Below are positions 1 to 64,000 of a stretch of 64,000 nucleotides of DNA, in pieces. Both the position numbers and the translations under genes were made by a program. The notes under the pieces are model-generated. The model was not told the origin of the DNA. It saw nothing but the letters and a program-made list of their open reading frames with translations, and made no database searches. Numbering within the stretch: position 1 is the stretch's first letter; the number at the start of each line of letters is the position of its first letter. Origin of the DNA: a virus (taxonomy: Duplodnaviria; Heunggongvirae; Uroviricota; Caudoviricetes); IMG/VR virus record IMGVR_UViG_3300025659_000002, positions 1 to 64,000 of that record; one strand, given 5' to 3'.

Positions 1-277
1 TCAGAGAGTCATACGCATACCCTTTTAAAAAGTCCCTATACACGGGAGTGAAATAATAACATTTCTTTTTTAAAAAAGTTGCTTCTGAATCAGTTAACCG
101 TAGTGATCCCATTGCGTTAATATTGCTTATCAATTTTGTAGCAAACGAGTCACTAAACTCAACTGGAGTTCTCAATATCCACTTGTATTCTACTTCCAGG
201 TTTGGAAATTGCTGACAAACAAACATTTGTTGTGTAAATTTATATATGTCGTTATCTAAAATTGAATTAATTAACAT
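1..277 (-). CDS. nicotinate phosphoribosyltransferase-like (PncB N-terminal part); 3' end truncated by window edge
   Basis: Minus-strand ORF not in the track, starting at ATG (rev-comp of 275-277) and running off coordinate 1 with no stop. N-terminus MLINSILDNDIYKFTQQMFVCQQF resembles the PncB N-terminal LLDTDxYKLxMxQ motif (from memory). Confidence 0.4.
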   Translation of the reverse strand, partial: MLINSILDNDIYKFTQQMFVCQQFPNLEVEYKWILRTPVEFSDSFATKLISNINAMGSLRLTDSEATFLKKKCYYFTPVYRDFLKGYAYDSL

Positions 278-570
278 TATTTGGTATCCTTTCCAGAGTG
301 TATTGTACGTAATACGGTTAGGCTGGAAGAACCGTCAACCACCTCTATTATACAACGCTCGATAGCATAGTCTTTCAATAAAAAGTGTCTTTCTGCTATC
401 TTTCTCCAACCGTAGTTATCGTATCCTTGAACGTCTATTTTAGTGGGACTAACTTTAGTTATTGCCCACCTACGTTGTGTCCAGTATGACGGAATGTGGT
501 CTTCGCCAGTACTAGCTCGTACCGTTATAACGTCATCTACTTTTAATTTAAACATCTGTTTCCTCTCCAT
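277..570 (-). CDS. hypothetical protein (97 aa)
   Basis: ORF track; TAA stop; co-directional with tightly packed neighbours (TAATG overlap with downstream gene). Confidence 0.45.
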   Translation of the reverse strand: MERKQMFKLKVDDVITVRASTGEDHIPSYWTQRRWAITKVSPTKIDVQGYDNYGWRKIAERHFLLKDYAIERCIIEVVDGSSSLTVLRTIHSGKDTK

Positions 571-736
571 TAAGTTTATCGAGTTTTCTACAAATTTGTA
601 ATAGAAGTATATCTGTAAGGGTTAGTCTGCCATTTCCAAATTTGGTTTCCAAAATAAGTTGTAAATCCTCATCTATGGTAGCTTCTAAAGGTAGTATAAC
701 CTCACTCATTAATAAACCTTCTCGAGTATTTCCCAA
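548..736 (-). CDS. hypothetical protein (62 aa)
   Basis: ORF track; fills gap in minus-strand operon; TAA stop. Confidence 0.35.
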   Translation of the reverse strand: MGNTREGLLMSEVILPLEATIDEDLQLILETKFGNGRLTLTDILLLQICRKLDKLNGEETDV

Positions 737-1044
737 CGTGCCTCGGGAATATTAATTACTTGAACTATTTCGCCATTGACAAAAAAAGTTAGTTTGTTGT
801 CACCTATTGACACACGATCCGCTAAGTATTCTTTGTCATATTTAATATTATAAGCTTTGTCATAAACTGTAAGAGTATAGGTAGTTCTAGAATCATTTCC
901 ATAACCTAATTCTGTTTTCGTACCATTCGCATCTATAACACCAGAATTAAAAAGCTTTGGTATTGCCACTGAGCCTATAATCCCTGCAATTACTAGAACA
1001 ATAATTAGTTCTATTATTGTAAATCCTTTTTTACTTCCATTCAT
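709..1044 (-). CDS. prepilin-type N-terminal domain protein (type IV pilin/pseudopilin-like)
   Basis: N-terminus MNGSKKGFTIIELIIVLVIAGIIG is the class-III signal / N-methylation motif (K-G-F-T-[LI]-I-E plus hydrophobic helix) of type IV pilins and ComGC-like pseudopilins. Confidence 0.55.
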   Translation of the reverse strand: MNGSKKGFTIIELIIVLVIAGIIGSVAIPKLFNSGVIDANGTKTELGYGNDSRTTYTLTVYDKAYNIKYDKEYLADRVSIGDNKLTFFVNGEIVQVINIPEARWEILEKVY

Positions 1045-1492
1045 TTTCTTTTAGTTCCTTTCTTACTTTCATTAATGCTTTTCCTAAAAGGTTTGTACCT
1101 TTACCATTTTTTCCGATGCCCCATATTGCGTCGTTCCATTCAGCCGCGTCTTCTATTAATTCTGCATCTTGTGTACATAGTAAAATCTTTTTGTAAAGAT
1201 CTATTTTGAATTTTTCTCTTAAGCACATAACCATAATGTCATATTTTACTTCTTCCCAATCTGGGCGAAGATTTACTTTATTACCCGCACGTTTAGATTT
1301 GCCAGGGGTTTTTAACTGTGCTATTTCTTTACGTATTGTGTTATTAAATGTTTTATGTGCTTGAAACGCATGCTCTACTGTTGGATATTCAATACCTTCT
1401 ATAGTAATAGGGGAATGTGCAAAATTAGAAAAATATTGATCATAGCCTGATGGCTTCTTTGCGGAGAAAATTATTTGGTTTGTGTTTTTCAT
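1031..1492 (-). CDS. NADAR / YbiA-like (DUF1768) domain protein
   Basis: YDQYFSNFAHSPITIEGIEYPTVEHAFQAHK matches the conserved NADAR core (SNF...G..Y.S.EH.fQa.K). Confidence 0.6.
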   Translation of the reverse strand: MKNTNQIIFSAKKPSGYDQYFSNFAHSPITIEGIEYPTVEHAFQAHKTFNNTIRKEIAQLKTPGKSKRAGNKVNLRPDWEEVKYDIMVMCLREKFKIDLYKKILLCTQDAELIEDAAEWNDAIWGIGKNGKGTNLLGKALMKVRKELKENEWK

Positions 1493-1523
1493 TTGTTAGT
1501 TTGATTTTTATTATTTAAAAGTG

Positions 1524-1606
1524 TGGGCAGAGAAGGATTCGAACCTCCGAACCCCGTAGGGACCAGATCTACAATCTGGCGCTTTTGACCGCTCGGCCAG
1601 CTGCCC
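1524..1606 (-). tRNA. tRNA-Tyr (anticodon GTA), type II with long variable arm
   Basis: Rev-comp reads GGGCAGCTGGCCGAGCGG...CCAGA-TTGTAGA-TCTGG...GGTTCGAATCC...CTGCCCA. Anticodon loop TTGTAGA; D-arm CCGAGCGG like tRNA-Tyr. Confidence 0.7.
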
Positions 1607-1613
1607 AACTTAA

Positions 1614-2321
1614 TTATCGTTCTCTTCCATGGTAGTCGTTCGGATATAAATCTTCTGATAAGTCTGATTGCCAGTACTCATGCGTATTTACATCCATGAT
1701 AGTAAGTTTTCCTTCCCAACCTGATCCGGTGTCTAACATCCATAGATTGGAAATATTTAAAGGTTTATCCGTTCCAAACATTCCTGTAGTTGTATGCCCA
1801 ACGAATACCTCTTTATAATCTTTAAATTCACGCTTTTGAGTTACGTAAATTTTTGCCACTTCAATGATGTGACGATTCCAATACAAATTATACGGATCCT
1901 GATCCCGGATAGGGACCTTTTGATCGAATCCTCCGTGTACGTAGATTTTGTTCTCATCATCGATGTGGTAAAATACTGTTTTGTTACGTAGATAATGTAG
2001 GTGCTTAGTTCTCCATTCTAGTGGGGCTGACACGTAGCTGGCAATTGTAGCCATACCACCTTGTCTAGTCCACAATGAGGGAGTTTGTCCATATTCTAAC
2101 CACCCAAGTAGCCATACGTCGTGATTACCTATAACCTATATTAAATTCTTAATCTTTAAAAGTTCTTCGAAACACTTTGCCGTATCTGGCCACCCGTCAT
2201 TTATATCGCCAAGAAAGACTAATGTATCCTCCTCATAATTGAAGTTAGAACGTTCGAAACATTGGAGCATGCCCTGGTAATTACCATGTACGTCTCCCAG
2301 TACAAATATTTTATTTTTCAT
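1614..2321 (-). CDS. calcineurin-like metallophosphatase (lambda Ser/Thr phosphatase-like), interrupted by one in-frame TAG at 2136-2138
   Basis: ORFs 2136..2321 (GDVHGN, GDINDGW motifs) and 1614..2075 (HGGF, GHT) are in the same frame. The 20 codons between them translate VIGNHDVW (the GNHD motif), so a single TAG splits an otherwise intact gene. Confidence 0.55.
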
Positions 2322-2557
2322 CCTTCATCCTTTGTAATGTGGTTTATACAGGCAGCTATTCTACTATCCTGGTAAAATGGATCCATTGCTGTAGCTCTAA
2401 TCTCTTCTGCTACTTCCGGATAAAGTATATAAAGTGCATTAAAAATACATTGCCCACGTCTCCAGAGGGGGTTGTTTAGTCCCATTTTATTTGTTGTTTG
2501 AAAGAGGGTTTTCATTTCCTCTTGAGTTAATTTATTCATTACCAACGTCTCCCGCAC
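2318..2557 (-). CDS. hypothetical protein (79 aa)
   Basis: ORF track; ends in TGA that overlaps the downstream ATG (ATGA), so TGA acts as a stop here. Confidence 0.45.
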   Translation of the reverse strand: MRETLVMNKLTQEEMKTLFQTTNKMGLNNPLWRRGQCIFNALYILYPEVAEEIRATAMDPFYQDSRIAACINHITKDEG

Positions 2558-2724
2558 TCACACTCCCAGCGTCCTTTATAAACTTTGGTTGCTAATAGTC
2601 CGCAACTATGGCATGTCATTTTTGGGGCTATACGGGTATTTATTCCGAATAGTACTCCTTTTAAAAAGGTGTCAATTACTTGGAAAAGCCCGGTAGTAAT
2701 TTTATCTTTAGTTTCTTGTTTCAT
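2539..2724 (-). CDS. small zinc-ribbon protein (start trimmed to MKQETKD)
   Basis: ORF track 2539..2787; the upstream part overlaps a tRNA-like element, so the internal ATG at about 2724 was chosen. CHSCG...CECG motif. Confidence 0.35.
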   Translation of the reverse strand: MKQETKDKITTGLFQVIDTFLKGVLFGINTRIAPKMTCHSCGLLATKVYKGRWECECGRRW

Positions 2725-2746
2725 AATTATTTCTCTTTTTTTTCTG

Positions 2747-2819
2747 TAGCACGAGTGGGCGTCGAACCCACCTTCCCAGGTTTCCAAAACCCAAGAGCCT
2801 CGCCCCCGGTCACCGCACT
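2747..2819 (-). tRNA. tRNA-like element with atypical D/anticodon arms (possible pseudo-tRNA)
   Basis: Rev-comp has acceptor AGTGCGG/TCGTGCT (7 bp with G-U pairs) and T-arm GTGGG-TTCGACG-CCCAC. The only hairpin in the middle is GGTTT-TGG-AAACC, a 3-nt loop; no 7-nt anticodon loop could be drawn. Confidence 0.35.
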
Positions 2820-2831
2820 AAACCTATTTAG

Positions 2832-3068
2832 CTACCTAACTTTCCTAGCTACCGCTATTATTTCATGTACAAATACATCTCCCAATTCATAGCTGCCATA
2901 AGTATAGGGAGACTTAACTCCGCAAAACCATCTAGCGCCTTCTTTGTTATCATCTATTTGCCATTTTTTTAAAACTTTCCATTCCCAAGACTGATCTAAA
3001 GTTCTCCATATTTCATATGGGTTGTCAAGAGGTCTGGTCTTTCCACATAAATTCTTCTGTCTTGTCAT
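2832..3068 (-). CDS. hypothetical protein (start trimmed to MTRQKNL)
   Basis: ORF track 2832..3152; the N-terminal 28 codons are the reverse complement of tRNA-Glu, so the internal ATG was used. Confidence 0.4.
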   Translation of the reverse strand: MTRQKNLCGKTRPLDNPYEIWRTLDQSWEWKVLKKWQIDDNKEGARWFCGVKSPYTYGSYELGDVFVHEIIAVARKVR

Positions 3069-3094
3069 TTTATTTTTCTGGTTTGTTACCTTCG

Positions 3095-3166
3095 TAGCGC
3101 ATAGGAGAATCGAACTCCTGTACCCAGACTGAAAACCTGGTGTCCTAGCCATTAGACGAATGCGCC
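3095..3166 (-). tRNA. tRNA-Glu (anticodon TTC) candidate
   Basis: GGCGCAT-TC-GTCTAATGGCTAGGAC-A-CCAGG-TTTTCAG-TCTGG-GTAC-AGGAG-TTCGATT-CTCCT-ATGCGCT-A; cloverleaf closes with G-U pairs. Confidence 0.5.
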
Positions 3167-3178
3167 GTTATTAATGAG

Positions 3179-3252
3179 TGGAGAAGAGGGGATTTGAACC
3201 CCTGACCCTCTGCGTGCAAAGCAGTTGCTCTCCCAGACTGAGCTACAACCCC
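3179..3252 (-). tRNA. tRNA-Ala (anticodon TGC) candidate
   Basis: GGGGTTG-TA-GCTCAGTCTGGGAGAGC-A-ACTGC-TTTGCAC-GCAGA-GGGTC-AGGGG-TTCAAAT-CCCCT-CTTCTCC-A. G3:U70 present; two acceptor-stem mismatches in my hand fold. Confidence 0.5.
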
Positions 3253-3258
3253 ATTAAT

Positions 3259-3495
3259 TTATTCTGTTTGTTCTGTTGCTTGTTTTTCTTCTTCTGCCAT
3301 GACTACTTCTGATTCGGCCCATGAAAGTATTAAAAGATACCACACGATTCCACAAATGGCATAACAAGCTAGTCCATATGTTTTTGCCCATCCGGCTTTC
3401 TTTGTATACTTTGGCATTAGCGACATTACTAGGAACATAGTTCCAAGCCCAAATATAATTCCCACTGGTATGAGAAGTACTATAATTCCCATCAT
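3259..3495 (-). CDS. small membrane protein (78 aa, two TM helices)
   Basis: ORF track; hydrophobic stretches; TAA stop. Confidence 0.45.
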   Translation of the reverse strand: MMGIIVLLIPVGIIFGLGTMFLVMSLMPKYTKKAGWAKTYGLACYAICGIVWYLLILSWAESEVVMAEEEKQATEQTE

Positions 3496-3520
3496 AACGT
3501 TGTCCTTTCTTTTTATTTCG

Positions 3521-3593
3521 CAGAGCGCACGGGGATCGAACCCGCAGTCTCCGGCGTGACAGGCCGGCGTGTTACCATTAACACTTCCACCCT
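3521..3593 (-). tRNA. tRNA-Asp (anticodon GTC)
   Basis: AGGGTGG-AA-GTGTTAATGGTAACAC-G-CCGGC-CTGTCAC-GCCGG-AGACT-GCGGG-TTCGATC-CCCGT-GCGCTCT-G. The CUGUCAC loop is classic tRNA-Asp. Confidence 0.65.
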
Positions 3594-3602
3594 ATAAATT
3601 AG

Positions 3603-3674
3603 AGCCTAGGGAAGGAGTTGAACCTCCATTTCTCTTAGCGGACTAAGAGCGTCTTACCATTAGACGACCACGGC
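3603..3674 (-). tRNA. tRNA-like element with 8-nt (or self-pairing) anticodon loop, anticodon region AGTCCGCT
   Basis: GCCGTGG-TC-GTCTAATGGTAAGAC-G-CTCTT-AGTCCGCT-AAGAG-AAAT-GGAGG-TTCAACT-CCTTC-CCTAGGC-T. The anticodon arm is an 18-nt perfect palindrome (7-bp stem plus 4-nt loop, or 5-bp stem plus 8-nt loop). Two acceptor-stem mismatches. Confidence 0.35.
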
Positions 3675-3676
3675 GT

Positions 3677-3749
3677 TGGTTGGGGGTGTGGGATTTGAAC
3701 CCACATTCGCCTGCCTCTGCAGACGTCCTTTACGTTGGATGAGCCCCCA
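3677..3749 (-). tRNA. tRNA-like element with encoded 3' CCA and shortened anticodon loop
   Basis: TGGGGGC...GTGGG-TTCAAAT-CCCAC-ACCCCCA-A-CCA. The middle hairpin GTCTG-CAGAGG-CAGGC has a 4-6 nt loop, not a 7-nt anticodon loop. Confidence 0.35.
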
Positions 3750-3786
3750 TTAATTTTTTCTCTCTATGTCAAAAAACTAGAATCTT

Positions 3787-4026
3787 CTATAGAAGGTTCT
3801 TTTGTTTTAAAATACGATTTACATGTAGTTTTGTAATTACAGGCTGTTTATTTTGACTAGCCATATGTAACGCAATTTTAACCTCTTTACCTTTGTGCCC
3901 TGGTTTGCTTGTTGCAAATTTTACAATTCGTCTTGCTATGTTCATTTCCCGTGTTTCACGCCCCAGGTATCGTTGGCATTTTATTTTGTCTCTACCCTGT
4001 TTGTTAGAGTTTGATTTTTGTGACAT
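3787..4026 (-). CDS. basic small protein (79 aa)
   Basis: ORF track; K/R-rich; lies between tRNA genes. Confidence 0.4.
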   Translation of the reverse strand: MSQKSNSNKQGRDKIKCQRYLGRETREMNIARRIVKFATSKPGHKGKEVKIALHMASQNKQPVITKLHVNRILKQKNLL

Positions 4027-4035
4027 TAGCTTTCC

Positions 4036-4431
4036 TTATTTTTTAAATCTTTTTTCCAATTGTTTATAAAGCTCAAAATCGTCTTTTTCTTTCTTATTCT
4101 TCCGTCTTGTCGCGTTTCGCTTTCTAGTTATTTCAGATTTTTTTGCTCTATCTTTTAATACATTCGTTCTAATAGTAAATTCCTCATCCGTCTCTTTTCG
4201 ACTCACGCTAACCTCTAATTCGTCGAGCTCTATCCTATCGTCCCACGAGTTGAACTGGCTACAAACTGCGGTAAACCTCACATCTGGGTTGTCTACCCCT
4301 GTCTGTTGTCTAGAAAGAGCTATGATGTGCCTTAGTACCTCTTGTACGTCTTCAAGTTTTCCTTCTAGATCATCATAATCATACGGGTGTGCTATTATTA
4401 TTTTAACTGTTTTCTTTTCATAACTTGCCAT
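4036..4431 (-). CDS. hypothetical protein (131 aa), acidic core with basic C-terminus
   Basis: ORF track; TAA stop. Confidence 0.5.
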   Translation of the reverse strand: MASYEKKTVKIIIAHPYDYDDLEGKLEDVQEVLRHIIALSRQQTGVDNPDVRFTAVCSQFNSWDDRIELDELEVSVSRKETDEEFTIRTNVLKDRAKKSEITRKRNATRRKNKKEKDDFELYKQLEKRFKK

Positions 4432-4453
4432 TGTTTTTTATTGGTTTTATTTG

Positions 4454-4524
4454 AGCAACTAGAGAGAATCGAACTCTCATCGTCTGAGTGGAAGTCAGAA
4501 GTCTTACCGTTGGACCATAGCCGC
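4454..4524 (-). tRNA. tRNA-Gly (anticodon TCC)
   Basis: GCGGCTA-TG-GTCCAACGGTAAGAC-T-TCTGA-CTTCCAC-TCAGA-CGAT-GAGAG-TTCGATT-CTCTC-TAGTTGC-T; all stems pair. Confidence 0.7.
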
Positions 4525-4773
4525 TTTAATTGGTAAAGCTGTGACAATTTCATTAGTTTTCTTATCATATACTACTTTGTATCTAATGCTATTTTGCTCA
4601 ATAATCATAACTAACCTGTGTCCTACTTTTTCTAGAACGCTTACTCCTTGGTCGTTATACTCGTTCCTAATTCTATTCAATAATTCTTTTCTTAGCTTTT
4701 TGGTCAACGTAATATCATAACGCTCTTCAAATCTTTTTACAGCGTGTTGTCGTTGATTGTGTTTATAACTCAT
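4504..4773 (-). CDS. hypothetical protein (start trimmed to MSYKHNQ)
   Basis: ORF track 4504..4851; upstream codons overlap tRNA-Gly(GCC), so the internal ATG was used. The last 6 codons overlap the 5' end of tRNA-Gly(TCC). Confidence 0.4.
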   Translation of the reverse strand: MSYKHNQRQHAVKRFEERYDITLTKKLRKELLNRIRNEYNDQGVSVLEKVGHRLVMIIEQNSIRYKVVYDKKTNEIVTALPIKAAMVQR

Positions 4774-4794
4774 GTTGCCCTTTCTATTTATTTG

Positions 4795-4865
4795 AGCAGC
4801 TAGACGGATTTGAACCGACATTCCAACCATGGCAAGGTTGTGTCCTACCATTAGACGATAGCCGC
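4795..4865 (-). tRNA. tRNA-Gly (anticodon GCC)
   Basis: GCGGCTA-TC-GTCTAATGGTAGGAC-A-CAACC-TTGCCAT-GGTTG-GAAT-GTCGG-TTCAAAT-CCGTC-TAGCTGC-T. Confidence 0.7.
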
Positions 4866-4866
4866 A

Positions 4867-5544
4867 TTACCAAGAAACTTTTCTTATTTTTAATAGAAAA
4901 TCATTTACTAATTTTGAGTTAGCTTCTTTTTTTGTAGACTTATTAAACGCGTCTTCTAGTTTTTCTTCCCAAGAGCTACAAGTTTTTATAACCTCTGGTA
5001 TAGTAGATTCGCCTTCCTTATATTTTCTGCAAAGAATGCCTACTTCTGTATCAGCTATTCTGGCTGTAAAATCGCCAGTTTGTAATAGTTCGTATCCATT
5101 ATATAACATTCTTAACCAGGCCGCTGATGATTTTCTTTTTCTAATGGTATCTAATTCTACATTTCCATTACTAAGGGCTTCATCATTTTCTAAAAGCTTT
5201 TTGCGTTGCGATTGAGCATAACCCCTGTACGAGTGGAAAACTAATTTAGAACTCCAAACGTCTGGAAATAGACTTCTTAACTCTTCACACCAGTTCTCGT
5301 TTTCTGTAGTAAATGTCGCTTTAAAAGTTTCCAGAATTGTAGGATTACTTCTTAATGCGAAATGTAGAAATCTAGCTAATTCCCAGGTATCTGCTGGATC
5401 CTTTGGATCGCTGGGCTGGTGCTCTGGTAAAGCTAAAATATTTGAAGTAGTCTCAATAAATACAGTTTTATAATCGAAATCACTTATAGGAGTATCTAAC
5501 CCATGCAATCTACTTCCTACTAACGCTCTCATTAATAATCTCAT
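4867..5544 (-). CDS. nucleotidyltransferase (Pol-beta superfamily, GS...SD[FI]D motif)
   Basis: N-terminal GSRLHGLDTPISDFDYK matches the minimal nucleotidyltransferase G[SG]x(9-13)Dh[DE] signature. Confidence 0.5.
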   Translation of the reverse strand: MRLLMRALVGSRLHGLDTPISDFDYKTVFIETTSNILALPEHQPSDPKDPADTWELARFLHFALRSNPTILETFKATFTTENENWCEELRSLFPDVWSSKLVFHSYRGYAQSQRKKLLENDEALSNGNVELDTIRKRKSSAAWLRMLYNGYELLQTGDFTARIADTEVGILCRKYKEGESTIPEVIKTCSSWEEKLEDAFNKSTKKEANSKLVNDFLLKIRKVSW

Positions 5545-5578
5545 TTATAATTCCCTATTGTTAATAATTGTTAAAAAA

Positions 5579-5612
5579 AAGACCCAGCGAGTGATCGCCG
5601 GGCCTAATTTCA
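5579..5612 (-). terminator. rho-independent terminator candidate
   Basis: On minus strand: GGCCCGGCGATCACTCGCTGGGTC hairpin followed by TTTTTTTT, immediately downstream of the Hsp20 gene. Confidence 0.45.
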
Positions 5613-5669
5613 AAGATATAAAGCGGTTAAGCTTTATAATGTCTTTTATTGACGATCTACATAGAAGCG

Positions 5670-6056
5670 CTAGCCTTCGCTAACTGTGAACTCCTGTGGA
5701 GTGAATTTCCCTTTTACAGGTATGGCGATGGTTAAAACACCACGAACTAGCGAACTAGTTAATTTTCCATAATTAAAATGTTCACCGTTCTGTAATGGAA
5801 ATTCGTTATAGAAACCTTTACAGAAAGTTCCTTTACCAATCTCTTTATCCGGTCCAGCTGTCACTAACAGGCGGTCATGAGTTGAAGGCGAATTGCCGAA
5901 CGCAGTTCCAGCCTTAGCTATTCTAATTTTAATGTTAGAAGCCTGATAACCTGGTACTAATAGCTCAACCATTACGTTTGGCTCGTTCCAGTACAGTACG
6001 AAGTCTACTGCATCATATTTTTTATCGTCACTTAATTTTGAGTATAAATTGCTCAT
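5670..6056 (-). CDS. small heat-shock protein (Hsp20 / alpha-crystallin family)
   Basis: 128 aa; C-terminal GVLTIAIPVKG is the sHSP I-x-I box; alpha-crystallin-like beta-strand region. Confidence 0.6.
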   Translation of the reverse strand: MSNLYSKLSDDKKYDAVDFVLYWNEPNVMVELLVPGYQASNIKIRIAKAGTAFGNSPSTHDRLLVTAGPDKEIGKGTFCKGFYNEFPLQNGEHFNYGKLTSSLVRGVLTIAIPVKGKFTPQEFTVSEG

Positions 6057-6068
6057 TTGTTGTCTTGA

Positions 6069-7760
6069 TTATTTCATTTTTAGTTGATACATCCGATTCA
6101 TTTCATAGAACCGAACAATATTGCCCTCGTGGGCCAGTGTCATCGACGACTTGATGGCAGAGTCTTTGTAGACCTGCACATCACTTGAAGCCTTAGCGCG
6201 AAACATTTCTAAAGCGCCATCTTCATGTATACTTATAGTTAATCCGTTAGGTAGGCAGATAAAATTCAACATATTATCTGCGTCCTTCAAGATTCTTATA
6301 TCATATTTTTTGAAATTTTCATCGAATACGATAATAAATTTATCATACTTGCTGCCTGATTGTCCTATTATCATACAAACCCTGTCTCGGCATTTTGCAT
6401 CAATTATCTTGTACTTATCTAGTTCAGGAATTGCTACAATTGCACATTTGTTGGGTGCGTATGGTAAATATAAATGAGTTTTACCTAAAATACTAGAACA
6501 TAATACTCCATCTAACATTTCTGTAGAATTATTGAATATTTCCCAAGTATTTAAAATATAAAACGTAGGCTTTGAGCCGGTATCTAATACATCTATTTCA
6601 AAAAATCTATCCTTGTTTACGCCATATAGCCTATTTTCGTATATCATAGTTTTTTCAACCTTAATATTTGTACTATGATAAGGAGATTGGCTATCTTCCA
6701 ATGATCTGTATACTAAAGATTCATCCTTAGTTTTCACAAGAAACGTCTTTTGAGACATACTGTGTGAAAAAACCTTGGAGGTGGTATCTTTAATATAACT
6801 ATTATTGTTATATATGACAACATCTTTTTTGGTATATATTATATACTGTCTACCAAAATAAGTGCAGTCAATTATGTCGCCAGGATAATCGTTTAATTGT
6901 TGTATTGTAAAATATTTGCTTCCGGTGTGTGTTGTTATTATAGGAGTTATTGGAAGTATAATGTACTGCCCTTTCATGTCTGGAGGAGTACTTCTATAAC
7001 CATTTTCAAATACTTCTTTAAACCAATCATAATAACTCTTAGGTATATTTGTAAAGTCCCTTACTGCGCCCGGAACACGCGTTTCAGGGTTAAAGATTGA
7101 TACGTTTGCTCTCATACGTTCTTCTAATGTAGCTCGTTTAAAGTGAGAATTCTTTCCCTTATATGGGTGAATTCCTATAAACAGTTGACAAGCTATTACA
7201 GCGAAGGAAAACCAATCTGAAATTTCTGTGAATTCTGTAGCATGCCAATCTCTAATAGAGGGCATAATTACTGTAGCTGGATAATTAGGAGTTTGCCATG
7301 AGTTTACATCTATACAATAAGCAGTAGTATGCTTTCTAGTTTCTATTAAATAATTTAATTCGTTACCATCGACCATTATTATGTCATGATCGTGCACATG
7401 ACTAATTGTATCCTTAATATTTGTAACTAATTTAGTAACGGTATCGTTATTTAAATTGTTTCTATTAAGATACGCAGATGTAAACATTCTTGGTAATGGA
7501 ATAGACTGAGGTACAGTCTGCATCATAAATCCTATTAACGTGTTTTTTGTAGTGTAAATTAAATTCTCAGGTTTTATAATGGTATTCTTAGTAAGAACTG
7601 ACAGTTCCCTAATTTTTTCTTCAGGTATCATAGTTTTTGGGTCATGAAATATTTTATAAGCTCTTCCACCTTTTACATATACTTTACCCTCTCCACCTTG
7701 AGCTACAAAATTAGAGTCTAATAATGATACTTGCCCCTTTCCTTGTACTAAAACCTTCAT
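6069..7760 (-). CDS. protein kinase-like protein (TerY-P triad kinase candidate)
   Basis: 563 aa. N-terminal AQGGEGKVYVKGGRAYK resembles a glycine-rich ATP loop with following Lys; HDHDIIMVDGNELN is catalytic-loop-like. ATGA overlap with the upstream PP2C gene. Confidence 0.45.
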   Translation of the reverse strand: MKVLVQGKGQVSLLDSNFVAQGGEGKVYVKGGRAYKIFHDPKTMIPEEKIRELSVLTKNTIIKPENLIYTTKNTLIGFMMQTVPQSIPLPRMFTSAYLNRNNLNNDTVTKLVTNIKDTISHVHDHDIIMVDGNELNYLIETRKHTTAYCIDVNSWQTPNYPATVIMPSIRDWHATEFTEISDWFSFAVIACQLFIGIHPYKGKNSHFKRATLEERMRANVSIFNPETRVPGAVRDFTNIPKSYYDWFKEVFENGYRSTPPDMKGQYIILPITPIITTHTGSKYFTIQQLNDYPGDIIDCTYFGRQYIIYTKKDVVIYNNNSYIKDTTSKVFSHSMSQKTFLVKTKDESLVYRSLEDSQSPYHSTNIKVEKTMIYENRLYGVNKDRFFEIDVLDTGSKPTFYILNTWEIFNNSTEMLDGVLCSSILGKTHLYLPYAPNKCAIVAIPELDKYKIIDAKCRDRVCMIIGQSGSKYDKFIIVFDENFKKYDIRILKDADNMLNFICLPNGLTISIHEDGALEMFRAKASSDVQVYKDSAIKSSMTLAHEGNIVRFYEMNRMYQLKMK

Positions 7761-8536
7761 AATATTATTCCAGCAATTCCAATATCGTCTGCGTTAGTAA
7801 TATAATTTCTATTCCAGGTTTTCTTAAGAAACCTTAGTTTTCTTACAGCGAATGCTCCTGCGGCACTTGGGAAATGAGTGATGATATCATCAATCACTAC
7901 TCTCTCTCCAGTATCCCTATCTATTACTTGGTCTATACCATCAGTAGTTAAAATTACCGAAGCTATCGGGTAATCAGGCTGAAATATAAAGGGCATTCCA
8001 GTTTCTAATGCTACATTGGTAGGATCCTCGTCACCATCATTCATGTGAACAACTGTTTGTCCTTTGTCCTTTAAACACTCTTTGTATTCTTCCTGATCTT
8101 TTCGAGTAATGTTATACGCAGGATAGTATGGAGTATTATGAGGTGATTGAATATCTATATGAAGCGGTCCTTCTTTTGAATCTAAGAAACAATGTCCATC
8201 TCCGGCCATAAGAATATAAAAGCTTTGTTTTTCTTTATTATAGATAGCTACCAACACAGTTGACAGCAGCATACGGCGGTCCAGGCCTTGGACATCAGTA
8301 TAACCTTTACATAATTGAAGTTGCCACTCTAATTTTTGACGAGTCAGCTCTCCAAATTCTCTAATGGCTTGTTCTACACTATGGGCTATTAATCTAGCTC
8401 CAAAATCTGTGTGAGGAGCGCTTGAACACCCATCACATACAATAATATAAGCTATCTCATCTGTTTCCCCATGAAGTGTATAATCTTCACAAACCCGATG
8501 AGTGGCCCCTTGAATAAAATGTGAATCTATGTTCAT
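7757..8536 (-). CDS. PP2C-family Ser/Thr phosphatase
   Basis: IVCDGCSS, LMAGDGH, LTTDGI metal-binding Asp/Gly motifs; 259 aa. TGA stop overlaps the kinase ATG. Confidence 0.6.
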   Translation of the reverse strand: MNIDSHFIQGATHRVCEDYTLHGETDEIAYIIVCDGCSSAPHTDFGARLIAHSVEQAIREFGELTRQKLEWQLQLCKGYTDVQGLDRRMLLSTVLVAIYNKEKQSFYILMAGDGHCFLDSKEGPLHIDIQSPHNTPYYPAYNITRKDQEEYKECLKDKGQTVVHMNDGDEDPTNVALETGMPFIFQPDYPIASVILTTDGIDQVIDRDTGERVVIDDIITHFPSAAGAFAVRKLRFLKKTWNRNYITNADDIGIAGIIL

Positions 8537-8565
8537 AGTTTTCCTTTTAATAAGAACGAACGTAA

Positions 8566-8633
8566 CAGCGCGGATTGGATTCGAACCAATGTCTAGGGTA
8601 TCCCCTAACTCTACCCTGCTGAGATACCGCCCC
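8566..8633 (-). tRNA. tRNA-like element (68 nt) with truncated anticodon arm
   Basis: GGGGCGG-TA-TCTCAGCAGGGTAGAG...ATTGG-TTCGAAT-CCAAT-CCGCGCT-G. The anticodon position holds TAGGG-GATA-CCCTA (4-nt loop). Lies between the vWA and PP2C genes. Confidence 0.35.
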
Positions 8634-8664
8634 GTTACGCCGTTTCTTACGTACGTTTTGTAAG

Positions 8665-9429
8665 TTAGAATTTCATACTAGCTTGAGCAGAAGGTCCGCC
8701 AGTGCCAAGTGAATGGCTCTGTGAACTAATGCTTTGGCTAATGAAATTCCCTAATTTTGCAAGAGTTTTAGCATTTGCATTGCCCGCATCAATATATTGC
8801 GTGAGGTCTGCATCATCTTTAAACTCTTTTAATAGTTGTGAAACCCTAGAGCCCCAACCATGGTTGCCGTCTGTGCCTATCCCGATTAATACGGAAATTA
8901 AAGATTCAATTGATTCTTCGGCACGTTTAATGGAGTGTATTCTGTCCTTTACATTAGTGGCTGTCATAGTCGAAGAATTATCATCTCCGTCTGTAATAAC
9001 ATACACGGCAGCATTTACACTGTATTCCTGGTCCGCTAGGGATTTACCATACTGTTCAATTGATCCGATCATATCATAAGTGGCATCAAACAGGTTAGTA
9101 GCTGCGTCAGGTACTAATTTCCCTGAATACTCACTTAAATCTATATCGTTTACAGGCTTAAATCCATGGATTTCCAAAATATCAGTCTGACTATTAAACA
9201 GTGTTACCCTAACAAGTAGATTTTCAGAACGTGCAGACATTTTACATGCCCCCACTATTTCTTCAATCATCTTTTGTAACATAGTTTCATAACCGCCCAC
9301 TGATCCGGTAATGTCAACGACTATACCTACTAAGGTATATTCGGAGGCTTCTAGTTCATCTAAGCCTATTGCTGAAAACTTAAAATTTCCAGCTCCTAAT
9401 AAGTCCACACTTTGCATGGTATCTACCAT
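8665..9429 (-). CDS. von Willebrand factor A domain protein (TerY-like)
   Basis: VVDITGSVGG MIDAS-like DxTGS motif; 254 aa; first gene of the vWA-PP2C-kinase triad. Confidence 0.6.
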   Translation of the reverse strand: MVDTMQSVDLLGAGNFKFSAIGLDELEASEYTLVGIVVDITGSVGGYETMLQKMIEEIVGACKMSARSENLLVRVTLFNSQTDILEIHGFKPVNDIDLSEYSGKLVPDAATNLFDATYDMIGSIEQYGKSLADQEYSVNAAVYVITDGDDNSSTMTATNVKDRIHSIKRAEESIESLISVLIGIGTDGNHGWGSRVSQLLKEFKDDADLTQYIDAGNANAKTLAKLGNFISQSISSQSHSLGTGGPSAQASMKF

Positions 9430-9459
9430 TGATAATCTCCTTTATCTTTGTGTGTTTGT

Positions 9460-10323
9460 TTATTTCAAAAAGTCTTCAGCTTTACAGATCTGCATACCGC
9501 GTGAAACCATTTCCGTTACAAAGTCGGTACCCAATTTCTCAAACCCAGTAACATTTGAAGAAGTGTCTTCAAGCAGTACTAGTTTTTTGATATTCTCTTC
9601 TCCGAAGTTGTCTGCAATATCTTTAACTGTATTAGCTACACAGTGTGATAGAGCCTGACCTGAAAGGGCAATTATGTCTGCGTCTTTTAAAAGTTTTAAA
9701 AGAGTGACGTTTAACTGCGTAGTAGGATCTTCATCGTCAGGTACATCAGCAATAACGCCAGAGTAATGTTCTGTCCAAGGGTTGTGTCCTTTTGTAACAT
9801 AGTTTATTCTGCGTTTTCTGCTTTCTTCCCAGGCTTCAAGTTCTGCGTTTACAACATCTACTACATTGTGGCCCCATGTGCCCACTTTACAATGTGGTGG
9901 CCATATACACAGAAGGTATCTGTCGTTGTCTTGGAGAGCTTGCAGGTAAGCTCTGGCTCTTGGAATTCGATCTGGGCTAGTCGGTGTCCAAACTGATCCG
10001 TTTAAGTCGTCTAGACTTATAAGTGTAAACGGGCCCGGATGTTCTCCAGCACTATTCATCCAAAATAATGGATGCGAAATATCCAACAATTGGTGGGTAT
10101 CTAGCGTCACGTGGATCCCAGTAATTTTACCTCTTAAGCGGTTAAGCACCATAGCTAACCTCTCAGAGTCCTCATAAGCCCCCGGTACCGGTAATTCTGG
10201 TTCTGGAAGTCGTAATCCTATATCCGCCAAATTTATGCCGGCTTTTTGAAGTAAGACTAAATCATTGTTTCGATCCATAAAAGAGTTTTGTGGATCAATT
10301 ATTAAGAAGTGCAATTTTTGCAT
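9460..10323 (-). CDS. isochorismatase-family amidohydrolase, nicotinamidase (PncA)-like
   Basis: LIIDPQNSF (catalytic Asp region), WPPHCKVGTWGH, and SGQALSHCV (nucleophile Cys) are typical of PncA/Pnc1-type nicotinamidases. Confidence 0.6.
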   Translation of the reverse strand: MQKLHFLIIDPQNSFMDRNNDLVLLQKAGINLADIGLRLPEPELPVPGAYEDSERLAMVLNRLRGKITGIHVTLDTHQLLDISHPLFWMNSAGEHPGPFTLISLDDLNGSVWTPTSPDRIPRARAYLQALQDNDRYLLCIWPPHCKVGTWGHNVVDVVNAELEAWEESRKRRINYVTKGHNPWTEHYSGVIADVPDDEDPTTQLNVTLLKLLKDADIIALSGQALSHCVANTVKDIADNFGEENIKKLVLLEDTSSNVTGFEKLGTDFVTEMVSRGMQICKAEDFLK

Positions 10324-10377
10324 TTTGTTTTTTTTCCTTTTCTAACTTGTATGTTATTATTTCGTCAGTTTATTAAT

Positions 10378-11292
10378 TTAGAAGTTTCCGTAGTTTACTT
10401 GGAAACATTGTAGACCTAAGTCTTTACGCCATAGACCAACTACTTGGTCTCTATCATCAAACACGCAAAATACGTTGTATTTATCTTTAACGTGTTCATC
10501 ATAAAGTTTGCGTTTAAGAATTGAATCTCTTATATTATGCTCAAACAATGGTCTCATGAACATCTTCCAATGAGGAAACGGAAGGTTTGCTTTCAAAAAC
10601 TGTCTAGTTTCTGAAAGGTATTTTTCCGATCTTCCAGATAAAAAGATTATTTGGTATCCCTGTTTGTCCATAACGTGAAGAATTTCCCCCAAAATCGCAT
10701 TGTAAGTATCGTTCTCACAAGTAGAGGCGTCATAAGGGTTACGGCCTTTAAGGAATGCCATCGTGCCGTCTAAGTCACAAATGATTGCCTTAGGTAAGCC
10801 GTCTACCAACTCAACCGTGCCTGGAGGCTCAGGATAGTCGTGAGGCTCATCTTTCTTTAGAAACCTACTGTACATATCATAAATAACTTTAGAGCCTACA
10901 TGGGCCGATCCTGTACGTAATGCGTCTCGATCAATGGCATCAAATACATCTGTAGGGAATTCTCTAACCACAACTAATACGTCGTGCTTAACTTCCCGTA
11001 AAATGTTATAGTCCGCCACTATTTTTCTAATATGCTCCTCATTTGAGCTGTGTAAGTTTGTATCATCTACGAATACTGATCTTCCGGCATCTAAGTATCT
11101 AAAGATTAAAGAGTCTCTAATTGCTTTAATTATTTTCTCATTTCCTTTAGAGTATACTCCACCATCAACCATGCTTCGTAGACTATCCCTATTTACACGT
11201 TTGTATGTATCTGGCATTTTATCCATCATATCTACGGCATACGAAGTCTTACCGCTTGCGGGTAACCCCCGTAGTATTATTACTTGTCTCAT
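10378..11292 (-). CDS. pnk: polynucleotide 5'-kinase / 3'-phosphatase (T4 Pnk-like)
   Basis: N-terminal P-loop GLPASGKTS plus C-terminal HAD motif I CDLDGTM; same two-domain architecture as T4 Pnk. Confidence 0.7.
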   Translation of the reverse strand: MRQVIILRGLPASGKTSYAVDMMDKMPDTYKRVNRDSLRSMVDGGVYSKGNEKIIKAIRDSLIFRYLDAGRSVFVDDTNLHSSNEEHIRKIVADYNILREVKHDVLVVVREFPTDVFDAIDRDALRTGSAHVGSKVIYDMYSRFLKKDEPHDYPEPPGTVELVDGLPKAIICDLDGTMAFLKGRNPYDASTCENDTYNAILGEILHVMDKQGYQIIFLSGRSEKYLSETRQFLKANLPFPHWKMFMRPLFEHNIRDSILKRKLYDEHVKDKYNVFCVFDDRDQVVGLWRKDLGLQCFQVNYGNF

Positions 11293-11316
11293 TTTGTATT
11301 TCCTTTTATTTATGGC

Positions 11317-11700
11317 TTAGTCTCTATCCCATAACTTTATAGAACTCTCCGCCGTACTCTGGGCGTGTTTGTACTCAACGTCAGAGTATTGGTATAAAGA
11401 TGCTTTCCACATATCTTTATTTCGTGCAAATTGTTCAAGATGCTCGGGAGCTATCACTTCTGTTATTGACAAACAGTTTCCAGCTGATTCACCTAACTGT
11501 GAACTATGTACGCGAGTATTTACATACAAAGTGTCAGAGTCAAAGTCTAACCAGTCGAAAGAGCGCCCCTCACCCTTTGGAATGAATTTAGTATTTTTGA
11601 GTTGGCATATCTCTAACACTGAAGGCTCATATAACCCAGGAAGCACCATTAATACTATATCGCCATCTTTCAGTGTTTTTAAAAGCTGGTTACTTTTCAT
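11317..11700 (-). CDS. hypothetical protein (127 aa)
   Basis: ORF track. Confidence 0.45.
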   Translation of the reverse strand: MKSNQLLKTLKDGDIVLMVLPGLYEPSVLEICQLKNTKFIPKGEGRSFDWLDFDSDTLYVNTRVHSSQLGESAGNCLSITEVIAPEHLEQFARNKDMWKASLYQYSDVEYKHAQSTAESSIKLWDRD

Positions 11701-12765
11701 TTATTCTCCAAACTTAATTAAGAAGTCAGGGTTAATTACTTTAAAACTAAAGCTACCATCTCTCGCTCTAATCACAATTCCCTCTCTTGGGATATCAGGA
11801 TTTAGAAGGCTTGGGCCTTTAGAAAGCTCTACTAATTCGTCTACTGTATGGTTTAACACCATCTTTGGATTAAGGACAGGTACAGTATTAAATATTCTAT
11901 CTAACCCTCGTACGCGAACTTCCCCCTCAGTTGTGTAGTCCCCAAATATAAGATTTAGAAAGCTCTCAATACTTCCAAAGCCACCATCTTGTATAGTAAA
12001 AGCGTTAAACATTTTTACTTCTGTAGCAGACAATTTGTATTTATTTTTCTGAATCCCTGGCCCCAGTAATTCTCCTTGGAAAATTACATTTATACCAAGT
12101 TTAGACATTTTCTCTTCTGCGTCAATATCTCTAGCGACTTTCCAGAAAGAATTTTTGTCATTCTCTATTAGGTCAAGCTTCCGACTGCATACTCCGAAAG
12201 GTGTTGCTTTTCGGTAGTTAGGTGCATAATAAAAGGTAGATGACGATCCATCTAATTTCTCTGTTATGTAGCACTCTGTTCCTGCCCATTCTTTTATTTC
12301 ATCTACAAGATTCTGTACACGTTCTTCATCCGTCTTAGGAATCCAGGAAGGTCTGTGGCCTTTAATCTGGCCACTTAAGCATGCTGGAATGGGTGCTTCA
12401 TATTTTACTACTTTCAAAAGTTCACTTACGTCTGTTCCCACTTCGGGGCCATCGGCGAGCTCTTCGAAAGTATCTAATGGCATGGCTAGCCCTTGACTAA
12501 TTTGCTTACGCAATTTTATAGTTCGTAAGCGATAACCTCTTGTGCCGTCATCTATTGTTTTGACACCGTTTTTCTTTAAGAATTCAAACGGCTCTATTTC
12601 TGGCAACAAAGAGTCCACTTCAAAGTAGACGCATTTATCACCTATTTGAAATTCCCCCTTCTTAACTACTAGATGCCAGCCTTTTACAGTTGCTTTTTCA
12701 ATTACATCTGCTCCAGAGATAGGCTCTAAATTAGCTATGAGTTGGATTGTTGCTAAATGTCTCAT
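11701..12765 (-). CDS. ATP-dependent RNA ligase (KxDG nucleotidyltransferase family)
   Basis: ITEKLDGSSSTFYY contains the ligase motif I K-x-D-G; 354 aa; adjacent to Pnk. Confidence 0.55.
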   Translation of the reverse strand: MRHLATIQLIANLEPISGADVIEKATVKGWHLVVKKGEFQIGDKCVYFEVDSLLPEIEPFEFLKKNGVKTIDDGTRGYRLRTIKLRKQISQGLAMPLDTFEELADGPEVGTDVSELLKVVKYEAPIPACLSGQIKGHRPSWIPKTDEERVQNLVDEIKEWAGTECYITEKLDGSSSTFYYAPNYRKATPFGVCSRKLDLIENDKNSFWKVARDIDAEEKMSKLGINVIFQGELLGPGIQKNKYKLSATEVKMFNAFTIQDGGFGSIESFLNLIFGDYTTEGEVRVRGLDRIFNTVPVLNPKMVLNHTVDELVELSKGPSLLNPDIPREGIVIRARDGSFSFKVINPDFLIKFGE

Positions 12766-12766
12766 T

Positions 12767-13288
12767 TTATAATTTCCATTCTTGTTTTAAAAAGTTTATT
12801 CTGGCTGTTATACTTTTATAATATTGCCAACCTGCTGGAGACTCCCAGCGATTGCCCGCCCTGTAGGATCTTACAGTTTTGGACCAGCTACCATTATGTC
12901 TCTCATTCTTCCAATAGGTTAGTTCAGTTATTGCTTCTCTACAACTAAGTATGTGACTATCTATGAGCCATTGGGCCACTACATTCCTATTAAAGGGTGT
13001 GTCCTCTATCTCATCTCTATGTCTACTCATATATGTGTTGATATTGATATGGTGAGCTCCTGCGGAAGGGTCTTGCAAATTTACAAGGTATTTACCTCCT
13101 GCAGATTCTTGCCACTCAATAGCAGCTAATGTCCACCCTAAATCAAAGGGCACCCCATATTCATAGGATGCCCGTATTGATTCTTGTTGATGGCTTGTTA
13201 AAGCTTTCCATTCCTCAGGTAAGGCTCCAACGCATAAACATATATTTGTGAGTAGTATTAGTAAATATCTAATCGAGCCAACTTGCAA
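12767..13288 (-). CDS. secreted protein, weak lytic-transglycosylase-like motif
   Basis: N-terminal hydrophobic signal-like segment; AAIEWQESAGG resembles an Slt catalytic ES motif (weak). Confidence 0.3.
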   Translation of the reverse strand: MQVGSIRYLLILLTNICLCVGALPEEWKALTSHQQESIRASYEYGVPFDLGWTLAAIEWQESAGGKYLVNLQDPSAGAHHININTYMSRHRDEIEDTPFNRNVVAQWLIDSHILSCREAITELTYWKNERHNGSWSKTVRSYRAGNRWESPAGWQYYKSITARINFLKQEWKL

Positions 13289-13469
13289 TTGCAGCTATAC
13301 CGCCTACAGCTAAAAATAATAAGACGAAGCCAAGCCACAGCGGGGCAGTTATCCACCACCAACTCCATGTAATGACTCCAACTAACTTTAGGACAAGTAA
13401 TACTATAAATAGTATGAATCCGGGATTTTTCATTTTTTCTCCGTTTGTTTTGGTTTTAAATATTTCCAA
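13269..13469 (-). CDS. small membrane protein (66 aa)
   Basis: ORF track; two hydrophobic helices. Confidence 0.4.
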   Translation of the reverse strand: MEIFKTKTNGEKMKNPGFILFIVLLVLKLVGVITWSWWWITAPLWLGFVLLFLAVGGIAAIASWLD

Positions 13470-14503
13470 ATTAAGGGCTTTATGTTTTTCCCTTGTAACA
13501 TTGTAAATACTAAAGAAATTATTTGTTTATTTCCAATATTTATGACTTTTTCTGCTACTGCTTTGGAAGTTCGTTTTTTCATATCAATTGATTCTGGGAA
13601 ACTAGTTATAAGGTGCATGTATTGTTTACAAGCAGTGTTTGCTAATATCACATAATTCTCTCTAAAGTTATCTATAGAGGTATGAAGCCATTTATAGTAT
13701 TCATCTGGTACAATATCAATTAACTCTTGTATATCTAATTCTGGATCTGATAAGTATTTCCATACCGTTTTATCATTGCAAAGCTGCAATATACGGTGAT
13801 GTCTTACATACCAGTCAAATTTTACTTTAACTCTGAACCCGTTATCATATGCTAACACAAATCCTTCTTTGTTTTCTTGATTTGGTACATTATATAACTC
13901 ACTTACATCGCAATCATGTTCATATAGCTCTGTTCTTGGTATACAAGTAGTAACAGCGTGCAACCCTATCTCTCTGCCAGTAAACGTATCGCGTACTGCC
14001 AATAGCCTTAGGTCGCTCTCTGGGTAGGTGATACAGGTCATCCCCCCTTTCTTAAGAGTAGGTGTTAAGAACTCATAGCAGTATGTGAAGTCCTCCCTTA
14101 TAGTAAGGTCAGGGTATTTTTCTTCTAAGACTACATTGGCCTCTGTAATATATTCATTATCAAAAGAGCCTCTTGTAGATTTAATTAAATGCCCCCTCCA
14201 CATAACCATTATAAATAGACATCCGTCTAGTTTATTAAAAATGCTGTAGTGGTCATCTGGGAGCTCGATACCTAGTCCTTCTAATTCTGTATAGTTGAAA
14301 AATTTTCTAAAAGGGTTGGCTACTACAGTTCCATATTCATCTAGTATAAGACCCCTACATCTAGTAGTGGTATCGTTCCAATTTCGAGCATACTGTGTGG
14401 CATGGGTATAATTATATATCCAAAGTGGAAACTCTGGATGTTTTCTTCGCTTTACCCACCCTTCCTTTATTTGGGTTTCTAAAACTGTTAGGACTGTATT
14501 CAT
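13430..14503 (-). CDS. second KxDG nucleotidyltransferase (RNA ligase 2-like)
   Basis: FNKLDGCLFIM motif I; 357 aa; a second ligase paralog as in the T4 rnlA/rnlB arrangement. Confidence 0.5.
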   Translation of the reverse strand: MNTVLTVLETQIKEGWVKRRKHPEFPLWIYNYTHATQYARNWNDTTTRCRGLILDEYGTVVANPFRKFFNYTELEGLGIELPDDHYSIFNKLDGCLFIMVMWRGHLIKSTRGSFDNEYITEANVVLEEKYPDLTIREDFTYCYEFLTPTLKKGGMTCITYPESDLRLLAVRDTFTGREIGLHAVTTCIPRTELYEHDCDVSELYNVPNQENKEGFVLAYDNGFRVKVKFDWYVRHHRILQLCNDKTVWKYLSDPELDIQELIDIVPDEYYKWLHTSIDNFRENYVILANTACKQYMHLITSFPESIDMKKRTSKAVAEKVINIGNKQIISLVFTMLQGKNIKPLIWKYLKPKQTEKK

Positions 14504-14506
14504 TAT

Positions 14507-15523
14507 TTACCTTTTTGTTTTAAAGCCTATATTATGAGAAGAAATTGCTACTTCAGACGTAGCTACCTCTTGCCTTAGTTTATTAATTCTGTCTATTGAT
14601 ACTTTATAATCTGTATCTAACATTATGACGCTTACTATGAGTTCTTTAATATGTGCGAAAGACCAGTTATTAGTATCTTTTACCCAAGTATTTAATTCTT
14701 TACCCTTTAAACTACTCTTTAATTGTAAATATTTTTTACGAGTAATTTCATCTGGGTAATCCTGGTGCATAACCCTGTCAAACCTCGAAGGTCTATTTTT
14801 TAAAGATGTAGGAAGCCGTTCTGGATAAGCAGTTGTAGCTAAAAATACAACATTATTTATTACTCCTATTCCATCTAGTAAATCCAGAATCTTTGCTTCA
14901 GCTACTGGATCCATTATAATTCTGTCAATGTCTTCAATTATAACAAGTATGGGCCTATTCCCCTCAATATCTCTTATTCTAGTAATACCTTCTGATACTA
15001 CAAAAGAGCTATCAAATACTAAATATCCTTTTTGAATACAATTTGACATTACTATTTTCATTGTACTATTTTTTCCTGAGCCGTCTCCACCATAAATTAG
15101 AATTCCTCTTTTATGGCTTTCTCCCCAAGCTTTATAAGCTGATCCAAGTTTCCAAAATTTTCCTAATTCTAATAATATTTCTTCAGCTATTGAATTACTA
15201 AATAAAATTAGGTCCGAGGCTTCTAGCTCAATATTTAAGAACTCTACGGCGGCTCCTCTAGATTCTAATACTTCATAATACCCTGCTGGTAAAATTTTTA
15301 CAAAAGCTGAAGCTGGTAAAAAAGTTCCTTGTTCATTGGTTAAATATCCAGAGGTTACGTTTTCAAGATTTAGGTTTTTATCTTCGGGGAGTAGGGCGCT
15401 ATTCTGGCTATCTTCGGATAAAAAAGTTTCAGGTTCACTATTATTATATAATTCTGAACTTGTAATCTCTTTTTTCCTAAATTTATCAATTTGTTTTTTA
15501 TCTACTTCTATTTTGCTAGTCAT
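14507..15523 (-). CDS. AAA-type ATPase
   Basis: Walker A ILIYGGDGSGKNST, Walker B PILVIIEDIDR. Confidence 0.55.
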   Translation of the reverse strand: MTSKIEVDKKQIDKFRKKEITSSELYNNSEPETFLSEDSQNSALLPEDKNLNLENVTSGYLTNEQGTFLPASAFVKILPAGYYEVLESRGAAVEFLNIELEASDLILFSNSIAEEILLELGKFWKLGSAYKAWGESHKRGILIYGGDGSGKNSTMKIVMSNCIQKGYLVFDSSFVVSEGITRIRDIEGNRPILVIIEDIDRIIMDPVAEAKILDLLDGIGVINNVVFLATTAYPERLPTSLKNRPSRFDRVMHQDYPDEITRKKYLQLKSSLKGKELNTWVKDTNNWSFAHIKELIVSVIMLDTDYKVSIDRINKLRQEVATSEVAISSHNIGFKTKR

Positions 15524-15537
15524 AAATCTCCATAAAG

Positions 15538-15566
15538 AAAAACGGGGCCGAAACCCCGTTTATATA
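15538..15566 (-). terminator. rho-independent terminator candidate
   Basis: AAACGGGGTTTCGGCCCCGTTT hairpin followed by TTCTTT on the minus strand, between the 15567..16418 stop and the 14507..15523 start. Confidence 0.5.
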
Positions 15567-16418
15567 TTAATATCTAGTTGTACACGCTGGACAACATATC
15601 CAGGTAGACTTTTTTCGTCTAAGTCCACATTTTTGGCAATAACGTTTCTCTAAATCATTTACCGTAATAGGTTTTAATGACATAGGTAATAATTTATAGG
15701 TTACTACATGAGAGGGAGTATGCTCAAATTTTTGATAGCTTCTTCCGAACTTTTGTTCTGAATGACTACCTTGTTTAATTCTACCCGTCTCTTTCATAGG
15801 CGCGCTTGCAAAGCATGCGGTTGTAAGTACTTCGCCACTATCTTCTATCATACCCATAGCCATTTGAGGCTCTGCTGGATTTGAGCATCTTGTGCCCCTA
15901 GCGCTATACATACTTGGCGCTGACATGCCGCTAATTCCCGTGAATTCGCCAGCAAGGTCGGTCCACCAAGTATTATCGTTGGTTAGTATATCACCTTCCC
16001 ATGTAAACGGTCTTGGGTAGACATTAGGATTAGTGTATGGGCTACAGTATTTATGCTCGATAGGAAATGACTCTCGATAAAACTCTATCTCTAGTAATCC
16101 GTTCTCGGCTATAGCTTTGTCTATTTCCTCAGTATCTTCTACGTTATATGTTGAAAATTCAAACTTTCGATCTACTTCGATATGTCGTTCCAGAAAATAA
16201 TGCTGTCCAGGGTCAAGCACAAGCCCGCCATTGGAAATATATTTTCCATTAAGTTTTATCCTCAATTTACAGGAAGAAGTTTCTAAGTTAGTAAGTTCGA
16301 TTTCAAATTCGTCTTTATCATTTAAGTAATAAGTTGCTTCTATGCCATTCCAGACATCTAATTGGCTATATACTTTTAAACGATTCTTTTGAATTGTAAG
16401 GTTGGTTTTTATATTCAT
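15567..16418 (-). CDS. hypothetical protein with C-terminal zinc ribbon
   Basis: 283 aa; C-terminal CQKCG...CCPAC. Confidence 0.45.
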   Translation of the reverse strand: MNIKTNLTIQKNRLKVYSQLDVWNGIEATYYLNDKDEFEIELTNLETSSCKLRIKLNGKYISNGGLVLDPGQHYFLERHIEVDRKFEFSTYNVEDTEEIDKAIAENGLLEIEFYRESFPIEHKYCSPYTNPNVYPRPFTWEGDILTNDNTWWTDLAGEFTGISGMSAPSMYSARGTRCSNPAEPQMAMGMIEDSGEVLTTACFASAPMKETGRIKQGSHSEQKFGRSYQKFEHTPSHVVTYKLLPMSLKPITVNDLEKRYCQKCGLRRKKSTWICCPACTTRY

Positions 16419-16554
16419 TATTGTTACCTTGTGTTTACGTCAAATTTGTGTGGAATTGCCACACTCAAATGCCACATATTTAATATGACACTCTGATACA
16501 ATTATCAGGTCTCTTAAATATAACTATTATTTTTAATATAACCAACTATTATAT

Positions 16555-16836
16555 TTATAGCGTAAGCATGTCTCCATGCCCACTATCTAGTTTGATACTA
16601 GTGCACCCTGCGTTGGGCATACCAAAATCGTCTAGTGGTTCAAATCCGTCGTATTCTCCGCAAATATATCCGGTGTAATATAATATATCATCATCGTCAT
16701 ACATTTCGAATTTTCTGCCGAATTCTGTAATTTCTTCTTCGGAATATACAGCCCCTCCTGGGCCTAATGTTCCTAATTCATCTTTTAAACTTTCAAGATG
16801 GCTTTCGGTTATAATCCAAGCATAAGCTCTACTCAT
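16555..16836 (-). CDS. hypothetical acidic protein (93 aa)
   Basis: ORF track. Confidence 0.45.
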   Translation of the reverse strand: MSRAYAWIITESHLESLKDELGTLGPGGAVYSEEEITEFGRKFEMYDDDDILYYTGYICGEYDGFEPLDDFGMPNAGCTSIKLDSGHGDMLTL

Positions 16837-16849
16837 AGTAGTTTATTGG

Positions 16850-17206
16850 TTAATTAAATAAATATCTCGGTATTATTATTAAGATAGCTGTAATTACCCA
16901 AAGAATCCCAGTACCCATAAATCCGGCTAACATACTTATTAACGCAGTTCCAAAAGTTATTATTATTAGTTCTTTAGAAGTGCAAAAATTTTCAGTAAAT
17001 TTTAACATCTCTGTTGACTTGGTATTTATATCTATAGCAGAAGAATCGTCCGTCGTCGCTAACTTTACTATATGTATAATAACTAATGTTATTAACGCTA
17101 TAGTAGTTAAAGTTATGAAAAAGAATATTAGTCCCTCTATGTGAAGTAAGAACATTATTGCAGGTATTAGTAGTAATAATGTCTTCTTATATTTCATATT
17201 AATCAT
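16850..17206 (-). CDS. membrane protein (118 aa, 3 TM)
   Basis: ORF track; hydrophobic helices. Confidence 0.45.
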   Translation of the reverse strand: MINMKYKKTLLLLIPAIMFLLHIEGLIFFFITLTTIALITLVIIHIVKLATTDDSSAIDINTKSTEMLKFTENFCTSKELIIITFGTALISMLAGFMGTGILWVITAILIIIPRYLFN

Positions 17207-17552
17207 CTTCTGTTTCCTTTTGTTTTTGTTTTTGTACTAGTTTACATACAGCTTCGTATTTTTTAGGCTCTTCTTTAGCCTCACTATAGTTACTATAAAC
17301 TCTTTCCATTTCTTCTTTTATTTCTTGTGCAGTTTGAATGTTGTTGAGAATTTTAATAGGGCCGTCATGCTCAATTCGAATTGAACCGATACAAGGTTCA
17401 CCCCAACCTTCATCCATATGTTCTTGATCTAGTTCAGCTAATTTTTCACTTTCCATTAATTGTGGATAAGCACTTCCATCCCCACCGTTTTGTACACTGT
17501 ACCATATTTTAGTTATCATTATTGTTTTTTTTTGATTTAGTTTAGTTGACAT
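17199..17552 (-). CDS. hypothetical protein (117 aa)
   Basis: ORF track. Confidence 0.45.
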   Translation of the reverse strand: MSTKLNQKKTIMITKIWYSVQNGGDGSAYPQLMESEKLAELDQEHMDEGWGEPCIGSIRIEHDGPIKILNNIQTAQEIKEEMERVYSNYSEAKEEPKKYEAVCKLVQKQKQKETEDD

Positions 17553-17841
17553 GCTCTCTAGTATTTAGAATAGCTTTTACATGTTTAACGAAGGCTTCCC
17601 AATCATCACTTAACTTCTTTAAAGCCTTAGCTTCTTCATCTGTTACATTTTTATAACTCGATGTAACAACTCCATCCTTGTCTTCATACCATAGAACTTC
17701 GCATCTGAATTCGCAACAGTAAAACATACAAGTTTTTCGTAGCTTATTTCGAATCGATTTATAGTAAGATAGTAGGCGTTTAGTATTCAATTTGTGCAGC
17801 TGTTTATCAGTCAGTATATTAATTTCGTCTTGTAATTCCAT
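17542..17841 (-). CDS. hypothetical protein (99 aa), Cys-containing
   Basis: ORF track. Confidence 0.45.
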   Translation of the reverse strand: MELQDEINILTDKQLHKLNTKRLLSYYKSIRNKLRKTCMFYCCEFRCEVLWYEDKDGVVTSSYKNVTDEEAKALKKLSDDWEAFVKHVKAILNTREHVN

Positions 17842-17860
17842 AGGTTTCCTTTTTTGATTG

Positions 17861-17933
17861 CTGTAACGACGAGACTCGAACTCGCAACCACTGCATTAAC
17901 AGTGCAGCGCTCCACCAATTGAGCTACGTTACA
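17861..17933 (-). tRNA. tRNA-Asn (anticodon GTT)
   Basis: TGTAACG-TA-GCTCAATTGGTGGAGC-G-CTGCA-CTGTTAA-TGCAG-TGGTT-GCGAG-TTCGAGT-CTCGT-CGTTACA-G; all stems pair. Confidence 0.7.
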
Positions 17934-17944
17934 GATTTAATTTA

Positions 17945-18196
17945 TTAGGTCATTTTTGGATAATCAATGGAAGAGGCGTGATACTTACCAGCTAAAACAT
18001 CCAGTTTTTCCATTTCAAAGCTTACTTTTAATACTTGATGAACTGGATAATAACTCATAATTCCATTTTCAACGTTACGCCATCCTTCTGTTATTATTCT
18101 ATGTGCATGCTCTCGAGCCACTGCTGAATCACTTACTTCATACTTGAATACTCTTCCGTCTTGCATATACACATTTATTGTAATTGACTTTTTCAT
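17945..18196 (-). CDS. hypothetical protein (83 aa)
   Basis: ORF track. Confidence 0.45.
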   Translation of the reverse strand: MKKSITINVYMQDGRVFKYEVSDSAVAREHAHRIITEGWRNVENGIMSYYPVHQVLKVSFEMEKLDVLAGKYHASSIDYPKMT

Positions 18197-18425
18197 TTTA
18201 TCTTTTATTGGTTGATTTTGCTAAATAAGCCTCTTCATCTTCTTTCCAGTTTCCTGTAAGCTCTGGATAAATTTCAAAAAACATTCCTGAATTTAATAGT
18301 TTATCATAACCTTCTCGAAGATTATCCATTAACTCTTCATATCTTTTGGCAACAGCGTCATCTACTGTATGCTCATGATTATAAACAATTATTTTTTTTC
18401 ATTTGGTTCCTTTTTAATGGGGGCG

Positions 18426-18496
18426 TGAAGGCGGTAGGAATCGAACCTACGTCGGCGGCTTAAAGGGCCGCTGCTAAACCACTCAGCTACGCCTCC
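18426..18496 (-). tRNA. tRNA-Lys (anticodon TTT)
   Basis: GGAGGCG-TA-GCTGAGTGGTTTAGCA-GCGGC-CCTTTAA-GCCGC-CGAC-GTAGG-TTCGATT-CCTAC-CGCCTTC-A. Confidence 0.7.
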
Positions 18497-18582
18497 ACAG
18501 TTTTTATATTATGAGTGTTAATATTAATAGTAGTGCTACAAAATGTAGGAACTGGTCAAAACCTATAGTATTAAACATAAAC

Positions 18583-18897
18583 CTAATTTTGTTTAAAGCA
18601 AATGCTTTTTTTTACTATTCTACTAGTAACAGCGTCTATCCATAAATGTGACATAAATAATAAAGACCAGCATAGCGCTGCATTTCCTAATGAAATAGTT
18701 ATTATTGTGCCAAGAGAGGGCGCTAGCATTATAAACGCCGTCAATACAGTGGCATATACTACACAATGTAAAATTAGAATGCCCCAGTGTTCATGTTTTT
18801 TTGAAGCCATTTCCTGTGTTTGAAACAAGAAATCTGCTACCCAATGAACTAGCAATACAACTAGTATTATGTGAACTGTAAATGTTGTAGTTAACAT
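18583..18897 (-). CDS. membrane protein (104 aa)
   Basis: ORF track; multiple TM helices. Confidence 0.45.
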   Translation of the reverse strand: MLTTTFTVHIILVVLLVHWVADFLFQTQEMASKKHEHWGILILHCVVYATVLTAFIMLAPSLGTIITISLGNAALCWSLLFMSHLWIDAVTSRIVKKSICFKQN

Positions 18898-19076
18898 TAG
18901 CAGCCTTTATAGTGGGAATCGTAACGTTCTATAAACGCGGCTAACCACCCTGCTAATAAAAGGCAGCCCGCTATCGTAATAGGAGTACTAGGTAGTATAA
19001 TTCCTCCAGCTATTACAAATACTCCTGTCAAGAAGTTCAGTAGTAATCTTAATGCTCCGAAAAATTTAAAATTCAT
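18897..19076 (-). CDS. small membrane protein (start trimmed to MNFKFFG)
   Basis: ORF track 18897..19178; the upstream part overlaps tRNA-Cys. Confidence 0.35.
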   Translation of the reverse strand: MNFKFFGALRLLLNFLTGVFVIAGGIILPSTPITIAGCLLLAGWLAAFIERYDSHYKGC

Positions 19077-19124
19077 TTTGTGTTCCTTATTATTTTTATT
19101 AATTAAAATACTTATCGTAAGTAT

Positions 19125-19201
19125 TGAGGGATGAGTCGGATTCGAACCGACACAGTCCAGGGTTGCAGCCTGTCGCATTAACCAATTTTGCTTACCATCC
19201 C
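19125..19201 (-). tRNA. tRNA-Cys (anticodon GCA)
   Basis: GGGATGG...CAGG-CTGCAAC-CCTG...GTCGG-TTCGAAT-CCGAC-TCATCCC-T. Confidence 0.65.
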
Positions 19202-19278
19202 TAATTTTTTATCTAAAAAGAAAGAGGGCGGATATTGCACCGCTCTCTTTCTAATCTTTTAAATGTGGCTTCTAGTAT

Positions 19279-20238
19279 CTATTCAAACAATACTTTTAAG
19301 ACACCATTTCTGCTGGTCATCATTATGTTGGTCGACGGTGTTACCGCTTTCTCCAACGTTTCCAACGATTTCACAAAATTATAAAAGTCTGGATCTGCGC
19401 CATAAGCTTCTGCGTAGATCTTGGTAGCTGTTGCATCAGCTGTACCTTTAATCATCTCAGACTCATTATAAGCCTCAGACATTAGATTTTTTATTTTGTT
19501 ATTTCGTCTTCCAGCTAATTCCTGTCTCTCTTTCTGCCCCTGGGCGCGATATTTCTGAGCAATTCGTGACTGCTCTGAAACCATTCTATCCTGTATCTTT
19601 TTCTTGACTACATTGGTAAAATTTACCCGTTTCAGCTGAACGTCTATAATTTCGATTCCTAATTTACGTTCGGCTAGTTTTGATTGAGCCATTGCCAGGA
19701 TTTTAGCCACAATTTCGTCTCGGATTCCTGGTTGCATGAAGCTGGACTCGGTGCCCTGATCTTCAGTATTTGTATCTGAGGTTTCCTGCGAACGTAACAC
19801 CATCTCCCGATTACTAGACCGTACAATTTGAGACATTACATGCTCAGCAATTATGTCACGTGAGCTACCATCTATTACATCATCAATTCGAGATTGTGCC
19901 TGGTTTTCACGACCACCTACAGCTTTATGATATTCCTGAGGATCACTAATTCTCCATCTGGCAAATACATCAATAAAGACATATTTATTATCTTTTGTAG
20001 GTAATTCTTCGGCATCCCCATCCCATTCCAGAATACGTTTGTCATAAACATGCTTATTCTGAATGTAAGGAATCTTCAGGTGAACCCCTGCGTCAGTAAT
20101 CGCTTCGCCGCGAATTTTACCAAACTGAGTAATCACCACTTGTTCTTTTTCATCGATAACGTATAAACCGCTAAAGAATCCAAAAAGCAGGAACATAAAG
20201 AGGAATATGAAAGCCCCTTTTTTAACTGTCAATTCCAT
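19279..20238 (-). CDS. hflC: HflC-like SPFH/band-7 membrane protein
   Basis: N-terminal TM helix then YVIDEKEQVVITQFGK...; SPFH domain; coiled-coil C-terminus; partner gene directly upstream. Confidence 0.65.
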   Translation of the reverse strand: MELTVKKGAFIFLFMFLLFGFFSGLYVIDEKEQVVITQFGKIRGEAITDAGVHLKIPYIQNKHVYDKRILEWDGDAEELPTKDNKYVFIDVFARWRISDPQEYHKAVGGRENQAQSRIDDVIDGSSRDIIAEHVMSQIVRSSNREMVLRSQETSDTNTEDQGTESSFMQPGIRDEIVAKILAMAQSKLAERKLGIEIIDVQLKRVNFTNVVKKKIQDRMVSEQSRIAQKYRAQGQKERQELAGRRNNKIKNLMSEAYNESEMIKGTADATATKIYAEAYGADPDFYNFVKSLETLEKAVTPSTNIMMTSRNGVLKVLFE

Positions 20239-20240
20239 AA

Positions 20241-21164
20241 CTAGTTGCCTCCCAAATTAAAGTGTGGTAGTGCTGAAATGTTTTCATCAATAAACCAAAC
20301 GTTTTCTGCTGTCGGTAGAATTTTCTGCATTGTTTCAAAATATAAACGGTCCTTAGTTACCTTAGGATTTACTTTATACTCATTATATACTGCAGTAAAC
20401 CAAGCTGTGTTACCTTTAGCTTCGTTAACTCTTTCGATAGCATAACCATTTGCTTCCTCAACCAGTCTTGCCGCTTCACCTTCAGTTTCTGTTACCTGCT
20501 TGGTGTAGTCTTCCCTGGCCTCATTAATAGTAGTCTCCTGCGTTTGCTCAGCAGAATTTACTTCTTTAAAGGCAGCCTGAACTAGCGGAGGTGGATCAAC
20601 AGTTTTCAACTGAACCAACTCTACGATAATGCCGCATTCATATAATGTTAGCATATCCTGCAGGTGAGTCTTGGCCGTATTGGCTATAGCTACACGATCT
20701 TTTTGTAATACTTCATAGAAGGAGCGATCCCCTACCATTAAACGCATTACACTTTCCGAACCGTCTCGCAAGAGCTCTTCAGGGTTTCTAGTGGCAAACA
20801 AATACTGATAAGGATCATTAATCTTATATTGTACAACCCATTGTAGGTACACAATATTTAAATCCCCTGTCAGCATTTCTGATTCTTCGACGAATCCGCT
20901 TTTGTTGTAGTTGGTATTTTTACCAGCAGATACAGTTCTAAATCCAAATTCGGCTTTATATTCATACTCAGTTCTCACTTTGTATGCTTCATCAATCCCG
21001 AACGGAATCTTAAATTGTAGTCCTCCAACAGCGGTAGTACTATTGTACTTCCCCAAACGGAGCACGACTGCTTGTTCATTAGCGTCTAGCGTGTATGCAG
21101 CTGAGAATGTACCCCAGAGCACTACAACGACTATAGCTATTAAAATGCCTAGCGCTTTGTTCAT
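20241..21164 (-). CDS. hflK: HflK-like SPFH/band-7 membrane protein
   Basis: N-terminal TM then YTLDANEQAVVLRLGKY; SPFH domain; E/Q-rich coiled coil. Confidence 0.65.
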   Translation of the reverse strand: MNKALGILIAIVVVVLWGTFSAAYTLDANEQAVVLRLGKYNSTTAVGGLQFKIPFGIDEAYKVRTEYEYKAEFGFRTVSAGKNTNYNKSGFVEESEMLTGDLNIVYLQWVVQYKINDPYQYLFATRNPEELLRDGSESVMRLMVGDRSFYEVLQKDRVAIANTAKTHLQDMLTLYECGIIVELVQLKTVDPPPLVQAAFKEVNSAEQTQETTINEAREDYTKQVTETEGEAARLVEEANGYAIERVNEAKGNTAWFTAVYNEYKVNPKVTKDRLYFETMQKILPTAENVWFIDENISALPHFNLGGN

Positions 21165-21167
21165 GCG

Positions 21168-21359
21168 TTATCCTTTTTCTTTTGTTATGGCGTCTTTGAG
21201 GCTAGCGATTTGTTCTTTCAGGCGGTTGCCTAATTGTAAATCCCCTAGTTCTCTTGTTAATTTATTTACTTTACGAACCTCTTTTGGTACTAAAGCATAA
21301 TATAACATTATGACTATCAGTAGTCCAATAATCCCTCGTAAAAATAGTAATCCGAACAT
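21168..21359 (-). CDS. small single-pass membrane protein (63 aa) upstream of hflK
   Basis: ORF track; one TM helix plus coiled-coil tail. Confidence 0.4.
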   Translation of the reverse strand: MFGLLFLRGIIGLLIVIMLYYALVPKEVRKVNKLTRELGDLQLGNRLKEQIASLKDAITKEKG

Positions 21360-21367
21360 GTATGTTA

Positions 21368-21895
21368 CTACTCCTTATCTAAATATCCCGGAAGGTTATA
21401 AGTCTTTATTAATTTTAGAAACGCTTCCAAATTACCCATAGCGTCATCGATAGAGCTATGTGTATGAGGAGTATCTCTCAGGTGTTTGAAGTTTTCAAAA
21501 GGAGTTTGAACCAACCCTTTAAAAAGACTTCCTAGGTTTGCACTTGAGTGCCCAAAGGGATTTATCCCTAAGTACTTATGACAGTAATAATTTATGAACT
21601 GCCAATCATGCCCATTGTTATCAGATATAAACATCGGCCTTCCTTTTGAAGTTTCTTTTACAAACTCTGCTAAAGTTTTTATAGCTTCTTCAGGATCTCC
21701 GTATCCAAGAGTTTCTTCCCTAGTTACCCCTATCTTTTCTAAAGCTTCAGGTTTCCATAGGTTAGTAATAGGCCTTAGGCGCTCGTGGACGGACTCGTCC
21801 TTCGCTTCCGTGACCCTTATTGCTGCAAACTCTACCATAGAGAATATTCCAGGGCATTCCCCGTCAGACTCTATGTCTATCATGAAATAACTCAT
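21368..21895 (-). CDS. DEDD-family 3'-5' exonuclease (DnaQ/oligoribonuclease-like)
   Basis: Exo I MIDIESDGE, Exo II FISDNNGHDWQF, Exo III HSSIDDAMGN. Confidence 0.6.
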   Translation of the reverse strand: MSYFMIDIESDGECPGIFSMVEFAAIRVTEAKDESVHERLRPITNLWKPEALEKIGVTREETLGYGDPEEAIKTLAEFVKETSKGRPMFISDNNGHDWQFINYYCHKYLGINPFGHSSANLGSLFKGLVQTPFENFKHLRDTPHTHSSIDDAMGNLEAFLKLIKTYNLPGYLDKE

Positions 21896-21901
21896 ACTAC
21901 A

Positions 21902-22198
21902 CTACTCCTTGTATTTTAACGTGTCTACTTCGTCTGGAATCCACCAATCGTAGTAATATTCATTATCAAACTGAACGTGATTGACCCACAAGTTGTACTC
22001 GCGTGCAGCCATCTCCGAACTGTTTTCCATTTTATGATGAACTAGGTCTCTAGATATCCATATACTGGCAAATAAACAGAATACTGCTATTAACTCCCAA
22101 TATATAGCTTCTGTTTTCCATCTTGGTAATCCAATTGCTTGAAAATACCACGGTACTAAAAAACATATAACTAGAAATCCTACTATCCATGATAACAT
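21902..22198 (-). CDS. membrane protein (98 aa)
   Basis: ORF track; 2-3 TM helices. Confidence 0.45.
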   Translation of the reverse strand: MLSWIVGFLVICFLVPWYFQAIGLPRWKTEAIYWELIAVFCLFASIWISRDLVHHKMENSSEMAAREYNLWVNHVQFDNEYYYDWWIPDEVDTLKYKE

Positions 22199-22219
22199 CT
22201 TAACCTCCTTCCATTTTTC

Positions 22220-22456
22220 TTAATTCTTTAAAGCTTCGCCTTTAATTATTTGTTCTATAATCATTCCAGAATATTCTTCATCCTGATTTACAACCCAATA
22301 ATTAGGTGCTGCTTCTCTTCCTGTTTTCTCTCTATATTTTTGTATTTTTATTATTATTGCCTGCAGAACTAAGCGTTCATCAGGCTCTAGACCTTTGTCA
22401 ATATCTTCAGTTTTCAGTATTAGGAATAAGTTGTCTTTTATGTTTACTGTACTCAT
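22220..22456 (-). CDS. hypothetical protein (78 aa)
   Basis: ORF track. Confidence 0.4.
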   Translation of the reverse strand: MSTVNIKDNLFLILKTEDIDKGLEPDERLVLQAIIIKIQKYREKTGREAAPNYWVVNQDEEYSGMIIEQIIKGEALKN

Positions 22457-22477
22457 CGGTCTAGATGGTTAGTTGTT

Positions 22478-22675
22478 TTATGCTTCTGCCTCTATTCCTG
22501 AGCTGGCAGTTGCTCGTTCGATACTAATTGTATCTATTGCTTCTCCGTCGTCTAAAGCTATAGCAGCCCTTACTAACGACTCAAGTTCGTACATGGTTAC
22601 CGGTAAACAGGCTCCCAATCGATCTTCTTGATTTTTATGATGCACTACTTTTAATAAGTTTTGCATTAACTTCAT
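22478..22675 (-). CDS. hypothetical protein (65 aa)
   Basis: ORF track. Confidence 0.35.
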   Translation of the reverse strand: MKLMQNLLKVVHHKNQEDRLGACLPVTMYELESLVRAAIALDDGEAIDTISIERATASSGIEAEA

Positions 22676-22697
22676 GTTATCTCCTTTTTCTTATACC

Positions 22698-22949
22698 TTA
22701 TTTATTGTTATATTTTTGGCGTTCGCTGTTAGCTAATGCCGAGTATCTACTGGCATAATCCATTGAAAGTTTTTCAGATACGAAACTAGCCATATTTAAA
22801 TGTTGAGAAAAGGAAACCATCTCTTCTCCAGGAGTAAACCAGAAAACTCTAACTTCTAAGATACCGTCTGCATTTTTTCTAAGAGAAAGCTCTACTCTAT
22901 CTGCCTTTGTAAGTTTAAGAATTTGTTGAAGAGGCTTTATGTCGTTCAT
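22698..22949 (-). CDS. hypothetical protein (83 aa)
   Basis: ORF track. Confidence 0.4.
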   Translation of the reverse strand: MNDIKPLQQILKLTKADRVELSLRKNADGILEVRVFWFTPGEEMVSFSQHLNMASFVSEKLSMDYASRYSALANSERQKYNNK

Positions 22950-23296
22950 AATTTTACATCTCTCAGGTTTTGTCGTAAGATATCTCCTAAAACTACAACA
23001 TAGTAAATAGTAGTATCCTCAAATAATATTTTAGTGTTTATCCACTTGCGAGTTACATAACTAGAGGCATCTTCTTTATAAGTAGCATAAGATACCCCCA
23101 TGTAGAACATCACCTCATCGAACTCTACCGGGATAGTGCCGGGTTCTAACTTCATAAGGACTTCTCCACATTTAGGGAGAAATTCTACCTTATATTCTAA
23201 GATTTCACCTTTTACTATTTTTCTTAATATTTCAGCATTAGTATAGATCATTAGGGTTTTGTTCATTCGTTTTACAAAAGTCATTGGGGTGCTCAT
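22946..23296 (-). CDS. hypothetical protein (116 aa)
   Basis: ORF track; 4-nt overlap with the upstream gene. Confidence 0.45.
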   Translation of the reverse strand: MSTPMTFVKRMNKTLMIYTNAEILRKIVKGEILEYKVEFLPKCGEVLMKLEPGTIPVEFDEVMFYMGVSYATYKEDASSYVTRKWINTKILFEDTTIYYVVVLGDILRQNLRDVKL

Positions 23297-23541
23297 TCGG
23301 AACGGATCCCTCCCATTTTGAAAAAGTCTACATTACTTAACCCGGTAAATTTGAAAGAATCTCTGTCTTTTTTCGAGTATTTATCGCAGACATAATGTTC
23401 CATTTCATCAACAAACTGGTTAAAATCCATTTTGTTGAAATAGTTTATAGTATCAATAGCTTCTTTTAATTCGTGAAAGTTATGTTTTATTTTTCTTATT
23501 GCACACCCGCCTTTAGTTGTGCGAACTATTTCAGTATTCAT
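23293..23541 (-). CDS. hypothetical protein (82 aa)
   Basis: ORF track. Confidence 0.4.
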   Translation of the reverse strand: MNTEIVRTTKGGCAIRKIKHNFHELKEAIDTINYFNKMDFNQFVDEMEHYVCDKYSKKDRDSFKFTGLSNVDFFKMGGIRSE

Positions 23542-23839
23542 GAGTTCTCCCCTTTTGCTTATTATATGGTTCTTTCAAGTAAAAAAAATCACCTAATTCT
23601 GAACATTTTCCTTTTTCTGATTCGGTATAGCAGCATGTCCTATGATATTTATGTTTTTGATATTTCGTATGACACACACATTCACAGCTTTCCCATTTTT
23701 CTTTTGGTTCTGGTATCTTATCCACCAACCATACCACGAAAGGAGTTTCCCAATAAAAATTACCAGATTCTCCGGCTTCATATTGAGCTCTTACATTTTC
23801 CTCTCTCAAATACTGTTCCATTAGTTTTGTTAATTTCAT
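23531..23839 (-). CDS. Cys/His-rich metal-binding protein (102 aa)
   Basis: CECVCHTKYQKHKYHRTCCY cluster. Confidence 0.45.
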   Translation of the reverse strand: MKLTKLMEQYLREENVRAQYEAGESGNFYWETPFVVWLVDKIPEPKEKWESCECVCHTKYQKHKYHRTCCYTESEKGKCSELGDFFYLKEPYNKQKGRTHEY

Positions 23840-24096
23840 TCTTTCTCCTTCGGCTTAATAGACTCAGCAAGCCTCTTGCCTAGATCTGTAGCGCATCTAA
23901 CTATGTCGTTAGCCATAATATCTAAATACTGTTGAGTATAATTCTCAGGAATATTAAAACAGAATGATTCGTCCTCTTCGTTAACAAAGGATATTGTACC
24001 TTCATATCTATCATGTCGTTTATGTTCTTTCTTTTCCCAACCATATCCTTGTTTAAACCTGATACTTATATTATCAAGTTTCCAATTATTTTCCAT
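23836..24096 (-). CDS. hypothetical protein (86 aa)
   Basis: ORF track. Confidence 0.4.
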   Translation of the reverse strand: MENNWKLDNISIRFKQGYGWEKKEHKRHDRYEGTISFVNEEDESFCFNIPENYTQQYLDIMANDIVRCATDLGKRLAESIKPKEKE

Positions 24097-24109
24097 TATT
24101 TCTCCTTAT

Positions 24110-24295
24110 TTAGGGTTTAATAGCAACATACAAATCTAAGGCTTTATATATTATTTCGCCTTCTTGTAAATTCGCCCTCACCTTTTCTTCAATATTGCCC
24201 CACTCCATAAGATTTTTATAATTGTATCTTTTGTCATGAAAGAAATTAATACTTTTTAGCAAATCTTTTTCAATCTGTGTTAAATCATTTTTCAT
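24110..24295 (-). CDS. hypothetical protein (61 aa)
   Basis: ORF track. Confidence 0.35.
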   Translation of the reverse strand: MKNDLTQIEKDLLKSINFFHDKRYNYKNLMEWGNIEEKVRANLQEGEIIYKALDLYVAIKP

Positions 24296-24478
24296 TTAGT
24301 CTCCTCCAGTTTCTCTGGTATACTGTTCATATAGGCAATCTAATTCACCTGCTGAAAACTCACAATCTAACTGAGTTGTCGGTCCATAATGACTTAGATG
24401 CCCTTCTTCTATTAACCATTCTATGAAGTCTTCCATTGTTGTTAGGTCCCCTTGATAAAATATGTTTCTTTGTGCCAA
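24296..24478 (-). CDS. hypothetical acidic protein (60 aa)
   Basis: ORF track. Confidence 0.35.
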   Translation of the reverse strand: MAQRNIFYQGDLTTMEDFIEWLIEEGHLSHYGPTTQLDCEFSAGELDCLYEQYTRETGGD

Positions 24479-24681
24479 TATGGGCTTTCTTTTACAACAC
24501 TTCGATTTTTTTGTTTCTTAAAACATTTTTCACATACCCTGTGCTTTTTTGTAGCCATTCCAAAAGTCCAATAGATCCAGCTATGCCAGCAAAACCACTT
24601 TTTTCGTTGCTTAGTATGTAAAATTAGGTCGAGCTCTTCTCTAGTTAGTCTGTAACTTGTTGGGGTGAAATCAATTACCAT
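24442..24681 (-). CDS. small zinc-finger protein (79 aa)
   Basis: CWHSW...HRVCEKCFKK. Confidence 0.4.
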   Translation of the reverse strand: MVIDFTPTSYRLTREELDLILHTKQRKKWFCWHSWIYWTFGMATKKHRVCEKCFKKQKNRSVVKESPYWHKETYFIKGT

Positions 24682-24817
24682 ACTATGCTCCTTTATAATA
24701 GTTTTTCATCTGTTTATCCATTTTCTGTAGGGTCGTGTATAATTATTGAGTTTCCTTCACTCTTTGTTTCAACTACCATTCCTACACTTAATTCTAATTT
24801 CATTTCTTTTTCACTCC

Positions 24818-25537
24818 TTAATTATTTTCTATTAAATATACATGTTTTTCAATGTAATCTTTACCCCTAGCTGAGGCAAACACTGGGATATTCATATCTG
24901 GGTGGTTATTGTCTATACAGTACCCTTGTCGTCTTAAACTAGAGAAGTCATCAAAATTAATTCCTATCTTTTTGGATAGAAGATGTTTTATATTCTCAAC
25001 ACTTCTCATGTGAAGTTCTTTCTGAGAGAAATGCTCTCTTCCTACCATCTGGACAGCGTTGCGTATAGCATCTTGTTGTCTCCAGATATAATAGTTTGTC
25101 ACTTCATCTTTTGCCAAATTAAAAGCTCTAGCATCAAACTGCACTTTTTCGCCAGTTATTGAATAAAAGTTAGTGCTTACGATAGCTGCTGTAATTGATA
25201 CTATTTTCTGTATGGAATTATTGAACCACGACTGTGTGTTATGAGTTTTATAATCCGTTAATAAAAAACTGATCTCATCAGATTGACCATAGCAAAACTT
25301 TGTTGACTGCATATCTTCCATAGAAGCCCTAGCAGTTTCCATCATATTTGCAGAGAATCCGGTAGACCATCCTCTTCCATATAATTTTCTTGTAAGAGTG
25401 TGAAACGCTCTACCGTCTACTCTTATTATTACTGGCATTCTTTTGTGAAGCTTGTATTTATAGGTAGCTTCATAATCTTTCATACGATCACCTAGTGGGG
25501 TTCCGTCTCCCATATTATTTAGTCTCCTCTTTTTCAT
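24818..25537 (-). CDS. Thg1-like 3'-5' nucleotidyltransferase (tRNA-His guanylyltransferase family)
   Basis: PVIIRVDGRAFHTLT (RxDGRxF motif) and YGQSDEISFLL (catalytic SDE); 239 aa. Confidence 0.65.
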   Translation of the reverse strand: MKKRRLNNMGDGTPLGDRMKDYEATYKYKLHKRMPVIIRVDGRAFHTLTRKLYGRGWSTGFSANMMETARASMEDMQSTKFCYGQSDEISFLLTDYKTHNTQSWFNNSIQKIVSITAAIVSTNFYSITGEKVQFDARAFNLAKDEVTNYYIWRQQDAIRNAVQMVGREHFSQKELHMRSVENIKHLLSKKIGINFDDFSSLRRQGYCIDNNHPDMNIPVFASARGKDYIEKHVYLIENN

Positions 25538-25724
25538 CTACGAACTTTACTTGAAAGTTTTTTCCTTCTACTTGTTTAGTGTGTTCATCACATACATAAA
25601 GGAAGCCTATTAAGTGGTTATCTTTATTACGATGCCCCACCATGTGGATGTCCTTTCTAGTTGAAGAGCATATACAACAACATAGAATATAATCTTTTCC
25701 GCTGTTGTTTCCTACTTTACTCAT
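25515..25724 (-). CDS. Cys-rich small protein (69 aa)
   Basis: CCCICSS...CDEH cluster. Confidence 0.4.
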   Translation of the reverse strand: MSKVGNNSGKDYILCCCICSSTRKDIHMVGHRNKDNHLIGFLYVCDEHTKQVEGKNFQVKFVDEKEETK

Positions 25725-25800
25725 TGTTTTTCATTGTTGTTTTCCTTTTTAGTTAAAAATAGAAAGAGGCGCACAGAATTATCTGGCGCCCCTAATTATT

Positions 25801-26424
25801 CTATAGTAATCCTTGTCTTTCTGCGATTGCTATAAGTGTTTCATTTGGTACTTTACGATTTCCTATACTCAATCCTGTGTCTTCAAAGACTATTACGTCG
25901 CCGTCAAGGAATATTAATGGAGTTGTTTTAACATCTAACACTCTGGAACAGAAGCCAGCTCTAAACAAATGACCTCCCTCTAATCCCGATTGTAATAACA
26001 CATCCATGGCGTTTATACCGCGGTAATAACGTGGACCCGACACCTCACATACCGTTGTAACAGTTTCTATATATTCGTCCATGTATCCATGCCAACTACG
26101 CCATTCTTTATCCGCATGAATACGTGCGAAATCGCCTTCTCTGAAAGCTACTCCATGAGGAGCTTCTGCTTTTATTCCATTTTGATTAAATAATCCCTGT
26201 AGTCCTGAATCAAGTTGTACTCCATATATAGTAATATTTTGGTCCTGGGGATTAATTGCTGAATCCATAATTATTCCCAAGTCACCATTAGCTCCTACTG
26301 AGTGGTATTCCTGGTATTTATCGAGACCAAGTTTTCTCGCCATTTCTTCATAGCCACTATATTGTTGCCCAACGTGGGTTATAGACACTAAAGTATTTTT
26401 AGGGATTATATTATAGTCAATCAT
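25801..26424 (-). CDS. paralog family A member 1 (C-terminus ...ERQGLL)
   Basis: Shares its C-terminal RQGLL tail with the next two genes. Confidence 0.5.
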   Translation of the reverse strand: MIDYNIIPKNTLVSITHVGQQYSGYEEMARKLGLDKYQEYHSVGANGDLGIIMDSAINPQDQNITIYGVQLDSGLQGLFNQNGIKAEAPHGVAFREGDFARIHADKEWRSWHGYMDEYIETVTTVCEVSGPRYYRGINAMDVLLQSGLEGGHLFRAGFCSRVLDVKTTPLIFLDGDVIVFEDTGLSIGNRKVPNETLIAIAERQGLL

Positions 26425-26832
26425 TTACAGTAAGCCTTGTCGTTCTAGTACAATTTTAATAGTATCATTATCGATACATTGGCATCCTACCTGGATATCA
26501 TCCTCACTAAAGACTACTTCATGTTCACCTATATACAAGGTTTCCTCTTCTATTTCTTCTGGCTCCACTCTCATAAGAACGAAGAAAGGATATGAATTAC
26601 CGTCTGATAACTCTATTCCTGTGTTAGAGTTTTTGCCTAGATTTGTTATTTTAAGGATATGCTCCTCTTCAACAGCCTCGGTCATCTCATGGATCCAGCT
26701 GTCTCCCCAACCCATTTCACCATCTTCAGCTGTTCTAACAACTTTAATAGATTCTCCTACTTCGAAGTCAGTGGCCTCGCTTAAAGTCATGTAGGCCATA
26801 CTTAGTTTTGCGCTTGTTTCGCTATTGTTCAT
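26425..26832 (-). CDS. paralog family A member 2 (VVRTAEDGEMGWGDSW, ...ERQGLL)
   Basis: Shares the RTAE-GEMGWG and RQGLL motifs. Confidence 0.5.
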   Translation of the reverse strand: MNNSETSAKLSMAYMTLSEATDFEVGESIKVVRTAEDGEMGWGDSWIHEMTEAVEEEHILKITNLGKNSNTGIELSDGNSYPFFVLMRVEPEEIEEETLYIGEHEVVFSEDDIQVGCQCIDNDTIKIVLERQGLL

Positions 26833-26861
26833 TGTTTGTTTCCTTTATTTTAAAAGATTTA

Positions 26862-27500
26862 TTAGTTTCTGGCAATGATGCCTTGTTTTTTGGCAACAGT
26901 TAATAATTGATCGTTGGATATAGTTAGGTTTCCAACCCTTACATACTCTTTGTGGAAGTGCATAATAGATCCATCAAAGACTAGGGCTACGTCTTCCACA
27001 AACTCTAAAACAAACCAAGGTACCCAGTACGGGTTATCTCCCTCTAGGTCTTCAATTTCATAACTATTGTGATCTTTATTAGTAATTCTATATAAATCGC
27101 CAACATCACAATCGTCTAATTCTTCAGGCCACTCCTCTGCCCATCCATATTCATCTTCTTCTGCAGTTCTGACTAATTTTACTAAATTGCCTGTTTTCAG
27201 CTCACACTTTGCGTGGTATTCCTCAAAAATTCCATATAATGAGTTAGTGTTTGTATCTGGTTCTAGTACAAACCATGGATACCATCTAGTTCCGGCTGGT
27301 GTATCTAACATAATTCCCTGTCTAGGGTCTACAGCTGTTACTGTATAAATATGGTCCACTGTACTGTTCATGTCCGTTGTCCAAACACAGCCGTACCCCA
27401 TTTCGCCAGTTTTAGCCGTTCTAATGACTCTTACTTTATCCCTGACTCTAATATTGCAGTTTTCAGTAAATCGTCTATATAATTCTCGTTCGTTAGTCAT
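26862..27500 (-). CDS. paralog family A member 3 (two VRTA-x-GEMGYG/EYGWA repeats)
   Basis: Internal duplication of the family domain; C-terminal KKQGII. Confidence 0.5.
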   Translation of the reverse strand: MTNERELYRRFTENCNIRVRDKVRVIRTAKTGEMGYGCVWTTDMNSTVDHIYTVTAVDPRQGIMLDTPAGTRWYPWFVLEPDTNTNSLYGIFEEYHAKCELKTGNLVKLVRTAEEDEYGWAEEWPEELDDCDVGDLYRITNKDHNSYEIEDLEGDNPYWVPWFVLEFVEDVALVFDGSIMHFHKEYVRVGNLTISNDQLLTVAKKQGIIARN

Positions 27501-27660
27501 TTGACTTTTCCTTATTTTTATTGTTTATAATAAATGTTGTTTATGTTTGATGTCATATATACTTATGGCTGTGTTTCGCGCTTCGGCGGTGGAAGATCCA
27601 TAGGTAATACACATTTTTGGTTAGAGACGGTTCCTCGGTTCCTAGACCCAGACTCCGTCA

Positions 27661-27706
27661 GGTTGATAGCTTGATAGCTTGATAGCTTGATAGCTTGATA
27701 GCTTAG
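27661..27706. repeat. tandem repeat (GCTTGATA)x6
   Basis: gcttgatagcttgatagcttgatagcttgatagcttgatagctt read directly from the sequence. Confidence 0.9.
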
Positions 27707-28665
27707 TCAGAAAATAGTTTAGATTCGCCATAGTTGTTATACGTATTATCTATACTGTCATTATGGTCATAGTAGTCATCAGCTGGCATTCCAACTGTTT
27801 TAATAAAAGCTTCAGATAGCTCAGCATGTGTAGGTATTTTAGGGTTTACTTCTAATGACCATAAGGGATATGACCACTTTACTAAACTTTCATCTGCAAA
27901 TATACTACGTTTGTCGGTAATGTCGAGATTAGGTTTTAACCATACACGAGCATTATGTATATCTACGCGATCTACAATAGCAAATCTACCAATTGCTTCA
28001 TCCATATTAGGAATCCAACAAGCTTTAGCTCCCAAATATTCATCTGGCACTTTAGTAACTATCTTTACTGAGTCACCAGCGTGTATATAAGACTCTAATA
28101 ATATTGAGTAAGCTTCTTTTATAGAAAGGTCTTGAAGTACGGCGCCAAATACGCTATCTTCCTCTTTACGTACGTCTTCTGCAATTACTTCAGAAATTAA
28201 CTTAGGAACTAATAAAGAAGTATAATTATTACTACTGCAGACGCTGGTAGTTTCTTCTAATTCTATCTTCTTTAAGCACCATATAGGGAAATAGCATTTA
28301 ACTGCTGCTAATATTGTTTCAGTTGTATGTGTAAATATGCCTCTTTCGGAATACCAAATTGGATCTTCGCATAAAGTTACGCCATTCACGTAGGAACGTC
28401 TGTGCCCGAAAGGAGCGTTTGATAGTGTTTCAGGCGAGTCTATTATATGTATACCTTCAACTATAAATCTATGCCCTATTGTTACATCCATTTCTGGTAT
28501 CCAGTCCGTTGACCAGCCTAGCTTTTTACTAATGTCGCTAGTGTCTGAGGGGCTGTTGATTGTGTATGGATTTAGGACTTCTACTATATCTCCTGGCTTT
28601 AGATACGAACTTTGTAAAGTTTCATAAGCCTTTCTTAATATGATATTTTTGGGGGTGTTATTCAT
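27703..28665 (-). CDS. paralog family B member 1 (YPLWSL motif protein, 320 aa)
   Basis: Shares the KPGD..V, W.PEMD..IGH.F.V and YPLWSL motifs with 28747..29343. Confidence 0.5.
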   Translation of the reverse strand: MNNTPKNIILRKAYETLQSSYLKPGDIVEVLNPYTINSPSDTSDISKKLGWSTDWIPEMDVTIGHRFIVEGIHIIDSPETLSNAPFGHRRSYVNGVTLCEDPIWYSERGIFTHTTETILAAVKCYFPIWCLKKIELEETTSVCSSNNYTSLLVPKLISEVIAEDVRKEEDSVFGAVLQDLSIKEAYSILLESYIHAGDSVKIVTKVPDEYLGAKACWIPNMDEAIGRFAIVDRVDIHNARVWLKPNLDITDKRSIFADESLVKWSYPLWSLEVNPKIPTHAELSEAFIKTVGMPADDYYDHNDSIDNTYNNYGESKLFSD

Positions 28666-28746
28666 ATTTGTGTTTCCTTTAATATGTTAAGTTAGTGTGT
28701 TGAATTAATATTGTTTATTATTCTGAAAGTATAATTTACTATATGT

Positions 28747-29343
28747 TTAAGTAAAGAGAGAAGGGGTTACCTCATATCCTTGTGATGGCTTGTTTAATGG
28801 TCCATCTTCTGGATAAGTGCAAGATACATCAGCTGGCTTTGGAGGAGCCAAGGTGCCATCTTTGTCAACAACAAAATTTAAGTCTATATATTCAATTGAT
28901 TGTCTCATTTGTATGCTTACATTTATAGAATCTATTTGTTCTATCATATTTTTATCTAATGTTGTACTTAGATTTCTACGAATTTCATTACTTACAGCTT
29001 TGAGTACATCTGGGTTTTTTGGATACATTGGATGTGGAGGTACTATCTTTTGTAGACTCCATAGCGGGTATAGATAGTTACTAGCGTAGTCAATTGCTTC
29101 GTACTCCTCAGTATCTACGGTATCTTTTAATATAATACTATATTTTGGATGCATCTTAAGAGATATACCGCTATATTCTAATTTGTTTACGATAAATACA
29201 TGACCTATTGCTGGGTGCATATAGTATTCCCAGGAATATGGGTTCCCTGCAAAGTGGCGTGATGTTCGGTGAGTAACTAGTACTACATCACCGGTTTTTA
29301 AATAGGAGTTATATAATGAAGTATATTCGGACGTGTGTGTCAT
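28747..29343 (-). CDS. paralog family B member 2 (start trimmed to MTHTSEY)
   Basis: ORF track 28747..29574; the N-terminal 77 codons are low-complexity translation of the iteron region, so the ATG at about 29343 was used. Confidence 0.45.
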   Translation of the reverse strand: MTHTSEYTSLYNSYLKTGDVVLVTHRTSRHFAGNPYSWEYYMHPAIGHVFIVNKLEYSGISLKMHPKYSIILKDTVDTEEYEAIDYASNYLYPLWSLQKIVPPHPMYPKNPDVLKAVSNEIRRNLSTTLDKNMIEQIDSINVSIQMRQSIEYIDLNFVVDKDGTLAPPKPADVSCTYPEDGPLNKPSQGYEVTPSLFT

Positions 29344-29399
29344 TTTAGTGAGTTCCTGGTTAATTTTGATTGTAATTTTTGTAATAATTTGTGTGTTTT

Positions 29400-30440
29400 G
29401 GGACAATTTATTGGTAAAAAGAGCGCAAAAGTGGTCAAAAGGTGGTTGAAAGTGGTAAGCAATTGGTCGAAAGTGGTAACGAAAGTGCTCAAAGTGGTAA
29501 AGAAAAGTGTAGTTTTGGTAAGACCTATATGTTGTGTAATGGGTATATAGCTTGTGTACGATATAGTTCTGCACAACATATGGGTAACCTATATAGCTGC
29601 TTGCTCTATCTAAAATAGAAATACACTGGCTTTTTTTGATGGTTTTTTTACCACTTTTGATGTTTTGCTTACCAGTTTGGGGCGTTCGCTTACCACTTTA
29701 GGGGGGTTGGCTTACCAGTTTGGGGGTTTTGCTTACCAGTGCCATTTTGGTCGAAATTGGGTGTAAGTATAGGTAAATAATAAAGATAAGAGAAAAGTAT
29801 AAAAAATCCAAACTACACTTTTGAATCCATTACTACACCATTACTACACATAGTAAAAAAATATATGTATATATAATAACAATAACTTATTTGGTCTAAA
29901 CTACGATTACTACGATTACTACGCTTTCTGGAAGGAGAGACACGTCAGCAAATATTTATAAATTGTCGATCTCTTTTTTTTCTGATTAAGGACCCTCTAG
30001 TTTTGGCCTAAAAGTGTAGTAATGTAGTTTAGTATTGATAAGTGTATGTAAATAAAGAATATATCCAAACTACACTTTTGAAAATAGGTGTAGTAACGTG
30101 TAGTAATGAAATTGGTAATTGCTATAAATGCTTAAAAATACTGATGTTATAGATAAAAAAAAGTGTAGTTTAGAATTTGGAAATATTTCCTTAATTAGGA
30201 TACGCTTGTCTTTTTAGTATATAAATGATGGTGTAAGTGATGGTGTAAATGGTGTTCCGTGCAGGCTACAAGCCTACTTTTTCCTAAAGTTAATTACAAG
30301 CGGTTTGCTAGCAACCAACTTGTGTTCTCCTTAGTACGCATTATTGATATATATGCTAACGGAACATTCAGGAAGTTTAATGGCCTTTCGAGAAGAAAAA
30401 GATAGCACGGCCAATTACGGCCAATTATTCTTCTTCAGGA
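29400..30440. repeat. non-coding iteron-rich region
   Basis: 29431-29512: about 7 phased copies of AAAGTGGTAA-like decamers. 29640-29745: about 5 inverted copies (GCTTACCAGTTTGGGG). Two copies of CCAAACTACACTTTTGAA (29808, 30065) and several GTGTAGTAA/TACTACGATTACTAC units. No plausible ORF. Confidence 0.8.
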
Positions 30441-30450
30441 TGTAGTAGTA

Positions 30451-31272
30451 TTATTTGGTTGTGGTGTCTGCTTTTGATACTAAATCTTCAGCACAAGGTA
30501 CATAGACTGACTCATAAGTTACTGAATCTTGTTTGTTAGCTATGTGAGCTAACCCACGCCAGGCTGCTTCAGGTAAGTTCATACATCCTAGTTTTCTGAT
30601 GGTACCGTTTTCTCTGTATCTTATGTTGTATCCGAAAAGCCTTTGAGGTTTTGGGTCTTGTAGGTGTTTGTAGTTGAACCCTGGATAGAAGAATGTGCTC
30701 TTACCCGGAATTAGGTGAGTCTCGTTCTCATACTCATCGCTGTAGTTTTTTAAGGAGTGTATTCGAAATATTGGCTCTAAATAAGAGTCCAGAGCGCTAT
30801 CGATTATTACACATAGCTCGTCATTTCCAACATTTCCAGGTATTTGAACAATATCACCTTCACAAGGAGTTGTAACTTTTGAGGGGTTGTATAGCTTTCT
30901 TATAAGATCTTTAGAAAACATAATTGATCGAGCATCTGTAGCAGAATATACTATAAATGCACCTTTCAACATTGCAAACACAAAGTCTTTAGAGCTGAAC
31001 AACACTTTAGGTACTAACTCTCTGGGGTAGTATATATTAAAGGCTGAGTGAGATAATTTAGCTCCTGAGCTATATAGTAATAGATGAGGAGTGTCTACAG
31101 ATACGCTGTCTTGTTGCATTACTGTTACAACATTATTATTGATATCAGTACATATTCGTAGATGACCTATTAACTCGTCAATGCTTTGCTGACTAGACAT
31201 AAGATAATAGAGCCTTGACATATAGTCTTCTACTGCTAGATTAGCTATTTGGGGATGGTCTTTGAGATTCAT
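30451..31272 (-). CDS. paralog family C member 1 (PCEGD motif protein, 273 aa)
   Basis: Shares the PCEGD[IV]V and RLFGYN motifs with the next two genes. Confidence 0.5.
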   Translation of the reverse strand: MNLKDHPQIANLAVEDYMSRLYYLMSSQQSIDELIGHLRICTDINNNVVTVMQQDSVSVDTPHLLLYSSGAKLSHSAFNIYYPRELVPKVLFSSKDFVFAMLKGAFIVYSATDARSIMFSKDLIRKLYNPSKVTTPCEGDIVQIPGNVGNDELCVIIDSALDSYLEPIFRIHSLKNYSDEYENETHLIPGKSTFFYPGFNYKHLQDPKPQRLFGYNIRYRENGTIRKLGCMNLPEAAWRGLAHIANKQDSVTYESVYVPCAEDLVSKADTTTK

Positions 31273-31273
31273 G

Positions 31274-31990
31274 TTATCCTTTCATTGCGTTTTTTAGAAG
31301 TAAGTCCCATAATTTGGGGTCAATATCTTGGCAACCTACATTTGATATAGCATTTCTTTCTTTATTGTAAGTTGTACAATTACTACCAAATAGAAATTTG
31401 GGAGTAGGGTCTTGTAAAAACTCACAATCTAATAGGTCTGTGTACTCTATGCCTATTTCATAATCATCTACTATTCTAGTACATCTCATCATTAGTTTAT
31501 TACCCGCTATGCAGGCGTCCAAGATCATAACCATCTCACCAGTTTTAGTTCTTACTACGTCACCTTCACAGGGTTGGTTGGTGTGGTCGCTTCGTCGTAT
31601 TTTTCTAATGAGGTTTTTTGTAAATACCCAGATTTCATCTCCGTGTAGTAATAAGTAGGCTTCTCCTATGTCGGCAACAATATAATCGTTTGTTCCATCC
31701 TTATCATAAATAATGTTAGGTATGAGGTGTTCAGGGTATGTGTAAGTTTTTAGCTTTTTGATGGGCGCGAGGTCCCCTATATGAGTTGAGTGCCAGGTTC
31801 TATAAGGCAGTTGTTGATTCATAGGGAAGCCGGGTTTAGAGAACCACATAAACACAGCACCCTCCTGAGTTCGCTGTATTGAGATGTCTTTAAGTTTAAA
31901 AGTGTTGTATCCGCTCAGAACTTCGTCATATAAATGCAGATAAGCTTGTACTAAGGATAGATGATATTTGTTAATAATATGTTGTAGCAT
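31274..31990 (-). CDS. paralog family C member 2 (238 aa)
   Basis: NQPCEGDVV, FLFGSN. Confidence 0.5.
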   Translation of the reverse strand: MLQHIINKYHLSLVQAYLHLYDEVLSGYNTFKLKDISIQRTQEGAVFMWFSKPGFPMNQQLPYRTWHSTHIGDLAPIKKLKTYTYPEHLIPNIIYDKDGTNDYIVADIGEAYLLLHGDEIWVFTKNLIRKIRRSDHTNQPCEGDVVRTKTGEMVMILDACIAGNKLMMRCTRIVDDYEIGIEYTDLLDCEFLQDPTPKFLFGSNCTTYNKERNAISNVGCQDIDPKLWDLLLKNAMKG

Positions 31991-32011
31991 ATTTATTCCT
32001 TTTTTAATAGT

Positions 32012-32698
32012 TTAAAAATAATCGTTGTTGGCGGATTCAAGTAACACGTCCCACAAGGATTTAGTGATCCTATGACATCCAATTTGAACAATCCGGGACT
32101 GAGAACCCTCATTAGTAAATCTGGCGTGATACCCGAACAATCGAGGTGGTCTTTTGGTTTGTAAAAATTCACAAGAATTTACAAAGCTCATAGATACCTC
32201 ACGATCGTAGCCCCGAGTGGTGGCTATAGAATAATTGAAAAGATTATTATTTTCTTGAAGAGTTACATAATTTATAGTATGTGGGGTATCTTCAAATAAT
32301 ATAACATCACCTTCGCAGGGTACCAGTACTTTAGTAGGAAGGCCTATCTTACGTATCAAGTTTTTGGAAATATATATATAATCGGAAAGTTCATGATGAT
32401 ACACTAAAAAATGATTTCTAAAAGCTGCGTAAATTGCTGTACCACTTTTACTTAACACTGTAGGCTTTAATTCTTCTGGAAACTCATAATGGTGAATCGT
32501 TTTGGTAGGAGGTAAGCCTGTATAGCTACGAGAATAAGCTGTGTATTTTCCTGTAGACAACACATACCCTATCGAAACATCGCCGAATATAGTTCTCTGT
32601 ATAATAACTGGAGTATGTATGTCCCCCATTCTATGTTGCAGGGACATATATTCTTTAGCAAGTTCATATGTTAATTTGTCTGTAATAGTTTTAAGCAT
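32012..32698 (-). CDS. paralog family C member 3 (228 aa)
   Basis: LVPCEGDVI, RLFGYHARF. Confidence 0.5.
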   Translation of the reverse strand: MLKTITDKLTYELAKEYMSLQHRMGDIHTPVIIQRTIFGDVSIGYVLSTGKYTAYSRSYTGLPPTKTIHHYEFPEELKPTVLSKSGTAIYAAFRNHFLVYHHELSDYIYISKNLIRKIGLPTKVLVPCEGDVILFEDTPHTINYVTLQENNNLFNYSIATTRGYDREVSMSFVNSCEFLQTKRPPRLFGYHARFTNEGSQSRIVQIGCHRITKSLWDVLLESANNDYF

Positions 32699-32717
32699 TA
32701 CTGCTCCTTTTTATTTG

Positions 32718-32903
32718 TTAATTAGTTTCGATAAGATATTTAGCAAAATCAGATAAGCTTACGTCTTTAGGTAATTGTTTCATGTATTTAGAGATAATAA
32801 CTTTTAGTTCTAGTTCTTTGTTTGATTTTGTAGAACGTAAGGCTTTATTAATTTTGAACACAACCTCTTTATCGAAGAGATTGTTTAAATCGAATTTAGT
32901 CAA
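32718..32903 (-). CDS. hypothetical protein (61 aa)
   Basis: ORF track. Confidence 0.35.
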   Translation of the reverse strand: MTKFDLNNLFDKEVVFKINKALRSTKSNKELELKVIISKYMKQLPKDVSLSDFAKYLIETN

Positions 32904-32982
32904 TGATGGGTCTCCTGTGTATTCCAGTATTCTTATACCGGTATTTATTAAATAATGTTATAGGGTTAAATATTGTCATAGG

Positions 32983-33014
32983 TCTTATACCTACAAATTT
33001 AAGGTAAAAAAAAG
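32983..33014 (-). promoter_or_regulatory. variant copy of the recurrent promoter-like motif
   Basis: gtcttatacctacaaatttaaggtaaaaaaaag, about 75 nt upstream of the 32903 start codon. Confidence 0.35.
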
Positions 33015-34114
33015 AATACGCTTGTAAGATGGCACAGAGTGCACGGGCGTAAGGCCAATTTTTCAGGTGGCTTTCCTGGTATTCTTTTTATGGAAGATGA
33101 GAGTGGCTGAGGGGTAAACTCTTCTTCCGAGGGATGCAACTCCCTTTGCGAGACTTATTAATCCCCGCACCACCTACGTTAAGTAGGAAGCCCTATCTTA
33201 AATTCTTTTCCAAATTGAAGGCTCTAGCCTTGCAACTCCTTCGGATAGACACCCAACGTTTTTATTACGTCTTTGGCCCAGTTTTATGAAGTTTGTACTT
33301 TTCCTGAGAATACAGTTAGTACGGTATATCTTTAAAGGGATCATTTCAATTCCCCTCGTTTCCACGCAGACTTACGTCGTCGTAATACACCAATCACAGC
33401 TCCAGGTATGGAGCCAGGTCTTTCCACTTACATTAACTCTACAATTTCACGACTATCTTAGCTGCCGCCAAGCTTAACCGCTTCCTTATAAATACTGCTG
33501 CAACCCTTGCGAGGCGCAGAGCTCGACGTTATACAGGCCGATATTAGTGATCTTTTATTATAAGCAGCCAGGAATCTAATTGCTTTCATTATAAATGACG
33601 AGAATCGAACTCGTGATCTACGGATTAATATTCCGTTGCTCTACCAACTGAGCTACATTATGGTTTTTCTGTGATTGGGAGGACGCGTTCCCGGTTGTGG
33701 TTACGTAGTTTTCAGCCACATAATGCCACTCGCCCTCGTAAGTCATTAGCCATGACAGCCTCCGATCCTTCATCATAGTAGTTGTCTCTTCTTGACTTAG
33801 AAGCCAATGAAGGCCTCAATATCTTGATCCCGACAAACTATATAATTGATAACCCGCTTGACAGACAGGATATCTTGCGATTACTATACAGACATTTCTG
33901 CCTACCCCTCAGGGGATACGTATCTCGACCTTCACGCCTCGCAGTTAGCCTGGAGTGTTGGACTATTTTTTACAAGATAAATAGAAGTTCGCAGTGTATA
34001 AATGTTTGCACTCCCGAAGGAGAACAACGCAATGCCAGGTATAATTTCACAGACCCGACTGCTTTTAGTCCCATTGCTGGGGTTATCTTTAACTGGATGT
34101 CATACCACCCAGGT
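33015..34114 (-). ncRNA. GC-enriched ORF-poor island, candidate large structured ncRNA with embedded tRNA-like element
   Basis: About 1.1 kb at roughly 45% GC against about 33% background, with no convincing ORF. Bounded by promoter-like motifs at 34146 (oriented toward it) and 32983. Confidence 0.35.
33590..33662 (-). tRNA. degenerate tRNA-like element (anticodon loop ATATTAA; acceptor stem does not pair)
   Basis: CATAATG-TA-GCTCAGTTGGTAGAGC-A-ACGGA-ATATTAA-TCCGT-AGATC-ACGAG-TTCGATT-CTCGT-CATTTAT. Canonical D-, anticodon- and T-arms but unpaired acceptor arms (both sides contain ATAATG as a direct repeat). Confidence 0.35.
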
Positions 34115-34155
34115 GCTAATTAAGGCTAAGCCTTGATTGCGAAATTCTTATACCA

Positions 34156-34190
34156 GAAAATATTGTTTTTTAAAAGACATTGGGTTATAT
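34156..34190 (+). promoter_or_regulatory. sigma70-like promoter candidate (TTGTTT-17-TATATT)
   Basis: ttgttt(tttaaaagacattgggt)tatatt ends 10 nt before the ATG at 34197. Confidence 0.3.
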
Positions 34191-34196
34191 TCAAGT

Positions 34197-35696
34197 ATGG
34201 AAAGAAATTATGAAGTATTTAGAGCTAGGGTAGTTTCAGTAGAGAGTCCTGATGTAAACGCCCTAGATAAAAAAGACATATATATTCAGGCAATAGATGA
34301 GACAGATCCTGAGAAGACGTATTTGGCGTTACCTCCGATATTTATACCAACTTCTGCATTTGGGTCGGGAGTAGTATCAGTGCCTCCTGAAAATCAGGAG
34401 TGTTTGGTGGCCTTGGACAAATGAAATAATGTTGCACAGATTCTTACTTATATCCCCTCAGGACTATCTTCGGCCTTCGGCGGTTTATCTGCAGAAGCTG
34501 TACCAGAGGGGGGAGTGTTATTAAAAATAGGTGGAAAGAACAAAACTAACTTCCTAATGGCTCCAGATGGATTCTTTAGTTGGTTTTCTAACGCCTTCGC
34601 TGAAATAACTTTGGATGGAGCTTATAAGAAACTAAATATTACAACTAAACGATATGAAAGACGAAGCGCAACTAATTTTGTTAGAGACTCATATCATCCT
34701 AAGAAATCTGCAGGAATAGATAAAGGAGCTACATCACATTTAGAAGTATATTCAAAGTTTGATGATACTACTGGGTATCTTGACCATATCTCAGAAAACA
34801 CTGAGACTCACCGCAGTATTCCTTTCAAGCACCAATTCACAGATCAAACTATTATAAAGTCTGGATACATACCTCATGTTAAGAATTTAAAAGGCACGCC
34901 TTATTCCCATTTGTATCAATTAGAGACTAGACAAGCTACTGGAGGTTCTAAACAGAAGAATACCTATACTAAGTTACATCTAGGGTATCAAGGGGCTACA
35001 GATCTATTTGATATAGGAGAAGAACACCCGGCAGGTTCTTTATTTCATTGGGTATTTAAACGAGCAGTAACAAATAATAATAGCTCAATGATAAATAGAT
35101 TTGGGAAATTAGAGTCCGGGAGTTTAGCGGGAGAGTTATATAGACATCAAATATATGATGGAACTTTTGATGCTACAGCCTGGAAAGCTGGGCAAGGTTA
35201 CGATTATACTTTTATCAACACCGGAATTAAACAGCAATATGTAAGTAGTTTTGGCAAGTTAAACACGGGTAGAATATGAGGAAGACACATCCATCAGCTA
35301 GAAACCACAACTAATGGTAAAATGTATACTAAAGAGTTTGGCGGTACAGATATATTAAAGACAACAGTGCAGTCCGGGGATGTTGCAACTCCAGAGTTGA
35401 AATTGACAAAGACGTTAAATAATGAGGCATACACTGTTAAACTGAATCTAGGAGATACTACTCTTACTATAACTTTGGATAGCAGCGGAATAACTCTTGA
35501 CGTGCCTGAAGGTAAAAATGTGTATCTCGGAGGCTCAGAGGGTCAGACGTTAGTTACTAAAGAGTTTGTTACAGAATTATACGCGGGACATACACATGGT
35601 ACAGGAGTGGGACCTTCGTCACCTCCAATAATTCAGCCAAGTATTTATGATCCTTTGGATGAGAATATTTATACTGTGAAGACTTTATCAGAATAA
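34197..35696 (+). CDS. baseplate central spike / VgrG-gp5-like protein (OB-fold N-terminus, beta-helix with HTH motif), containing in-frame TGA
   Basis: ORFs 34137..34424, 34515..35279 and 35322..35696 share one frame and are separated only by TGA at 34422 and 35277. Reading through gives ALDKWNNVAQ and TGRIWGRHIH. N-terminal FRARVVSV...GSGVVSVPPENQECLVAL resembles the gp5/VgrG OB fold; C-terminal YAGHTHGTGVGP is HxH-like. Ends TAA. Confidence 0.55.
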
Positions 35697-36238
35697 TGTT
35701 AAGTGAAACTAATTTAAAGACTGAGCTAATCGCGGAGTTTTATAAGTATTATTATTTAGAAGGCGATAACCGAATAGCTTATACAGTTGATGAAAAAAGC
35801 ATCAGGTTAGGGGAGATTATTAGTGAATATATGAGCGAGGCTGTAGTAGGAGTTACTGGAATCACTACAAACTTTTCTAATGTAGAAATAACTATACCCG
35901 AATGACCAGAGGTTGATGTATCTTTAACTTTTATATCTAACCCATTGGCGGAGATTTCAGGGTCTAGAGGTATATCTGATGAAGATTTACTAGCGGAAGC
36001 TACTACATTAGTACCTACAGCAGTAGGATTTATAACTTATACTCCTGTAGGACCAATAATACCCTTTATAACACCCACATGAGGTAGCAGCAATGCAGAG
36101 TTAATAGCCCAAACTGTGGAGATCTTTTGTGAAGACTTGGCAACTAGTATCCATAACTATGTAAAACAAATAAAGTTTCAAATGACAGGAACGTCGGCAA
36201 GTGGTGTAGTACTTACAGTAGTATGGACTATAACGTAG
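35696..36238 (+). CDS. hypothetical structural-module protein with two in-frame TGA
   Basis: ORF 35696..35905 continues in frame through TGA at 35903 and TGA at about 36080 to TAG at 36236-36238. Readthrough context ITIPEWPEVD, TPTWGSS. ATAATG overlap with the upstream gene. Confidence 0.45.
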
Positions 36239-36245
36239 ATAATAC

Positions 36246-36274
36246 TTGACTAAAAACCTAAGCTTAGTTATATT
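36246..36274 (+). promoter_or_regulatory. sigma70-like promoter candidate (TTGACT-17-TATATT)
   Basis: ttgact + 17 nt + tatatt, 32 nt upstream of the RBS/ATG at 36307. Confidence 0.4.
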
Positions 36275-36306
36275 GAAATGTTAGAAGAAACAAAGTTAGT
36301 GATTAA

Positions 36307-38496
36307 TTGGAGATAATAATGGACAACTTATTTATAAAGAACTCTTTTACTAAAACAGCGTCATACTCAGTGGATATGGACGCAACGAAGTGGGTTAGAA
36401 ATGTAATTACGTATTTTTACGAACAATATCCGTTCGCTCAAAATCAGCCTGCAGTGGTTCAGTGGAAGAAAAAAGATAGTACAAAGGGATATGCGGTAGG
36501 GGTATTAAAGATATCCGGGGCATCCATACCAGTAGTAATCAAAGATTGGAAATTATCTCCTTTAGACATAGTTATGGCAGGTGGAAGAACTTTACCACTT
36601 AATACTGAGGTGTTAAGAACTATGTTAACTTCGCCAGGAGCATTTGTAGGAGTAGCGTCGTCTCCTCCTAAATCAGGACTGGACATGTTCTCACAATTAC
36701 AGTATTCTCCTGATGGGAGTATAAACAATTCAGCTAGCGAGTCTAGTTCACAAGAACGACCTGCTAAAATAGCTTCATTTATTGACAAAATTGAGCATAT
36801 AGACAAAAAAGCCGTTGTTGAAATACTAAATACTGTTAAAAACAACCCAGAAATCCATAATAACTTCAAAAAGACCGGAAGATTAGACGTTTTAGACAAA
36901 CTAGCGTCAAAAACAGAGAGTCAAGAAGAAATCGTGGATTCTTTCATTAGGGACCTTGATATAGATAGACAGTTAGTTATTAAAGACTCTTTAGGTAATC
37001 ACACAGTTAAACAAGCTAATTCTAACATAGATTTTGTATGAGAACTCCCTATTAAGGCTTCAGAAGCTGAAGAATTTGAGATATTAACTGCTTCAAGTTT
37101 CCAAGAAAAGACTGCTGAGTCTGTAGATGCTAATTGCTACAAGATTTGGGACACTGATAGACACCTTATGGTAACATCGGACAAAGATTATCATGATTTT
37201 AGTAGAAATGATGTGAAAACGGCTGAAGCATTTACTTTAGAAGAAGACCAACCACAAGTTGGTGATCTTGGCGTTTGAAAATTTGGAGAATCAGTCTCTG
37301 AACCTTTTGAAGTACTAGGAATGGACAAAGTATCGTCATATTCTTCAAATCTTTATAAACTAGACGGAGGTCCAGGGTATCTTAGCATCAGTAAGAATAA
37401 AGATTGGGTTATTTTAGAGAAATTAGGACAAAAGTCTTCAGAAAATGTAGAAATAGACGGAGATTTTCCTAAAATAGGAGATTTCGGAGCGTGAGTTATG
37501 CCTGATGGCAGTGCCACTAAGCCTTTTGAGATTAGAGAACTATTACAAGACTTAGAAGCTTCTAGCAATAAACAAGTACAAGTAGCAGGTTGGGATGGAT
37601 TGCAGAAGATTGCGTATTACCTGACTGAAATGCCTGTTAAGAGTCTGATGGACTCAGAGAATGGCGGAAAGTTACTACCTAAAGAAGCAAAGTTTGTTAA
37701 ATTAGGCAAAGAATTAAGAAAAGTTTCTGAAGTTAGCGAGGATAATCAAGATACCCCATTAAAAGTTACAGGATGGGCCGGAAGAGAAAAAGTATCTTAT
37801 TACATCGACAACACAACTACTTCTGAAGCAAAATATGTAGAAAAAGAATCTAGTTGGTATTTATCTAAGGACGTGAGCTTCATTAAGCTAGGATCATACT
37901 TACAAAATGAAATACCACATACTGTTAAAGTAAATAAACACACAGTTGGAAAAGACTCTGTAGGCCTTTATTACTTAAAAGGTGCAGAGTTCTCTAAATA
38001 TGCAGAAAACAGCCATGAATTACGTGATTTAAGCCTCTCAGAGGCAGAATGATCATTAATTCATTGTGGAGCAACCAAGACTGATATAAATAAGGCGGCA
38101 ATGTTGCTGAAAGGCACTGAAATGCTAATTGCTTGTCCAATTGAAGCTCCTATACCTCCAAAAGTGTTTATTGATAAAATAGCAGAAACTTATGAAGATA
38201 GTACTAATGACATAGAGATGTTAAAAGTAGACTTAGTAAAAGAGGCTGCGGTTTTATCTGATAAAAGCACTGTAGATGCTGTATTGTCTCTTGGAGCTAT
38301 CAACAAACAGAATATTATAGAATACATAGCTCTATTACCTCAATATGAGATGATTATGAGTGAATTAGCCAAAATGCTGCTTATGACTAGGTTAGGTATG
38401 AGGCATCTTCCGGAGGAAGCCGTAAAGAACGCCATGGATTCAGTAACTAAAATAGTACTGTTGCTTATGGGCGTTAACAAACTGTACTCTAATTAG
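36307..38496 (+). CDS. large structural-module protein (about 729 aa) with four in-frame TGA
   Basis: ORFs 36307..37041, 37498..38052 and 38101..38496 are in one frame. In-frame TGAs at about 37039, 37276, 37492 and 38050 in the contexts NIDFVWELP, GDLGVWKFGE, GDFGAWVMPDG and SEAEWSLIH. Ends TAG at 38494. Strong RBS aattggagataataATG. Confidence 0.55.
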
Positions 38497-38504
38497 GAGA
38501 TACT

Positions 38505-38921
38505 ATGAGATCTTTAGGGGATATGGCGCGACAGATGACTTCATTGCAGAAATTAGTGGTTAGCCAGAATGATCAAGAAGGCGTAGACGAGGTTGTATAT
38601 GAAAAGGCGTACGAGTCTACTGCAGGGGCAGATTCTATAGGGCGAAGTATTTATAACGAAGAAGATGGATCAGTAATGATATTATCTTTGCCAGAAGGAA
38701 CAGAGTTTCCACCACATACTCACGAAAATCCAATAGTAGAGTATGGAATCATATTAAAGGGGAGTATAAGAATTACACAAGAAGGAGTAGATGACGTAAT
38801 CTATTCTTATCAAGACTGCGTAATTCTTAAAGATGAGGTTATGCATTCTGGAGTAGCTTTAGAAGATACGAAGATAATCGCAATAACAATCCCACAAGAG
38901 TTAGGATACCCTGGAGCTTAG
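38505..38921 (+). CDS. cupin-fold protein
   Basis: EFPPHTHENPIVEYGIILKG...VMHSG His/Glu pattern of cupins; RBS aggagatactATG; ends TAG. Confidence 0.45.
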   Translation: MRSLGDMARQMTSLQKLVVSQNDQEGVDEVVYEKAYESTAGADSIGRSIYNEEDGSVMILSLPEGTEFPPHTHENPIVEYGIILKGSIRITQEGVDDVIYSYQDCVILKDEVMHSGVALEDTKIIAITIPQELGYPGA

Positions 38922-38950
38922 TCTCCACATTATAAAATAGGAATATTAGA

Positions 38951-39418
38951 ATGACTGATAAAAAAGGACCAATGAGCTGAGAAGAGTTTTTCGTTAAAAT
39001 CGGAGACAAAGTGGATGAGCATGAAAAGACGTTAGTGACTTTTACTAACGGTAAGTTTAAATCATTAGAAGATAATGTAGATACTTTAAAAGAGACAGTT
39101 GGGGGCATTAAGAATGATATGTCTGAGATTAAAAGAAGACTTCTAGATCCTGAAACCGGCGTAATTCACAAAATGAATGAAGCTACGGTATATGTAGGCA
39201 AATTACAGAAAGAAGAAACGTTAGACCAGATCAAATTAGTCAAAAAAGCTAATACGAACGTTTCACGGTTATTCTGGCTAGTTATGACATTTGTTATAGG
39301 CTCTTTCTTATCTCAGGTCATACCAGACACTTGGTATCCATATTCAGATAAATATACACCAAAAATAGAAAATGTTCAGCCTGAACCAGTGATAATACCT
39401 GATACTATCGCTAATTAA
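38951..39418 (+). CDS. coiled-coil protein with C-terminal TM helix, in-frame TGA near N-terminus
   Basis: ORF track 39011..39418 (GTG start). The frame stays open upstream to ATG 38951/38972 through TGA at 38978-80 (MSWEEFFVKIGD). Hydrophobic LFWLVMTFVIGSFL segment. Confidence 0.4.
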
Positions 39419-39540
39419 TATTTGTATAATACCTAGAATCTAACTATATTAAAGAAAGGGGGTAATTCCAATGATAATACACTGGGGTCTCTCTATAAAA
39501 GACAATTTGAAGAATAAAGTATTAAATCAGTATAAAAATA

Positions 39541-39873
39541 ATGCACAATTCGCCTCTCTCGATTACAAAAGCAGCTGCAATACAGTTAGAAACTAAGAAA
39601 ATTAGCTTAAATCACCCAAAATCCCACATATTAAACATAAAGTTGGCGCCAAATTACGAAACTGAGATGGCACACTTCGATTTTACATATAAAGACATAA
39701 AAGATATTAAAAATATAGTGTATGATGATGACTATGCACACACCATGGATTCGGAAACTGCTATGTATCTTCTTGGCAGTACATTAGATTATAAGGATAA
39801 TAGACTTATATTCGATCATATGGAGCTAGATGGCTTAAATAACTTTAATAATATTGATAATAATAGCAATTAA
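39541..39873 (+). CDS. hypothetical protein (110 aa)
   Basis: ORF track. Confidence 0.4.
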   Translation: MHNSPLSITKAAAIQLETKKISLNHPKSHILNIKLAPNYETEMAHFDFTYKDIKDIKNIVYDDDYAHTMDSETAMYLLGSTLDYKDNRLIFDHMELDGLNNFNNIDNNSN

Positions 39874-39944
39874 TAGCTTTTTAAGGTAAAAAGAAGAGCT
39901 TTCACTCTCCTTTTGTGCAACTGACGTGTTACACAACGTAATTA

Positions 39945-40151
39945 CTAATCGATAGCAGATTCTTCCAAGGATGGAAGGTCTGTATTGCGATTATCATAGG
40001 CTCGTAATCCAAATGCCCCAGCTGCAACACTTAGGACTACTAATCCAGTGTTTTTCACTGCGGGTTTTGAGGCAACGGCTTTAATACCATTAACTGCTTT
40101 ACGAAAATAACCTACTTCTGGGGTCTCAACGACCTTAAGTTCATCAGACAT
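39945..40151 (-). CDS. small protein with C-terminal TM/Ala-Gly-rich helix (68 aa)
   Basis: ORF track. Confidence 0.4.
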   Translation of the reverse strand: MSDELKVVETPEVGYFRKAVNGIKAVASKPAVKNTGLVVLSVAAGAFGLRAYDNRNTDLPSLEESAID

Positions 40152-40232
40152 GTTATGTCTCCTTTTACGTTATTTAGTTGTTTAATTAACGCCAGACATG
40201 GATTTTTCTCATTGTATCCTCTGGCGCATCAT

Positions 40233-40262
40233 TCTTATACCCTATTTGGGGCCAAAATAGCC
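40233..40262 (-). promoter_or_regulatory. recurrent promoter-like motif copy (TTCTTATACCC...)
   Basis: attcttataccctatttgggg upstream of 39945..40151. Confidence 0.4.
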
Positions 40263-40440
40263 CATTTTTGACTAATATGAGCATCATACACTTAATTATT
40301 AACGTTTTAAACTCGATCTTGCGGATTAAGGTTCCATATCATGCCCCCTATCCAAATGCACAGAATAAAACTAAATTGAAGGGTTTAAAATTTTTCCTAT
40401 ATGAGATTTTTTATTTTAAAATTTTTTAATTTATTTTTTT

Positions 40441-40872
40441 TTATTTTAAAACTTTTTCCCCAGATTTCAACATTTTTTCCCGGTGCTTATGGCAGGCCCA
40501 TACTTCTTTTAAGTCACTTCTCTTAAGAGTCACGGTATTTATAATATCCCAACCATAGCCCTGAATAGCTACTTCAAGCCTAATCCGTAAGATTTTAGGC
40601 CCATAGGTTCCATGTAGGCGCATACGGGTTAAAATTCCTTCGGGAGATAATGTATAGGTATCCGTGCCCCCAGGCCATGCTAAACCTATCTTAATTCTCC
40701 CAAAAGGTGAATATTTCAATTTATCAAGCACTTGTTTTAAAACTGAGTATTTATATATATGACAACCAACCCTTAATCCTTCATGATGCGGTACAATATT
40801 CCTATTAATAACCTCATGATCGAGCGCTCCTATGCGTTCCTTGACTTTCCAAGGCCATTTATCATTCATCAC
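40441..40872 (-). CDS. paralog family D member (VGC...PFG...FKRSDLKEVW family)
   Basis: Conserved LRVGCHIYKYSVL..L.YSPFG..KIG and LKRSDLKEVW blocks shared with four other genes. Confidence 0.5.
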   Translation of the reverse strand: MMNDKWPWKVKERIGALDHEVINRNIVPHHEGLRVGCHIYKYSVLKQVLDKLKYSPFGRIKIGLAWPGGTDTYTLSPEGILTRMRLHGTYGPKILRIRLEVAIQGYGWDIINTVTLKRSDLKEVWACHKHREKMLKSGEKVLK

Positions 40873-41270
40873 AACTTCTCCATAATAGCTACTATACTCC
40901 GGTTATAAGCCCACATGTCCTTTAAAACTTTCCTTTTAAAATAGACGGTGTTTACAGGCCACCAAGAACCTTGCCAGCTGATCCCTTCAACAGCGACCCT
41001 TACAATTTTAGGCCCAAACCGAACATTTAATCGAGCGTTATATAGAACATTTTCGGAAAAATCATAAAGTTTTAAATCAACAACATCTTCTATAGCAAGC
41101 CTAAATTCCCCAAACGGTAAATATCTCATTGAGGAAACTATTTTATCCAAAATACTTATGCCGAAACATAGGCAACCTACCTTTACAACCTCAGTATCTA
41201 CGATAATACCTCTAGTAACCTGCATACTCTTTAACTGTTCATCTGCAGTCCATTTATATTCTTGCATCAT
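40869..41270 (-). CDS. paralog family D member
   Basis: VKVGCLCFGISIL...YLPFG...FKRKVLKDMW. Confidence 0.5.
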   Translation of the reverse strand: MMQEYKWTADEQLKSMQVTRGIIVDTEVVKVGCLCFGISILDKIVSSMRYLPFGEFRLAIEDVVDLKLYDFSENVLYNARLNVRFGPKIVRVAVEGISWQGSWWPVNTVYFKRKVLKDMWAYNRSIVAIMEKL

Positions 41271-41770
41271 AAAATTGTCTCCTTATCTTTTTGTAAATCC
41301 TCTTTGATATTATTAGCGGTTAACGTATCAGCTTTTAGCTGAAGCTTTGCAGCTTCCCGCTCTCTAACCAATAACTCTCTCCATAACTCTCTAAGATCTG
41401 ATTTTTTAAATACAAGATCCTGCAAAACTATGTCGTAGTTTATACCCCAGCCAGTAGTAACAATAATTTTTCTTATTCTTACCTTCCTAAGACCCCAACT
41501 CATTTTTAGAAGTGTGGCACTAACTCCAGGACTCGGGGTTTCACGGGTGCTAAGCCCAAAAATGCCACCACGATCGCGTATATACAAATCACCTCGGCCA
41601 AATGGCCACATAACTTTTCTTAGGGCGAGTTCTAATACAGACTTGTGAAAATTATTACAGCCTATATTTACAAGCATACCGTGTTTTTCAGACTCCCATA
41701 ACCTTATACCTAGCTTATGGGGTAGGCGGCTATTATAGTATTCTGCGTGTCTCATATTAACGCCTTCCAT
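41267..41770 (-). CDS. paralog family D member
   Basis: VNIGCNNFHKSVL...WPFG...FKKSDLRELW. Confidence 0.5.
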   Translation of the reverse strand: MEGVNMRHAEYYNSRLPHKLGIRLWESEKHGMLVNIGCNNFHKSVLELALRKVMWPFGRGDLYIRDRGGIFGLSTRETPSPGVSATLLKMSWGLRKVRIRKIIVTTGWGINYDIVLQDLVFKKSDLRELWRELLVREREAAKLQLKADTLTANNIKEDLQKDKETIL

Positions 41771-42138
41771 GCTTTTTTTAGGTCTGATTTATAGAATACA
41801 AGATCTTCTATCACAGAAGCTTCTGAAAATCCCCAACCTTGATAAATCTTTTGTATTCTTAGTTTTCTAGGACTATAACTAACCTTTAAATATGCACGAT
41901 GTGGAGCTGTGTTAACGCCTTCTACGTAAAAAATATCCGTATGGACTATTTCTATAGAGAACTTACCAAATAGCCCTTTAGAACGATGTATTATCTTTTC
42001 CAATAACTCTACCCCATACCTTTCACATCCTACTTTTAAATAAGATCCGCCACCCGCGTCGGTAAACCGCATAGAGTATACACTATAGTGAGCACACACG
42101 CTTCGACGGGCTTTCTTGTGCGGACGGGTCTCAAACAT
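41752..42138 (-). CDS. paralog family D member
   Basis: LKVGCERYGVELL...GLFG...FYKSDLKKAW. Confidence 0.5.
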   Translation of the reverse strand: MFETRPHKKARRSVCAHYSVYSMRFTDAGGGSYLKVGCERYGVELLEKIIHRSKGLFGKFSIEIVHTDIFYVEGVNTAPHRAYLKVSYSPRKLRIQKIYQGWGFSEASVIEDLVFYKSDLKKAWKALI

Positions 42139-42203
42139 AACTTCTTACTCCTCGGCTGATATGCGACATCTTGTTGCCTCCAATAATTTGAGTTTTCTTT
42201 TAA

Positions 42204-42674
42204 TTAGTAAATATTATTAGTAGATAAAACTTGTTTTATTTCTATACATTTTTGCATTTTTCCTATTAACATAAGAGCCTTACCCATCTCTGTGAGTAGT
42301 TCTTCATATATCATATTAGTATGAAATCTAAATAACTGTCCACCAAGTCCTTCAAATTCTAGACTTTTCCAGGTTGATCCGCTACCTTCGAAAGGAAATG
42401 GGTCCCTTGTTACGGGCCCTAATCCTAATGCAGTCCCAATTGACCTAATAGAATCAATATTTACGGTCATATAAGAGTCCTTGTTACCGTTCGTATTGGC
42501 CGGTATTGCGTCATAATGGGCCCAGTATCGCTGTTGTTGGGCAAAGGTCATGTTACACCCCTCCCAATCTTCTATACCCAAGTTTTTATCGAGGTCCCAC
42601 TGCTCTTGGGAACTTAGTTCAAAATAATTTTTAGGTCTTTTGAAGGACTCTTTGTACATTTGAAATTCAGTCAT
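42204..42674 (-). CDS. hypothetical protein (156 aa)
   Basis: ORF track. Confidence 0.45.
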   Translation of the reverse strand: MTEFQMYKESFKRPKNYFELSSQEQWDLDKNLGIEDWEGCNMTFAQQQRYWAHYDAIPANTNGNKDSYMTVNIDSIRSIGTALGLGPVTRDPFPFEGSGSTWKSLEFEGLGGQLFRFHTNMIYEELLTEMGKALMLIGKMQKCIEIKQVLSTNNIY

Positions 42675-42940
42675 TATAAGTCTCCTATATATGTGTTGCC
42701 ATCAGGCAAATCTTCTAGTAATTTTGGAAATCTTCCCATTTTATATAAATAGGAGTCATCTTCATCTGTAACTTCGTCAACGGTAATATCTTTTACTTTA
42801 AAATTGAAGCCTTCTGCTACTTTCATTAAATATAACCTAGAATCACCATCGCCAAGGGTATGTCCCTCGTCATGAAGCTCTCCATTAATATAGATACCTT
42901 CCCAATTCCCACTACCAGAGGTTAATATTAGTACTTGCAT
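42674..42940 (-). CDS. hypothetical acidic protein (88 aa)
   Basis: ORF track. Confidence 0.4.
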   Translation of the reverse strand: MQVLILTSGSGNWEGIYINGELHDEGHTLGDGDSRLYLMKVAEGFNFKVKDITVDEVTDEDDSYLYKMGRFPKLLEDLPDGNTYIGDL

Positions 42941-43345
42941 TTATTTCCTAAGCCCTTTAAGTTCATCTATAATTCCTACAAACTCGCGCCCTTCTGCAAA
43001 GTTAGCTTCACCGGCAGCCAACCCTCTTAAAACTTCATCTTTAGTTGCAAGTCTGAAAAGGCCGCTACTGTTTAAGTGTTCTGCAAATTTAGCTCTAGGA
43101 TGAACTGCAGCAACCATACCATCAGACATGGATATTAAACAGTAATCGCCTCGGCCACTAATGGCCACGTCGTCGTCATCTTCTTTACGATTTTTTATTG
43201 CAAGGTAGTCTACATGCCAGCCTATTTTGTATAACATACTAGTAATACTTCTGTTATCGTCAAGAGTTACTCTATCTGTATGCACAATATACAGCCCACC
43301 AGTAATATCGGCAGTCTCCCATATTGTTTTTATATATTGTCTCAT
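42941..43345 (-). CDS. hypothetical protein (134 aa)
   Basis: ORF track. Confidence 0.45.
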   Translation of the reverse strand: MRQYIKTIWETADITGGLYIVHTDRVTLDDNRSITSMLYKIGWHVDYLAIKNRKEDDDDVAISGRGDYCLISMSDGMVAAVHPRAKFAEHLNSSGLFRLATKDEVLRGLAAGEANFAEGREFVGIIDELKGLRK

Positions 43346-43380
43346 TATTTTTCTCCCATAATCATTTATATTTTAAAAGC

Positions 43381-43659
43381 CTACGGGACCTGTGTTATAG
43401 TAACAGTGCCGAAAAACTCTACGAAAGTTGTATGATCCCATACGTTTGTTATTAACCCATTTGTATATACTGTGCCGCCAAGTTCTTCCCCATAACTATA
43501 GTGTATACACATACCCAAAAGCTCCTTATTGCTGGTGTTGGCACAGCGAACCACTACCACTATATCACTGTGTATTCCGAGGTAGTACCTACCCTGGATA
43601 AATATCTTCTCTCTAGGGGTCGGCAGAACTGTATCTACCGTAGTAACTATTGTTGACAT
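43381..43659 (-). CDS. hypothetical protein (92 aa)
   Basis: ORF track. Confidence 0.4.
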   Translation of the reverse strand: MSTIVTTVDTVLPTPREKIFIQGRYYLGIHSDIVVVVRCANTSNKELLGMCIHYSYGEELGGTVYTNGLITNVWDHTTFVEFFGTVTITQVP

Positions 43660-43832
43660 TTTTCTTTCTCCTTATCTTTTAACACCCACTTTAGTATACC
43701 TATTTCGGACTCTAAGCCCAGCTGTATAAGTGCTAGTGGTGCATTTGCAAATACGGTAGCCGCTGGATACCCCAACCTTTCATCCCCTTTAAGCTCTTTT
43801 AACTTATCCTGGATCTCTTTTTTTGTTTTCAT
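43647..43832 (-). CDS. hypothetical protein (61 aa)
   Basis: ORF track. Confidence 0.35.
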   Translation of the reverse strand: MKTKKEIQDKLKELKGDERLGYPAATVFANAPLALIQLGLESEIGILKWVLKDKEKEKCQQ

Positions 43833-43835
43833 AGT

Positions 43836-44174
43836 CTACTCCTTGATCAATAATGGTAATTTCAACAATTCCGCCAAACACCAATCAGAGCGTTCATAGT
43901 TATGCCCCTCAGCCTGGATAGCCCAAGCATGTACTTGAGTTCTACCGTGAGTGAACTTATACACACTGTCGTAATCAGGGAACCTGTCAAAGAGCCAATC
44001 ATTAACTGCGTGTCTATCGTTCCCAACTAACGTATGGAACAAGAGGTGTTCACTTATATAATTACAAATTCCCCAAGTATTTCCAAGAGAATGCTTAGGT
44101 TTTAATCTAAACACCTTTTCTGCATCAAGAAGCATGTCCCTAATAACTATCAATAATCTTTGCGATGGTTCCAT
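43836..44174 (-). CDS. hypothetical protein (112 aa)
   Basis: ORF track. Confidence 0.45.
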   Translation of the reverse strand: MEPSQRLLIVIRDMLLDAEKVFRLKPKHSLGNTWGICNYISEHLLFHTLVGNDRHAVNDWLFDRFPDYDSVYKFTHGRTQVHAWAIQAEGHNYERSDWCLAELLKLPLLIKE

Positions 44175-44176
44175 AA

Positions 44177-44371
44177 TTAATCCTCCTCACAACAAGGTTC
44201 ATGAGGAAGTATACAATCTGTAACTCTATTGTACGAGCTTGTTATAGGTATCCCTCCAGCCCTAATACAGGCGTCTATAGCTTGTTGCTTGACGACCCAA
44301 ATCCTATCAGCCTCTTTACAACCAATAAATACAAATATACTCATTAGAAGTAATATCTTTATTTTTTTCAT
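44177..44371 (-). CDS. small lipoprotein (lipobox FIGC), QQAIDACI-GG-P motif
   Basis: Signal peptide plus Cys; paralog of 57023..57238. Confidence 0.5.
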   Translation of the reverse strand: MKKIKILLLMSIFVFIGCKEADRIWVVKQQAIDACIRAGGIPITSSYNRVTDCILPHEPCCEED

Positions 44372-44394
44372 TACTATTCCTTTATTTAAGTCTT

Positions 44395-44697
44395 TTAATA
44401 TCCACCTAGTTTTTTACCCGTTTTGTGCGACTCTACGGCAATCTCATCTTCTATAAGTATGAGGCTATCGTCTAGCGCAGATCTTGCTGCAGCTATTATA
44501 TCATTCAACAGCTCTGCAGAACTCTTTCGATTATATGAATGAACTACCTTCCCATCTGTGTCGTAAAACACTACCCTATATGTATCATCCTTTATTTTCC
44601 AAGATGCAGCTTCAAGTTTGGTATATTGTTCTTTTAATTTTTCTAGTTTTGTCATTGTTTTTCCAATTCTATAACTAATTCGTTTAAAGATCCCCAA
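44395..44697 (-). CDS. hypothetical protein (100 aa)
   Basis: ORF track. Confidence 0.4.
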   Translation of the reverse strand: MGIFKRISYRIGKTMTKLEKLKEQYTKLEAASWKIKDDTYRVVFYDTDGKVVHSYNRKSSAELLNDIIAAARSALDDSLILIEDEIAVESHKTGKKLGGY

Positions 44698-45254
44698 ATA
44701 TTCATTAACATTCGGTTCATTTCTGTGTCTACTTCTATAGTTTTCTCATTAACAACATTACACGTAGAACTCAAACGATCAGAAATTATAGGATATTCTT
44801 TTATATACATATTAAAACGGCGTTTACTATGAGACCCACTAAATACCATGTTAGCAAATCGATCACATAATTTTACATATAAAGACATTTTACTAATTAT
44901 GTCTGTCTGCTCTAAAGCTACATATACTGATTCTTTTCTTTTAGCTCTATTGTATCCTGGAGAATCTGATACGTTTCTTACTATTTGCGCTGCAGTTTCG
45001 CCAAACTCTTTTAATAACTGTTCATAAGTTATCTCAGAGTCCTCAATAACATCATGTAATATACAACCTAGCATTATATACCTTCGGAGATCGCTAGCAG
45101 TTTGCGTATACGCCGGTATAAAATTAGATTCAGCAACTATAACCACCTGTTTTAAATGAAATTTATAAGGGTATATGTCATAGCTTTGCCCACGATGAGC
45201 AGCTTCCGCAACCATCCAGGCGCGCTCATATATAGGAATTTCTTTCGGATACAT
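44652..45254 (-). CDS. HD-domain phosphohydrolase, (p)ppGpp hydrolase (SpoT/Mesh1/SAH)-like
   Basis: AEAAHRGQSYDIYPYKFHLKQV...LGCILHDVIEDSEITYEQLLKEFGETAAQIVRNVSD parallels the RelA/SpoT hydrolase-domain pattern AH.GQ.R..G.PY..HP...A.IL.....D...i.AALLHDvvED...t.eei...FG..Va.lV. Confidence 0.5.
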   Translation of the reverse strand: MYPKEIPIYERAWMVAEAAHRGQSYDIYPYKFHLKQVVIVAESNFIPAYTQTASDLRRYIMLGCILHDVIEDSEITYEQLLKEFGETAAQIVRNVSDSPGYNRAKRKESVYVALEQTDIISKMSLYVKLCDRFANMVFSGSHSKRRFNMYIKEYPIISDRLSSTCNVVNEKTIEVDTEMNRMLMNIWGSLNELVIELEKQ

Positions 45255-45283
45255 TTTATTTTTCTCCTAATTGTTATCGAACA

Positions 45284-45532
45284 TTATAGATCTTCTACTT
45301 CTTCTACTTTTACAGTTACCCTAATCACTAACCTTTTACAGTTCTTATCAACAGGGTTTAACCTGGTATGCCTATAACCACGTTTTATTTGGTCCTTTGC
45401 GGTATTGAAAATACCACCGGCATGCTCTCTTAGTGTTAAATTTCCATAATCATACACCATTTCTTGTAATCCCAACTCTACGGGGGCGGAAAGTGTCCTA
45501 CTTTTTATAGTGTCTTTACTCATGACACCCAC
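45284..45532 (-). CDS. hypothetical protein (82 aa)
   Basis: ORF track. Confidence 0.4.
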   Translation of the reverse strand: MGVMSKDTIKSRTLSAPVELGLQEMVYDYGNLTLREHAGGIFNTAKDQIKRGYRHTRLNPVDKNCKRLVIRVTVKVEEVEDL

Positions 45533-45773
45533 TCTCTACTTCAAAATAACCTATTTCGCCAAAGGGCTGCTCTCCCATTTCAGGGGTCCACGTTCCCAAA
45601 TGCCCTATGCAAGGTTCGTCTAACGGCTCGTTTAAAGACGGGTGTGAATCGTCGTCAAAACATTCACGACAAAACCCGGCAATTATTTGGTCTTCACCAC
45701 GACAAACATGCCCACTAAAACAAGTAGCGTCTTCTTTAAGGCAGGTTATACATTTTGCGGTTGCTAATGACAT
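45516..45773 (-). CDS. Cys-rich small protein (85 aa)
   Basis: CITC...C..HVC...CREC cluster. Confidence 0.4.
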   Translation of the reverse strand: MSLATAKCITCLKEDATCFSGHVCRGEDQIIAGFCRECFDDDSHPSLNEPLDEPCIGHLGTWTPEMGEQPFGEIGYFEVESGCHE

Positions 45774-45995
45774 TTTTCTTCCTTTTTGCTATTCATCATA
45801 ATTATTCGTTAACTTCAACTGGGTGGATACTAACAGGTCCATCATCGATAACTTCTTGCTTAGTCATACCTACCATCCCCCAAGGGATGTCATAAGAATA
45901 GACACTCATTACCCACCAGTCTCAAGCCTTAATAGTCATATTTATTTTTCGGCTATCCTCTAGCGTGTTTACCAATTTCACCACTTCTCCACATT

Positions 45996-46421
45996 TTATA
46001 GAGGCCAAGTACTCTCGTGAGTTTCTATAGCTTTTTTCATTTCTTTAAAAACTTTTCTTTTAAAATGAAAGTTTTCTTGAGTAACCCAACTAGGGTATGT
46101 GTGCCATTGGCACTTAGTTTGTAATAATATGTATACATTTACAAACCCATAACGAACTTTAAGCCTAGTTTCTCTTTCAGGTATAGACACATATCGTTTT
46201 TTATAGAAGTAATGCCCATTGCAGTCTCTCTTTATGAATACATTAAACCACCCAAAAGGGTATCTTCTTAGTTTGCTAATAACCTTCATTAGCACAGATT
46301 TATTAAATCTTCTACAACCTATGGCTACTCCGTCAGCATAAAGATTAATTCGACGTGAGTCTTCCATTAATCCCCGATCTACAGCTTCCCATTTATCTGA
46401 TATCAAGTATACAAAATTCAT
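45996..46421 (-). CDS. paralog family D member (5th copy, detached)
   Basis: VAIGCRRFNKSVL...RYPFG...FKRKVFKEMKKA. Confidence 0.5.
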   Translation of the reverse strand: MNFVYLISDKWEAVDRGLMEDSRRINLYADGVAIGCRRFNKSVLMKVISKLRRYPFGWFNVFIKRDCNGHYFYKKRYVSIPERETRLKVRYGFVNVYILLQTKCQWHTYPSWVTQENFHFKRKVFKEMKKAIETHESTWPL

Positions 46422-46422
46422 A

Positions 46423-46965
46423 TTATTTTCCCTCTATTATTTGCTCACTTACATTACTTTTTACCCGTCTTCGGCGAGCACTAATCTCCGCAGGAGTCAG
46501 TCTCTTACGGTTAGGGTTTTTCCATTCCGGATTCGGCGCGCTATTACAGCTTAAAAACTGTATAATATCTAACCACTCGTTTGGGTGAAAGCCGGCTTTG
46601 TCGTCCAGATATATGTCAAAATAAGGCTTGTTTTCATAATAGCCAAAGTCCTCGTATGAACGTACTTCTGGATTTTCGTTTATATAATCAAACTTAATAT
46701 GGTGCCCTTCCAATATCTTTAGGTATTCTAGTATTTGATCAGGATAAGAAGAAGTATATAATATTAATCTAGTATCGTCACGTAAAGTAAGCATCTGCAA
46801 ACAGGTACATGCGAATTTATTAACAAAATTCAACTCTAACTTATCTAAATCATAATTAGGATGGCAAATCACTCCATGAATATCAATCATCCAGTAACTT
46901 TCATACCAATGATATAGCATTTGCTTCTCATGTTGTCGGGCAAGTACATCAATTATTTTACCCAT
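46423..46965 (-). CDS. HAD-like hydrolase candidate
   Basis: WMIDIHGVI (degenerate DxDG motif I) and DIYLDDKAG (motif IV-like); weak. Confidence 0.3.
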   Translation of the reverse strand: MGKIIDVLARQHEKQMLYHWYESYWMIDIHGVICHPNYDLDKLELNFVNKFACTCLQMLTLRDDTRLILYTSSYPDQILEYLKILEGHHIKFDYINENPEVRSYEDFGYYENKPYFDIYLDDKAGFHPNEWLDIIQFLSCNSAPNPEWKNPNRKRLTPAEISARRRRVKSNVSEQIIEGK

Positions 46966-47104
46966 CAGCTATACTCCTCAAAGCCTGCTTCTCAAGCTCT
47001 CTGGAGATGTTTCCGATCGTTTCTGCATCTTGTGTATTCATCGATCATTCCTTTTTTTTAATTTAAAAAGAACGGCATTATACCGTTCTCTTTGTAGTTA
47101 TTAA

Positions 47105-47539
47105 TCAGTTTTTTTCATCCTGAGCAGCTTCAAAGATAAGCACTATATCGTCACTTACTAAAAGAGATACTATATCATAGTAAGGATTATATCCCCCTAT
47201 GAATACATTATCTTTATAATAAATCCAAGCGCCTCTATCAGCATCCCAGTGAATCGTATCAAACTCGAAGAGATCCACTGTGTCATTTAAACGATCACGT
47301 ACTATTAATATATGCTCTCCCTCAAAATAATGCCCATCTTCCAAGTCTACGAATATTGTAGCATATGAAGATTGGGTTTCAACGACGGTTGGATCGAAGG
47401 AAGTATAACTAACTGTATAGCTATAAAACGGACCAACTGTTACGCTTTGAGGGTGTATTCTATCTTTAGCCTGTACTTGGCAACCTATTCCAATGATTAT
47501 TATTAAATCAAATAGGGCAACCTTTATTAAGTTTTTCAT
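47105..47539 (-). CDS. secreted/lipoprotein-like protein (144 aa)
   Basis: N-terminal signal peptide with IGIGCQ. Confidence 0.45.
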   Translation of the reverse strand: MKNLIKVALFDLIIIIGIGCQVQAKDRIHPQSVTVGPFYSYTVSYTSFDPTVVETQSSYATIFVDLEDGHYFEGEHILIVRDRLNDTVDLFEFDTIHWDADRGAWIYYKDNVFIGGYNPYYDIVSLLVSDDIVLIFEAAQDEKN

Positions 47540-47582
47540 AATAGTTTCCTTTCATAATTTATGATTGACTTGTATCTATACT

Positions 47583-47612
47583 TCTTATACCCTTTTTAAG
47601 GTAAAAAAAAGA
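47583..47612 (-). promoter_or_regulatory. recurrent promoter-like motif copy
   Basis: cttcttataccctttttaaggtaaaaaaaag, 44 nt upstream of the 47539 start. Confidence 0.45.
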
Positions 47613-47892
47613 GTATATATTTAAGTTAAAAAAGCAGCTATATCCGTTAGGATACAATCATATACGCTACTTTTTTTATAAGACCTTCTACAGCTTCGAC
47701 CTTCTGTTTTCAGCTTGTGCGTTTTGTTAGGAGGAACGCTTCCTTTTTCAAAATTTAATTATTTTACGCAAGCTCCTATTTCTTTGAAGAAGGACTTGTA
47801 TGGCGAGATAATAATCCAATAATTTTAGTTTTTCAAGATTGCTAATTGCCATGATATACCTTTCGTTATTTTAGTTATTGTTTGCTCTATTA

Positions 47893-47922
47893 TTCTTATA
47901 CCCTTTTTAAGGTAAAAAAATA
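47893..47922 (-). promoter_or_regulatory. recurrent promoter-like motif copy
   Basis: ttcttataccctttttaaggtaaaaaaa. Confidence 0.45.
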
Positions 47923-47948
47923 CACCTCCCCCGGAGGGGAGGGTACAA
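47921..47948 (-). terminator. terminator-like hairpin
   Basis: CCTCCCCTCCGGGGGAGG palindrome followed by a T-run on the minus strand, just after the 47963 stop. Confidence 0.4.
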
Positions 47949-47962
47949 CTCTTTCTTTTATC

Positions 47963-48145
47963 TCAGGAACAGGAATTAACCTTGCCCCTGGACTGGAAAT
48001 ACAAATGACCTCTACAGCCTTTGTACTTACCGTTTTTGATATCTTGTTTCTGGTTCTTATTCTGTAGCTGGCGTAAAAAGCTTCTACGGCGAGCAACAGC
48101 TTCTGGGGATAAGACGTCAAACGCCTCATTATTTTGAGCAGCCAT
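47963..48145 (-). CDS. small basic protein (60 aa)
   Basis: Strong RBS aaaggaag 6 nt upstream; preferred over the overlapping 47896..48159 ORF. Confidence 0.4.
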   Translation of the reverse strand: MAAQNNEAFDVLSPEAVARRRSFLRQLQNKNQKQDIKNGKYKGCRGHLYFQSRGKVNSCS

Positions 48146-48184
48146 AATCTTCCTTTCATTTTTAGTTTATGTTTAACTCTAGTA

Positions 48185-48214
48185 TTCTTATACCCATTTT
48201 AAGATAAAAAAAGA
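48185..48214 (-). promoter_or_regulatory. recurrent promoter-like motif copy
   Basis: ttcttatacccattttaagataaaaaaag. Confidence 0.45.
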
Positions 48215-48292
48215 ACTAGCGGGTTGTTACACTAGCTCTTTTTTATAGTTTCTCACTTTATGCTACTGCATAAGCGGTTCCGCAGTAGAAAA

Positions 48293-48544
48293 TTAAAGAT
48301 TGTGCACTTCAAATTGATAATGACCTGGAATCGGTTTGACTCCTATAGTCACATCAATAGCGAAATCTCGAGCATCTTGCCATCGATCATTTTCTGTTAT
48401 ACCCTCATAATTCCATACAACTACGTATACTCTCCAGGCTGCCTTATGAGCGCATATATCCTGTCCCACATTAGGGACGTGATTGGTGGAAAAGGTTAGA
48501 TTCGTTTTCGAAGAATCGTCAAAAGCTATTCGCATCCTAACCAT
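48293..48544 (-). CDS. hypothetical protein (83 aa)
   Basis: ORF track. Confidence 0.4.
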   Translation of the reverse strand: MVRMRIAFDDSSKTNLTFSTNHVPNVGQDICAHKAAWRVYVVVWNYEGITENDRWQDARDFAIDVTIGVKPIPGHYQFEVHNL

Positions 48545-48556
48545 AATTTTATCTCC

Positions 48557-48742
48557 TTACCATAGGTTATCTTTGCTTCGAAACCATTTACAACTGCTAA
48601 TACAATTAACAGATTGTAAACAGCGTTTTAAACTGCAGTTATACCAGTAGCATTTTTTACACGGCTTTTCAAAATAGCCAGCGTATAAAACACTACCAGC
48701 AACTACACAACATCCAATGACTAGAGCAATAACTCCTGTCAT
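48557..48742 (-). CDS. Cys-rich small membrane protein (61 aa)
   Basis: ORF track. Confidence 0.35.
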   Translation of the reverse strand: MTGVIALVIGCCVVAGSVLYAGYFEKPCKKCYWYNCSLKRCLQSVNCISSCKWFRSKDNLW

Positions 48743-48927
48743 TTTTTACGACTCCTATTGGAGTTCCAGGCATAAACCCATTTCCATCCGTGATAGCCAA
48801 TGAAGACTATCCACACAATGATTACAATAGTTACTAGCATCCTACTTTCTCCACCAGATACTAAATGCGCGTTCCCAATCTTCGAGAACATCAGCTGTAT
48901 CCTTTCCATGTACAACCCAAACTCCAA
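48739..48927 (-). CDS. small membrane protein (62 aa)
   Basis: ORF track; overlaps the next ORF by 86 nt, so one of the two may be wrong. Confidence 0.3.
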   Translation of the reverse strand: MEFGLYMERIQLMFSKIGNAHLVSGGESRMLVTIVIIVWIVFIGYHGWKWVYAWNSNRSRKK

Positions 48928-49099
48928 TACCAGCTATCACTAGTAATACTACGATAGCTCCTATTAGTCCGAAAATGAGCCATAACACAGAGAAGGCTAT
49001 CTTAAGTACAAAGATTACAAAGTAACCAATGAGCAAGAGTACCAACCCTATGACTATTCTGGCCATAAACGGCGCTTCATATAATGATTTAAAATCCAT
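48842..49099 (-). CDS. membrane protein (85 aa, 2 TM)
   Basis: ORF track. Confidence 0.4.
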   Translation of the reverse strand: MDFKSLYEAPFMARIVIGLVLLLIGYFVIFVLKIAFSVLWLIFGLIGAIVVLLVIAGIGVWVVHGKDTADVLEDWERAFSIWWRK

Positions 49100-49120
49100 T
49101 ATTTTCCTTTTTGTTATTTA

Positions 49121-49603
49121 TTAAAATTTATCTCTATCCTCTACGCGGTCAGCACACTTACAATCCTCAATACAATGCTCATCAGCTTCATAAGGTACTT
49201 CCATATCCAAATCGGGCAGTAGTTTCTTAGTGGCGGCCTCAGGATTAGTTAAATACAGAGTCAAATTTTCTATAAAGTCAGTCAAGTCTGAAAATACTAA
49301 AAGTTGACAACCTACATGTACGATAACTCCATTATTTACTCTTTCTATCCTAATATCGTGAATTTGGTACCCTTCTTTACCAACACCCCAATAGCTATGC
49401 GACCCTCCAATTTCTTCCCTATCTAATATTAAGAAATTATATTTGGGAGGAAACTTAGCGCTATAGAAATAGCCGTTGTCGTCTAACCAAAGTACCACCT
49501 CGTTTGCAACATTATTAATGGTGTCTAGTAGCAGCGGACCCGTAAAGGTATGCATGATATACCCATTTTTTGCGTGACTAATAATTATTTTATTTTTGTC
49601 CAT
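49121..49603 (-). CDS. hypothetical protein (160 aa)
   Basis: ORF track. Confidence 0.45.
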   Translation of the reverse strand: MDKNKIIISHAKNGYIMHTFTGPLLLDTINNVANEVVLWLDDNGYFYSAKFPPKYNFLILDREEIGGSHSYWGVGKEGYQIHDIRIERVNNGVIVHVGCQLLVFSDLTDFIENLTLYLTNPEAATKKLLPDLDMEVPYEADEHCIEDCKCADRVEDRDKF

Positions 49604-49779
49604 TAGCCTTCCTCATTTACAAATGTTGCAAAATTTTGATCGCACGGAGGCAGACCTTCGGCCTCACACCAATTTTCAAAGTCATTATAAAATGCTAAAA
49701 GCTCCTCAAAATCGAAGCACGATAACACATCTTTTATTATCTCTGTATCCATATTCTCTCTATTTCTCCATTTCTTATA

Positions 49780-50283
49780 TTATTTGTTAAACCACACTAC
49801 ATGGCTAAAATCTGTTCTCACATTATCAGGTACATCACTAGGGTAAATGTGTATATCCGAAGCCCGGGTCGAAGTAGCATACACGCCATCTCCATCAGAA
49901 TCAAGAAATCCCCCACATTCACAATTTCCAATAAAATCGTCTAAAGAAAAAAGATCTCCAAACGTAGGCACATAATCTTCGTCTTGAAATACGCTCAAGT
50001 ATTGCTTTTCAGCTTCTGATACCGGGTATTTAATTGCAAGTATTCGACCCTCTAACCATAGGTTCTTTGGAGTCGGAGGTAGCACTGAATGATATACAAG
50101 AGTATCTACTTCGTCGGTGATGTAGACAACTTCAACGGATATCAATTGACTATTTACGGGCTCTTTATAACTGCTAAGCCCTTGGTTGAGCACTCCAGTA
50201 AAAATTGCTACCATAATGGATACGACAAATACTATAGCTATGGCATATCTCTTTTTAGTGAATTGTGATTTTGTGTGTAACAT
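49780..50283 (-). CDS. membrane-anchored protein (167 aa)
   Basis: N-terminal TM helix. Confidence 0.45.
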   Translation of the reverse strand: MLHTKSQFTKKRYAIAIVFVVSIMVAIFTGVLNQGLSSYKEPVNSQLISVEVVYITDEVDTLVYHSVLPPTPKNLWLEGRILAIKYPVSEAEKQYLSVFQDEDYVPTFGDLFSLDDFIGNCECGGFLDSDGDGVYATSTRASDIHIYPSDVPDNVRTDFSHVVWFNK

Positions 50284-50301
50284 TATTTTCCTTTTCTTTT
50301 A

Positions 50302-50688
50302 TTAATTGTAAAATTTTTGTACTAATTCATCAAGCTCACTACGAGCTAAACTAAATGTAAGAATCACATCCTTACAAGGTTTATAGCTATTAGTGCTATT
50401 TTTCTTTAATTTCATAGTTTGTGTTAATTGAATTACAATGCTTCCATCCCTTAGATACTGTGCCTGAAGATTTCCGGAGACTATAGTATCACCAAAACCT
50501 CTAGACATTAGCCAGAATCTCAAATCAGGATTAAAGTGCACAGGAACAATGTGAATATGGTCAGGATTACCTGTTAAAATCTTTAACACTACTTCTTTAA
50601 AAGCTCTAGTGCTTATATCAATGTATGGACGCGTGTCCATCCTTAAGAATTGCCCATTATCTATCCAAGCGACCCAGCGAGCTATCAT
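50302..50688 (-). CDS. hypothetical protein (128 aa)
   Basis: ORF track. Confidence 0.45.
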   Translation of the reverse strand: MIARWVAWIDNGQFLRMDTRPYIDISTRAFKEVVLKILTGNPDHIHIVPVHFNPDLRFWLMSRGFGDTIVSGNLQAQYLRDGSIVIQLTQTMKLKKNSTNSYKPCKDVILTFSLARSELDELVQKFYN

Positions 50689-50723
50689 ATGCTTCCTTTC
50701 ATTTAATTAGTTTGGTATTGAAA

Positions 50724-51068
50724 TTACTTGCTCAGCAAAAATTCCATTAGTTGTTTATACTTCTTTTGTATATTAGTGTCTTTATCAACGGCAAAACGTA
50801 TGTTATGATGAACACAAGTAACAGCCGTATTTGCTAAATTGGCAAGCGCCTGCATAGCATATATAACGTCTATAATTCCCCCAGAATAACTCTTACTTAT
50901 TTGAACAGGTATCACTGTAGAAGCAGTGTATATTTCTTTATTAAGTATTATATCACGTTGAATTAAGGCTTTTTTAATGGCCAGTTTATTAGCTTCAATT
51001 TCTTTAGCTCTTGTCTCTAATTTACGTTCGTACCAGTATTCCAATTCCCACATCGGCTTCCATGACAT
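50724..51068 (-). CDS. hypothetical protein (114 aa)
   Basis: ORF track. Confidence 0.45.
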   Translation of the reverse strand: MSWKPMWELEYWYERKLETRAKEIEANKLAIKKALIQRDIILNKEIYTASTVIPVQISKSYSGGIIDVIYAMQALANLANTAVTCVHHNIRFAVDKDTNIQKKYKQLMEFLLSK

Positions 51069-51116
51069 ACTACTGACTCCTTTCTATTATTTATAAATAT
51101 TGATTGTCTTCTATAC

Positions 51117-51146
51117 TTCTTATACCCTTTTTAAGGTAAAAAAAGG
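51117..51146 (-). promoter_or_regulatory. recurrent promoter-like motif copy
   Basis: cttcttataccctttttaaggtaaaaaaagg, 49 nt upstream of the 51068 start. Confidence 0.45.
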
Positions 51147-51148
51147 AG

Positions 51149-51880
51149 CTACCCTTTTTCCGAACAAAACTTAGTTTCATAAGCTAGTATCGCTCTCATT
51201 ATTAACCATTCATAATATCCACATTTATCTTCACCAGAGGACTGTGTGCCGTCTGGAAGACTTTTTTGTTTAGCTCCTAACGCTAATGGGGACGAATTAT
51301 TAGAATTACCTTTCATAATAATAACTACACTTTTCGGGAATAACTCTTCAAGCTTACTACGTAAGCGGGGGGATATGTCTCCCCTAGAGTATTTATTCTC
51401 ACCAACTATTATATACTTCGGCTGTAGGTTATAGTTATTATACCATCCAGGAACGTGGTGTTCCATAGGGGTATCAACTAAATGTTCCGGCCGAACTATG
51501 TTTTTTCTGGGAGTTTCATACTGCAGTATTCCGTGACGTATTACCTCTTCAGGATCAAATAAAAAGACTATCGGACGTAAAAGGTCTGCCTGTTTCTCAA
51601 ACTTATATGACTTGAGATAATTCCATGCAGCATTAACTACGACACTTGCGAACTTAGTAGTTCGTGATAGCCATATATTGGTCCAACAATCGGTGCCCTT
51701 AAAGCCAACCTTTTCATCTTCTTTAGTAATCATAAGATTTCTAAATTGTCCGAAAAGTGTACAAGCTAAGTGGGCGAATCCCCAGTATGGGAATTCTTCC
51801 ATCTGTTTCTGAACTGTCTTACGAGATACAGGTAGTTTCATCCTGTTAGTGTATCTTTCCTCAAAGATATGACACTTCAT
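51149..51880 (-). CDS. hypothetical protein (243 aa)
   Basis: ORF track; motif copy (aTCTTATACCC) 43 nt upstream at 51923. Confidence 0.5.
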   Translation of the reverse strand: MKCHIFEERYTNRMKLPVSRKTVQKQMEEFPYWGFAHLACTLFGQFRNLMITKEDEKVGFKGTDCWTNIWLSRTTKFASVVVNAAWNYLKSYKFEKQADLLRPIVFLFDPEEVIRHGILQYETPRKNIVRPEHLVDTPMEHHVPGWYNNYNLQPKYIIVGENKYSRGDISPRLRSKLEELFPKSVVIIMKGNSNNSSPLALGAKQKSLPDGTQSSGEDKCGYYEWLIMRAILAYETKFCSEKG

Positions 51881-52041
51881 GATTTTCCTTTCATTTTTTT
51901 AGTGTTATGACATTCTCTATATATCTTATACCCATATATAATACTAATTCCTTCGTAAAAAGAACAATCAATGGGAACTAATATTTGACTCTACCCCAAA
52001 AACATATCTATATTTAAGAAAGAGATATAACCACATTTAAT

Positions 52042-52233
52042 ATGAAAACTAAACAAGAATTAATAGACGAAATAGAGAGACTAGAAAGTCTAACATGTCA
52101 GCGCGCCGGCGACTTATTAGGTCGTCCAAATATTGCTATAAATAGAGAAATTGTATCAGAGAATATTTTTCGAATGACATGTAGAATATCTGCTCTGAAA
52201 TGGGCACTGGAAGAAACCGAGATTGTAATATAA
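52042..52233 (+). CDS. small coiled-coil protein (63 aa) on opposite strand
   Basis: ORF track; part of a plus-strand island inside the minus-strand block. Confidence 0.35.
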   Translation: MKTKQELIDEIERLESLTCQRAGDLLGRPNIAINREIVSENIFRMTCRISALKWALEETEIVI

Positions 52234-52508
52234 TGAGGCCAAGAGAAAGGAAATTAGCGACGATAGTAAAACTATTTGCCAAGGCAATGTTTCATGGCAA
52301 TTGGGTATGGGAAACTCCAAACGAAAGGGTAATAGAGATGCTAATGAGGGATATTGGTATGTATCCTTTTGAAGATGAGAACGATATGATTAGCAAAACA
52401 AGGGTAAGTGAAGGACTCTACTTAAAGGCCAAAGAGGTGATACCTACGAGAAAACCTATTGCTCGGCAGGGCCTGGTGAACCCCCGTACTAGCAAGATAT
52501 CAATTTAA
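52233..52508 (+). CDS. hypothetical protein (about 91 aa; start ATG in ATAATG overlap)
   Basis: ORF track 52200..52508, trimmed to the ATG overlapping the upstream TAA. Confidence 0.35.
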   Translation: MRPRERKLATIVKLFAKAMFHGNWVWETPNERVIEMLMRDIGMYPFEDENDMISKTRVSEGLYLKAKEVIPTRKPIARQGLVNPRTSKISI

Positions 52509-52557
52509 GATAAAAAAAATAAGGTAGAGAAAAGCGTTAGCTTCTCTCGGTTATCCG

Positions 52558-52866
52558 TCATATAGCCTGCACCAAAACATCAACAGGCATGCTCTCGGTG
52601 TGGGTGTCTATAAAAGTATCATTATCATCTTCTAGTCTATAGCTATATATCACATCTATCACTCTAAAAGAATCTCCAGCCCCAACAATAGTGCTTTTGT
52701 ACTTTTTAAGTGAATCAGGTATATGTAACTCAATAACACCGGTAAGGTAGATTCGTTCACCTATTCTAGGGACGATGTTAGTGGTTAGACTTCCTATAGT
52801 AAACTCATGTCCTTCAGGTAAGCCCATTTTAAAGCACACCTCTACGGACGTCTGTGGTGTATACAT
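52558..52866 (-). CDS. hypothetical protein (start trimmed to MYTPQTS)
   Basis: ORF track 52558..52923; the motif copy at 52910-52920 would lie inside the ORF if the longer start were used. Confidence 0.4.
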   Translation of the reverse strand: MYTPQTSVEVCFKMGLPEGHEFTIGSLTTNIVPRIGERIYLTGVIELHIPDSLKKYKSTIVGAGDSFRVIDVIYSYRLEDDNDTFIDTHTESMPVDVLVQAI

Positions 52867-52937
52867 TGTTTCTTCCTTTATTTTAATTAATTTAATCGAT
52901 ACACTATCATTCTTATACCCCATTTTATTAATATTTA

Positions 52938-52978
52938 AGATAAAAAAAAGGGAAATGTGCTTTCACACACTCCCTTTT
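52938..52978 (-). terminator. rho-independent terminator candidate
   Basis: Minus strand: AAAGGGAGTGTGTGAAAGCACATTTCCCTTT hairpin followed by TTTTTTTT. Confidence 0.5.
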
Positions 52979-53106
52979 TCAATCGCATTCCTGGAGATTT
53001 TTTCAAATATGTATGGGTTCTCTATGTGAGATCTAATTCTTCATGATAGCTCCTAGTTAAAATTAAGTAATTTTTAATTGCTACTTGTCATCGTTATTCT
53101 TATACC

Positions 53107-53319
53107 CTAAAAATTGCCAGACCTCGTAATTTTTACAAAGCGTCTAGGTACTGTGATATAGGAGTCTCTCATATTTTTTTCTTCATGAAAGTCTTCCATC
53201 TCTGCAAAAGTGTGGCCAGGGCCGCCAGGACTTCCGCCAGATACCTTTAATTTTCCATTGTGCTTAATTAGTGCATCTACACGTTCTTCAACTGTTAATG
53301 TAATTTTTTTGCGTATCAT
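53107..53319 (-). CDS. hypothetical protein (70 aa)
   Basis: ORF track; motif copy immediately after the stop (53097). Confidence 0.4.
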   Translation of the reverse strand: MIRKKITLTVEERVDALIKHNGKLKVSGGSPGGPGHTFAEMEDFHEEKNMRDSYITVPRRFVKITRSGNF

Positions 53320-53337
53320 AAATACACTCCTTTCTGT

Positions 53338-53637
53338 TTATTCAAATCCTAGCGCTAAAAGGCGTTGATCCTTTTCTGGAGCTACATAATTAGCTTCAGG
53401 TAGAAGCTCCACCAAAACATCTACAAAAGCGTGAATGGTTTGGTCAGCAGCGGCGACGCCGCGTTCGAGCCAGGCATCAAGCACCTCTTGTCGATATTTA
53501 TATTCTGAATTTTGTAAGCATATAGCTGTGATCTCATGCCAGACTTTCCCACCGATGTGCTTTTCTCGTCTATATCCCAGCCGTACTGTGATTACAAAAT
53601 CATATCCTTTATAGTGAAAGTCTTTCACCATATCCAT
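53338..53637 (-). CDS. hypothetical protein (99 aa)
   Basis: ORF track. Confidence 0.45.
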   Translation of the reverse strand: MDMVKDFHYKGYDFVITVRLGYRREKHIGGKVWHEITAICLQNSEYKYRQEVLDAWLERGVAAADQTIHAFVDVLVELLPEANYVAPEKDQRLLALGFE

Positions 53638-53639
53638 AG

Positions 53640-54077
53640 TTAATTGCTCCTCATAAGTTTGTTGTTAAAAATTGCTATTGCCTTACACGATAACCCATCT
53701 GCAAACAGTATCGCCACCGCCCACACCTCGGGCAATCTCCTGGGACGGCCAGGTCACTCTCAGACTGTGTTGTCGGGGGTATAATTACCATAAGCCGGCT
53801 GAGTCCTCGCTGCGTCCCATGTTTAAATTTGTGCGAGAGAGGGTCGTGTGATGACAAAATCACCGCCCGTATCCCGCATTTTTGTTGGCCCCTACCGTAG
53901 AGTAGGTTTGCCGCCAACGGCTCGTGTTTTATATTAGCTTAGCTTTCTCCGTGCAGAGTGCCTACGTTACTAATATTAGAGAAGACATTCTGTCAAGAAT
54001 GCCCAGCAGTCCACATTAACCCCTCTCTATGACGCCATAGGAGCGGCCTCTCCTGCATTAAGGTCTCTCTATTAGAC
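53640..54077 (-). ncRNA. GC-rich intergenic island, candidate structured RNA
   Basis: About 440 nt at roughly 50% GC between two minus-strand genes. The only ORF (53675..53917) has an atypical composition (GC-rich, few Lys) for this genome. Confidence 0.3.
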
Positions 54078-54575
54078 CTATTTTGCTGTAAATTGAAATG
54101 GTTCAAATGGTGATCCAATAACCATGTTTGCTTTATCTAAAGGTAGAGTTTCCGTTAACTCATGAGTAAGGTCGCCTTCATTCTTATAAATAAAGGAGTA
54201 CTCGAGTTCTCCAAATTCTTCATGAGAATATAAAGTGACTAAGAAAACCTTATCACCTGTTGGAGGAAAAGTCATCCAAGTTCCTACGCCTCTGCATACT
54301 CCATCAACGACTGCGGCTAACTTACCACCCTCGGCTATATTAAAATCTTCTTCAGACAGTTCGGCCATCAAAGCGTGATTGTACTCATAGGCATGCTTGT
54401 TGACTATAAATAATGGATTAATTTCTTCTGGGGCAACTATAGGTTGTATTTTTTTTAGAGAAGCTTTTCTCTTTCTATTAGCAGCCTGCTTAGCTTTAGC
54501 CCTAGCTATTCTGTCTTGTAAACTTACGTTTCTTTTTCTAGAAGAAGCCGTTTTTATTGGTTTACTGGGTTTCAT
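54078..54575 (-). CDS. hypothetical protein with basic N-terminus (165 aa)
   Basis: ORF track; KR-rich N-terminal 45 residues. Confidence 0.45.
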   Translation of the reverse strand: MKPSKPIKTASSRKRNVSLQDRIARAKAKQAANRKRKASLKKIQPIVAPEEINPLFIVNKHAYEYNHALMAELSEEDFNIAEGGKLAAVVDGVCRGVGTWMTFPPTGDKVFLVTLYSHEEFGELEYSFIYKNEGDLTHELTETLPLDKANMVIGSPFEPFQFTAK

Positions 54576-54893
54576 ATATTTATGTGATTTATTAATTAAT
54601 TAAAAAAGGAAGCCCCCGTCCTCAAATTGAGACAAATCACGGGGGCCGCATGGCTTAAATTGCGTTCAGCTTTTCGGTGTGGCGCTGAAGGTCCTGACTT
54701 TACATAACAAAGTCTAAGTGGTACCAGTTAGCCGTGGAGCTTTGTTAAACAACCAAAACGAAAGGAATGGCCTTATTTACACTGGTAAGGTAAACAGCCG
54801 GGTGTATCATGGTAGCTAGGTCCTCAAAATTCCCAAGGACTGTCGCTACAAAATTATCGTAATTATTATCGCTTGCGTATACTTCTTATACCC
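54576..54893 (-). promoter_or_regulatory. long structured 5' leader with promoter motif (54883) and terminator-like hairpin (54603-54637) directly before the start codon
   Basis: GCCCCCGTGATTTGTCTCAATTTGAGGACGGGGGC followed by TTCCTTTTTT, 25 nt before the ATG at 54575. About 240 nt GC-rich leader downstream of the TTCTTATACCC motif. Confidence 0.4.
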
Positions 54894-54917
54894 TATTTCA
54901 TTGCAATTTTAATTACG

Positions 54918-55127
54918 TTATTTCTTGTCGGATTCTTCTATGAATCTAGGGAATCTACTTCTTTTTAATATGACAGCATCAAGCCGTTTATTAGTATTAA
55001 TAAATTCACTAGCGTCTTCTATAGAGTCTCCACTGAAGAATGCGAAGTCTGCTTTAGCTTCAATCCTGCGAATTAACGAGAGTTGTTGGCTGGTTGCTTC
55101 CTGCATTCGGTGTATTGCTGGTGTCAT
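54918..55127 (-). CDS. hypothetical protein (69 aa)
   Basis: ORF track; overlaps the next ORF. Confidence 0.3.
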   Translation of the reverse strand: MTPAIHRMQEATSQQLSLIRRIEAKADFAFFSGDSIEDASEFINTNKRLDAVILKRSRFPRFIEESDKK

Positions 55128-55329
55128 TTTCTTTTTTTTGATTAAGTTTTCGGTTATAGTTAGTTTTCCATATTTGGGTAATTAGCTCTGGAGAGTGCCG
55201 TTTAAAGTCAACGTGGCACTCAGCGCATTGCATCTCACCGTCATCTCCGTATAGGGCATGAAAGTCGTGGCCATGATTAATCCAAAGAAGTTCTCTTAAT
55301 TCTTTGTTTTCTAATAGTAGTTGTGACAT
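55060..55329 (-). CDS. zinc-finger-like small protein (89 aa)
   Basis: CAECHVDFKRH motif. Confidence 0.35.
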   Translation of the reverse strand: MSQLLLENKELRELLWINHGHDFHALYGDDGEMQCAECHVDFKRHSPELITQIWKTNYNRKLNQKKENDTSNTPNAGSNQPTTLVNSQD

Positions 55330-55330
55330 T

Positions 55331-55597
55331 TTATTTTCCTGTTTGAAGTACTATGGTTTCAGTACATTTAGTTCCGTCGAAGTAGCATAAGTTCTTTTGA
55401 GCCTCTTCTAAGGTACCAAAACTATCGGTACAGTTAGCGCCGCTAGAACTATTGAGCCAAGCATCACACCACCACCATCTAAATAAGTGATGAGGTTGCT
55501 GGATAACCCAAGATGTGCTAGGGCCGGGACCTGTACGTTTAATGATTCTTGCTTTAGTTTTAAATAATTCTTTTAATTTAATTAATATGGTATTCAT
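55331..55597 (-). CDS. hypothetical protein (88 aa)
   Basis: ORF track. Confidence 0.4.
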   Translation of the reverse strand: MNTILIKLKELFKTKARIIKRTGPGPSTSWVIQQPHHLFRWWWCDAWLNSSSGANCTDSFGTLEEAQKNLCYFDGTKCTETIVLQTGK

Positions 55598-55669
55598 TAT
55601 AATCCATTCATTATATTAACCCCCCAATAATACTACATTCTGAAGAATAATTGGAGGGGAGTTAAGGGT

Positions 55670-55942
55670 TTAGTTTTTGCTGTATACTTTTAAATCTTTA
55701 GTTAACATAGCATCCTCTATAACTGAGTCTCGTTTTTTTCTCTCTATTGTTATATCTTTATTATCAAGTTCGGACATTACTTTACTAATTATATCTTTTT
55801 CTCCATAGTAATGCTTGCTTTCCCCGCATAAGTTTGGAAGGAGCGCGCGAGATCTGGTAGAATATACTATCATATATGGGCGATAAATTGTAGGTGGACG
55901 GTCCACTACTATAGTGAAGCCGTTGTGTTCTTTTCTTGTCAT
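55670..55942 (-). CDS. hypothetical protein (90 aa)
   Basis: ORF track. Confidence 0.4.
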   Translation of the reverse strand: MTRKEHNGFTIVVDRPPTIYRPYMIVYSTRSRALLPNLCGESKHYYGEKDIISKVMSELDNKDITIERKKRDSVIEDAMLTKDLKVYSKN

Positions 55943-55946
55943 TAGT

Positions 55947-56528
55947 TTAAGTGATTATTGGTGGCGATAATGCGCTTCCCGTTGAAGAGTCAGATAGATT
56001 TCCAAGCCAAGCAAGGTCATCTTTTACTCCGCTAGCTATTACAAAATCAGAAGATGCTCCAACGCCCATTCTCCTAAGAGAGTTGTCGTCAGTGAAAGGG
56101 TCTTCCATAGCCATGGTTAATTCACGTTGAATTTTATGTCGTTCGGTGACCATTAGTGAAAAGGCTAAATGTCTGTTTTCATATCGTTGGTGTGAGGGGG
56201 TACACCACCAACAAGCTTCGTGAAATTCGGGATGCCAGCTTTTACAGCAAAGACAATACCATCCCTTTAATTTTGTAGCTTCAATATCTTCTTCGGAGAA
56301 TTGAGACATGGGTTTATAATAAGGTTTTCGAAGCCCCTTGGCGTAGTTAATTCCATAATATTTTCGATTTCTGGAGCTAATTACACCTTCAGGTTTCTGA
56401 TGTCGAAATTCTTTGAAGGGGAGTCTTTTGGTTTTTTTGCGTTCTCTTGCGTGGTAGTTATATAATTCATCTGTCACATCTTGAGGCGAACGATTAGCTC
56501 TCCCAAACGCTTGCAAAACACCCGCCAT
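55947..56528 (-). CDS. zinc-finger protein (193 aa)
   Basis: WYCLCCKSWHPEFHEACWWCTPSH. Confidence 0.45.
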   Translation of the reverse strand: MAGVLQAFGRANRSPQDVTDELYNYHARERKKTKRLPFKEFRHQKPEGVISSRNRKYYGINYAKGLRKPYYKPMSQFSEEDIEATKLKGWYCLCCKSWHPEFHEACWWCTPSHQRYENRHLAFSLMVTERHKIQRELTMAMEDPFTDDNSLRRMGVGASSDFVIASGVKDDLAWLGNLSDSSTGSALSPPIIT

Positions 56529-56772
56529 AGAAATCCCTCCCTAATTGCATTACGTGTGTAAACTCGTAGTCAATATCAGACATACATACATTTTCTAAAT
56601 ATTCTTCCCGTTCTTCTTTATCAAATCCATCATAATTACCGTTAGCAAAAATATAGAAATAAAGAGGGTCTTGACCACCTAGCTGTTGAATGTCATAACA
56701 AATACCCTTAGTTCCAGTATCGTTTCCCAACATAGGAAGTCTTAACTTAACTATTGTTCCTTTCATTACCAC
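56494..56772 (-). CDS. hypothetical protein (92 aa)
   Basis: ORF track. Confidence 0.4.
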   Translation of the reverse strand: MVMKGTIVKLRLPMLGNDTGTKGICYDIQQLGGQDPLYFYIFANGNYDGFDKEEREEYLENVCMSDIDYEFTHVMQLGRDFYGGCFASVWES

Positions 56773-57053
56773 TTCTGGCCCCTTCTAATTGCACTAATAT
56801 CGTTTAAAAATGTAATATGTTCTTGAGCGGATGTAGCATCCCTTTCCATTTTTCCTATAACACACCCTACGGTGGCTATAAGTTGTTCTTTATTCATGTC
56901 CTTAATGGGCTGGCCAAAAATAAAAGTTTCCATGCCCTTCTTTAGATATCTATCCATAAAAGTCCCGGGCAATCGTACTTCTATAGGTTTCGTTGAGGTT
57001 TCTTTACTCATGTTTGTTTTGGTTATCTGTTGTTTTCTGGAGGAAATACACAA
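56766..57053 (-). CDS. hypothetical protein (95 aa)
   Basis: ORF track. Confidence 0.4.
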   Translation of the reverse strand: MCISSRKQQITKTNMSKETSTKPIEVRLPGTFMDRYLKKGMETFIFGQPIKDMNKEQLIATVGCVIGKMERDATSAQEHITFLNDISAIRRGQKW

Positions 57054-57238
57054 TCTTTCATGGTATTATGCCAGCCATCTATTGTTGGAACTCCTCCCTG
57101 AGCTATACAAGCATCAATAGCTTGTTGTGATTTAGTAGGACGTCTTTCGTCATTTTTATAAAAAACCATTCCGATCATTATTATTATAAAGGTTGCTGTC
57201 CATATTATATTTCTCTTAATTCGATAATCTTTAGCCAT
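57023..57238 (-). CDS. small membrane/lipoprotein paralog (QQAIDACIAQGGVP)
   Basis: Shares the QQAIDACI-GG-P...DC motif with 44177..44371. Confidence 0.45.
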   Translation of the reverse strand: MAKDYRIKRNIIWTATFIIIMIGMVFYKNDERRPTKSQQAIDACIAQGGVPTIDGWHNTMKDCVFPPENNR

Positions 57239-57260
57239 ATGTGCTCTCCATTGTTAGGTG

Positions 57261-57332
57261 CAGGGACGGCAGGACTCGAACCCGCATTGCCGGTTTTGGA
57301 GACCGGAGCTCTACCAATTGAACTACGCCCCT
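57261..57332 (-). tRNA. tRNA-Trp (anticodon CCA)
   Basis: AGGGGCG-TA-GTTCAATTGGTAGAGC-T-CCGGT-CTCCAAA-ACCGG-CAAT-GCGGG-TTCGAGT-CCTGC-CGTCCCT-G; all stems pair; U11-G24 in the D stem. Confidence 0.7.
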
Positions 57333-57390
57333 ATTAATTTAGTCTTAAGTTAAAAAAATTCGTTCTGAAAGTATAAGCTACTTCATACTG

Positions 57391-57420
57391 TTCTTATACC
57401 CAAATACTGAAAAATTTCGG
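57391..57420 (-). promoter_or_regulatory. recurrent promoter-like motif copy
   Basis: ttcttatacccaaatactgaaaaa upstream of tRNA-Trp. Confidence 0.4.
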
Positions 57421-57524
57421 AGCCGCGCTGCGCTTATTACAAAAGGAAATATGTCGCTTAGTATATAATTTTGGAGATAAAAAGAAAGGCCAAATGGACC
57501 TCTCTTTTTGACAGCGTGGGTAGG

Positions 57525-57701
57525 TTACTTAGTGGTTTCGGCAAGTTCTGAGAGGGTTTTTCCGCAATAATGACAGCGGGGGTCTTCTTTAATATTTTTA
57601 ACTTCATCAGGATGAAACCCATGTATACAGGGTCCGTCCGGATCTGGATCTTCGTCTGGACCAAAAATCCACTCTTTCAAATTAAATGGCCATAGGCTCA
57701 T
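57525..57701 (-). CDS. small zinc-ribbon protein (58 aa, below the ORF-track threshold)
   Basis: MSLWPFNLKEW...CIHGFHPDEV...CHYCGK. RBS aaaaaggagaaacc upstream; ATGA overlap with the upstream 57698..57892 gene. Preferred over the 57458..57664 ORF in another frame. Confidence 0.45.
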   Translation of the reverse strand: MSLWPFNLKEWIFGPDEDPDPDGPCIHGFHPDEVKNIKEDPRCHYCGKTLSELAETTK

Positions 57702-57892
57702 AAGGTTTCTCCTTTTTTAGCTAATTGCCATATTCCGGTTTCTGCATGAGCAGCACACCATATAGCATACAACCGTTTGTAAGTCATTTTAGCATACTTT
57801 GAAGGCGGATCATTAGGCCAGCGTTTCTGAGCCCAAGCCGCCAATTCGTATTGATGTTTGTAGGGACACTGAACCCCAGTAGACCATACCAT
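57698..57892 (-). CDS. hypothetical protein (64 aa)
   Basis: ORF track; TGA stop overlaps the downstream ATG. Confidence 0.4.
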   Translation of the reverse strand: MVWSTGVQCPYKHQYELAAWAQKRWPNDPPSKYAKMTYKRLYAIWCAAHAETGIWQLAKKGETL

Positions 57893-57919
57893 AATATAGA
57901 TCTCCTTAGTTATTACATA

Positions 57920-57949
57920 GTTCTTATACCTTTATTGCATAAATTATAA
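57920..57949 (-). promoter_or_regulatory. recurrent promoter-like motif copy (variant TTCTTATACCT)
   Basis: 28 nt upstream of the 57892 start. Confidence 0.4.
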
Positions 57950-57956
57950 AAAAAAC

Positions 57957-57985
57957 CTTTACAAATAAATTCGTAACACTTATAT
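57957..57985 (+). promoter_or_regulatory. sigma70-like promoter candidate (TTTACA-17-TATATT)
   Basis: tttaca + aataaattcgtaacact + tatatt, 41 nt upstream of ATG 58027. Confidence 0.4.
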
Positions 57986-58026
57986 TGAGATATCAATTGA
58001 TAATTATTTTTAAGGACATAAAATAC

Positions 58027-58371
58027 ATGGATAAAGCACAACACGTGTTTATGAAATACGCTGAGCGTAATAAACGTAAACCTAATCGTCTATTATTAGA
58101 TTTAGCCCCAGGAGCATTATCTGGGACTGTTACCAGTTTATTGCTTCACCCCTTAGATACCCTACAAGTTCGTCGTCAGACGGCTCCTCCCTCTCAAAAT
58201 GTTGACTTTAATAAACCTCCTAAACTTACGAAACCAATAGGTAAATTAAAGGCTTTTAAATCTTTGTATAAAGGTTTAGGATTAAAATTGTTACGTAACA
58301 TTCCAACGTTAGCTATAGGATTTGGTACCTACGGAGTTACTAAAGACTATCTAGACAAAAAATATAAATAG
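58027..58371 (+). CDS. MDKA-motif protein 1 (114 aa)
   Basis: Starts MDKAQHVFMKYAE (ORF track 57985..58371 trimmed to the ATG with RBS aagga). Confidence 0.5.
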   Translation: MDKAQHVFMKYAERNKRKPNRLLLDLAPGALSGTVTSLLLHPLDTLQVRRQTAPPSQNVDFNKPPKLTKPIGKLKAFKSLYKGLGLKLLRNIPTLAIGFGTYGVTKDYLDKKYK

Positions 58372-58379
58372 GAGTTAAA

Positions 58380-60419
58380 ATGGATATTCAATCACCATTA
58401 GGAACTGTAGTAGGGTTAGGAGCCTCAGCAGTCCCGTCGATTCCACAACCAAAAAGGCGTACTAAATTTAGAAAACTTATGAACGCCTCTTTAGTAGGAG
58501 CATCAAGTGCTATTTCTACGTTGGTGCCTGGCGCGCCCTTACAAAGTGCAGCAGCGGCGTCATTAGCTCCGGAAGGGAGAAAGGTGCAAGCAGCTCAAGC
58601 AGCCCTTACTGGGTCTATGTTAGGGTCTTTACCTGGGGCGGCACTGTTTACTAGACAATTTTTTGCAAGTAATAAAAAAAACATAGAAGATTTAAAAGGA
58701 AAAACATTCAACGACATAAGCGATGTTACAAAGGCCTATTTAAAAAATCAAAAGCAGTTAGCTAAAAATTTTATAAAACAACCAGATTTACCATCAAAAG
58801 CTTTTCAATTATTTACTAATAAAATAAAAGGCACCTTAACAAAATTTAAAACATTCAAAGTACCAGCAGCCGCGTTATTAGCAGGAAGTGCTATAGGTTC
58901 TGGCATAGGATACCATAGGAGTACAAATATGAAGAAACAAGGAGAGTTTTCTAAAGCAGAACTATTATTTAATAAAACTGCAGGACCGACTGCTGCAAGC
59001 GTGGCTGAGACAGGGCAGAAGGTATTAAAAAGAACTAAAGAGTTATTTTCTGGCAATAAGATGAAGTCTAAGATAGATGCAGCTAAAAAGAGCGGGAAAG
59101 AGCTTGACGCTAACGAGGCTGGTAAAGAAATTGTAAAAGTATACGCTACACGAGGTGCGGCGGGTACAGGCGCAGCAGCTGTATTAGCAGACGCAGTTAT
59201 AGATAAAAAAGCGGAATATGTATTTTTAAAAGTTGCAATTAATGCGAAGGCATTAAAATTAAAGGCCATAACAATTGCCCAGGAAGCGAAAGCAACCTCA
59301 GATGCGGTTGTTAAAGGAACTTCAAAAAGAGTAGTGAAAAATAAAAGTCTGGCACCCGTAGATGCCCGATGGACCTCTTCTGGAGGTAAAGGAACCGCTG
59401 CGAATACTTCGAAATCTTCGAAAGCGTCAGCAGCTTCAACTACTTCGAAATCTACAAAATCTACAAAGGCTACAACTTCAACTGCTCCGGCAAAAACTGA
59501 GCAACCTGCGGCAAAGAAAGGAATAAGTTTAAATGCTAAACTTCTAGGGTTTGGCGCAGGAACAACTCTCGCAGGAATAGGGATAGGGCGCGCTAGTAAA
59601 ACTGGATCGGTATCTGCTAGATATTTGGAACTAGTAAAAGGTAGCCGTCTAAAGGGCCTTAAACAAAGTAAAGCAGATTATATAAATAAATTAAAAACTG
59701 TGACCTCTAAACTTCATAAGGATCATCCTAAGTATACGGAACTATTAAAAAATGTAGAAAAAGAGATTAAAATCGAAACAGCTAAAGTAGTAGGAACAGT
59801 AGTAGGAACTCCTACAGCAGCAGCTACCTTAGTAGGCGGAGCTATGTCTTTAAATAAAAAAGCAGAAGCTGTAATGAGTAAATTAGGTAAAAAGTATCCT
59901 TATATAGATTTAGCACATGATCTAGAGTTGTCTAGAATAAGAGAAGAGCTACAAGCGCGAGCGCATGCTAGAGCCTTACAGGAAAGTCCTTCTGGCAAAT
60001 GGAATAAAGAAAACGCTCCAGAGTATTCGGCGAGCTCAAAAAAGGAAAGAAGTAAACAATATAGGACTGCCACAATACCTAAAACAACGGGGGTCGGAGC
60101 AGCATTAGGAGCTTGATCAGGTACAAAATGGTTAGGTAAAAATCCTCCTAGTAATTATTGAGCTGTAAACCCAGAACCGCTTTCAGTATTAAGAAAAATG
60201 AAAGGTTTAGGAAAAAATGTTGCAGTAGGAGCTGTAGCGGGTGCAGCGTTTGGAACAATGATAGCAGCTGCCGTAGGGAGCGATAAAGCTCAGCGAAAAT
60301 ATTTGAAAGTTAAAGGATTAAGAGGCGGTCAAGATCTTACCAGTAAACAGCTAAAAAAATATGTACCAGAGGCTTTAACAACGTCTAGATTAATTAATGA
60401 TATAGACTACGCATCTTAA
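58380..60419 (+). CDS. Ala/Lys/Gly-rich large protein (about 679 aa) with two in-frame TGA; candidate virion internal protein
   Basis: ORFs 58380..60116 and 60198..60419 are in one frame, joined through TGA at 60117 and TGA at 60159 (GAALGAWSGTKWLGKNPPSNYWAVNPEP). RBS taggagttaaaATG. Confidence 0.55.
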
Positions 60420-60436
60420 AGAGTGGGAAATAATTA

Positions 60437-60598
60437 AATGAAAAAACAAGCAGTAAAAGACTTAGTTACCGAAGTAAAACATCTGACTCACATGATTGAG
60501 GGTAAAAAGGGTTTTAATGTAATGAGAGGTCTCTACGGACCCAACGCAATTGCAAATTTTGCTAAATGAAAAAAAAGCAAATCCTGGAAAGAAATATA
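60437..60598 (+). CDS. small ORF (uncertain)
   Basis: ATG with an aattaaATG context; length and possible internal TGA are uncertain from my hand reading. Confidence 0.2.
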
Positions 60599-60652
60599 AA
60601 GATTATGCTCAGTTATACAAAAAAGCAGAATACATTTTCTCAAAAATAGTCA

Positions 60653-61195
60653 ATGCCTAAATTCTTTCCAGTACCAAAATTTAAGATAGATCGAGGATTC
60701 GATCCAACCCTCATTCAACAAAAAGCTGGATGAGACAATATCTTTTTGCAGGGACGAAAGAACAAAGCTAAATATAGAGCCTTAATAGCTAATAAATCTA
60801 TACCATTTATGAGTAGAGAAGTGTTTACTAGGAAACCCCTCCCTAACGTTACTAGGGAAGGTTATAATGGGATCTTAACCTCTTTTAAGAAGGTAGCTCA
60901 GGTATTTGAGAAGTATGCTAAATATACCTCTTGTAAAATCAAGTTTAAGAAACTTCAAAAACATAAAAAACCTCTAACTCCAGAAGAGCGCGCGTTAGTG
61001 ATGAAAAGCAAAGCAGTTTGGAATTTTCATTTTGGTAGAGATGGCAAACGCCAAGCAACTCCGGCTGTATGGAAATCGGTACAACCTGATGGTAGAACTA
61101 TATATGTAACTAATACTCATCGAGCCTTTAATACAGCTCCTACAGTAAAAGGCGCAATTAACAGATATCACACATTTATAAAAGGAACAGCATAA
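60653..61195 (+). CDS. basic protein with in-frame TGA (extends ORF 60746..61195 upstream)
   Basis: ORF track starts at TTG 60746. The same frame is open back to ATG at about 60653 through TGA at about 60731 (QQKAGWDNIFLQGRK). Confidence 0.4.
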
Positions 61196-61917
61196 TGAAT
61201 AAAGCACAATACATATTTGAAAAATGAGCTTCAACTGCGATGATAAGAGCGGTTAAGGCTAGAAAGATCTCTGCAGAAGCAGCGGGAAAAGCTACTCAAA
61301 CTTTAGGACTTAAGTCTAGATATTTAAAAGATTTGGGCCAGGGAGTTGAAGGGTTGGCACAGTTAAGGACTTCCGCAAAACACCAACTTCAAGTTGCTAA
61401 ACTCTATGACCCTAAGGGAGGGCTTTCGAGTAAAGAGGTATTAAAAGAAAAAGTTCGTACTTTTAAAACAATGTCAGGCAAAGGCAATTTTGCCAAGTAT
61501 TATGGAAAAGATCCTAAACGACCCATCACTTTCCACGAGTATAGTCCAGGAACTGCCGGAATTGGGAGCTCTATAAAACAAACTCTTCTAACAAAGGCAC
61601 AAGCTACACTGAGAGGTGTACCTATGGCCGACGTAGTTAGAAACCCAGGAAACATTCAGGGTGGAAAAATAATTGACTTCCTTCCCGCAGGTAGAAGGGG
61701 GCGCAAAGCTCTACAAACAACCACTGTCGGGAAACAGACTGAGGGATTTAAAAAAGCGGTTAAGAGTGAAGTGTGGAAGGCTCTGTCTTTAAAGAAAAAA
61801 CCAGCTGCAGCTATAGAAGGTATTAAGTACCAAGCTATAGATTTTGGAAGTAAGTTATTAGAGAGCGGTATGACCCGAAATTCTAATATACCTAAAGCAA
61901 TATACGGTAAGAAATAA
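61195..61917 (+). CDS. MDKA-motif protein 2 (MNKAQYIFEKW..., basic, 240 aa) with in-frame TGA
   Basis: ATG at 61195 (TAATG overlap). TGA at 61225 is in frame (MNKAQYIFEK-W-ASTAMIRAV); the ORF track begins only at the internal Met at 61240. Confidence 0.5.
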
Positions 61918-61918
61918 A

Positions 61919-63319
61919 ATGGATAAAGCCCTACACGTATTTAATAAGTATGCTGCCGATCAGCCCCACCAAGCTAGAGTATTAAAGAAGCTTGAGAAGA
62001 CTGATCAAATGTTGTTATATCACGGCTTAGGTTCTGGTAAAACCTATACGGCATTACGTGCAGGTGAAAAGTTTAAGAAACCTGTAACAGTTATAGGCCC
62101 TGCAGCTTTAAAACATAATTTTCCTAAAGAGAGGCTTAAGCATAAAATAAAAGGGGAAGGTTCTTATTATTCTTATAATAAACCTCCAACAAAAAATGTT
62201 TCAAAAGACGTAGTTGTATTCGATGAAGCCCACAGAATGGGTAGAACAGAGTCCCAACGTTCACACTATCCAGATAAAATAAAGGGTAAGAAAACCCTGC
62301 TTCTATCAGGAACTCCTATTAGAAATGAACCTGCAGAATTAATACCGCTTTTACGGGGTTTAAATATTAATATAGGTAGAGATAAAAAAAGATTTAACCA
62401 GGCGTTTATTCAAGAGACTAAACAAAAACCTGGATTTTTTGCACGAGTATTTAAGGGTATTAAGCCTGGAACGGTAAAACGTGGGAAAAATTTAGGAGTT
62501 CTTAGAAAAGCTCTACGAGGCAAAGTAGATTATCATGCCCCAACTAAAGATAAAAATTATCCTTCAGTTATAAATGAGCGTATAGAAACTACAATGTCTA
62601 AAAAACAACAAGCAGCTTATAAAATGGTTATGAAAGAAGATCCTGATTTAAAGTATAAAATTAGGCATGGAATAGCTCCTTCTAAAACAGAATCATCTCG
62701 AATGAATGCATTCTTAGGAGCGGCACGCCAAGTATCTAATCGTCCGGGCAAATACAATTTAAGCGCTACAGAGGCCGATGCTCCTAAACTAAATAGAGCG
62801 ATGTCAGAAATTTCTAAGAGGCATAAAGCTAATAAAAAATATCGTGGAGTAACTTACTCTACATACTTAGGTCACGGAGTGGACCCAATGGCCAAAAGAC
62901 TTAAGAGAACTAAGATACCTTTTGGCACCTTTACAGGAAGACAGACTGACCTAGAAAAAGCTGATGTAGTAAAGAAATATAATTCTGGCAAGATTAAACA
63001 CTTACTTATATCTGGAGCGGGAGCAGAAGGGCTTGATTTAAAAGGAACAAGGCTTCTTCAAATATTAGAGCCTCATTGGAATGAACCTACTCTAAAACAA
63101 GTAAAAGGTAGAGTAAATAGATTCAAGTCTCATGAACATTTAAAAAAACAAAATCGAAATATAACGATTCAAACATATATTAATAAGCCACGTAAAACTA
63201 GATTCTTACGTAGACAACATGCGGGAACTGATGAGTATCTAGAATTGCTATCAAAAAATAAACAAAATCTTGTAAATGATTTTACTAAAGTATTAAAGGA
63301 AGTAGGAAGTGATGGATAA
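61919..63319 (+). CDS. SNF2/DEAD-like superfamily-2 helicase with MDKA N-terminal motif
   Basis: MDKALHVFNKYAAD; Walker A GLGSGKT, DEAH box VVFDEAHR, LLSGTPIRN (SNF2 motif III-like); 466 aa. Confidence 0.55.
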   Translation: MDKALHVFNKYAADQPHQARVLKKLEKTDQMLLYHGLGSGKTYTALRAGEKFKKPVTVIGPAALKHNFPKERLKHKIKGEGSYYSYNKPPTKNVSKDVVVFDEAHRMGRTESQRSHYPDKIKGKKTLLLSGTPIRNEPAELIPLLRGLNINIGRDKKRFNQAFIQETKQKPGFFARVFKGIKPGTVKRGKNLGVLRKALRGKVDYHAPTKDKNYPSVINERIETTMSKKQQAAYKMVMKEDPDLKYKIRHGIAPSKTESSRMNAFLGAARQVSNRPGKYNLSATEADAPKLNRAMSEISKRHKANKKYRGVTYSTYLGHGVDPMAKRLKRTKIPFGTFTGRQTDLEKADVVKKYNSGKIKHLLISGAGAEGLDLKGTRLLQILEPHWNEPTLKQVKGRVNRFKSHEHLKKQNRNITIQTYINKPRKTRFLRRQHAGTDEYLELLSKNKQNLVNDFTKVLKEVGSDG

Positions 63320-63764
63320 AGCTGCGCAAGTATATAATAAATATTTTTATAAGTTTGGAATGGCGAGAGTACCCTCGTTACAAAGTTGGGATGACGTTAT
63401 TAGCCAGGTAAAGAGCCATACCCGCCTTAAACCAAAATTGGACCGCGTAACACGAATGAAGTCAGTTACGTCTAATAGGAATGAAGGAAAAGATATAATA
63501 GAGAAAGTATTACCAGAAATAGATATAGTCAAAACTAAAATGAATATTGGAGATAAAGGGGTGGTACAAACTAAAAACCATCAACTTATATTTCACAGAG
63601 CTAATCCGGATTGGGGAGAAAGCGGTGATATGCATATGTCAACATATTATACAAAAGACATGCCCATTCAAAAAAGGTTTGGTGAAAAACTAATTAATTT
63701 TACTGATGCTAGTTTAAAAAAGAAAATAAAAGACAAATATCCAGAATTAGAGATGAATTGGTAA
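63312..63764 (+). CDS. MDKA-motif protein 4 (150 aa)
   Basis: MDKAAQVYNKYFYK; ATG 63312 overlaps the end of the helicase gene. Confidence 0.5.
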   Translation: MDKAAQVYNKYFYKFGMARVPSLQSWDDVISQVKSHTRLKPKLDRVTRMKSVTSNRNEGKDIIEKVLPEIDIVKTKMNIGDKGVVQTKNHQLIFHRANPDWGESGDMHMSTYYTKDMPIQKRFGEKLINFTDASLKKKIKDKYPELEMNW

Positions 63765-63767
63765 ACT

Positions 63768-64000
63768 AGTGCAAAATAAACCCTCTATATCAGACCACTA
63801 TCAATATGGTAAACGTCTTCTTAGGCATAAGGCCTTTATGATTAGGCCCGGCAGGACTATAGGAGCCCCATACGGGACGCTTTTAGCTCATGACCTCTCT
63901 AAGTTCCGCCCAAGCGAGTGGAAGCCTTATGTAGCCTATTGGCAGGGCCCTAAAGGTATTACTGGTACGAAGGATCCAGAAGTAACTAGAAAATTTAGAG
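63768..64000 (+). CDS. partial ORF running off the window end
   Basis: Open frame from GTG 63768 (or ATG 63837) to the window edge; VQNKPSISDHYQYGKRLL...; not in the track. Confidence 0.25.

What the first reader, a model, noticed from the sequence alone, without database searches (positions are those of the whole stretch)
1..10323. NAD+/ADP-ribose theme: PncB fragment, PncA-like nicotinamidase and a NADAR domain protein
The N-terminus of a nicotinate phosphoribosyltransferase (1-277, truncated by the window), a PncA/Pnc1-like amidohydrolase (9460-10323, HCV nucleophile) and a NADAR/YbiA protein (1031-1492) co-occur. PncA plus PncB would allow Preiss-Handler NAD+ regeneration, and NADAR proteins are known to remove ADP-ribose from nucleic acids. 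Together they look like a counter-measure to NAD+-depleting or ADP-ribosylating defences.
Basis: partly seen in the sequence, partly recalled or inferred. Interest (0 to 1): 0.6.

Follow-up and report, generated by a model that had tools for sequence, protein, structure and literature searches.

The report
Phage NAD+ salvage with kinase-linked nicotinamidase
A giant marine phage carries its own four-enzyme route for rebuilding the cofactor NAD+ from nicotinamide; such routes are already known in big phages, but here the first enzyme is an unusual long form that sits in one operon with a kinase, a phosphatase and a vWA protein.

Summary
Window 2-277(-) is the start of a true pncB. Near-identical marine contigs extend the window leftwards and give the full 381-aa PncB, followed by NadE, a Nudix hydrolase and a NadD-like adenylyltransferase. 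With the 287-aa protein this completes a Preiss-Handler set.

The 287-aa protein (9460-10323) matches no Pfam, NCBIfam, PHROG or PADLOC model. Even so, a profile search, an AlphaFold model and invariant residues (D10/K178/C228 plus metal ligands) place it among nicotinamidases.

All four genes occur in 68 of 80 viral loci. In other jumbo phages pncB, nadE and nadD lie beside or inside this module. In bacteria the same enzyme sits between Sir2 and PP2C-NrtR.

The NADAR protein is closest to E. coli YbiA, not to the DNA de-ADP-ribosylating NADARs, and is rarely linked to these genes elsewhere.

Phage Preiss-Handler clusters and their possible counter-defence role were published in 2024. The new element is the long nicotinamidase tied to a TerY-P-like phospho-switch. 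The counter-defence role is untested.

The parts
2..277 (-). 5' part (92 codons) of pncB, nicotinate phosphoribosyltransferase; the rest lies left of the window
   Evidence: Pfam NAPRTase_N 3.2e-17. The full 381-aa gene in near-identical contigs L007-L012 passes NCBIfam NF003704 and TIGR01514 cutoffs.
277..570 (-). 97-aa ORF of unknown function; its stop overlaps the pncB start (TAATG)
   Evidence: No Pfam or PHROG hit. Membership in the system rests on position only.
1031..1492 (-). NADAR-domain protein, YbiA-like (153 aa)
   Evidence: Pfam NADAR 3.3e-30. TIGR02464 104 bits against a cutoff of 73.7. Closest PDB sequence is E. coli YbiA, 1.5e-23. E40 and K47 have the same 7-residue spacing as T4 AdfN E36/K43 (direct reading plus PMC11825919).
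9460..10323 (-). Long-form nicotinamidase-like cysteine hydrolase (287 aa), first gene of the module
   Evidence: Invariant D10/K178/C228, D75/H77/H84/H144 and F15/W141. Profile against PDB gives nicotinamidases. AF2 pLDDT 91.9, and the top 10 Foldseek PDB hits are all nicotinamidases. Gene context.
8665..9429 (-). vWA-domain protein (254 aa) with an intact MIDAS motif, TerY/YegL-type
   Evidence: 46% identical to the gene that follows the bacterial homologue. AF2 pLDDT 90.8, and top Foldseek hits are integrin I / vWA domains. D39, S43, T111 and D147 are invariant. Sources label homologues YegL, and some carry PF00092.
8566..8633 (-). tRNA-like element in the vWA-PP2C intergenic gap, with a 4-nt loop in place of the anticodon loop
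   Evidence: Rfam tRNA 37.6 bits against gathering score 29. ARAGORN did not call it. Not a conserved part of the module elsewhere: tRNAs lie inside it in only 2 of 80 loci.
7757..8536 (-). PP2C-type protein phosphatase (259 aa)
   Evidence: Pfam PP2C_2 5.3e-13, 49.4 bits against a cutoff of 24. Present in 70 of 80 viral loci and 50 of 80 genome loci.
6069..7760 (-). Ser/Thr-kinase-like protein (563 aa): conserved N-terminal kinase domain, variable C-terminal ~300 aa; its start overlaps the PP2C stop
   Evidence: Pfam Pkinase 2.2e-4, below cutoff. The GGEG loop, K36, D130...N135 and D151 are at least 95% conserved in 64 non-redundant homologues. Present in 71 of 80 viral loci.
5670..6056 (-). 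128-aa Hsp20-like ORF 12 nt after the kinase gene; possibly the last gene of the transcription unit
   Evidence: Pfam HSP20 at only E 0.085. Not conserved in related loci. Membership is doubtful.
5580..5605 (-). Terminator-like hairpin (11 pairs, 7 G-C) followed by a T run
   Evidence: This is a consensus scan only, and the count of such sites is no higher than in shuffled sequence.

Best explanation
The left end of the window is part of the NAD+ island of a jumbo marine phage. The phage encodes a complete deamidating (Preiss-Handler type) nicotinamide salvage route. A long-form nicotinamidase (9460-10323) would convert nicotinamide to nicotinate. PncB (2-277 and leftwards) would make NaMN. 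A NadD-like adenylyltransferase would make NaAD, and NadE would amidate it to NAD+. A Nudix hydrolase and a YbiA-like NADAR act as accessories. Gene identities are shown; the flux is inferred. The nicotinamidase is not a free-standing gene. It heads a conserved operon with a MIDAS-bearing vWA protein, a PP2C phosphatase and a Ser/Thr kinase, which together resemble a TerY-P triad. I infer that this triad switches or scaffolds the first step of salvage by phosphorylation. The pathway would keep NAD+ up during infection, which includes refilling it from the nicotinamide that host NADase defences release.
For: Enzyme identities: PncB, NadE, NadD-like and Nudix lie on contigs 99.9-99.99% identical to the window. 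Nicotinamidase assignment: the invariant triad, metal ligands and pyridine-pocket residues; profile hits to PDB nicotinamidases; a model of pLDDT 91.9 whose 10 best PDB neighbours are all nicotinamidases. Context in viruses: of 80 loci, 75 have vWA, 70 PP2C and 71 kinase. All four genes occur in 68 loci and in the same order in 65. Unbiased ORF clustering ranks NadE (21 loci), PncB (15) and NadD (11) as the commonest non-module neighbours, and 29 of 80 loci have at least one NAD gene. Some arrays are interleaved, for example IsoC-vWA-PncB-NadE-PP2C-NadD-kinase in L038, L076 and L091. Displacement: next to phage pncB, 46 of 80 loci have a short canonical PF00857 PncA, 9 have the long form, and none has both. 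Bacteria: in Competibacteraceae-type loci the order is Sir2, then divergently IsoC, PP2C and NrtR. The kinase catalytic residues are conserved and the vWA MIDAS is intact.
Against: There is no biochemical evidence for any step. The 287-aa protein fails every curated family model on its own, and it carries about 80 extra residues that could change its substrate, for example to NMN, NR or another pyridine amide. In this phage the module lies about 9 kb from pncB, with tRNA and RNA-repair genes between them. Only 15 of 80 viral loci have pncB within 10 kb, and only 2 of 80 genome loci. The NadD-like and Nudix proteins score below NCBIfam cutoffs. Nothing shows what the kinase or PP2C acts on. The counter-defence role of this route has never been tested: NARP1-3 use other chemistry. 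The loci compared are related to one another, so the counts are not independent.
Confidence: 0.6

Rival explanations
1. Same pathway, different purpose. The NAD+ genes are ordinary auxiliary metabolic genes that supply the phage's own NAD+-consuming or nucleotide-handling enzymes in slow-growing marine hosts, and are not aimed at NADase defences.
For: pncB-nadE clusters are common in viral contigs: 434 stretches encode PncB relatives, and NadE lies within 10 kb in 58 of the best 80. The 2024 survey of NAD-jumbo phages lists many NAD+-consuming phage enzymes (PMC11662467). The island sits among RNA-repair and tRNA genes rather than known anti-defence genes.
Against: A route that starts from nicotinamide, the product of NADase effectors, is exactly what NARP2 exploits. 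The two purposes do not exclude each other. No NAD+-dependent phage enzyme was identified in the window.
Confidence: 0.3
2. The nicotinamidase-like, vWA, PP2C and kinase genes form a self-contained TerY-P-like signalling or exclusion system. Its hydrolase acts on some other amide or serves as a sensor, and its nearness to NAD genes is secondary.
For: The module is far more constant (68 of 80 loci with all four genes) than its link to pncB (15 of 80). TerY-P triads act as stand-alone anti-phage systems and as partners of restriction systems (PMC10542128). The long form has conserved extra segments that canonical PncA lacks. No curated model recognises it.
Against: The nicotinamidase-specific metal site and pyridine pocket are invariant. 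NAD genes are the top-ranked neighbours and are interleaved with module genes. The long form replaces short PncA next to pncB. Bacterial neighbours are Sir2 and NrtR. PADLOC gave no hit for the vWA or kinase protein and only a weak PDC-M21C hit for the PP2C.
Confidence: 0.12
3. The three genes the reader grouped are merely neighbours in a large accessory region, with no shared function. In particular, the NADAR protein works on something unrelated, such as riboflavin-pathway intermediates, as YbiA does.
For: The NADAR is about 42% identical to YbiA. It lies within 10 kb of the module in 6 of 80 loci and of pncB in 2 of 80. About 9 kb of unrelated genes separate pncB from the PncA-like gene.
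Against: For PncA-like plus PncB, the comparative evidence for linkage is strong. NADAR domains were first named for their association with NAD and ADP-ribose genes (from my own knowledge), and here the gene lies 0.75 kb from pncB.
Confidence: 0.05

Closest known systems
Preiss-Handler clusters of 'NAD-jumbo phages' (Microbiome 2024, PMC11662467; e.g. Kuafu_71 pncB-nadD-nadE)
   Same: A jumbo phage that clusters pncB, nadD-like and nadE genes. The same proposed benefit: autonomous NAD+ synthesis and possible counter-defence.
   Different: That paper does not mention a kinase or a phosphatase. Here the nicotinamidase is a long subfamily embedded in a vWA-PP2C-kinase operon.
NARP2 (Nampt + Nmnat), NARP1 (Adps + Namat) and NARP3 (PnuC + NadR): experimentally shown phage NAD+ reconstitution pathways
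   Same: They rebuild NAD+ from breakdown products or precursors. NARP2 also starts from nicotinamide.
   Different: The chemistry differs: four steps through nicotinate, NaMN and NaAD, with an amidation by NadE. The phosphoribosyltransferase is PncB-type, not NadV. This route has not been tested against any defence system.
Canonical nicotinamidases PncA/Pnc1 (PF00857; PDB 2h0r, 3pl1, 2wt9, 1im5)
   Same: The fold, the Asp-Lys-Cys triad, the Asp/His metal site, and the Phe/Trp pocket with the WPxHC motif.
   Different: About 265-290 aa instead of 180-216, with conserved insertions (roughly residues 16-45 and 85-135). Only 16-18% identity. Below Pfam detection for the window protein. Almost always followed by vWA or PP2C genes.
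TerY-P triad (TerY/YegL vWA + PP2C + Ser/Thr kinase; Anantharaman et al. 2012, Gao et al. 2020, as summarised in PMC10542128)
   Same: The same three domain types in one co-directional operon. The vWA protein is of the YegL/TerY type.
   Different: No PADLOC hit for the vWA or kinase protein, and only a weak PDC-M21C hit for the PP2C. The kinase C-terminus is a variable ~300-aa region rather than a recognised zinc ribbon or OB fold. A nicotinamidase-like gene always precedes the triad. It is carried by phages and is linked to NAD genes rather than to DNA-processing genes.
NADAR proteins: E. coli YbiA (riboflavin-intermediate N-glycosidase) versus DarG1 and phage AdfN (DNA ADP-ribosylglycohydrolases, PMC11825919)
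   Same: The NADAR fold and the conserved Glu and Lys, seven residues apart.
   Different: By sequence the window protein belongs with YbiA (1.5e-23) rather than with the NADAR-domain structure 8bau (2.9e-7). PMC11825919 reports finding almost no YbiA-like NADARs in phages.
NrtR-controlled NAD salvage operons of bacteria
   Same: In Competibacteraceae-type genomes the homologue is followed by PP2C and an NrtR (Nudix + NrtR_WHD) gene and preceded by Sir2.
   Different: The phage has no NrtR. Its Nudix protein lacks the winged-helix domain.

Membership tests
Nicotinamidase (PncA/Pnc1) within the isochorismatase-like superfamily | Isochorismatase-like alpha/beta fold | tested here: met
   AF2 model with pLDDT 91.9. 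The top 10 Foldseek PDB hits are all nicotinamidases (2wta 5.8e-13, TM 0.79 normalised by target).
Nicotinamidase (PncA/Pnc1) within the isochorismatase-like superfamily | Catalytic triad Asp-Lys-Cys | tested here: met
   D10, K178 and C228 are invariant in 23 sequences, including three huge-phage homologues. They align with Pnc1 D8, K122 and C167.
Nicotinamidase (PncA/Pnc1) within the isochorismatase-like superfamily | Metal site (Asp-x-His plus the His of WPxHC) and an aromatic pocket for the pyridine ring | tested here: met
   D75, H77, H144, F15 and W141 are invariant and align with Pnc1 D51, H53 and H94. H84 is also invariant. Its equivalence to M. tuberculosis H57 is my inference from spacing; the geometry in the model was not inspected.
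Nicotinamidase (PncA/Pnc1) within the isochorismatase-like superfamily | Recognised by the curated family model (PF00857 or NCBIfam) | tested here: not met
   No Pfam hit at E up to 10 and no NCBIfam hit. Some homologues carry weak PF00857 hits.
Nicotinamidase (PncA/Pnc1) within the isochorismatase-like superfamily | Hydrolyses nicotinamide to nicotinate | not testable with these tools
   Contextual support only: pncB, nadE and nadD as neighbours, replacement of short PncA, and Sir2 and NrtR in bacteria.
Nicotinate phosphoribosyltransferase PncB (type I) | Full-length match above the equivalog cutoff | tested here: met
   L010 3430-4575 scores 424 bits on NF003704 (cutoff 379) and 387.5 on TIGR01514 (cutoff 269.55). 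The window fragment is 99.97% identical at the DNA level over the overlap.
Complete Preiss-Handler pathway | PncB, NaMN adenylyltransferase and NAD synthetase all present | tested here: met
   NadE scores 223.7 bits on TIGR00552 (cutoff 63.65). The NadD-like protein has the GGSFDPPHLGH motif but reaches only 46-49 bits, below cutoffs, so the adenylyltransferase step is the weakest.
NADAR, DNA ADP-ribosylglycohydrolase branch (DarG1/AdfN) | NADAR domain with conserved Glu and Lys | tested here: met
   Pfam NADAR 3.3e-30. E40 and K47 were read directly and compared with AdfN E36/K43.
NADAR, DNA ADP-ribosylglycohydrolase branch (DarG1/AdfN) | Belongs to a non-YbiA clade | tested here: not met
   Closest PDB sequence is YbiA at 1.5e-23, against 8bau at 2.9e-7. 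The NCBIfam anti-phage NADAR model scores 67.8 bits against a cutoff of 240. No tree was built.
TerY-P triad | vWA protein with MIDAS, PP2C phosphatase and Ser/Thr kinase in one operon | tested here: met
   vWA fold and MIDAS. PP2C_2 above cutoff. The kinase has conserved catalytic residues, although Pkinase scores below cutoff. Gaps of 128 nt and -4 nt, same strand.
TerY-P triad | Match to the defence-system models, or a kinase with a C-terminal zinc ribbon or OB fold | tested here: not met
   PADLOC gave no hit for the vWA or kinase protein, and only a weak PDC-M21C hit for the PP2C. No Pfam domain was found in the kinase C-terminal half, and its fold was not modelled.
NARP2 | Nampt (NadV) plus NMN adenylyltransferase | tested here: not met
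   The phosphoribosyltransferase is PncB-type, and NadE is present. No NadV-like gene was seen in the window or its extension. The rest of the genome was not examined.

The most novel reading that the evidence does not exclude
The vWA-PP2C-kinase triad is a phosphorylation switch that senses NAD+ collapse or the surge of its breakdown products, and then turns on or assembles a phage-encoded deamidating NAD+ reconstitution pathway. That would be a regulated fourth type of NARP. It would also give a first concrete metabolic function for TerY-P-like triads, in phages and, through the Sir2-IsoC-PP2C-NrtR arrays, in bacteria.
Probability: 0.2. Interest if true: 0.8.

Novelty: new variant of a known kind. 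Interest (0 to 1): 0.55.

Why it matters
NAD+ depletion is one of the most widespread anti-phage strategies. So far only three phage pathways have been shown to rebuild NAD+, and none goes through nicotinate. This locus offers a complete, compact candidate for a fourth, deamidating route, and it identifies the nicotinamidase that automatic annotation misses. More unusually, it ties NAD+ salvage to a Ser/Thr kinase, PP2C and vWA module. That link holds in dozens of jumbo phages and, in reduced form, in bacteria next to Sir2 and NrtR. The mechanism of TerY-P-type triads is still unknown, so a reproducible link to one enzyme with an easy assay makes that question testable.

Tried and rejected
Megablast of window 1-10400 against GenBank phages found nothing. 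An exact 50-mer from the window edge found nothing in IMG/VR; the extension came instead from an exact-protein look-up of the 97-aa ORF.

PADLOC and PHROGs gave nothing useful for the nicotinamidase-like or kinase proteins. Single-sequence PDB searches for the vWA protein and the kinase were empty. The vWA profile gave only a non-significant match to a calcium-channel vWA domain.

Domain fusions of the nicotinamidase-like family were examined as possible Rosetta stones. They are tandem duplications or eukaryote-like channel and cytochrome fusions, and none is fused to NAD or triad proteins.

The 2012 Ter-system paper could not be read, so I do not know whether it mentions an isochorismatase-like partner of TerY-P.

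I considered that the 27-29% 'NadE' hits upstream of the module might be other PP-loop ATPases. Pfam shows they are NAD_synthase. I considered that the tRNA-like element inside the module might be a conserved feature. It is not.

Full report
WHAT THE WINDOW IS. In the first 28 kb almost all genes lie on the minus strand, and GC content is 33-41%. There are 12 tRNA genes. There is also an RNA-repair set: RlaP, PNKP, two RNA ligases and a Thg1-like gene. The vWA protein of the window is found, 100% identical, on contigs in 75 blocks of the collection. Twelve of those blocks hold contigs of 0.2-1 Mb, the longest listed being 211,738 bp. The only GenBank phage relatives of the nicotinamidase-like gene are three uncultured huge phages of 462-595 kb and a 6.5-kb contig from a human faecal sample. 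The window therefore comes from a marine jumbo phage.

CHECK OF THE OBSERVATION.
- PncB fragment. The ATG at 277-275 opens a frame that runs off the left edge. Its 92 codons match Pfam NAPRTase_N at 3.2e-17.
- NADAR. Window 1031-1492 matches Pfam NADAR at 3.3e-30 and TIGR02464 above its cutoff.
- PncA-like gene. Window 9460-10323 encodes 287 aa. It matches no Pfam model even at E 10, and nothing in NCBIfam, PHROGs or PADLOC.
- PncA-like gene, sequence evidence. The best single-sequence PDB hit is yeast Pnc1 (E 0.0095). The family is large: 3288 database proteins and 2216 cluster representatives at 50% identity.
- PncA-like gene, conserved residues. In a 23-sequence alignment that includes three huge-phage homologues at 36-50% identity, the invariant residues include D10, K178, C228, D75, H77, H84, H144, F15 and W141.
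- PncA-like gene, profile search. A profile of that alignment hits eight PDB sequences, seven of them nicotinamidases, with Pnc1 at 2.9e-13. The alignment places D10, D75, H77, H144, K178 and C228 on Pnc1 D8, D51, H53, H94, K122 and C167.
- PncA-like gene, structure. An AlphaFold model has pLDDT 91.9, and nicotinamidases fill its ten best Foldseek matches in the PDB.
All three observations are confirmed.

EXTENDING THE CONTIG. An exact-protein look-up of the 97-aa ORF next to pncB returned six metagenomic contigs. They are 99.9-99.99% identical to the window over 3.1-10.6 kb and run up to 5.9 kb further left. They carry the following genes in order:
- a full 381-aa PncB, above the cutoffs of NF003704 and TIGR01514;
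- a 118-aa ORF;
- a HAD_SAK_2 protein;
- a 53-aa ORF;
- a nucleoside-deoxyribosyltransferase-like protein;
- NadE, scoring 224 bits on TIGR00552 against a cutoff of 64;
- a 197-aa Nudix protein of the NudE/AdpP type, below cutoffs;
- a 178-aa NadD-like protein with GGSFDPPHLGH, below cutoffs;
- a DUF7831 protein.
Together with the nicotinamidase-like gene, this is a complete four-step route from nicotinamide to NAD+. No second isochorismatase-like ORF exists in the window or in the extension.

The nicotinamidase-like gene is followed, on the same strand, by three more genes.
- After a 30-nt gap comes a 254-aa protein. This is a vWA domain: pLDDT 90.8, best PDB matches integrin I and vWA domains, and MIDAS residues D39, S43, T111 and D147 invariant.
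- After a 128-nt gap comes a PP2C phosphatase, PP2C_2 at 5.3e-13.
- With a 4-nt overlap comes a 563-aa kinase-like protein. Its glycine loop, K36, D130...N135 and D151 are at least 95% conserved in 64 non-redundant homologues. Its C-terminal half is variable.

In 80 IMG/VR loci that encode a relative of the nicotinamidase-like protein, 75 also have the vWA gene, 70 the PP2C and 71 the kinase. All four genes occur in 68 loci, always on one strand, and in the same order in 65. The median span is 5 kb. The three GenBank huge phages show the same order. This is the domain content of the TerY-P triad, and homologues of the vWA protein are labelled YegL. However, PADLOC gave no hit for the vWA or kinase protein, and only a weak PDC-M21C hit for the PP2C.

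IS THE MODULE TIED TO NAD+? Three independent lines say yes.
- Unbiased neighbour ranking. All ORFs of the 80 viral loci were clustered without reference to function. After the module genes and their antisense shadow ORFs, the commonest families are NadE (21 loci, including glutamine-dependent forms), type I PncB (15), NadD (11), a metallophosphoesterase (10), Nudix (9) and a second NAPRTase-family protein (8). Identities were checked by Pfam, and 29 of 80 loci have at least one NAD gene.
- Interleaving. The NAD genes are often interleaved with module genes. L038, L040, L076 and L091 read IsoC-vWA-PncB-NadE-PP2C-NadD-kinase. L054 reads IsoC-vWA-PP2C-PncB-NadE-kinase. L062 reads PncB-NadE-IsoC-vWA-PP2C-kinase. 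Where the triad is absent, IsoC lies directly beside PncB or NadE (L034, L063).
- The reverse view. IMG/VR holds 434 stretches that encode PncB relatives. Among the best 80, NadE lies within 10 kb in 58. A short PF00857 PncA-like ORF of about 200-270 aa is present in 46 loci and the long form in 9. No locus has both. By my own hypergeometric estimate, zero overlap has a chance of about 2e-4, ignoring the relatedness of the loci. The long form therefore takes the place of canonical PncA.
- Cellular genomes. At least 597 genome stretches encode relatives. In the best 80, the gene is followed by PP2C in 50, vWA in 24 and a kinase in 12. In the Competibacteraceae-type loci the gene order is alpha/beta-hydrolase and Sir2 on one strand, then divergently IsoC, PP2C and NrtR. 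Sir2 is found in 30 loci and NrtR in 31. From established knowledge, Sir2 enzymes release nicotinamide, and NrtR is the ADP-ribose-responsive regulator of NAD salvage genes.

MECHANISM.
- Shown: the gene identities, the conserved catalytic residues and the conserved gene order.
- Inferred, pathway: the phage converts nicotinamide to nicotinate, NaMN, NaAD and finally NAD+.
- Inferred, triad: the triad controls or scaffolds the entry step by phosphorylation. The grounds are that the nicotinamidase-like gene is the one constant partner of PP2C, vWA and kinase genes in both phages and bacteria.
- Inferred, benefit: maintenance of NAD+ during infection, including after host NADase defences fire.
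That last idea was already proposed for jumbo phages (PMC11662467). The experimentally proven pathways NARP1, NARP2 and NARP3 use other enzymes. I found no paper on a phage nicotinamidase, or on a link between a nicotinamidase and a TerY-P-like triad. The 2012 Ter paper could not be read.

THE NADAR GENE. It is about 42% identical to E. coli YbiA by my count from the alignment (1.5e-23), against 2.9e-7 for a NADAR-domain structure, 8bau. It keeps a Glu and a Lys seven residues apart (E40 and K47), like the catalytic E36 and K43 of T4 AdfN. Johannesman et al. regard YbiA-like NADARs as housekeeping enzymes and found almost none in phages. In related loci a NADAR gene lies near the module in 6 of 80 and near pncB in 2 of 80. 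Its place in the theme therefore rests on adjacency in this one phage, and removal of ADP-ribose from nucleic acids is not the best-supported activity.

VERDICT. As a phage NAD+ synthesis island it is a known kind. The long nicotinamidase wired to a vWA-PP2C-kinase module, with NAD genes interleaved in other jumbo phages and a Sir2/NrtR context in bacteria, appears to be undescribed and can be tested. The counter-defence role remains a hypothesis.

Noticed in passing
window 8566-8633 (-): A tRNA-like element lies in the gap between the vWA and PP2C genes. It scores 37.6 bits on Rfam tRNA (gathering score 29), but its anticodon arm ends in a 4-nt loop, so it has no anticodon. ARAGORN does not call it. 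tRNAs inside the module are rare in other phages (2 of 80 loci).
   Followed up: partly
window 3602-3674 (-): ARAGORN reports a 'tRNA-???' with a two-base anticodon (cc) inside the tRNA island 1523-4865. This may be a second abnormal tRNA-like gene.
   Followed up: no
window 1614-2075 and 2136-2321 (-): A calcineurin-like metallophosphoesterase appears split into a 61-aa N-terminal ORF (Metallophos 1.2e-6) and a 153-aa C-terminal ORF about 60 nt apart. All near-identical contigs (L007-L012) show the same split. It could be a frameshift, an intron or a true two-piece gene. A metallophosphoesterase is also a recurrent neighbour of the module (10 of 80 loci).
   Followed up: no
window 4867-5544, 10378-11292, 11701-12765, 13430-14503, 24818-25537 (-): An RNA-repair set surrounds the module and the tRNA island: an RlaP nucleotidyltransferase, PNKP (kinase + HAD phosphatase), a PHA02142-type RNA ligase, an Rnl1-like ligase and a Thg1-like 3'-5' polymerase.
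   Followed up: partly
window 709-1044 (-): A 111-aa protein with a prepilin-type N-terminal methylation motif (N_methyl 8e-7) lies between the NADAR gene and pncB in a phage genome.
   Followed up: no
P0150 (1629 aa) and P0176 (1452 aa), homologues found: Domains of the long nicotinamidase-like family occur in eukaryote-like architectures. One has ankyrin repeats, an ion-transport channel and two such domains. The other has DOMON, cytochrome b561 and one such domain. This recalls channels that carry NAD-metabolite-binding enzyme domains.
   Followed up: partly
L095 8248-12393 and about 30 similar genome loci (L094-L142): Competibacteraceae-type bacteria have a conserved array: alpha/beta-hydrolase and Sir2 on one strand, then divergently the long nicotinamidase-like gene, PP2C and NrtR. 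A PP2C inside an NrtR-linked NAD operon seems unusual.
   Followed up: partly
L049 9512-9937 and L058 13741-14106: Two viral loci carry only a 121-141-aa N-terminal fragment of PncB beside or inside the module. These may be pseudogenes or stand-alone NAPRTase_N domains.
   Followed up: no
window 19279-21164 (-): A pair of SPFH/band-7 (HflK/HflC-like) membrane proteins is encoded by the phage. This was judged from the sequences only.
   Followed up: no
window 26425-29574, 30451-32698, 40441-42138 and 45996-46421 (-): Several families of tandem paralogous genes of unknown function. One group shares C-terminal '...RQGLL' endings; another consists of 130-170-aa proteins.
   Followed up: no

What the first reader, a model, noticed from the sequence alone, without database searches (positions are those of the whole stretch)
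2318..7760. TGA is still a genuine stop in the minus-strand blocks, so recoding is module-specific
Minus-strand genes end in TGA with classic ATGA stop/start overlaps (2318-2321, 7757-7760, 57698-57701), and the ORFs do not continue. The genome therefore mixes standard-code genes (repair, host-takeover and small genes) with TGA-as-sense genes (structural and packaged proteins). No tRNA in the window carries a TCA anticodon; the only Trp tRNA (57261-57332, CCA) sits immediately upstream of the 58 kb recoded block. This layout is what is expected if suppression is switched on late to time translation of virion genes.
Basis: partly seen in the sequence, partly recalled or inferred. Interest (0 to 1): 0.7.

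Follow-up and report, generated by a model that had tools for sequence, protein, structure and literature searches.

The report
Block-wise TGA-to-tryptophan recoding in phage
This piece of a roughly 212-kb marine phage genome reads TGA as a stop in its early-type gene blocks and as tryptophan in its virion-type blocks, a rare but already described split genetic code, and no phage tRNA able to read TGA was found.

Summary
The three ATGA stop/start overlaps are where stated. In the minus-strand blocks (window plus flanks) 149 ORFs hold 20,465 codons, 362 TGG and no in-frame TGA. Nineteen of them end in TGA, eight as 4-nt overlaps with the next start. In the plus-strand blocks 43 ORFs hold 88 in-frame TGA against 86 TGG (Fisher p = 3.5e-52). 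All four TGAs of a 725-aa protein align with Trp in standard-code relatives.

The window is identical to a marine metagenome scaffold, and the same proteins occur on a 211.7-kb contig. I scanned about 94% of that genome. It has 28 tRNAs (27 for all 20 amino acids plus an amber suppressor, anticodon CUA) and a tmRNA, but no tRNA(UCA). The tRNA-Trp(CCA) lacks the known UGA-reading mutations.

A promoter-like motif, GGTATAAGA, occurs 18 times on the minus strand and never on the plus strand. That fits separate early and late programmes. The temporal-switch reading therefore matches the published model for code 11/code 4 phages but is untested here.

Two corrections. Recoding follows modules, not strands: a minus-strand glycan module elsewhere in the genome is recoded. 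One minus-strand gene in the window carries an in-frame TAG.

Verdict: a new member of a known kind, of moderate interest.

The parts
2318..2321 (-). ATGA overlap. The TGA stop of the 79-aa ORF (2557->2318) overlaps the ATG of the metallophosphatase gene (2321->1614).
7757..7760 (-). ATGA overlap. The TGA stop of the PP2C-like 259-aa ORF (8536->7757) overlaps the ATG of the 563-aa ORF (7760->6069).
   Evidence: Pfam PP2C_2 in the gene table.
57698..57701 (-). ATGA overlap. The TGA stop of the 64-aa ORF (57892->57698, five TGG codons) overlaps the ATG of the 58-aa ORF (57701->57525). AAGGAG lies 8 nt upstream.
1..33400 (-). Minus-strand block using the standard code. It holds tRNA-repair genes (PNK 10378-11292, RNA ligases 11701-12765 and 13430-14503), a Thg1-like gene (24818-25537) and tRNA clusters. 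It has no in-frame TGA. TGA stops lie at 2318, 7757, 13430, 22946, 23293, 23531 and 23836.
40400..57950 (-). Minus-strand block of small genes using the standard code. TGA stops lie at 40869, 41267, 41752, 44652, 47105, 52156, 52558, 53993, 55060 and 57698. It contains 10 of the 15 GGTATAAGA motifs in the window.
34203..35696 (+). About 497-aa ORF with in-frame TGA at 34422 and 35277. I read it as spike- or baseplate-like only from its C-terminal GHTHGTGVGPSSPP sequence. There was no PHROG or Pfam hit.
35696..36238 (+). 180-aa ORF with in-frame TGA at 35903 and 36080.
36319..38496 (+). 725-aa protein with in-frame TGA at 37039, 37276, 37492 and 38050. All four align with Trp in the closest homologues. 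In the standard-code relative L002 those Trp are encoded by TGG.
38951..39418 (+). 155-aa ORF with one TGA (38978) near its N-terminus. There is a weak haemolysin-like PHROG hit.
58380..60419 (+). 679-aa low-complexity protein with in-frame TGA at 60114 and 60159.
60653..61917 (+). Two ORFs (60653-61195 and 61195-61917), each with one in-frame TGA (60731, 61225). The TGA at 61225 lies inside the N-terminal motif MNKAQYIFEK-TGA-A, which is shared with neighbouring genes and has Tyr or Leu at that position.
57261..57332 (-). tRNA-Trp, anticodon CCA, the only Trp tRNA found. A GGTATAAGA motif lies 60 nt upstream (57392-57400).
1614..2321 (-). Metallophosphatase gene interrupted by an in-frame TAG (2136-2138), between the GDxxDG and GNHD motifs.
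   Evidence: The same split gene calls appear in a second assembly (L010).
57922..57930 (-). GGTATAAGA promoter-like motif in front of the first minus-strand gene of the diverging region. It is one of 15 in the window, all on the minus strand: 22689, 32931, 32983, 34146, 40233, 47583, 47894, 48186, 51118, 51924, 52911, 53098, 54884, 57392 and 57922.

Best explanation
The window comes from an uncultivated marine jumbo phage of about 212 kb whose genome is written in two codes, module by module.

The minus-strand blocks of the window hold tRNA and tRNA-repair genes and many small genes. They use the standard code. TGA never encodes an amino acid there and ends about 13% of the genes, often as an ATGA overlap with the next start.

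The plus-strand blocks hold a 725-aa conserved protein, a run of proteins with a shared N-terminal motif, the terminase, RNA polymerase subunits and PhoH. A glycan module elsewhere in the genome belongs with them. In these modules TGA supplies about half of all tryptophan codons.

These modules cannot be translated by an unmodified standard-code cell. Their expression must therefore wait for, or depend on, a UGA-to-Trp decoding activity that appears during infection. This is the published code-switch model.

Shown: the two codon usages, TGA = Trp, TGA as a stop in the other modules, and strand-specific promoter-like motifs.
Inferred: early versus late timing, and a standard-code host.
Unknown: the decoder. 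No tRNA(UCA) was found in about 94% of the genome.
For: TGA = Trp:
- Four of four TGAs in the 725-aa protein align with Trp. W241 and W578 are nearly invariant.
- In the standard-code relative L002 the same positions are TGG-encoded Trp.
- The TGA in PhoH aligns with the Phe of GFLPG in PDB 3b85.
- The GDP-mannose dehydratase matches its Pfam profile end to end across 3 TGAs.
- TGG alone gives 0.63% Trp in the plus set. TGA plus TGG gives 1.27%, against 1.77% in the minus set.

TGA as a stop and never as sense in the minus blocks:
- 0 TGA and 362 TGG in 20,465 codons.
- 19 of 149 ORFs end in TGA, 8 with exact -4 overlaps.

Not an assembly artefact:
- The window is 100% identical to ENA scaffold_55 over 12,082 nt.
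- The same proteins occur on 39-50 contigs, up to 211,738 bp, in several samples.

Separate programmes: the GGTATAAGA motif occurs 18:0 minus versus plus, where about 1 is expected by chance in the window.

Relatives show graded TGA use. L003 and L004 have a little, at homologous Trp sites. L001, L002 and L005-L007 have none in the homologous gene.

The model and its block layout are described in bioRxiv 10.1101/2021.08.26.457843 and 10.1101/2022.06.29.495998.
Against: - There are no expression or proteomic data, so 'early' and 'late' are inferred from gene content and a motif.
- The decoder is missing. ARAGORN (default, with introns, and at 90% thresholds) and the Rfam tRNA model found no UCA anticodon in about 200 of 211.7 kb.
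- No RF1 or TrpRS gene appeared in the Pfam-annotated gene tables. The 65-kb IMG/VR part was not Pfam-scanned.
- The host is unknown.
- TGA stops are not depleted in the standard-code blocks (13%). This differs from the 'ancestral depletion' step proposed by Borges et al.
- If suppression is switched on, those 19 genes would be read through, by a median of 8 extra codons.
Confidence: 0.85

Rival explanations
1. An ordinary phage-encoded suppressor tRNA(UCA) exists and was simply not seen. It would lie in the roughly 11.8 kb I could not read. That stretch holds the lysis cassette (Amidase_2, GTA_holin_3TM) and intergenic gaps of 334 and 600 nt. The system would then be a textbook case of the published model.
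For: [quoted passage not shown] The unread region contains the lysis cassette and sizeable gaps. About 6% of the genome is unscanned.
Against: All 27 other tRNA genes and the tmRNA lie in one region (window -15 kb to +19 kb), and only tRNA-Trp lies apart. That set already covers all 20 amino acids plus CUA. Published surveys find Sup-UCA in only 35% of code-4 phages, and in 3 of 17 complete code 11/4 genomes.
Confidence: 0.35
2. UGA is read without a UCA tRNA. Either the phage's own tRNA-Trp(CCA) reads it, or a phage-directed change of C34 does (editing or modification). A non-canonical tRNA-like RNA is another possibility.
For: No UCA tRNA was found in 94% of the genome. The phage keeps its tRNA-Trp apart from all other tRNAs, behind its own promoter-like motif, beside a recoded block. 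Compared with E. coli trpT it differs at the D-stem/anticodon-stem hinge, with U26 instead of A26 and a 4-nt variable loop. The genome also encodes a SpoU-family RNA methylase and a Thg1-like enzyme, and it carries several odd tRNA-like RNAs.
Against: A9 and G24, the two positions whose mutation is known to let tRNA-Trp(CCA) read UGA (Hirsh G24A and A9C; from my own knowledge of that literature), are wild type. With up to 23 TGAs in one gene, near-cognate reading would have to be very efficient. None of the tRNA-like oddities has a UCA triplet in its loop.
Confidence: 0.2
3. The host itself reads UGA as Trp (code 4), and the whole phage is simply a code-4 genome.
For: TGA = Trp is the code of Mycoplasmatales and some symbionts. 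The host is unknown.
Against: The minus-strand blocks have 362 TGG and 0 TGA in 20,465 codons. Nineteen genes end in TGA, eight as exact 4-nt overlaps with the next start. Genuine code-4 genomes use TGA for 80-90% of Trp codons. The samples are marine water-column metagenomes such as Saanich Inlet at 150 m, where no free-living code-4 lineage is known (my own knowledge).
Confidence: 0.04
4. Artefact: the contig is a chimera of a code-4 phage and a standard-code phage, or the TGAs are sequencing errors or pseudogenes.
For: The source is a metagenome.
Against: The blocks alternate several times along one contig (minus, plus, minus, plus). The same order is found in independent assemblies from different samples. 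The TGAs sit at conserved Trp positions and recur at homologous sites in relatives L003 and L004.
Confidence: 0.01

Closest known systems
Gut phages with code 11 / code 4 blocks (crAss-like phages of Yutin et al. 2021; Mgcod survey, bioRxiv 10.1101/2022.06.29.495998)
   Same: The genome is divided into blocks. One block is compatible with the standard code and enriched in early functions. The other has in-frame TGA aligning with Trp and is enriched in virion functions. The code switch often coincides with a strand switch. Most such genomes lack a detectable Sup-TCA tRNA (only 3 of 17 have one), and two of those three also carry Sup-CTA.
   Different: This phage comes from the marine water column and is about 212 kb, with multisubunit RNAP-like genes, 28 tRNAs and a tmRNA. 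The 725-aa protein has no protein-level match in deposited phage genomes. Recoded modules occur on both strands. TGA is used as a real stop for 13% of genes in the standard-code blocks.
TGA-recoded Agate and Jade phages and the 'code switch' model of Borges et al. (bioRxiv 10.1101/2021.08.26.457843)
   Same: TGA -> Trp. Recoded codons are concentrated in structural genes while replication and early genes stay standard. Close relatives use the standard code. Suppressor tRNAs are detected in only 35% of code-4 genomes.
   Different: No RF1 or TrpRS was seen in the Pfam-annotated gene tables, which do not cover the 65-kb IMG/VR stretch. The TGA stop is not depleted in the standard-code blocks. 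This genome carries an amber suppressor and one in-frame TAG although the recoded codon is TGA. The environment is not a gut.
Phages of code-4 or code-25 hosts (Mycoplasma/Spiroplasma phages; Absconditabacteria phages)
   Same: TGA is a sense codon.
   Different: In those phages the reassignment runs through all genes, because the host uses the same code (legend to Fig. S3). Here 20,465 codons of one gene class contain none.
Hirsh suppressor, E. coli tRNA-Trp(CCA) G24A (and A9C)
   Same: A CCA-anticodon tRNA-Trp that reads UGA. The phage tRNA is identical to E. coli trpT at positions 1-25 and 27-43.
   Different: The phage tRNA has the wild-type A9 and G24. Its differences are U26, a shorter variable loop and the T-arm.

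Membership tests
Phage with mixed standard / TGA->Trp (code 11 / code 4) gene blocks | In-frame TGA in conserved genes at positions where standard-code homologues have Trp. | tested here: met
   Four of four sites in the 725-aa protein. The PhoH site aligns with an aromatic residue. GDP-mannose dehydratase matches its Pfam profile end to end across 3 TGAs.
Phage with mixed standard / TGA->Trp (code 11 / code 4) gene blocks | A contiguous set of genes with no in-frame TGA, translatable with the standard code. | tested here: met
   149 minus-strand ORFs with 20,465 codons, 0 TGA and 362 TGG. Fisher p = 3.5e-52 against the plus set.
Phage with mixed standard / TGA->Trp (code 11 / code 4) gene blocks | Recoded genes are enriched in late (virion, packaging, lysis) functions and unrecoded genes in early functions. 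| tested here: inconclusive
Phage with mixed standard / TGA->Trp (code 11 / code 4) gene blocks | Phage-encoded suppressor tRNA with anticodon UCA (frequent but not universal in the family). | tested here: not met
   None was found in about 94% of the genome with ARAGORN and the Rfam tRNA model. About 11.8 kb was not readable.
Phage with mixed standard / TGA->Trp (code 11 / code 4) gene blocks | The host uses the standard code. | not testable with these tools
   No host link was obtained. The only indirect evidence is the TGA stops and ATGA overlaps in the early-type genes.
Genome-wide code 4 (phage of a code-4 host) | TGA is used as Trp in all gene classes and not as a stop. | tested here: not met
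   0 of 20,465 codons in the minus-strand blocks are TGA, and 19 TGA-terminated genes include 8 with exact start overlaps.
Hirsh-type UGA-reading tRNA-Trp(CCA) | G24A (or A9C) in the D-arm of a CCA-anticodon tRNA-Trp. | tested here: not met
   The alignment with E. coli trpT shows A9 and G24 unchanged.
Selenocysteine insertion at UGA | tRNA-Sec with anticodon UCA, and few, specific UGA sites. | tested here: not met
   The only hit to the tRNA-Sec model is a class II tRNA with anticodon UGA, that is tRNA-Ser. There are 88 sites, and those tested align with Trp.

The most novel reading that the evidence does not exclude
This phage decodes UGA as Trp efficiently without any UCA-anticodon tRNA. 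It would do so through its own separately placed and separately promoted tRNA-Trp(CCA), which has an altered 26/44 hinge, or through a phage-directed change of C34. At the same time it runs a second, minor suppression channel: tRNA(CUA) acting on an in-frame TAG in an early phosphatase gene. If so, it would be a natural two-channel stop-codon control system with a new opal-decoding mechanism.
Probability: 0.15. Interest if true: 0.85.

Novelty: new member of a known kind. Interest (0 to 1): 0.5.

Why it matters
Split-code phages are the only known case where one genome must change the meaning of a codon within a single infection. Almost all described examples come from gut crAss-like, Lak and related phages. 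This one is a widespread marine jumbo phage whose proteins appear in dozens of assemblies. A recent survey found alternative codes in only 0-0.65% of jumbo phages outside gut habitats.

It is also a clean test case for the open question of how UGA is decoded when no suppressor tRNA is detectable. The tRNA set appears complete, the amber suppressor is present and the opal one is not. TGA is still a working stop in about one early-type gene in eight, so switching suppression on has a measurable cost.

For annotation, single-code gene calling fragments the terminase, the RNA polymerase and a 1970-aa protein in public records.

Tried and rejected
- Megablast and tblastn against deposited phage genomes gave no match.
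- PHROG and Pfam gave no function for most recoded proteins.
- An exact-sequence search of IMG/VR with a 42-mer, and of JGI metagenomes with a 50-mer, found nothing.
- Protein-based scans of metagenome contigs and genome contigs, aimed at the last 11.8 kb, found nothing. The one JGI contig covering that region has no DNA available.
- ARAGORN at 85% thresholds with introns reported 'tRNA-SeC(tca)' with long introns inside coding regions, among 293 calls in total. I treat these as false positives.
- I tested whether TGA-terminated early genes have unusually close back-up stops. The median extension is 8 codons against 10-18 in controls, Mann-Whitney p = 0.07, which is not significant.
- A suspected in-frame TAG upstream of the 1293-aa minus-strand gene was a scoring artefact. 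That ORF is closed just upstream of its start.
- My codon-score scan for in-frame stops was not specific, because antisense frames also score well. I used it only as a pointer.

Full report
**What the window is.** GC content is about 37%. Genes run on the minus strand at 1-33.4 kb and 40.4-57.9 kb, and on the plus strand at about 33.9-40.3 kb and from 57.95 kb to the end. The minus-strand blocks encode a polynucleotide kinase, two RNA ligases, a Thg1-like enzyme, 12 tRNAs and many small proteins. Nothing similar exists among deposited phage genomes at DNA level, and the 725-aa protein has no protein-level match there. The window is 100% identical over 12,082 nt to ENA ERZ23491642 scaffold_55 (138,951 bp). 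The same proteins occur on 39-50 contigs from several samples, the longest 211,738 bp. One of those samples is Saanich Inlet at 150 m. This is therefore an abundant, uncultivated marine jumbo phage.

**Check of the observation.** The three ATGA overlaps are exactly where stated.
- Individually two of them prove little. Read as sense, the TGA at 7757 is followed by a TAA/TAG two codons later.
- At 2318 and 57698 the extensions of 32 and 79 codons run out of frame through the next gene. At 57698 the next gene has an AAGGAG 8 nt before its ATG.
- The collective evidence is decisive. In the window, 16 of 102 minus-strand ORFs end in TGA, 10 of them as ATGA.
- In the window plus flanks, 149 minus-strand ORFs hold 20,465 codons with 362 TGG and not one in-frame TGA. 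Their stops are TAA 103, TAG 27 and TGA 19. Eight of the TGA stops are exact 4-nt overlaps with the next start.
- TAA/TAG-delimited ORFs on the minus strand carry TGA only at their extreme ends.

**TGA is a sense codon in the plus-strand blocks.** Eight in-frame TGAs join long same-frame segments between 34.4 and 38.1 kb, and no TAA or TAG does.
- The 725-aa protein (36319-38496) has full-length homologues of 700-780 aa.
- Its four TGAs align with Trp in the closest homologues. W241 and W578 are nearly invariant.
- In the standard-code relative L002 (a 210-kb IMG/VR contig) the four positions are TGG-encoded Trp. In the nearer relatives L003 and L004, TGA recurs at two and one of the same sites.
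- The TGA at 61225 lies inside an N-terminal motif shared by neighbouring genes, at a position that holds Tyr or Leu in them.
- Over all plus-strand sequence I could assemble, 43 ORFs hold 13,753 codons with 88 TGA and 86 TGG, and 28 of 43 genes have at least one TGA.
- The contrast with the minus set gives Fisher p = 3.5e-52.
- TGA plus TGG restores the Trp frequency of the plus set from 0.63% to 1.27%, against 1.77% in the minus set.

**Extent of recoding outside the window.** I walked along the genome with exact-protein look-ups and IMG/VR loci.
- Recoded genes include the GpA-type terminase with 3 TGA and a 2019-codon RNA polymerase beta/beta'-like ORF with 5 TGA.
- PhoH is recoded too. 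Its TGA aligns with the Phe of GFLPG in PDB 3b85.
- A 1970-codon ORF carries 23 TGA, and a long run of large plus-strand ORFs is also recoded.
- A minus-strand module of glycan enzymes, at window-equivalent about 118-128 kb, is recoded as well. It holds GDP-mannose 4,6-dehydratase, an Asn-synthase-like gene, GT2, GT25 and GT11. The dehydratase matches its Pfam profile from position 1 to 332 across three TGAs.
- Its minus-strand neighbours, for example a 662-aa ORF with 13 TGG that I read as ribonucleotide-reductase-like from its sequence, have none.

**Two transcription programmes.** The 9-mer GGTATAAGA occurs 15 times in the window, always on the minus strand, against 0.94 expected by chance. 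In the 121-kb composite the count is 18 to 0. The extended consensus is TTTTTTTACCTTAAAAAG-GGTATAAGAA, often just after a hairpin and T-run. I read it as an extended -10-type promoter of the early class. That is inference. It does show that the two codon-usage classes also differ in transcription signals, which is what a temporal model requires. One copy lies 60 nt upstream of the tRNA-Trp gene.

**The decoder.** The window has no tRNA with a UCA anticodon.
- Left of the window the tRNA array continues with Thr, His, Phe, Ser(UGA), Met (two), Ala, Ile, a tRNA with anticodon CUA, Leu (two), Val, Gln, Arg (two) and Ser(GCU). A tmRNA follows.
- That makes 28 distinct tRNA genes. Twenty-seven cover all 20 amino acids, counting one with an unreadable anticodon, and the 28th is the amber suppressor.
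- The remaining scanned sequence contains no tRNA at all.
- In total about 200 of 211.7 kb were scanned. The unread 11.8 kb holds the lysis cassette and gaps of 334 and 600 nt.
- The phage tRNA-Trp(CCA) is identical to E. coli trpT at positions 1-25 and 27-43. That includes A9 and G24, the two sites whose mutation gives UGA reading in E. coli (my own knowledge of that literature). It differs at position 26 (U for A), in a 4-nt variable loop and in the T-arm.
- The decoder is therefore unidentified. This is not unusual for the class. Sup-UCA was detected in 35% of code-4 phages and in 3 of 17 complete code 11/4 genomes, two of which also carry Sup-CUA.

**A second stop codon is involved.** The metallophosphatase gene that begins at the 2318-2321 overlap has an in-frame TAG (2136-2138) between its GDxxDG and GNHD motifs. 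The Pfam domain spans residues 4-177 across it. The split is present in a second assembly. The genome's tRNA(CUA) is the obvious reader, but its amino-acid identity is unknown. TAG is otherwise a normal stop, ending 27 of 149 minus-strand ORFs and 9 of 43 plus-strand ORFs.

**Comparison with what is known.** The layout has been described for crAss-like and other gut phages and explained by a code-switch model. It consists of a standard-code block with early functions, a TGA->Trp block with virion functions, a frequent strand switch at the boundary, and often no detectable suppressor. The present phage meets the defining features that I could test.

It differs in several ways:
- Lineage and habitat. 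It is a marine jumbo phage, and alternative codes were found in only 0-0.65% of jumbo phages outside guts.
- Recoded modules occur on both strands.
- TGA is kept as a working stop for 13% of standard-block genes, rather than being depleted.
- It combines an amber suppressor with opal recoding.

Relatives show a gradient from no TGA to light TGA use, as in the proposed evolutionary route.

**Verdict.** This is a new member of a known kind. The open point worth following is how UGA is read.

Noticed in passing
window 33301-33738 (-): There is a match to GOLLD RNA (RF02032) at 124.8 bits, E = 1.8e-32, below the family's gathering score of 150. It embeds a tRNA-like element at 33590-33661 (58.7 bits) with anticodon loop AUAUUAA and a bulged acceptor stem, which ARAGORN does not call. 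It lies in the gap between a minus-strand block and the recoded plus-strand block, and a GGTATAAGA motif sits about 400 nt upstream (34146-34154).
   Followed up: partly
window 8566-8633 (-) and 3677-3749 (-): Two tRNA-like genes have normal acceptor, D and T arms but a tetraloop where the 7-nt anticodon loop should be (GGG-GAUA-CCC and UCUGC-AGAG-GCAGG). The first scores 37.6 bits on the Rfam tRNA model. ARAGORN finds them only at lowered thresholds. They sit among tRNA genes and tRNA-repair genes, so they could be decoys or pseudo-tRNAs.
   Followed up: partly
window 3603-3674 (-): A tRNA gene has an abnormal anticodon arm, either an 8-nt loop AGUCCGCU on a 5-bp stem or a 6-nt loop on a 6-bp stem. 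It also has two mismatches in the acceptor stem. ARAGORN cannot name its anticodon.
   Followed up: no
window 1614-2321 (-), TAG at 2136-2138; L013 11220-11296 (about 9.5 kb left of the window): The metallophosphatase gene has an in-frame TAG. An amber-suppressor tRNA (anticodon CUA, discriminator A73, short variable region) is encoded in the main tRNA array. I did not find a second convincing in-frame TAG.
   Followed up: partly
L013 19421-19792 (about 18 kb left of the window): The phage encodes a tmRNA (Rfam 85.3 bits) with tag peptide GRPAVKLAA. It may matter for ribosomes that read through stops when suppression is on.
   Followed up: no
window 57985-58371 (+): A 128-aa protein matches one repeat of the mitochondrial carrier family (Pfam Mito_carr, 53.8 bits, E = 1.7e-14). 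It carries the signature P-L-D-T-L-Q-V-R-R. This family is essentially eukaryotic, so its presence in a phage is unusual.
   Followed up: no
window 57985-64000 (+) and on to about 67.7 kb (L008 11388-15811): At least eight of the plus-strand genes in this run begin with the same N-terminal motif, M(K)DKAxx[IVF][FY]xK[YLI][AG]. They include a SNF2-type helicase (61919-63319). The motif looks like a shared targeting or propeptide signal for proteins packed into the capsid, but that is inference only.
   Followed up: partly
L009 12398-12482 and 12484-12571 (about 1 kb left of the window): tRNA-Thr(UGU) and tRNA-His(GUG) both have long class II-type variable arms (85 and 88 nt), which is unusual for these two amino acids. 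The genome also encodes a Thg1-like tRNA-His guanylyltransferase (window 24818-25537).
   Followed up: no
window, 15 sites on the minus strand (e.g. 47583-47591, 51118-51126, 57392-57400, 57922-57930): The strand-exclusive motif GGTATAAGA has the upstream consensus TTTTTTTACCTTAAAAAG. It occurs 18 times on the minus strand and 0 times on the plus strand in 121 kb. It is probably the early promoter class.
   Followed up: yes
L019 10418-11308; L016/L019 RNAP genes; L009 11216-16421: Outside the window the genome encodes a reverse transcriptase (RVT_1), an intein-containing 779-aa protein and multisubunit RNA polymerase beta/beta'-like genes. It also holds an NAD-salvage cluster (NAPRTase, NAD synthase, NUDIX, NMNAT-like) and a SpoU-family methylase.
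   Followed up: no
window 28000-32000: GC skew is positive here although the ORFs are on the minus strand. Elsewhere the minus-strand blocks have negative skew.
   Followed up: no
window 1-10: The window differs from ENA scaffold_55 by a single-base indel near its first bases (TCAGAGAGTC against TCAGAAGAGTC). It therefore probably comes from another, near-identical assembly.
   Followed up: yes

Follow-up and report, generated by a model that had tools for sequence, protein, structure and literature searches.

tRNA-like genes with closed hairpins in place of the anticodon loop in a huge phage: candidate non-decoding RNAs

Does a tRNA-like gene in which a short closed hairpin has replaced the anticodon loop represent a decayed tRNA, or has it been kept for some use other than decoding? 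The question arises from the genome of a huge phage (Caudoviricetes, IMG/VR record IMGVR_UViG_3300025659_000002), of which a 64-kb stretch (positions 1 to 64,000, hereafter the window) was analysed. A preliminary description reported four elements of this kind, and all four are present, on the minus strand, at 2747-2819, 3603-3674, 3677-3749 and 8566-8633 (elements 1 to 4). The short hairpin is found in elements 2, 3 and 4; element 1 is a tRNA with an ordinary anticodon loop. The element sequences are identical across independent ENA, JGI and Logan assemblies, which excludes an assembly artefact.

The elements of the window

Element 1 (2747..2819, minus strand) stands apart from the other three. 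ARAGORN calls it as a standard tRNA-Pro(UGG), the anticodon loop of which, UUUGGAA, has the usual 7 nt. The 3-nt loop previously drawn for it (GGTTT-TGG-AAACC) is rejected as an over-pairing of U32/A38 and U33/A37. Since U33 and A37 are near-universal residues of tRNA, pairing between them is meaningless here. The oddity of this gene is its weak D arm, with 2 pairs; its acceptor stem contains three G.U pairs, it does not match the Rfam tRNA model even at E<=10, and its RNAfold z is -0.76.

Element 2 (3603..3674, minus strand) is 72 nt long. It is reported by ARAGORN as 'tRNA-?(Gly|Arg)(cc)' with a 6-nt loop, scores 38.3 bits against the Rfam tRNA model (gathering score 29) and folds into a cloverleaf in RNAfold (z = -3.05). 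The D arm is perfect (GUCU/AGAC, loop AAUGGUA), the T arm is GGAGG-UUCAACU-CCUUC, the discriminator is U, and the 7-position acceptor stem has two central mismatches (G4.A69 and U5.U68). Its closest paralogue is the tRNA-Gly(UCC) of the phage, at 72% identity. The anticodon arm is substituted by an 18-nt hairpin (3632..3649, minus strand) with a 7-bp stem, CUCUUAG/CUAAGAG, and a UNCG-type tetraloop, UCCG, at 3639-3642.

Element 3 (3677..3749, minus strand) sits 2 nt upstream of element 2 and consists of 70 nt followed by an encoded CCA. The earlier statement that one element specifies its own CCA is correct for this gene, in which the discriminator A precedes CCA at 3679-3677 (ACCA at 3680-3677). 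Unmodified, it is called as a tRNA by neither ARAGORN nor Rfam; it nonetheless folds as a cloverleaf in RNAfold with z = -4.31, and 0 of 200 shuffles are equally stable. The acceptor stem begins with U1-A72 and has 6 of 7 pairs, with a C7.A66 mismatch. The D arm has a 3-bp stem and an 8-nt loop without GG, so that G18G19 is absent, and the T arm is GUGGG-UUCAAAU-CCCAC. In place of the anticodon arm (3708..3725, minus strand) there is a 7-bp stem, CGUCUGC/GCAGGCG, with one G.U pair and the 4-nt loop AGAG. Its 5-bp part and loop together make 14 nt against the canonical 17, therefore exactly 3 nt are missing.

Element 4 (8566..8633, minus strand) is a solitary gene of 68 nt, scoring 37.6 bits against the Rfam tRNA model, only under relaxed filters. 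Its acceptor stem, GGGGCGG/CCGCGCU, includes G1.U72 and a G3.G70 mismatch; the D arm has a 3-bp stem with GGG in the loop, the T arm is AUUGG-UUCGAAU-CCAAU, and the variable region is just 3 nt. In the anticodon-arm substitute (8594..8607, minus strand) 5 bp, UAGGG/CCCUA, close the 4-nt loop GAUA, and a sixth pair, U.G, is possible. Two ORFs on the same strand flank the gene: ORF 8665-9429 stops 31 nt ahead of it, and the PP2C ORF 7757-8536 starts 29 nt beyond it. Downstream of ORF 5670-6056 the operon ends at an intrinsic-terminator-like hairpin (5580..5605, minus strand; 11 pairs, then a T run), which places element 4 inside one co-directional transcription unit, in the order RNA-repair genes, element 4, PP2C, kinase, ORF128.

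When the 4-nt loop alone is replaced by any 7-nt loop, elements 3 and 4 become ARAGORN tRNA calls. A scanner for short-arm elements combined with this repair test served as the control for chance; in the window it found elements 2, 3 and 4 and nothing else. It gave no hit when run on 20 dinucleotide-shuffled versions of the window or on 92 kb of huge-phage DNA that lacks tRNAs. The Rfam gathering score is passed by elements 2 and 4. Elements 2 and 3 have the most stable RNAfold structures among the tRNA-like sequences tested, the canonical tRNAs of the phage having z scores of -0.3 to -0.4. Residues that shape the L are kept in the tRNA bodies (U8, A14, R15-Y48, A21 and G53-T54-Psi55-C56...A58...C61), with G18/G19 in two of the three. 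Identity to every other tRNA of the phage is 65-72%, the same spread as between different isoacceptors, and the elements are therefore not recent copies.

These features point to elements 2, 3 and 4 being tRNA-derived, and their transcripts should fold into a normal L-shaped body. They are unable to read codons because a closed mini-hairpin replaces the anticodon loop, and enzymes that read this loop, among them most synthetases and anticodon nucleases, should likewise fail to see them.

Short-arm elements in other viral contigs

IMG/VR was scanned for a common D-arm motif followed by a common T-arm motif at a spacing too close for a 17-nt arm, a narrow pattern that is biased towards well-preserved D and T arms. 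The scan identified at least 26 distinct tRNA-like genes with anticodon arms of 13-16 nt. Their loops, among the matches listed, are 3-6 nt and include GAAA. The Rfam match of these elements is tRNA and no other family. Acceptor stems, which lie outside the search pattern, are fully paired in 21 of the 26 elements listed and in 185 of 218 canonical tRNAs of the same loci; those of the listed short-arm genes are thus as intact as the stems of canonical tRNAs. In four families conservation is higher in the elements than in their flanks of 200 nt (0.936 vs 0.871, 1.000 vs 0.993, 0.990 vs 0.972 and 0.986 vs 0.758). The stems of family A have one-sided changes only, 4 pair-preserving and 2 pair-breaking, with no double compensatory change.

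The listed examples come mostly from small phages, and many are the sole tRNA-like gene of their locus. In 29 of 37 cases among the matches listed they are co-oriented with the flanking ORFs. The Pfam families listed for the surrounding genes include no RNA-repair domain, and none of them recurs across these loci. They are analogues, not homologues, of the window elements. Loop-abnormal tRNA-likes are also found within the tRNA clusters of the huge phage LR745206.1. That similar, well-preserved genes are present in many viral contigs suggests a class of phage tRNA mimics that has gone unnoticed, and not simple decay.

Decay, decoding, decoy or processing

The favoured reading, given a probability of about 0.5 on the strength of the sequences and their analogues, is that elements 2, 3 and 4 are not dead genes: they would encode tRNA-shaped RNAs that do not decode and have been retained for a function in which only the tRNA body matters. 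The preliminary suggestion of tRNA mimics in place of decayed pseudo-tRNAs thus gains indirect support for these three, from the retained L-shape residues and the widespread, conserved analogues in IMG/VR, and falls away for the tRNA-Pro.

A less probable explanation, though one of some weight, is that these are young tRNA pseudogenes: tRNAs that once decoded (roughly Gly/Arg-like, Gln-like and Ile/Ala-like), were inactivated by small indels in the anticodon loop, have yet to erode in the rest of the gene and have no function of their own. All three have acceptor mismatches (two in element 2 and one in each of the others), element 3 lacks G18G19 and the variable region of element 4 is shortened. 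The mismatches are not diagnostic of decay, however, because the canonical tRNA-Ala of the phage has two as well. Other tRNAs of the phage are aberrant, among them one at 33590-33661 with an AUU anticodon and a bulged acceptor, which together with the weak D arm of the tRNA-Pro fits a decaying cluster, and a tRNA-Met-like gene (L010, 9251-9324) that ARAGORN does not call. In a natural variant (n=1) a SNP already abolishes the ARAGORN call for tRNA-Glu. The loops UCCG, AGAG and GAUA have no common motif, nor do the stems. The phage population is clonal (99.9-100% identity), and no diverged relative in which the elements could be seen to be conserved was found in any collection searched. Against decay, three independent lesions would all have fallen in the 7-nt loop, leaving a body of some 55 nt intact. 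Deriving the hairpin of element 2 from a loop such as CUUCCAC, which the phage has, would take about 3 substitutions and 1 insertion, all of them creating complementarity. The stable folds of elements 2 and 3, the status of all three as other than recent duplicates, and the intact acceptor stems and above-flank conservation of the IMG/VR analogues also argue against it.

It is very improbable that these are true decoding tRNAs with odd loops, the extra pairs of which open on the ribosome. For element 2, the alternative registers are 6 bp with a 6-nt loop and 5 bp with the 8-nt loop AGUCCGCU, the latter geometrically possible and once proposed as a +1 frameshift (quadruplet) tRNA; ARAGORN does report the element as a tRNA of ambiguous identity, and given a 7-nt loop it is called Gly(UCC) or Arg(CCG). 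The 8-nt register, however, has G33 and C37 where U and a purine are expected, G32-C37 and A31-U38 are Watson-Crick pairs, and the closed tetraloop dominates, with 58% of the ensemble. Elements 3 and 4 cannot present a triplet, because their loops have only 4 nucleotides. A decoy or sponge, in which abundant tRNA-shaped RNAs without a cleavable loop titrate host tRNA-targeting nucleases or tRNA-binding factors beside the RNA-repair kit of the phage, is unlikely. The tRNA-damage toolkit of the window is unusually rich (Pnkp, Rnl1-type and Rnl2-type ligases, RlaP and a Thg1-like enzyme), which implies that the phage is under strong pressure from defences directed at tRNAs; the operon that holds the repair genes also includes element 4, and a Tad2-like anti-defence gene is close to one IMG/VR locus. 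According to PMC12445682, PMC13056530 and PMC12851939, the targets of P2-OLD, bacterial Schlafen and Cas12a3 are in the tRNA tail or the stem of the anticodon arm and not in the loop. The classical anticodon nucleases PrrC, RloC, AriB and PtuAB, however, read the very loop that is absent here. With neither loop nor stem motif shared, the tests gave no support to the earlier idea of an anticodon-nuclease decoy, and the IMG/VR loci listed lack repair neighbours. In the literature searched no phage tRNA decoys were found, the phage tRNAs there being nuclease-resistant replacements.

As non-decoding tRNA-shaped RNAs, the elements would be co-transcribed with adjacent tRNAs and ORFs, cleaved by RNase P at +1, trimmed at the 3' end by RNase Z or exonucleases, and given CCA where it is not already encoded, as in element 3. 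Such processing would free a stable 68-73-nt RNA and simultaneously cut the polycistronic transcript. The role tentatively proposed for them is that of a module for RNase P/Z processing or for stability, a form of punctuation; the next option, more doubtful, is a sponge or decoy that captures proteins with affinity for the tRNA body. The module is slightly favoured over the decoy because the requirements of RNase P and RNase Z are conserved, with the part that these enzymes ignore shrunk to a minimal variable hairpin. Punctuation is not obviously needed at elements 2 and 3, since the adjoining canonical tRNAs could supply RNase P sites.

Relation to known tRNA-like RNAs

The elements share with canonical tRNA (RF00005) the cloverleaf, the 7-position acceptor stem, the D arm, the T arm GGUUCRANUCC and the core tertiary residues, and with canonical phage tRNAs their location in a phage tRNA cluster. 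They lack the 7-nt anticodon loop, U33 and purine-37; the arm measures 14 nt in elements 3 and 4 and is a closed hairpin of 18 nt in element 2, which makes decoding impossible. The stable RNAs 'species 1 and 2' of T4 (rnaC and rnaD) are also non-decoding and encoded within a tRNA cluster, with tRNA-like ends matured by the tRNA processing machinery. At about 120-140 nt they are not full cloverleaves, whereas the elements here are tRNA-sized and complete but for the anticodon loop; the T4 species have no known function. A tRNA-shaped structure with a reduced anticodon arm, as here, also occurs in mitochondrial tRNA punctuation and in the mascRNA of MALAT1, where it serves chiefly to recruit RNase P and RNase Z and thereby defines transcript ends. 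Those systems are eukaryotic, and cleavage of the phage elements by these enzymes is predicted.

The consensus of SpF41_sRNA (RF02435, Streptococcus) is tRNA-like, with a 5-bp stem and 4-nt loop before the T arm GGUUCGAAUCC. Element 4 can be aligned with this consensus over its length, but its score of 22 bits falls short of the gathering score (52), and it is thus not a member. SpF41, an sRNA of uncharacterised function, also carries a terminator hairpin of its own. Nuclease-resistant phage tRNAs, encoded by genomes that tRNA-targeting defence puts under pressure, likewise have altered anticodon arms, and the OLD-resistant tRNA-Thr is reported to have a shorter anticodon stem (eLife 2023 e85183; PMC12445682). 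Unlike the non-decoding elements, these retain the 7-nt loop, decode and act as replacements.

YrlA and Y RNA-like tRNA mimics, which are linked to RNA repair loci, resemble tRNA in the acceptor, D and T arms and have a long Ro60 (Rsr)-binding helix in place of the anticodon arm (PMC4201824; bioRxiv 10.1101/312249). The elements have the same mimicry, a replaced anticodon arm and a link to RNA repair, but a mini-hairpin instead of the long helix, and no TROVE/Ro60 domain is present in the window among 25 of 27 Pfam families listed. Nearer to the YrlA design than elements 2 to 4 is a 123-nt tRNA-like sequence with a 64-nt insert, found elsewhere in the same phage (L007, 12863-12985).

Structure of the flagged elements

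Four genes of the phage window had been flagged in a preliminary description as tRNA-like, with short closed hairpins in the place of the anticodon loop: elements 1 (2747-2819), 2 (3603-3674), 3 (3677-3749) and 4 (8566-8633). All four, and all of the tRNA genes of the window, are on the minus strand. A total of 12 genes were called by ARAGORN, including tRNA-Pro(UGG) at 2746-2819 and, at 3602-3674, a 'tRNA-???' with the two-base anticodon 'cc'. Rfam with default filters identified 12 tRNAs, including element 2 at 38.3 bits, and relaxed filters added element 4 at 37.6 bits; both scores exceed the gathering score of the Rfam tRNA family (RF00005), which is 29 bits. Element 3 was called by neither ARAGORN nor the Rfam tRNA model, and element 1, the tRNA-Pro, had no Rfam tRNA match even at E<=10.

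The hairpin described for element 1, GGTTT-TGG-AAACC, did not hold up. ARAGORN draws a normal 7-nt loop, U-U-UGG-A-A, on a 5-6-bp stem, and the hairpin results from additionally pairing U32 with A38 and U33 with A37. Since U33 and A37 belong to the standard residues of tRNAs, the same loop complementarity is present in very many real tRNAs. Of the four elements, this is the only one with an anticodon loop of 7 nt in which position 33 is U and position 37 a purine, here A rather than the usual G. Its D arm of two pairs and the three G.U pairs in its acceptor stem probably account for the lack of an Rfam match.

Elements 2, 3 and 4 are tRNA-derived genes with intact bodies in which a closed mini-hairpin replaces the anticodon loop, as had been described. 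Each has a 7-position acceptor stem (5, 6 and 6 of the 7 positions paired, respectively), a D arm with a stem of 4, 3 and 3 bp, and a T arm that pairs perfectly over 5 bp and has a 7-nt loop (GTTCRANNC). Read from the sequence, all three retain U8, A14, A21, G53, T54-Psi55-C56, A58 and C61; the 15:48 pair is kept as A-U, A-U and G-C, and G18G19 is kept in elements 2 and 4. A 7-nt loop with U33 and a purine at 37 is absent, the loops being UCCG (or, in other registers, 6 or 8 nt long and lacking U33/R37), AGAG and GAUA.

Element 2 has a perfect D arm (GUCU-AAUGGUA-AGAC), the T arm GGAGG-UUCAACU-CCUUC and two central acceptor mismatches. Its 18-nt arm, CUCUUAG-UCCG-CUAAGAG, is the minimum-energy fold and also the centroid, with 58% of the ensemble and a z of -3.05. 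Element 3 has six acceptor pairs, beginning with U1-A72, a 3-bp D stem, an 8-nt D loop without GG, the arm CGUCUGC-AGAG-GCAGGCG and the T arm GUGGG-UUCAAAU-CCCAC. It ends in an encoded ACCA, so that one element does encode its own CCA, and its cloverleaf has a z of -4.31, with none of 200 shuffles equally stable. Element 4 has the acceptor stem GGGGCGG/CCGCGCU, with G.U at 1:72 and G.G at 3:70, a D loop with GGG, the arm UAGGG-GAUA-CCCUA, a 3-nt variable region and the T arm AUUGG-UUCGAAU-CCAAU.

By the ARAGORN repair test, the loop is the sole defect of these three elements. Replacement of the 4-nt loop by any of several 7-nt loops gave a tRNA call for elements 3 and 4, and a seven-base loop in element 2 gave a Gly(UCC) or Arg(CCG) call. 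A custom scanner for the T-arm motif with acceptor, D and anticodon-stem pairing was combined with this test, and on the 64-kb window it identified exactly elements 2, 3 and 4. Nothing was identified in 92 kb of tRNA-free DNA taken from four other huge-phage loci or in 20 dinucleotide-preserving shuffles of the window. The observation therefore holds for three of the four elements, far above chance. Assembly error was rejected, as the element sequences are identical among independent assemblies, and an attP fragment of a host tRNA was rejected because the elements have a complete 5' half and a matching acceptor strand.

Genomic setting, ancestry and other non-standard tRNA genes

In the region of elements 2 and 3, tRNAs alternate with small ORFs, all in one direction; ORF79 is followed by element 3, with element 2 after a gap of 2 nt and tRNA-Asp after a further 9 nt. 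Element 4 is solitary, 31 nt after the ORF at 8665-9429, 29 nt before a PP2C phosphatase ORF, and co-directional with both. It is within an operon of an AAA ATPase, an Rnl1-type ligase, an Rnl2-type ligase and Pnkp, followed by PP2C, a kinase and ORF128, which ends at a strong terminator-like hairpin (5605-5580, minus strand). The AAA ATPase, the two ligases (the Rnl2-type with an OB domain) and Pnkp (10378-11292) occupy about 9460-16400, and the PP2C phosphatase and protein kinase pair is at 6069-8536, with the kinase ORF at 6069-7760. RlaP (4867-5544) and a Thg1-like enzyme, a 3'-5' polymerase (24818-25537), are also encoded, and all of these genes are on the minus strand. The tRNA/RNA-repair toolkit is densely packed in the window.

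The best identity of elements 2, 3 and 4 to the other tRNAs of the phage is 65-72%, the same range as between unrelated isoacceptors, and a recent duplication of a neighbouring tRNA was therefore rejected. Element 2 is closest to tRNA-Gly(UCC), and its D arm and U73 are common to both Gly tRNAs. Its AGUCCGCU differs from the Gly(UCC) loop CUUCCAC by approximately three substitutions and one insertion, each of which creates complementarity. The U1-A72 start of element 3 presumably resembles that of tRNA-Gln; no canonical tRNA for Gln, Ile, Arg, Leu or Val was found in the ~70 kb covered, a minor part of the genome.

The window belongs to a huge phage that is found in many metagenomes, with identical proteins on contigs of up to 211 kb, and these contigs are the same clonal phage. 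The available assemblies match the window at 99.9-100% identity across the elements; all five of the other assemblies have one extra T at window position 5. An identical Pnkp protein is named 'MAG: Candidatus Scalindua sp.' at NCBI, probably through a phage contig having been binned into a bacterial MAG. No diverged relatives were found through DNA and protein searches of phage records, IMG/VR, JGI metagenomes and a collection of 5.8 billion proteins. When the region and the single elements were compared with 50,697 phage records by megablast and blastn, there was no match, or only T- or D-arm fragments of ordinary tRNAs. In IMG/VR and JGI metagenomes, exact-pattern and protein-guided scans found no more than RlaP homologues of 29-34% identity in tRNA-free loci. 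The best PP2C match is 27% identical, and the next-best Pnkp homologues are 43-47% identical, the named ones being mostly from Flavobacterium and other Bacteroidota. The kinase ORF has 34% identity to ORFs in genomes of 595 and 485 kb from two 'uncultured phage' records; in the huge phages LR756511 and LR745208, no tRNAs are near the homologues of the kinase.

Other tRNA genes of this phage are also non-standard. At 33590-33661 (minus strand) there is a tRNA with the anticodon loop AUAUUAA (anticodon AUU, A34), which scores 58.7 bits with the Rfam tRNA model and is missed by ARAGORN. It needs a one-base bulge in the acceptor stem, its nearest paralogue is tRNA-Asn(GUU) at 73% identity, and a variant of Asn origin and a pseudogene are both possible. 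A 123-nt tRNA-like gene (Rfam tRNA, 29.9 bits) is present outside of the window, ~2.3 kb beyond its start, in contig L007 of the same phage (12863-12985), and also in the contigs L008-L010. It has good acceptor, D and T arms, with 64 nt replacing the 17-nt anticodon arm, making it a long-insert counterpart of the short-arm elements that recalls the YrlA-type mimics. Also outside of the window, contig L010 has an 85-nt tRNA-Thr(UGU) with a 14-nt variable arm (4612-4696) and an 88-nt tRNA-His(GUG) with a 17-nt variable arm (4698-4785); long variable arms are unusual for these isotypes. It also has a tRNA-Met-like gene (9251-9324) with the loop CUCAUAA, an A.C mismatch in the anticodon stem and no ARAGORN call, ~70 nt upstream of a called tRNA-Met. 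Contig L009 (ENA ERZ4200977) differs from the window by only four substitutions in 5.9 kb, one of which, at 3113, is in tRNA-Glu (3095-3166), where the ARAGORN call is lost.

Short-arm genes in other viral sequences

In a 50-kb stretch of the huge phage LR745206.1, two of the 13 ARAGORN genes are 'tRNA-???' (10865-10938 and 23337-23424), both within tRNA clusters. In one of them the loop is the 8-nt CAGUAGGG. The second, a class-II-like gene, has a 6-nt loop in the ARAGORN fold (two-base anticodon 'gt') and, as an alternative, the short palindromic hairpin GUUAC-GUU-GUAAC at the anticodon. An unannotated tRNA-like body with an 8-nt loop UUCGUCCG is also present in Caulobacter phage phiCbK (JX100813.1, 24098-24180), flanked by two annotated tRNA-Met genes.

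IMG/VR was scanned with the pattern GGTAGAG-N{14,23}-GGTTCGAATCC, in which common D-arm and T-arm motifs are at least 3 nt too close for a normal anticodon arm. At least 117 loci were identified, and after the repair test there were at least 26 distinct sequences with anticodon arms of 13-16 nt and loops of 3-6 nt, such as GAAA, C-GAAA-G, AGAA, GGCA, UAAC, UUU and UAU. Analogous, conserved and structurally intact short-arm genes are widespread in viral contigs, those with recurrent families being about 25-60 kb. Among the matches listed, 21 of 26 short-arm elements have fully paired acceptor stems, which are no part of the search pattern, against 185 of 218 canonical tRNAs at the same loci. 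The listed elements match only tRNA in Rfam, at 39-53 bits, many have no other tRNA-like gene at their locus, co-orientation with the flanking ORFs is seen in 29 of 37 cases, and no protein family is repeated near them across loci. For four listed multi-contig families, conservation against that of the 200-nt flanks is 0.936/0.871, 1.000/0.993, 0.990/0.972 and 0.986/0.758. Taken together, the paired acceptors, tRNA-only scores, solitary loci, co-orientation, lack of a recurring neighbour family and conservation above the flanks speak against decay in the IMG/VR set. The stem changes in one of these families (family A) comprise four that preserve pairs and two that break them; covariation is not decisive here because all are one-sided. 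Unusual ends are seen in the listed elements, with A1-U72 in 11 of 26 and a discriminator C in 10 of 26. The G3:U70 alanine identity pair is in two of the 26 and is absent in the window elements, and anticodon-independent charging through this pair was dropped on these grounds.

Clusters of four or five non-canonical tRNA-like genes, with no canonical tRNA, are found in two IMG/VR contigs (L077, 847-3465; L047, 1806-3014). They contain two short-arm members (68-69 nt) and three with insertions (98-133 nt), and one insert has a second T-arm-like hairpin within it. This is the same combination of short-arm and long-insert genes as in the window phage. Erf/RecE-type recombination genes adjoin the cluster in L021, a near-identical sister of L077, and presumably do so in L077 itself.

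Possible roles and comparison with known RNAs

The RNAs of elements 2, 3 and 4 would be made and processed like tRNAs and would be unable to decode. That they are non-decoding tRNA-shaped RNAs, kept for a role that depends upon the tRNA body, is given a probability of about 0.5-0.6. Decoding tRNAs share the cloverleaf body with these elements, which fail on the anticodon loop. Element 2 had been suggested to be a +1 frameshift tRNA with an 8-nt loop, but the register A-G-UCCG-C-U places G at 33 and C at 37, and the loop ends are Watson-Crick complementary. Such a suppressor would have an open 8-nt loop with U33 and a four-base anticodon followed by a purine. Without U33/R37, and with a closed tetraloop as the minimum-energy and centroid fold, element 2 does not have the features of a frameshift suppressor, and it is highly improbable that it decodes with an unusual loop. 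A serious rival is that the elements are young pseudogenes, as the acceptor mismatches in the window elements, the other defective-looking tRNAs of the phage and the failure to find orthologues of the window elements in the searched collections would suggest. The analogous IMG/VR families are, however, conserved above their flanks among the matches listed, and recent decay is considered possible rather than probable.

The use to which a retained tRNA body would be put is more tentative. A module for RNase P/RNase Z processing, or for stability, is predicted as one possible role and is placed slightly ahead of a decoy, since the conserved parts are those that RNase P and RNase Z use, the dispensable arm is minimal and variable, and element 4 and most of the listed IMG/VR analogues are between co-directional genes. 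The arrangement of a tRNA fold between sense-strand cistrons, which marks such modules, is that of element 4 and is in keeping with the co-orientation of the analogues. A decoy or sponge for tRNA-binding proteins is the next candidate and is thought unlikely. The rich repair kit points to pressure from tRNA-targeting defences, and recently described nucleases have their cut sites in the anticodon stem or in the tail of the tRNA (PMC12445682, PMC13056530 and PMC12851939), yet the classical anticodon nucleases require the loop that is missing from elements 2, 3 and 4. It would be a bolder and rather improbable step to see in these genes a widespread unnamed class of phage tRNA mimics without an anticodon loop, predicted to be made as trans-acting RNAs and ranging from ~10-kb viral contigs to the present huge phage. 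Such mimics would combine a complete tRNA body with an anticodon arm reduced to a mini-hairpin of 13-16 nt. They might, for example, be uncleavable sponges that occupy defence nucleases binding the tRNA body or host tRNA-handling enzymes; in the window phage they would act jointly with the Pnkp, RNA ligase, RlaP and Thg1 repair kit.

The class looks real and overlooked, with the window elements tied to the conserved IMG/VR families only by analogy. In standard annotation, ARAGORN is silent or reports 'tRNA-???' without an amino acid, and one element is skipped by the default Rfam filters; with genes missed or left unassigned in this way, the class could be large and uncounted. Two functions are at present ascribed to the tRNA genes of phages, namely codon supply and the replacing of host tRNAs that defence nucleases have cleaved. 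If retention for a body-dependent role is correct, this would suggest a third phage use of the tRNA fold, either in transcript processing or in tRNA mimicry towards host or defence proteins.

Phage tRNA-like genes with a shortened or absent anticodon loop were not described in the literature searched, and for viral metagenomes there is a general mention of 'tRNA-like structures' (PMC10690425). The elements can be likened to tRNA mimics such as the T4 species 1/2 RNAs, YrlA, mascRNA-type processing modules and viral tRNA-like RNAs. Along with the decoding tRNA and the frameshift suppressor, several of the known types are separated from them by their defining features. ARAGORN identified no tmRNA, in which pseudoknots and a tag reading frame are attached to the acceptor and T arm; the sole Rfam tmRNA match is a 17-nt T arm at 11.2 bits, and the 3:70 pairs of elements 2, 3 and 4 are C-G, G-C and G.G rather than the G3:U70 of tmRNA. 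For the Streptococcus sRNA SpF41_sRNA (RF02435), element 4 scores 22.0 bits against a gathering threshold of 52, and the match is to generic tRNA likeness, as the canonical tRNA-Cys region scores 24.7 bits. The score for a tymovirus-type tRNA-like structure is far below threshold. In YrlA, the anticodon arm is replaced by a long helix carrying a Ro60-binding site, and the locus includes a Ro60 (TROVE) gene; a YrlA/Y RNA-like mimic was rejected, as the arms here are 14-18 nt and there is no Rfam Y-RNA match. Of the 27 Pfam families matched by the 122 window ORFs, the 25 listed do not include TROVE/Ro60. The same 122 ORFs include a match to Pfam Mito_carr (mitochondrial carrier) with E = 1.7e-14, which is unexpected for a phage, and two adjacent Band_7/SPFH proteins are encoded at 19279-21164.
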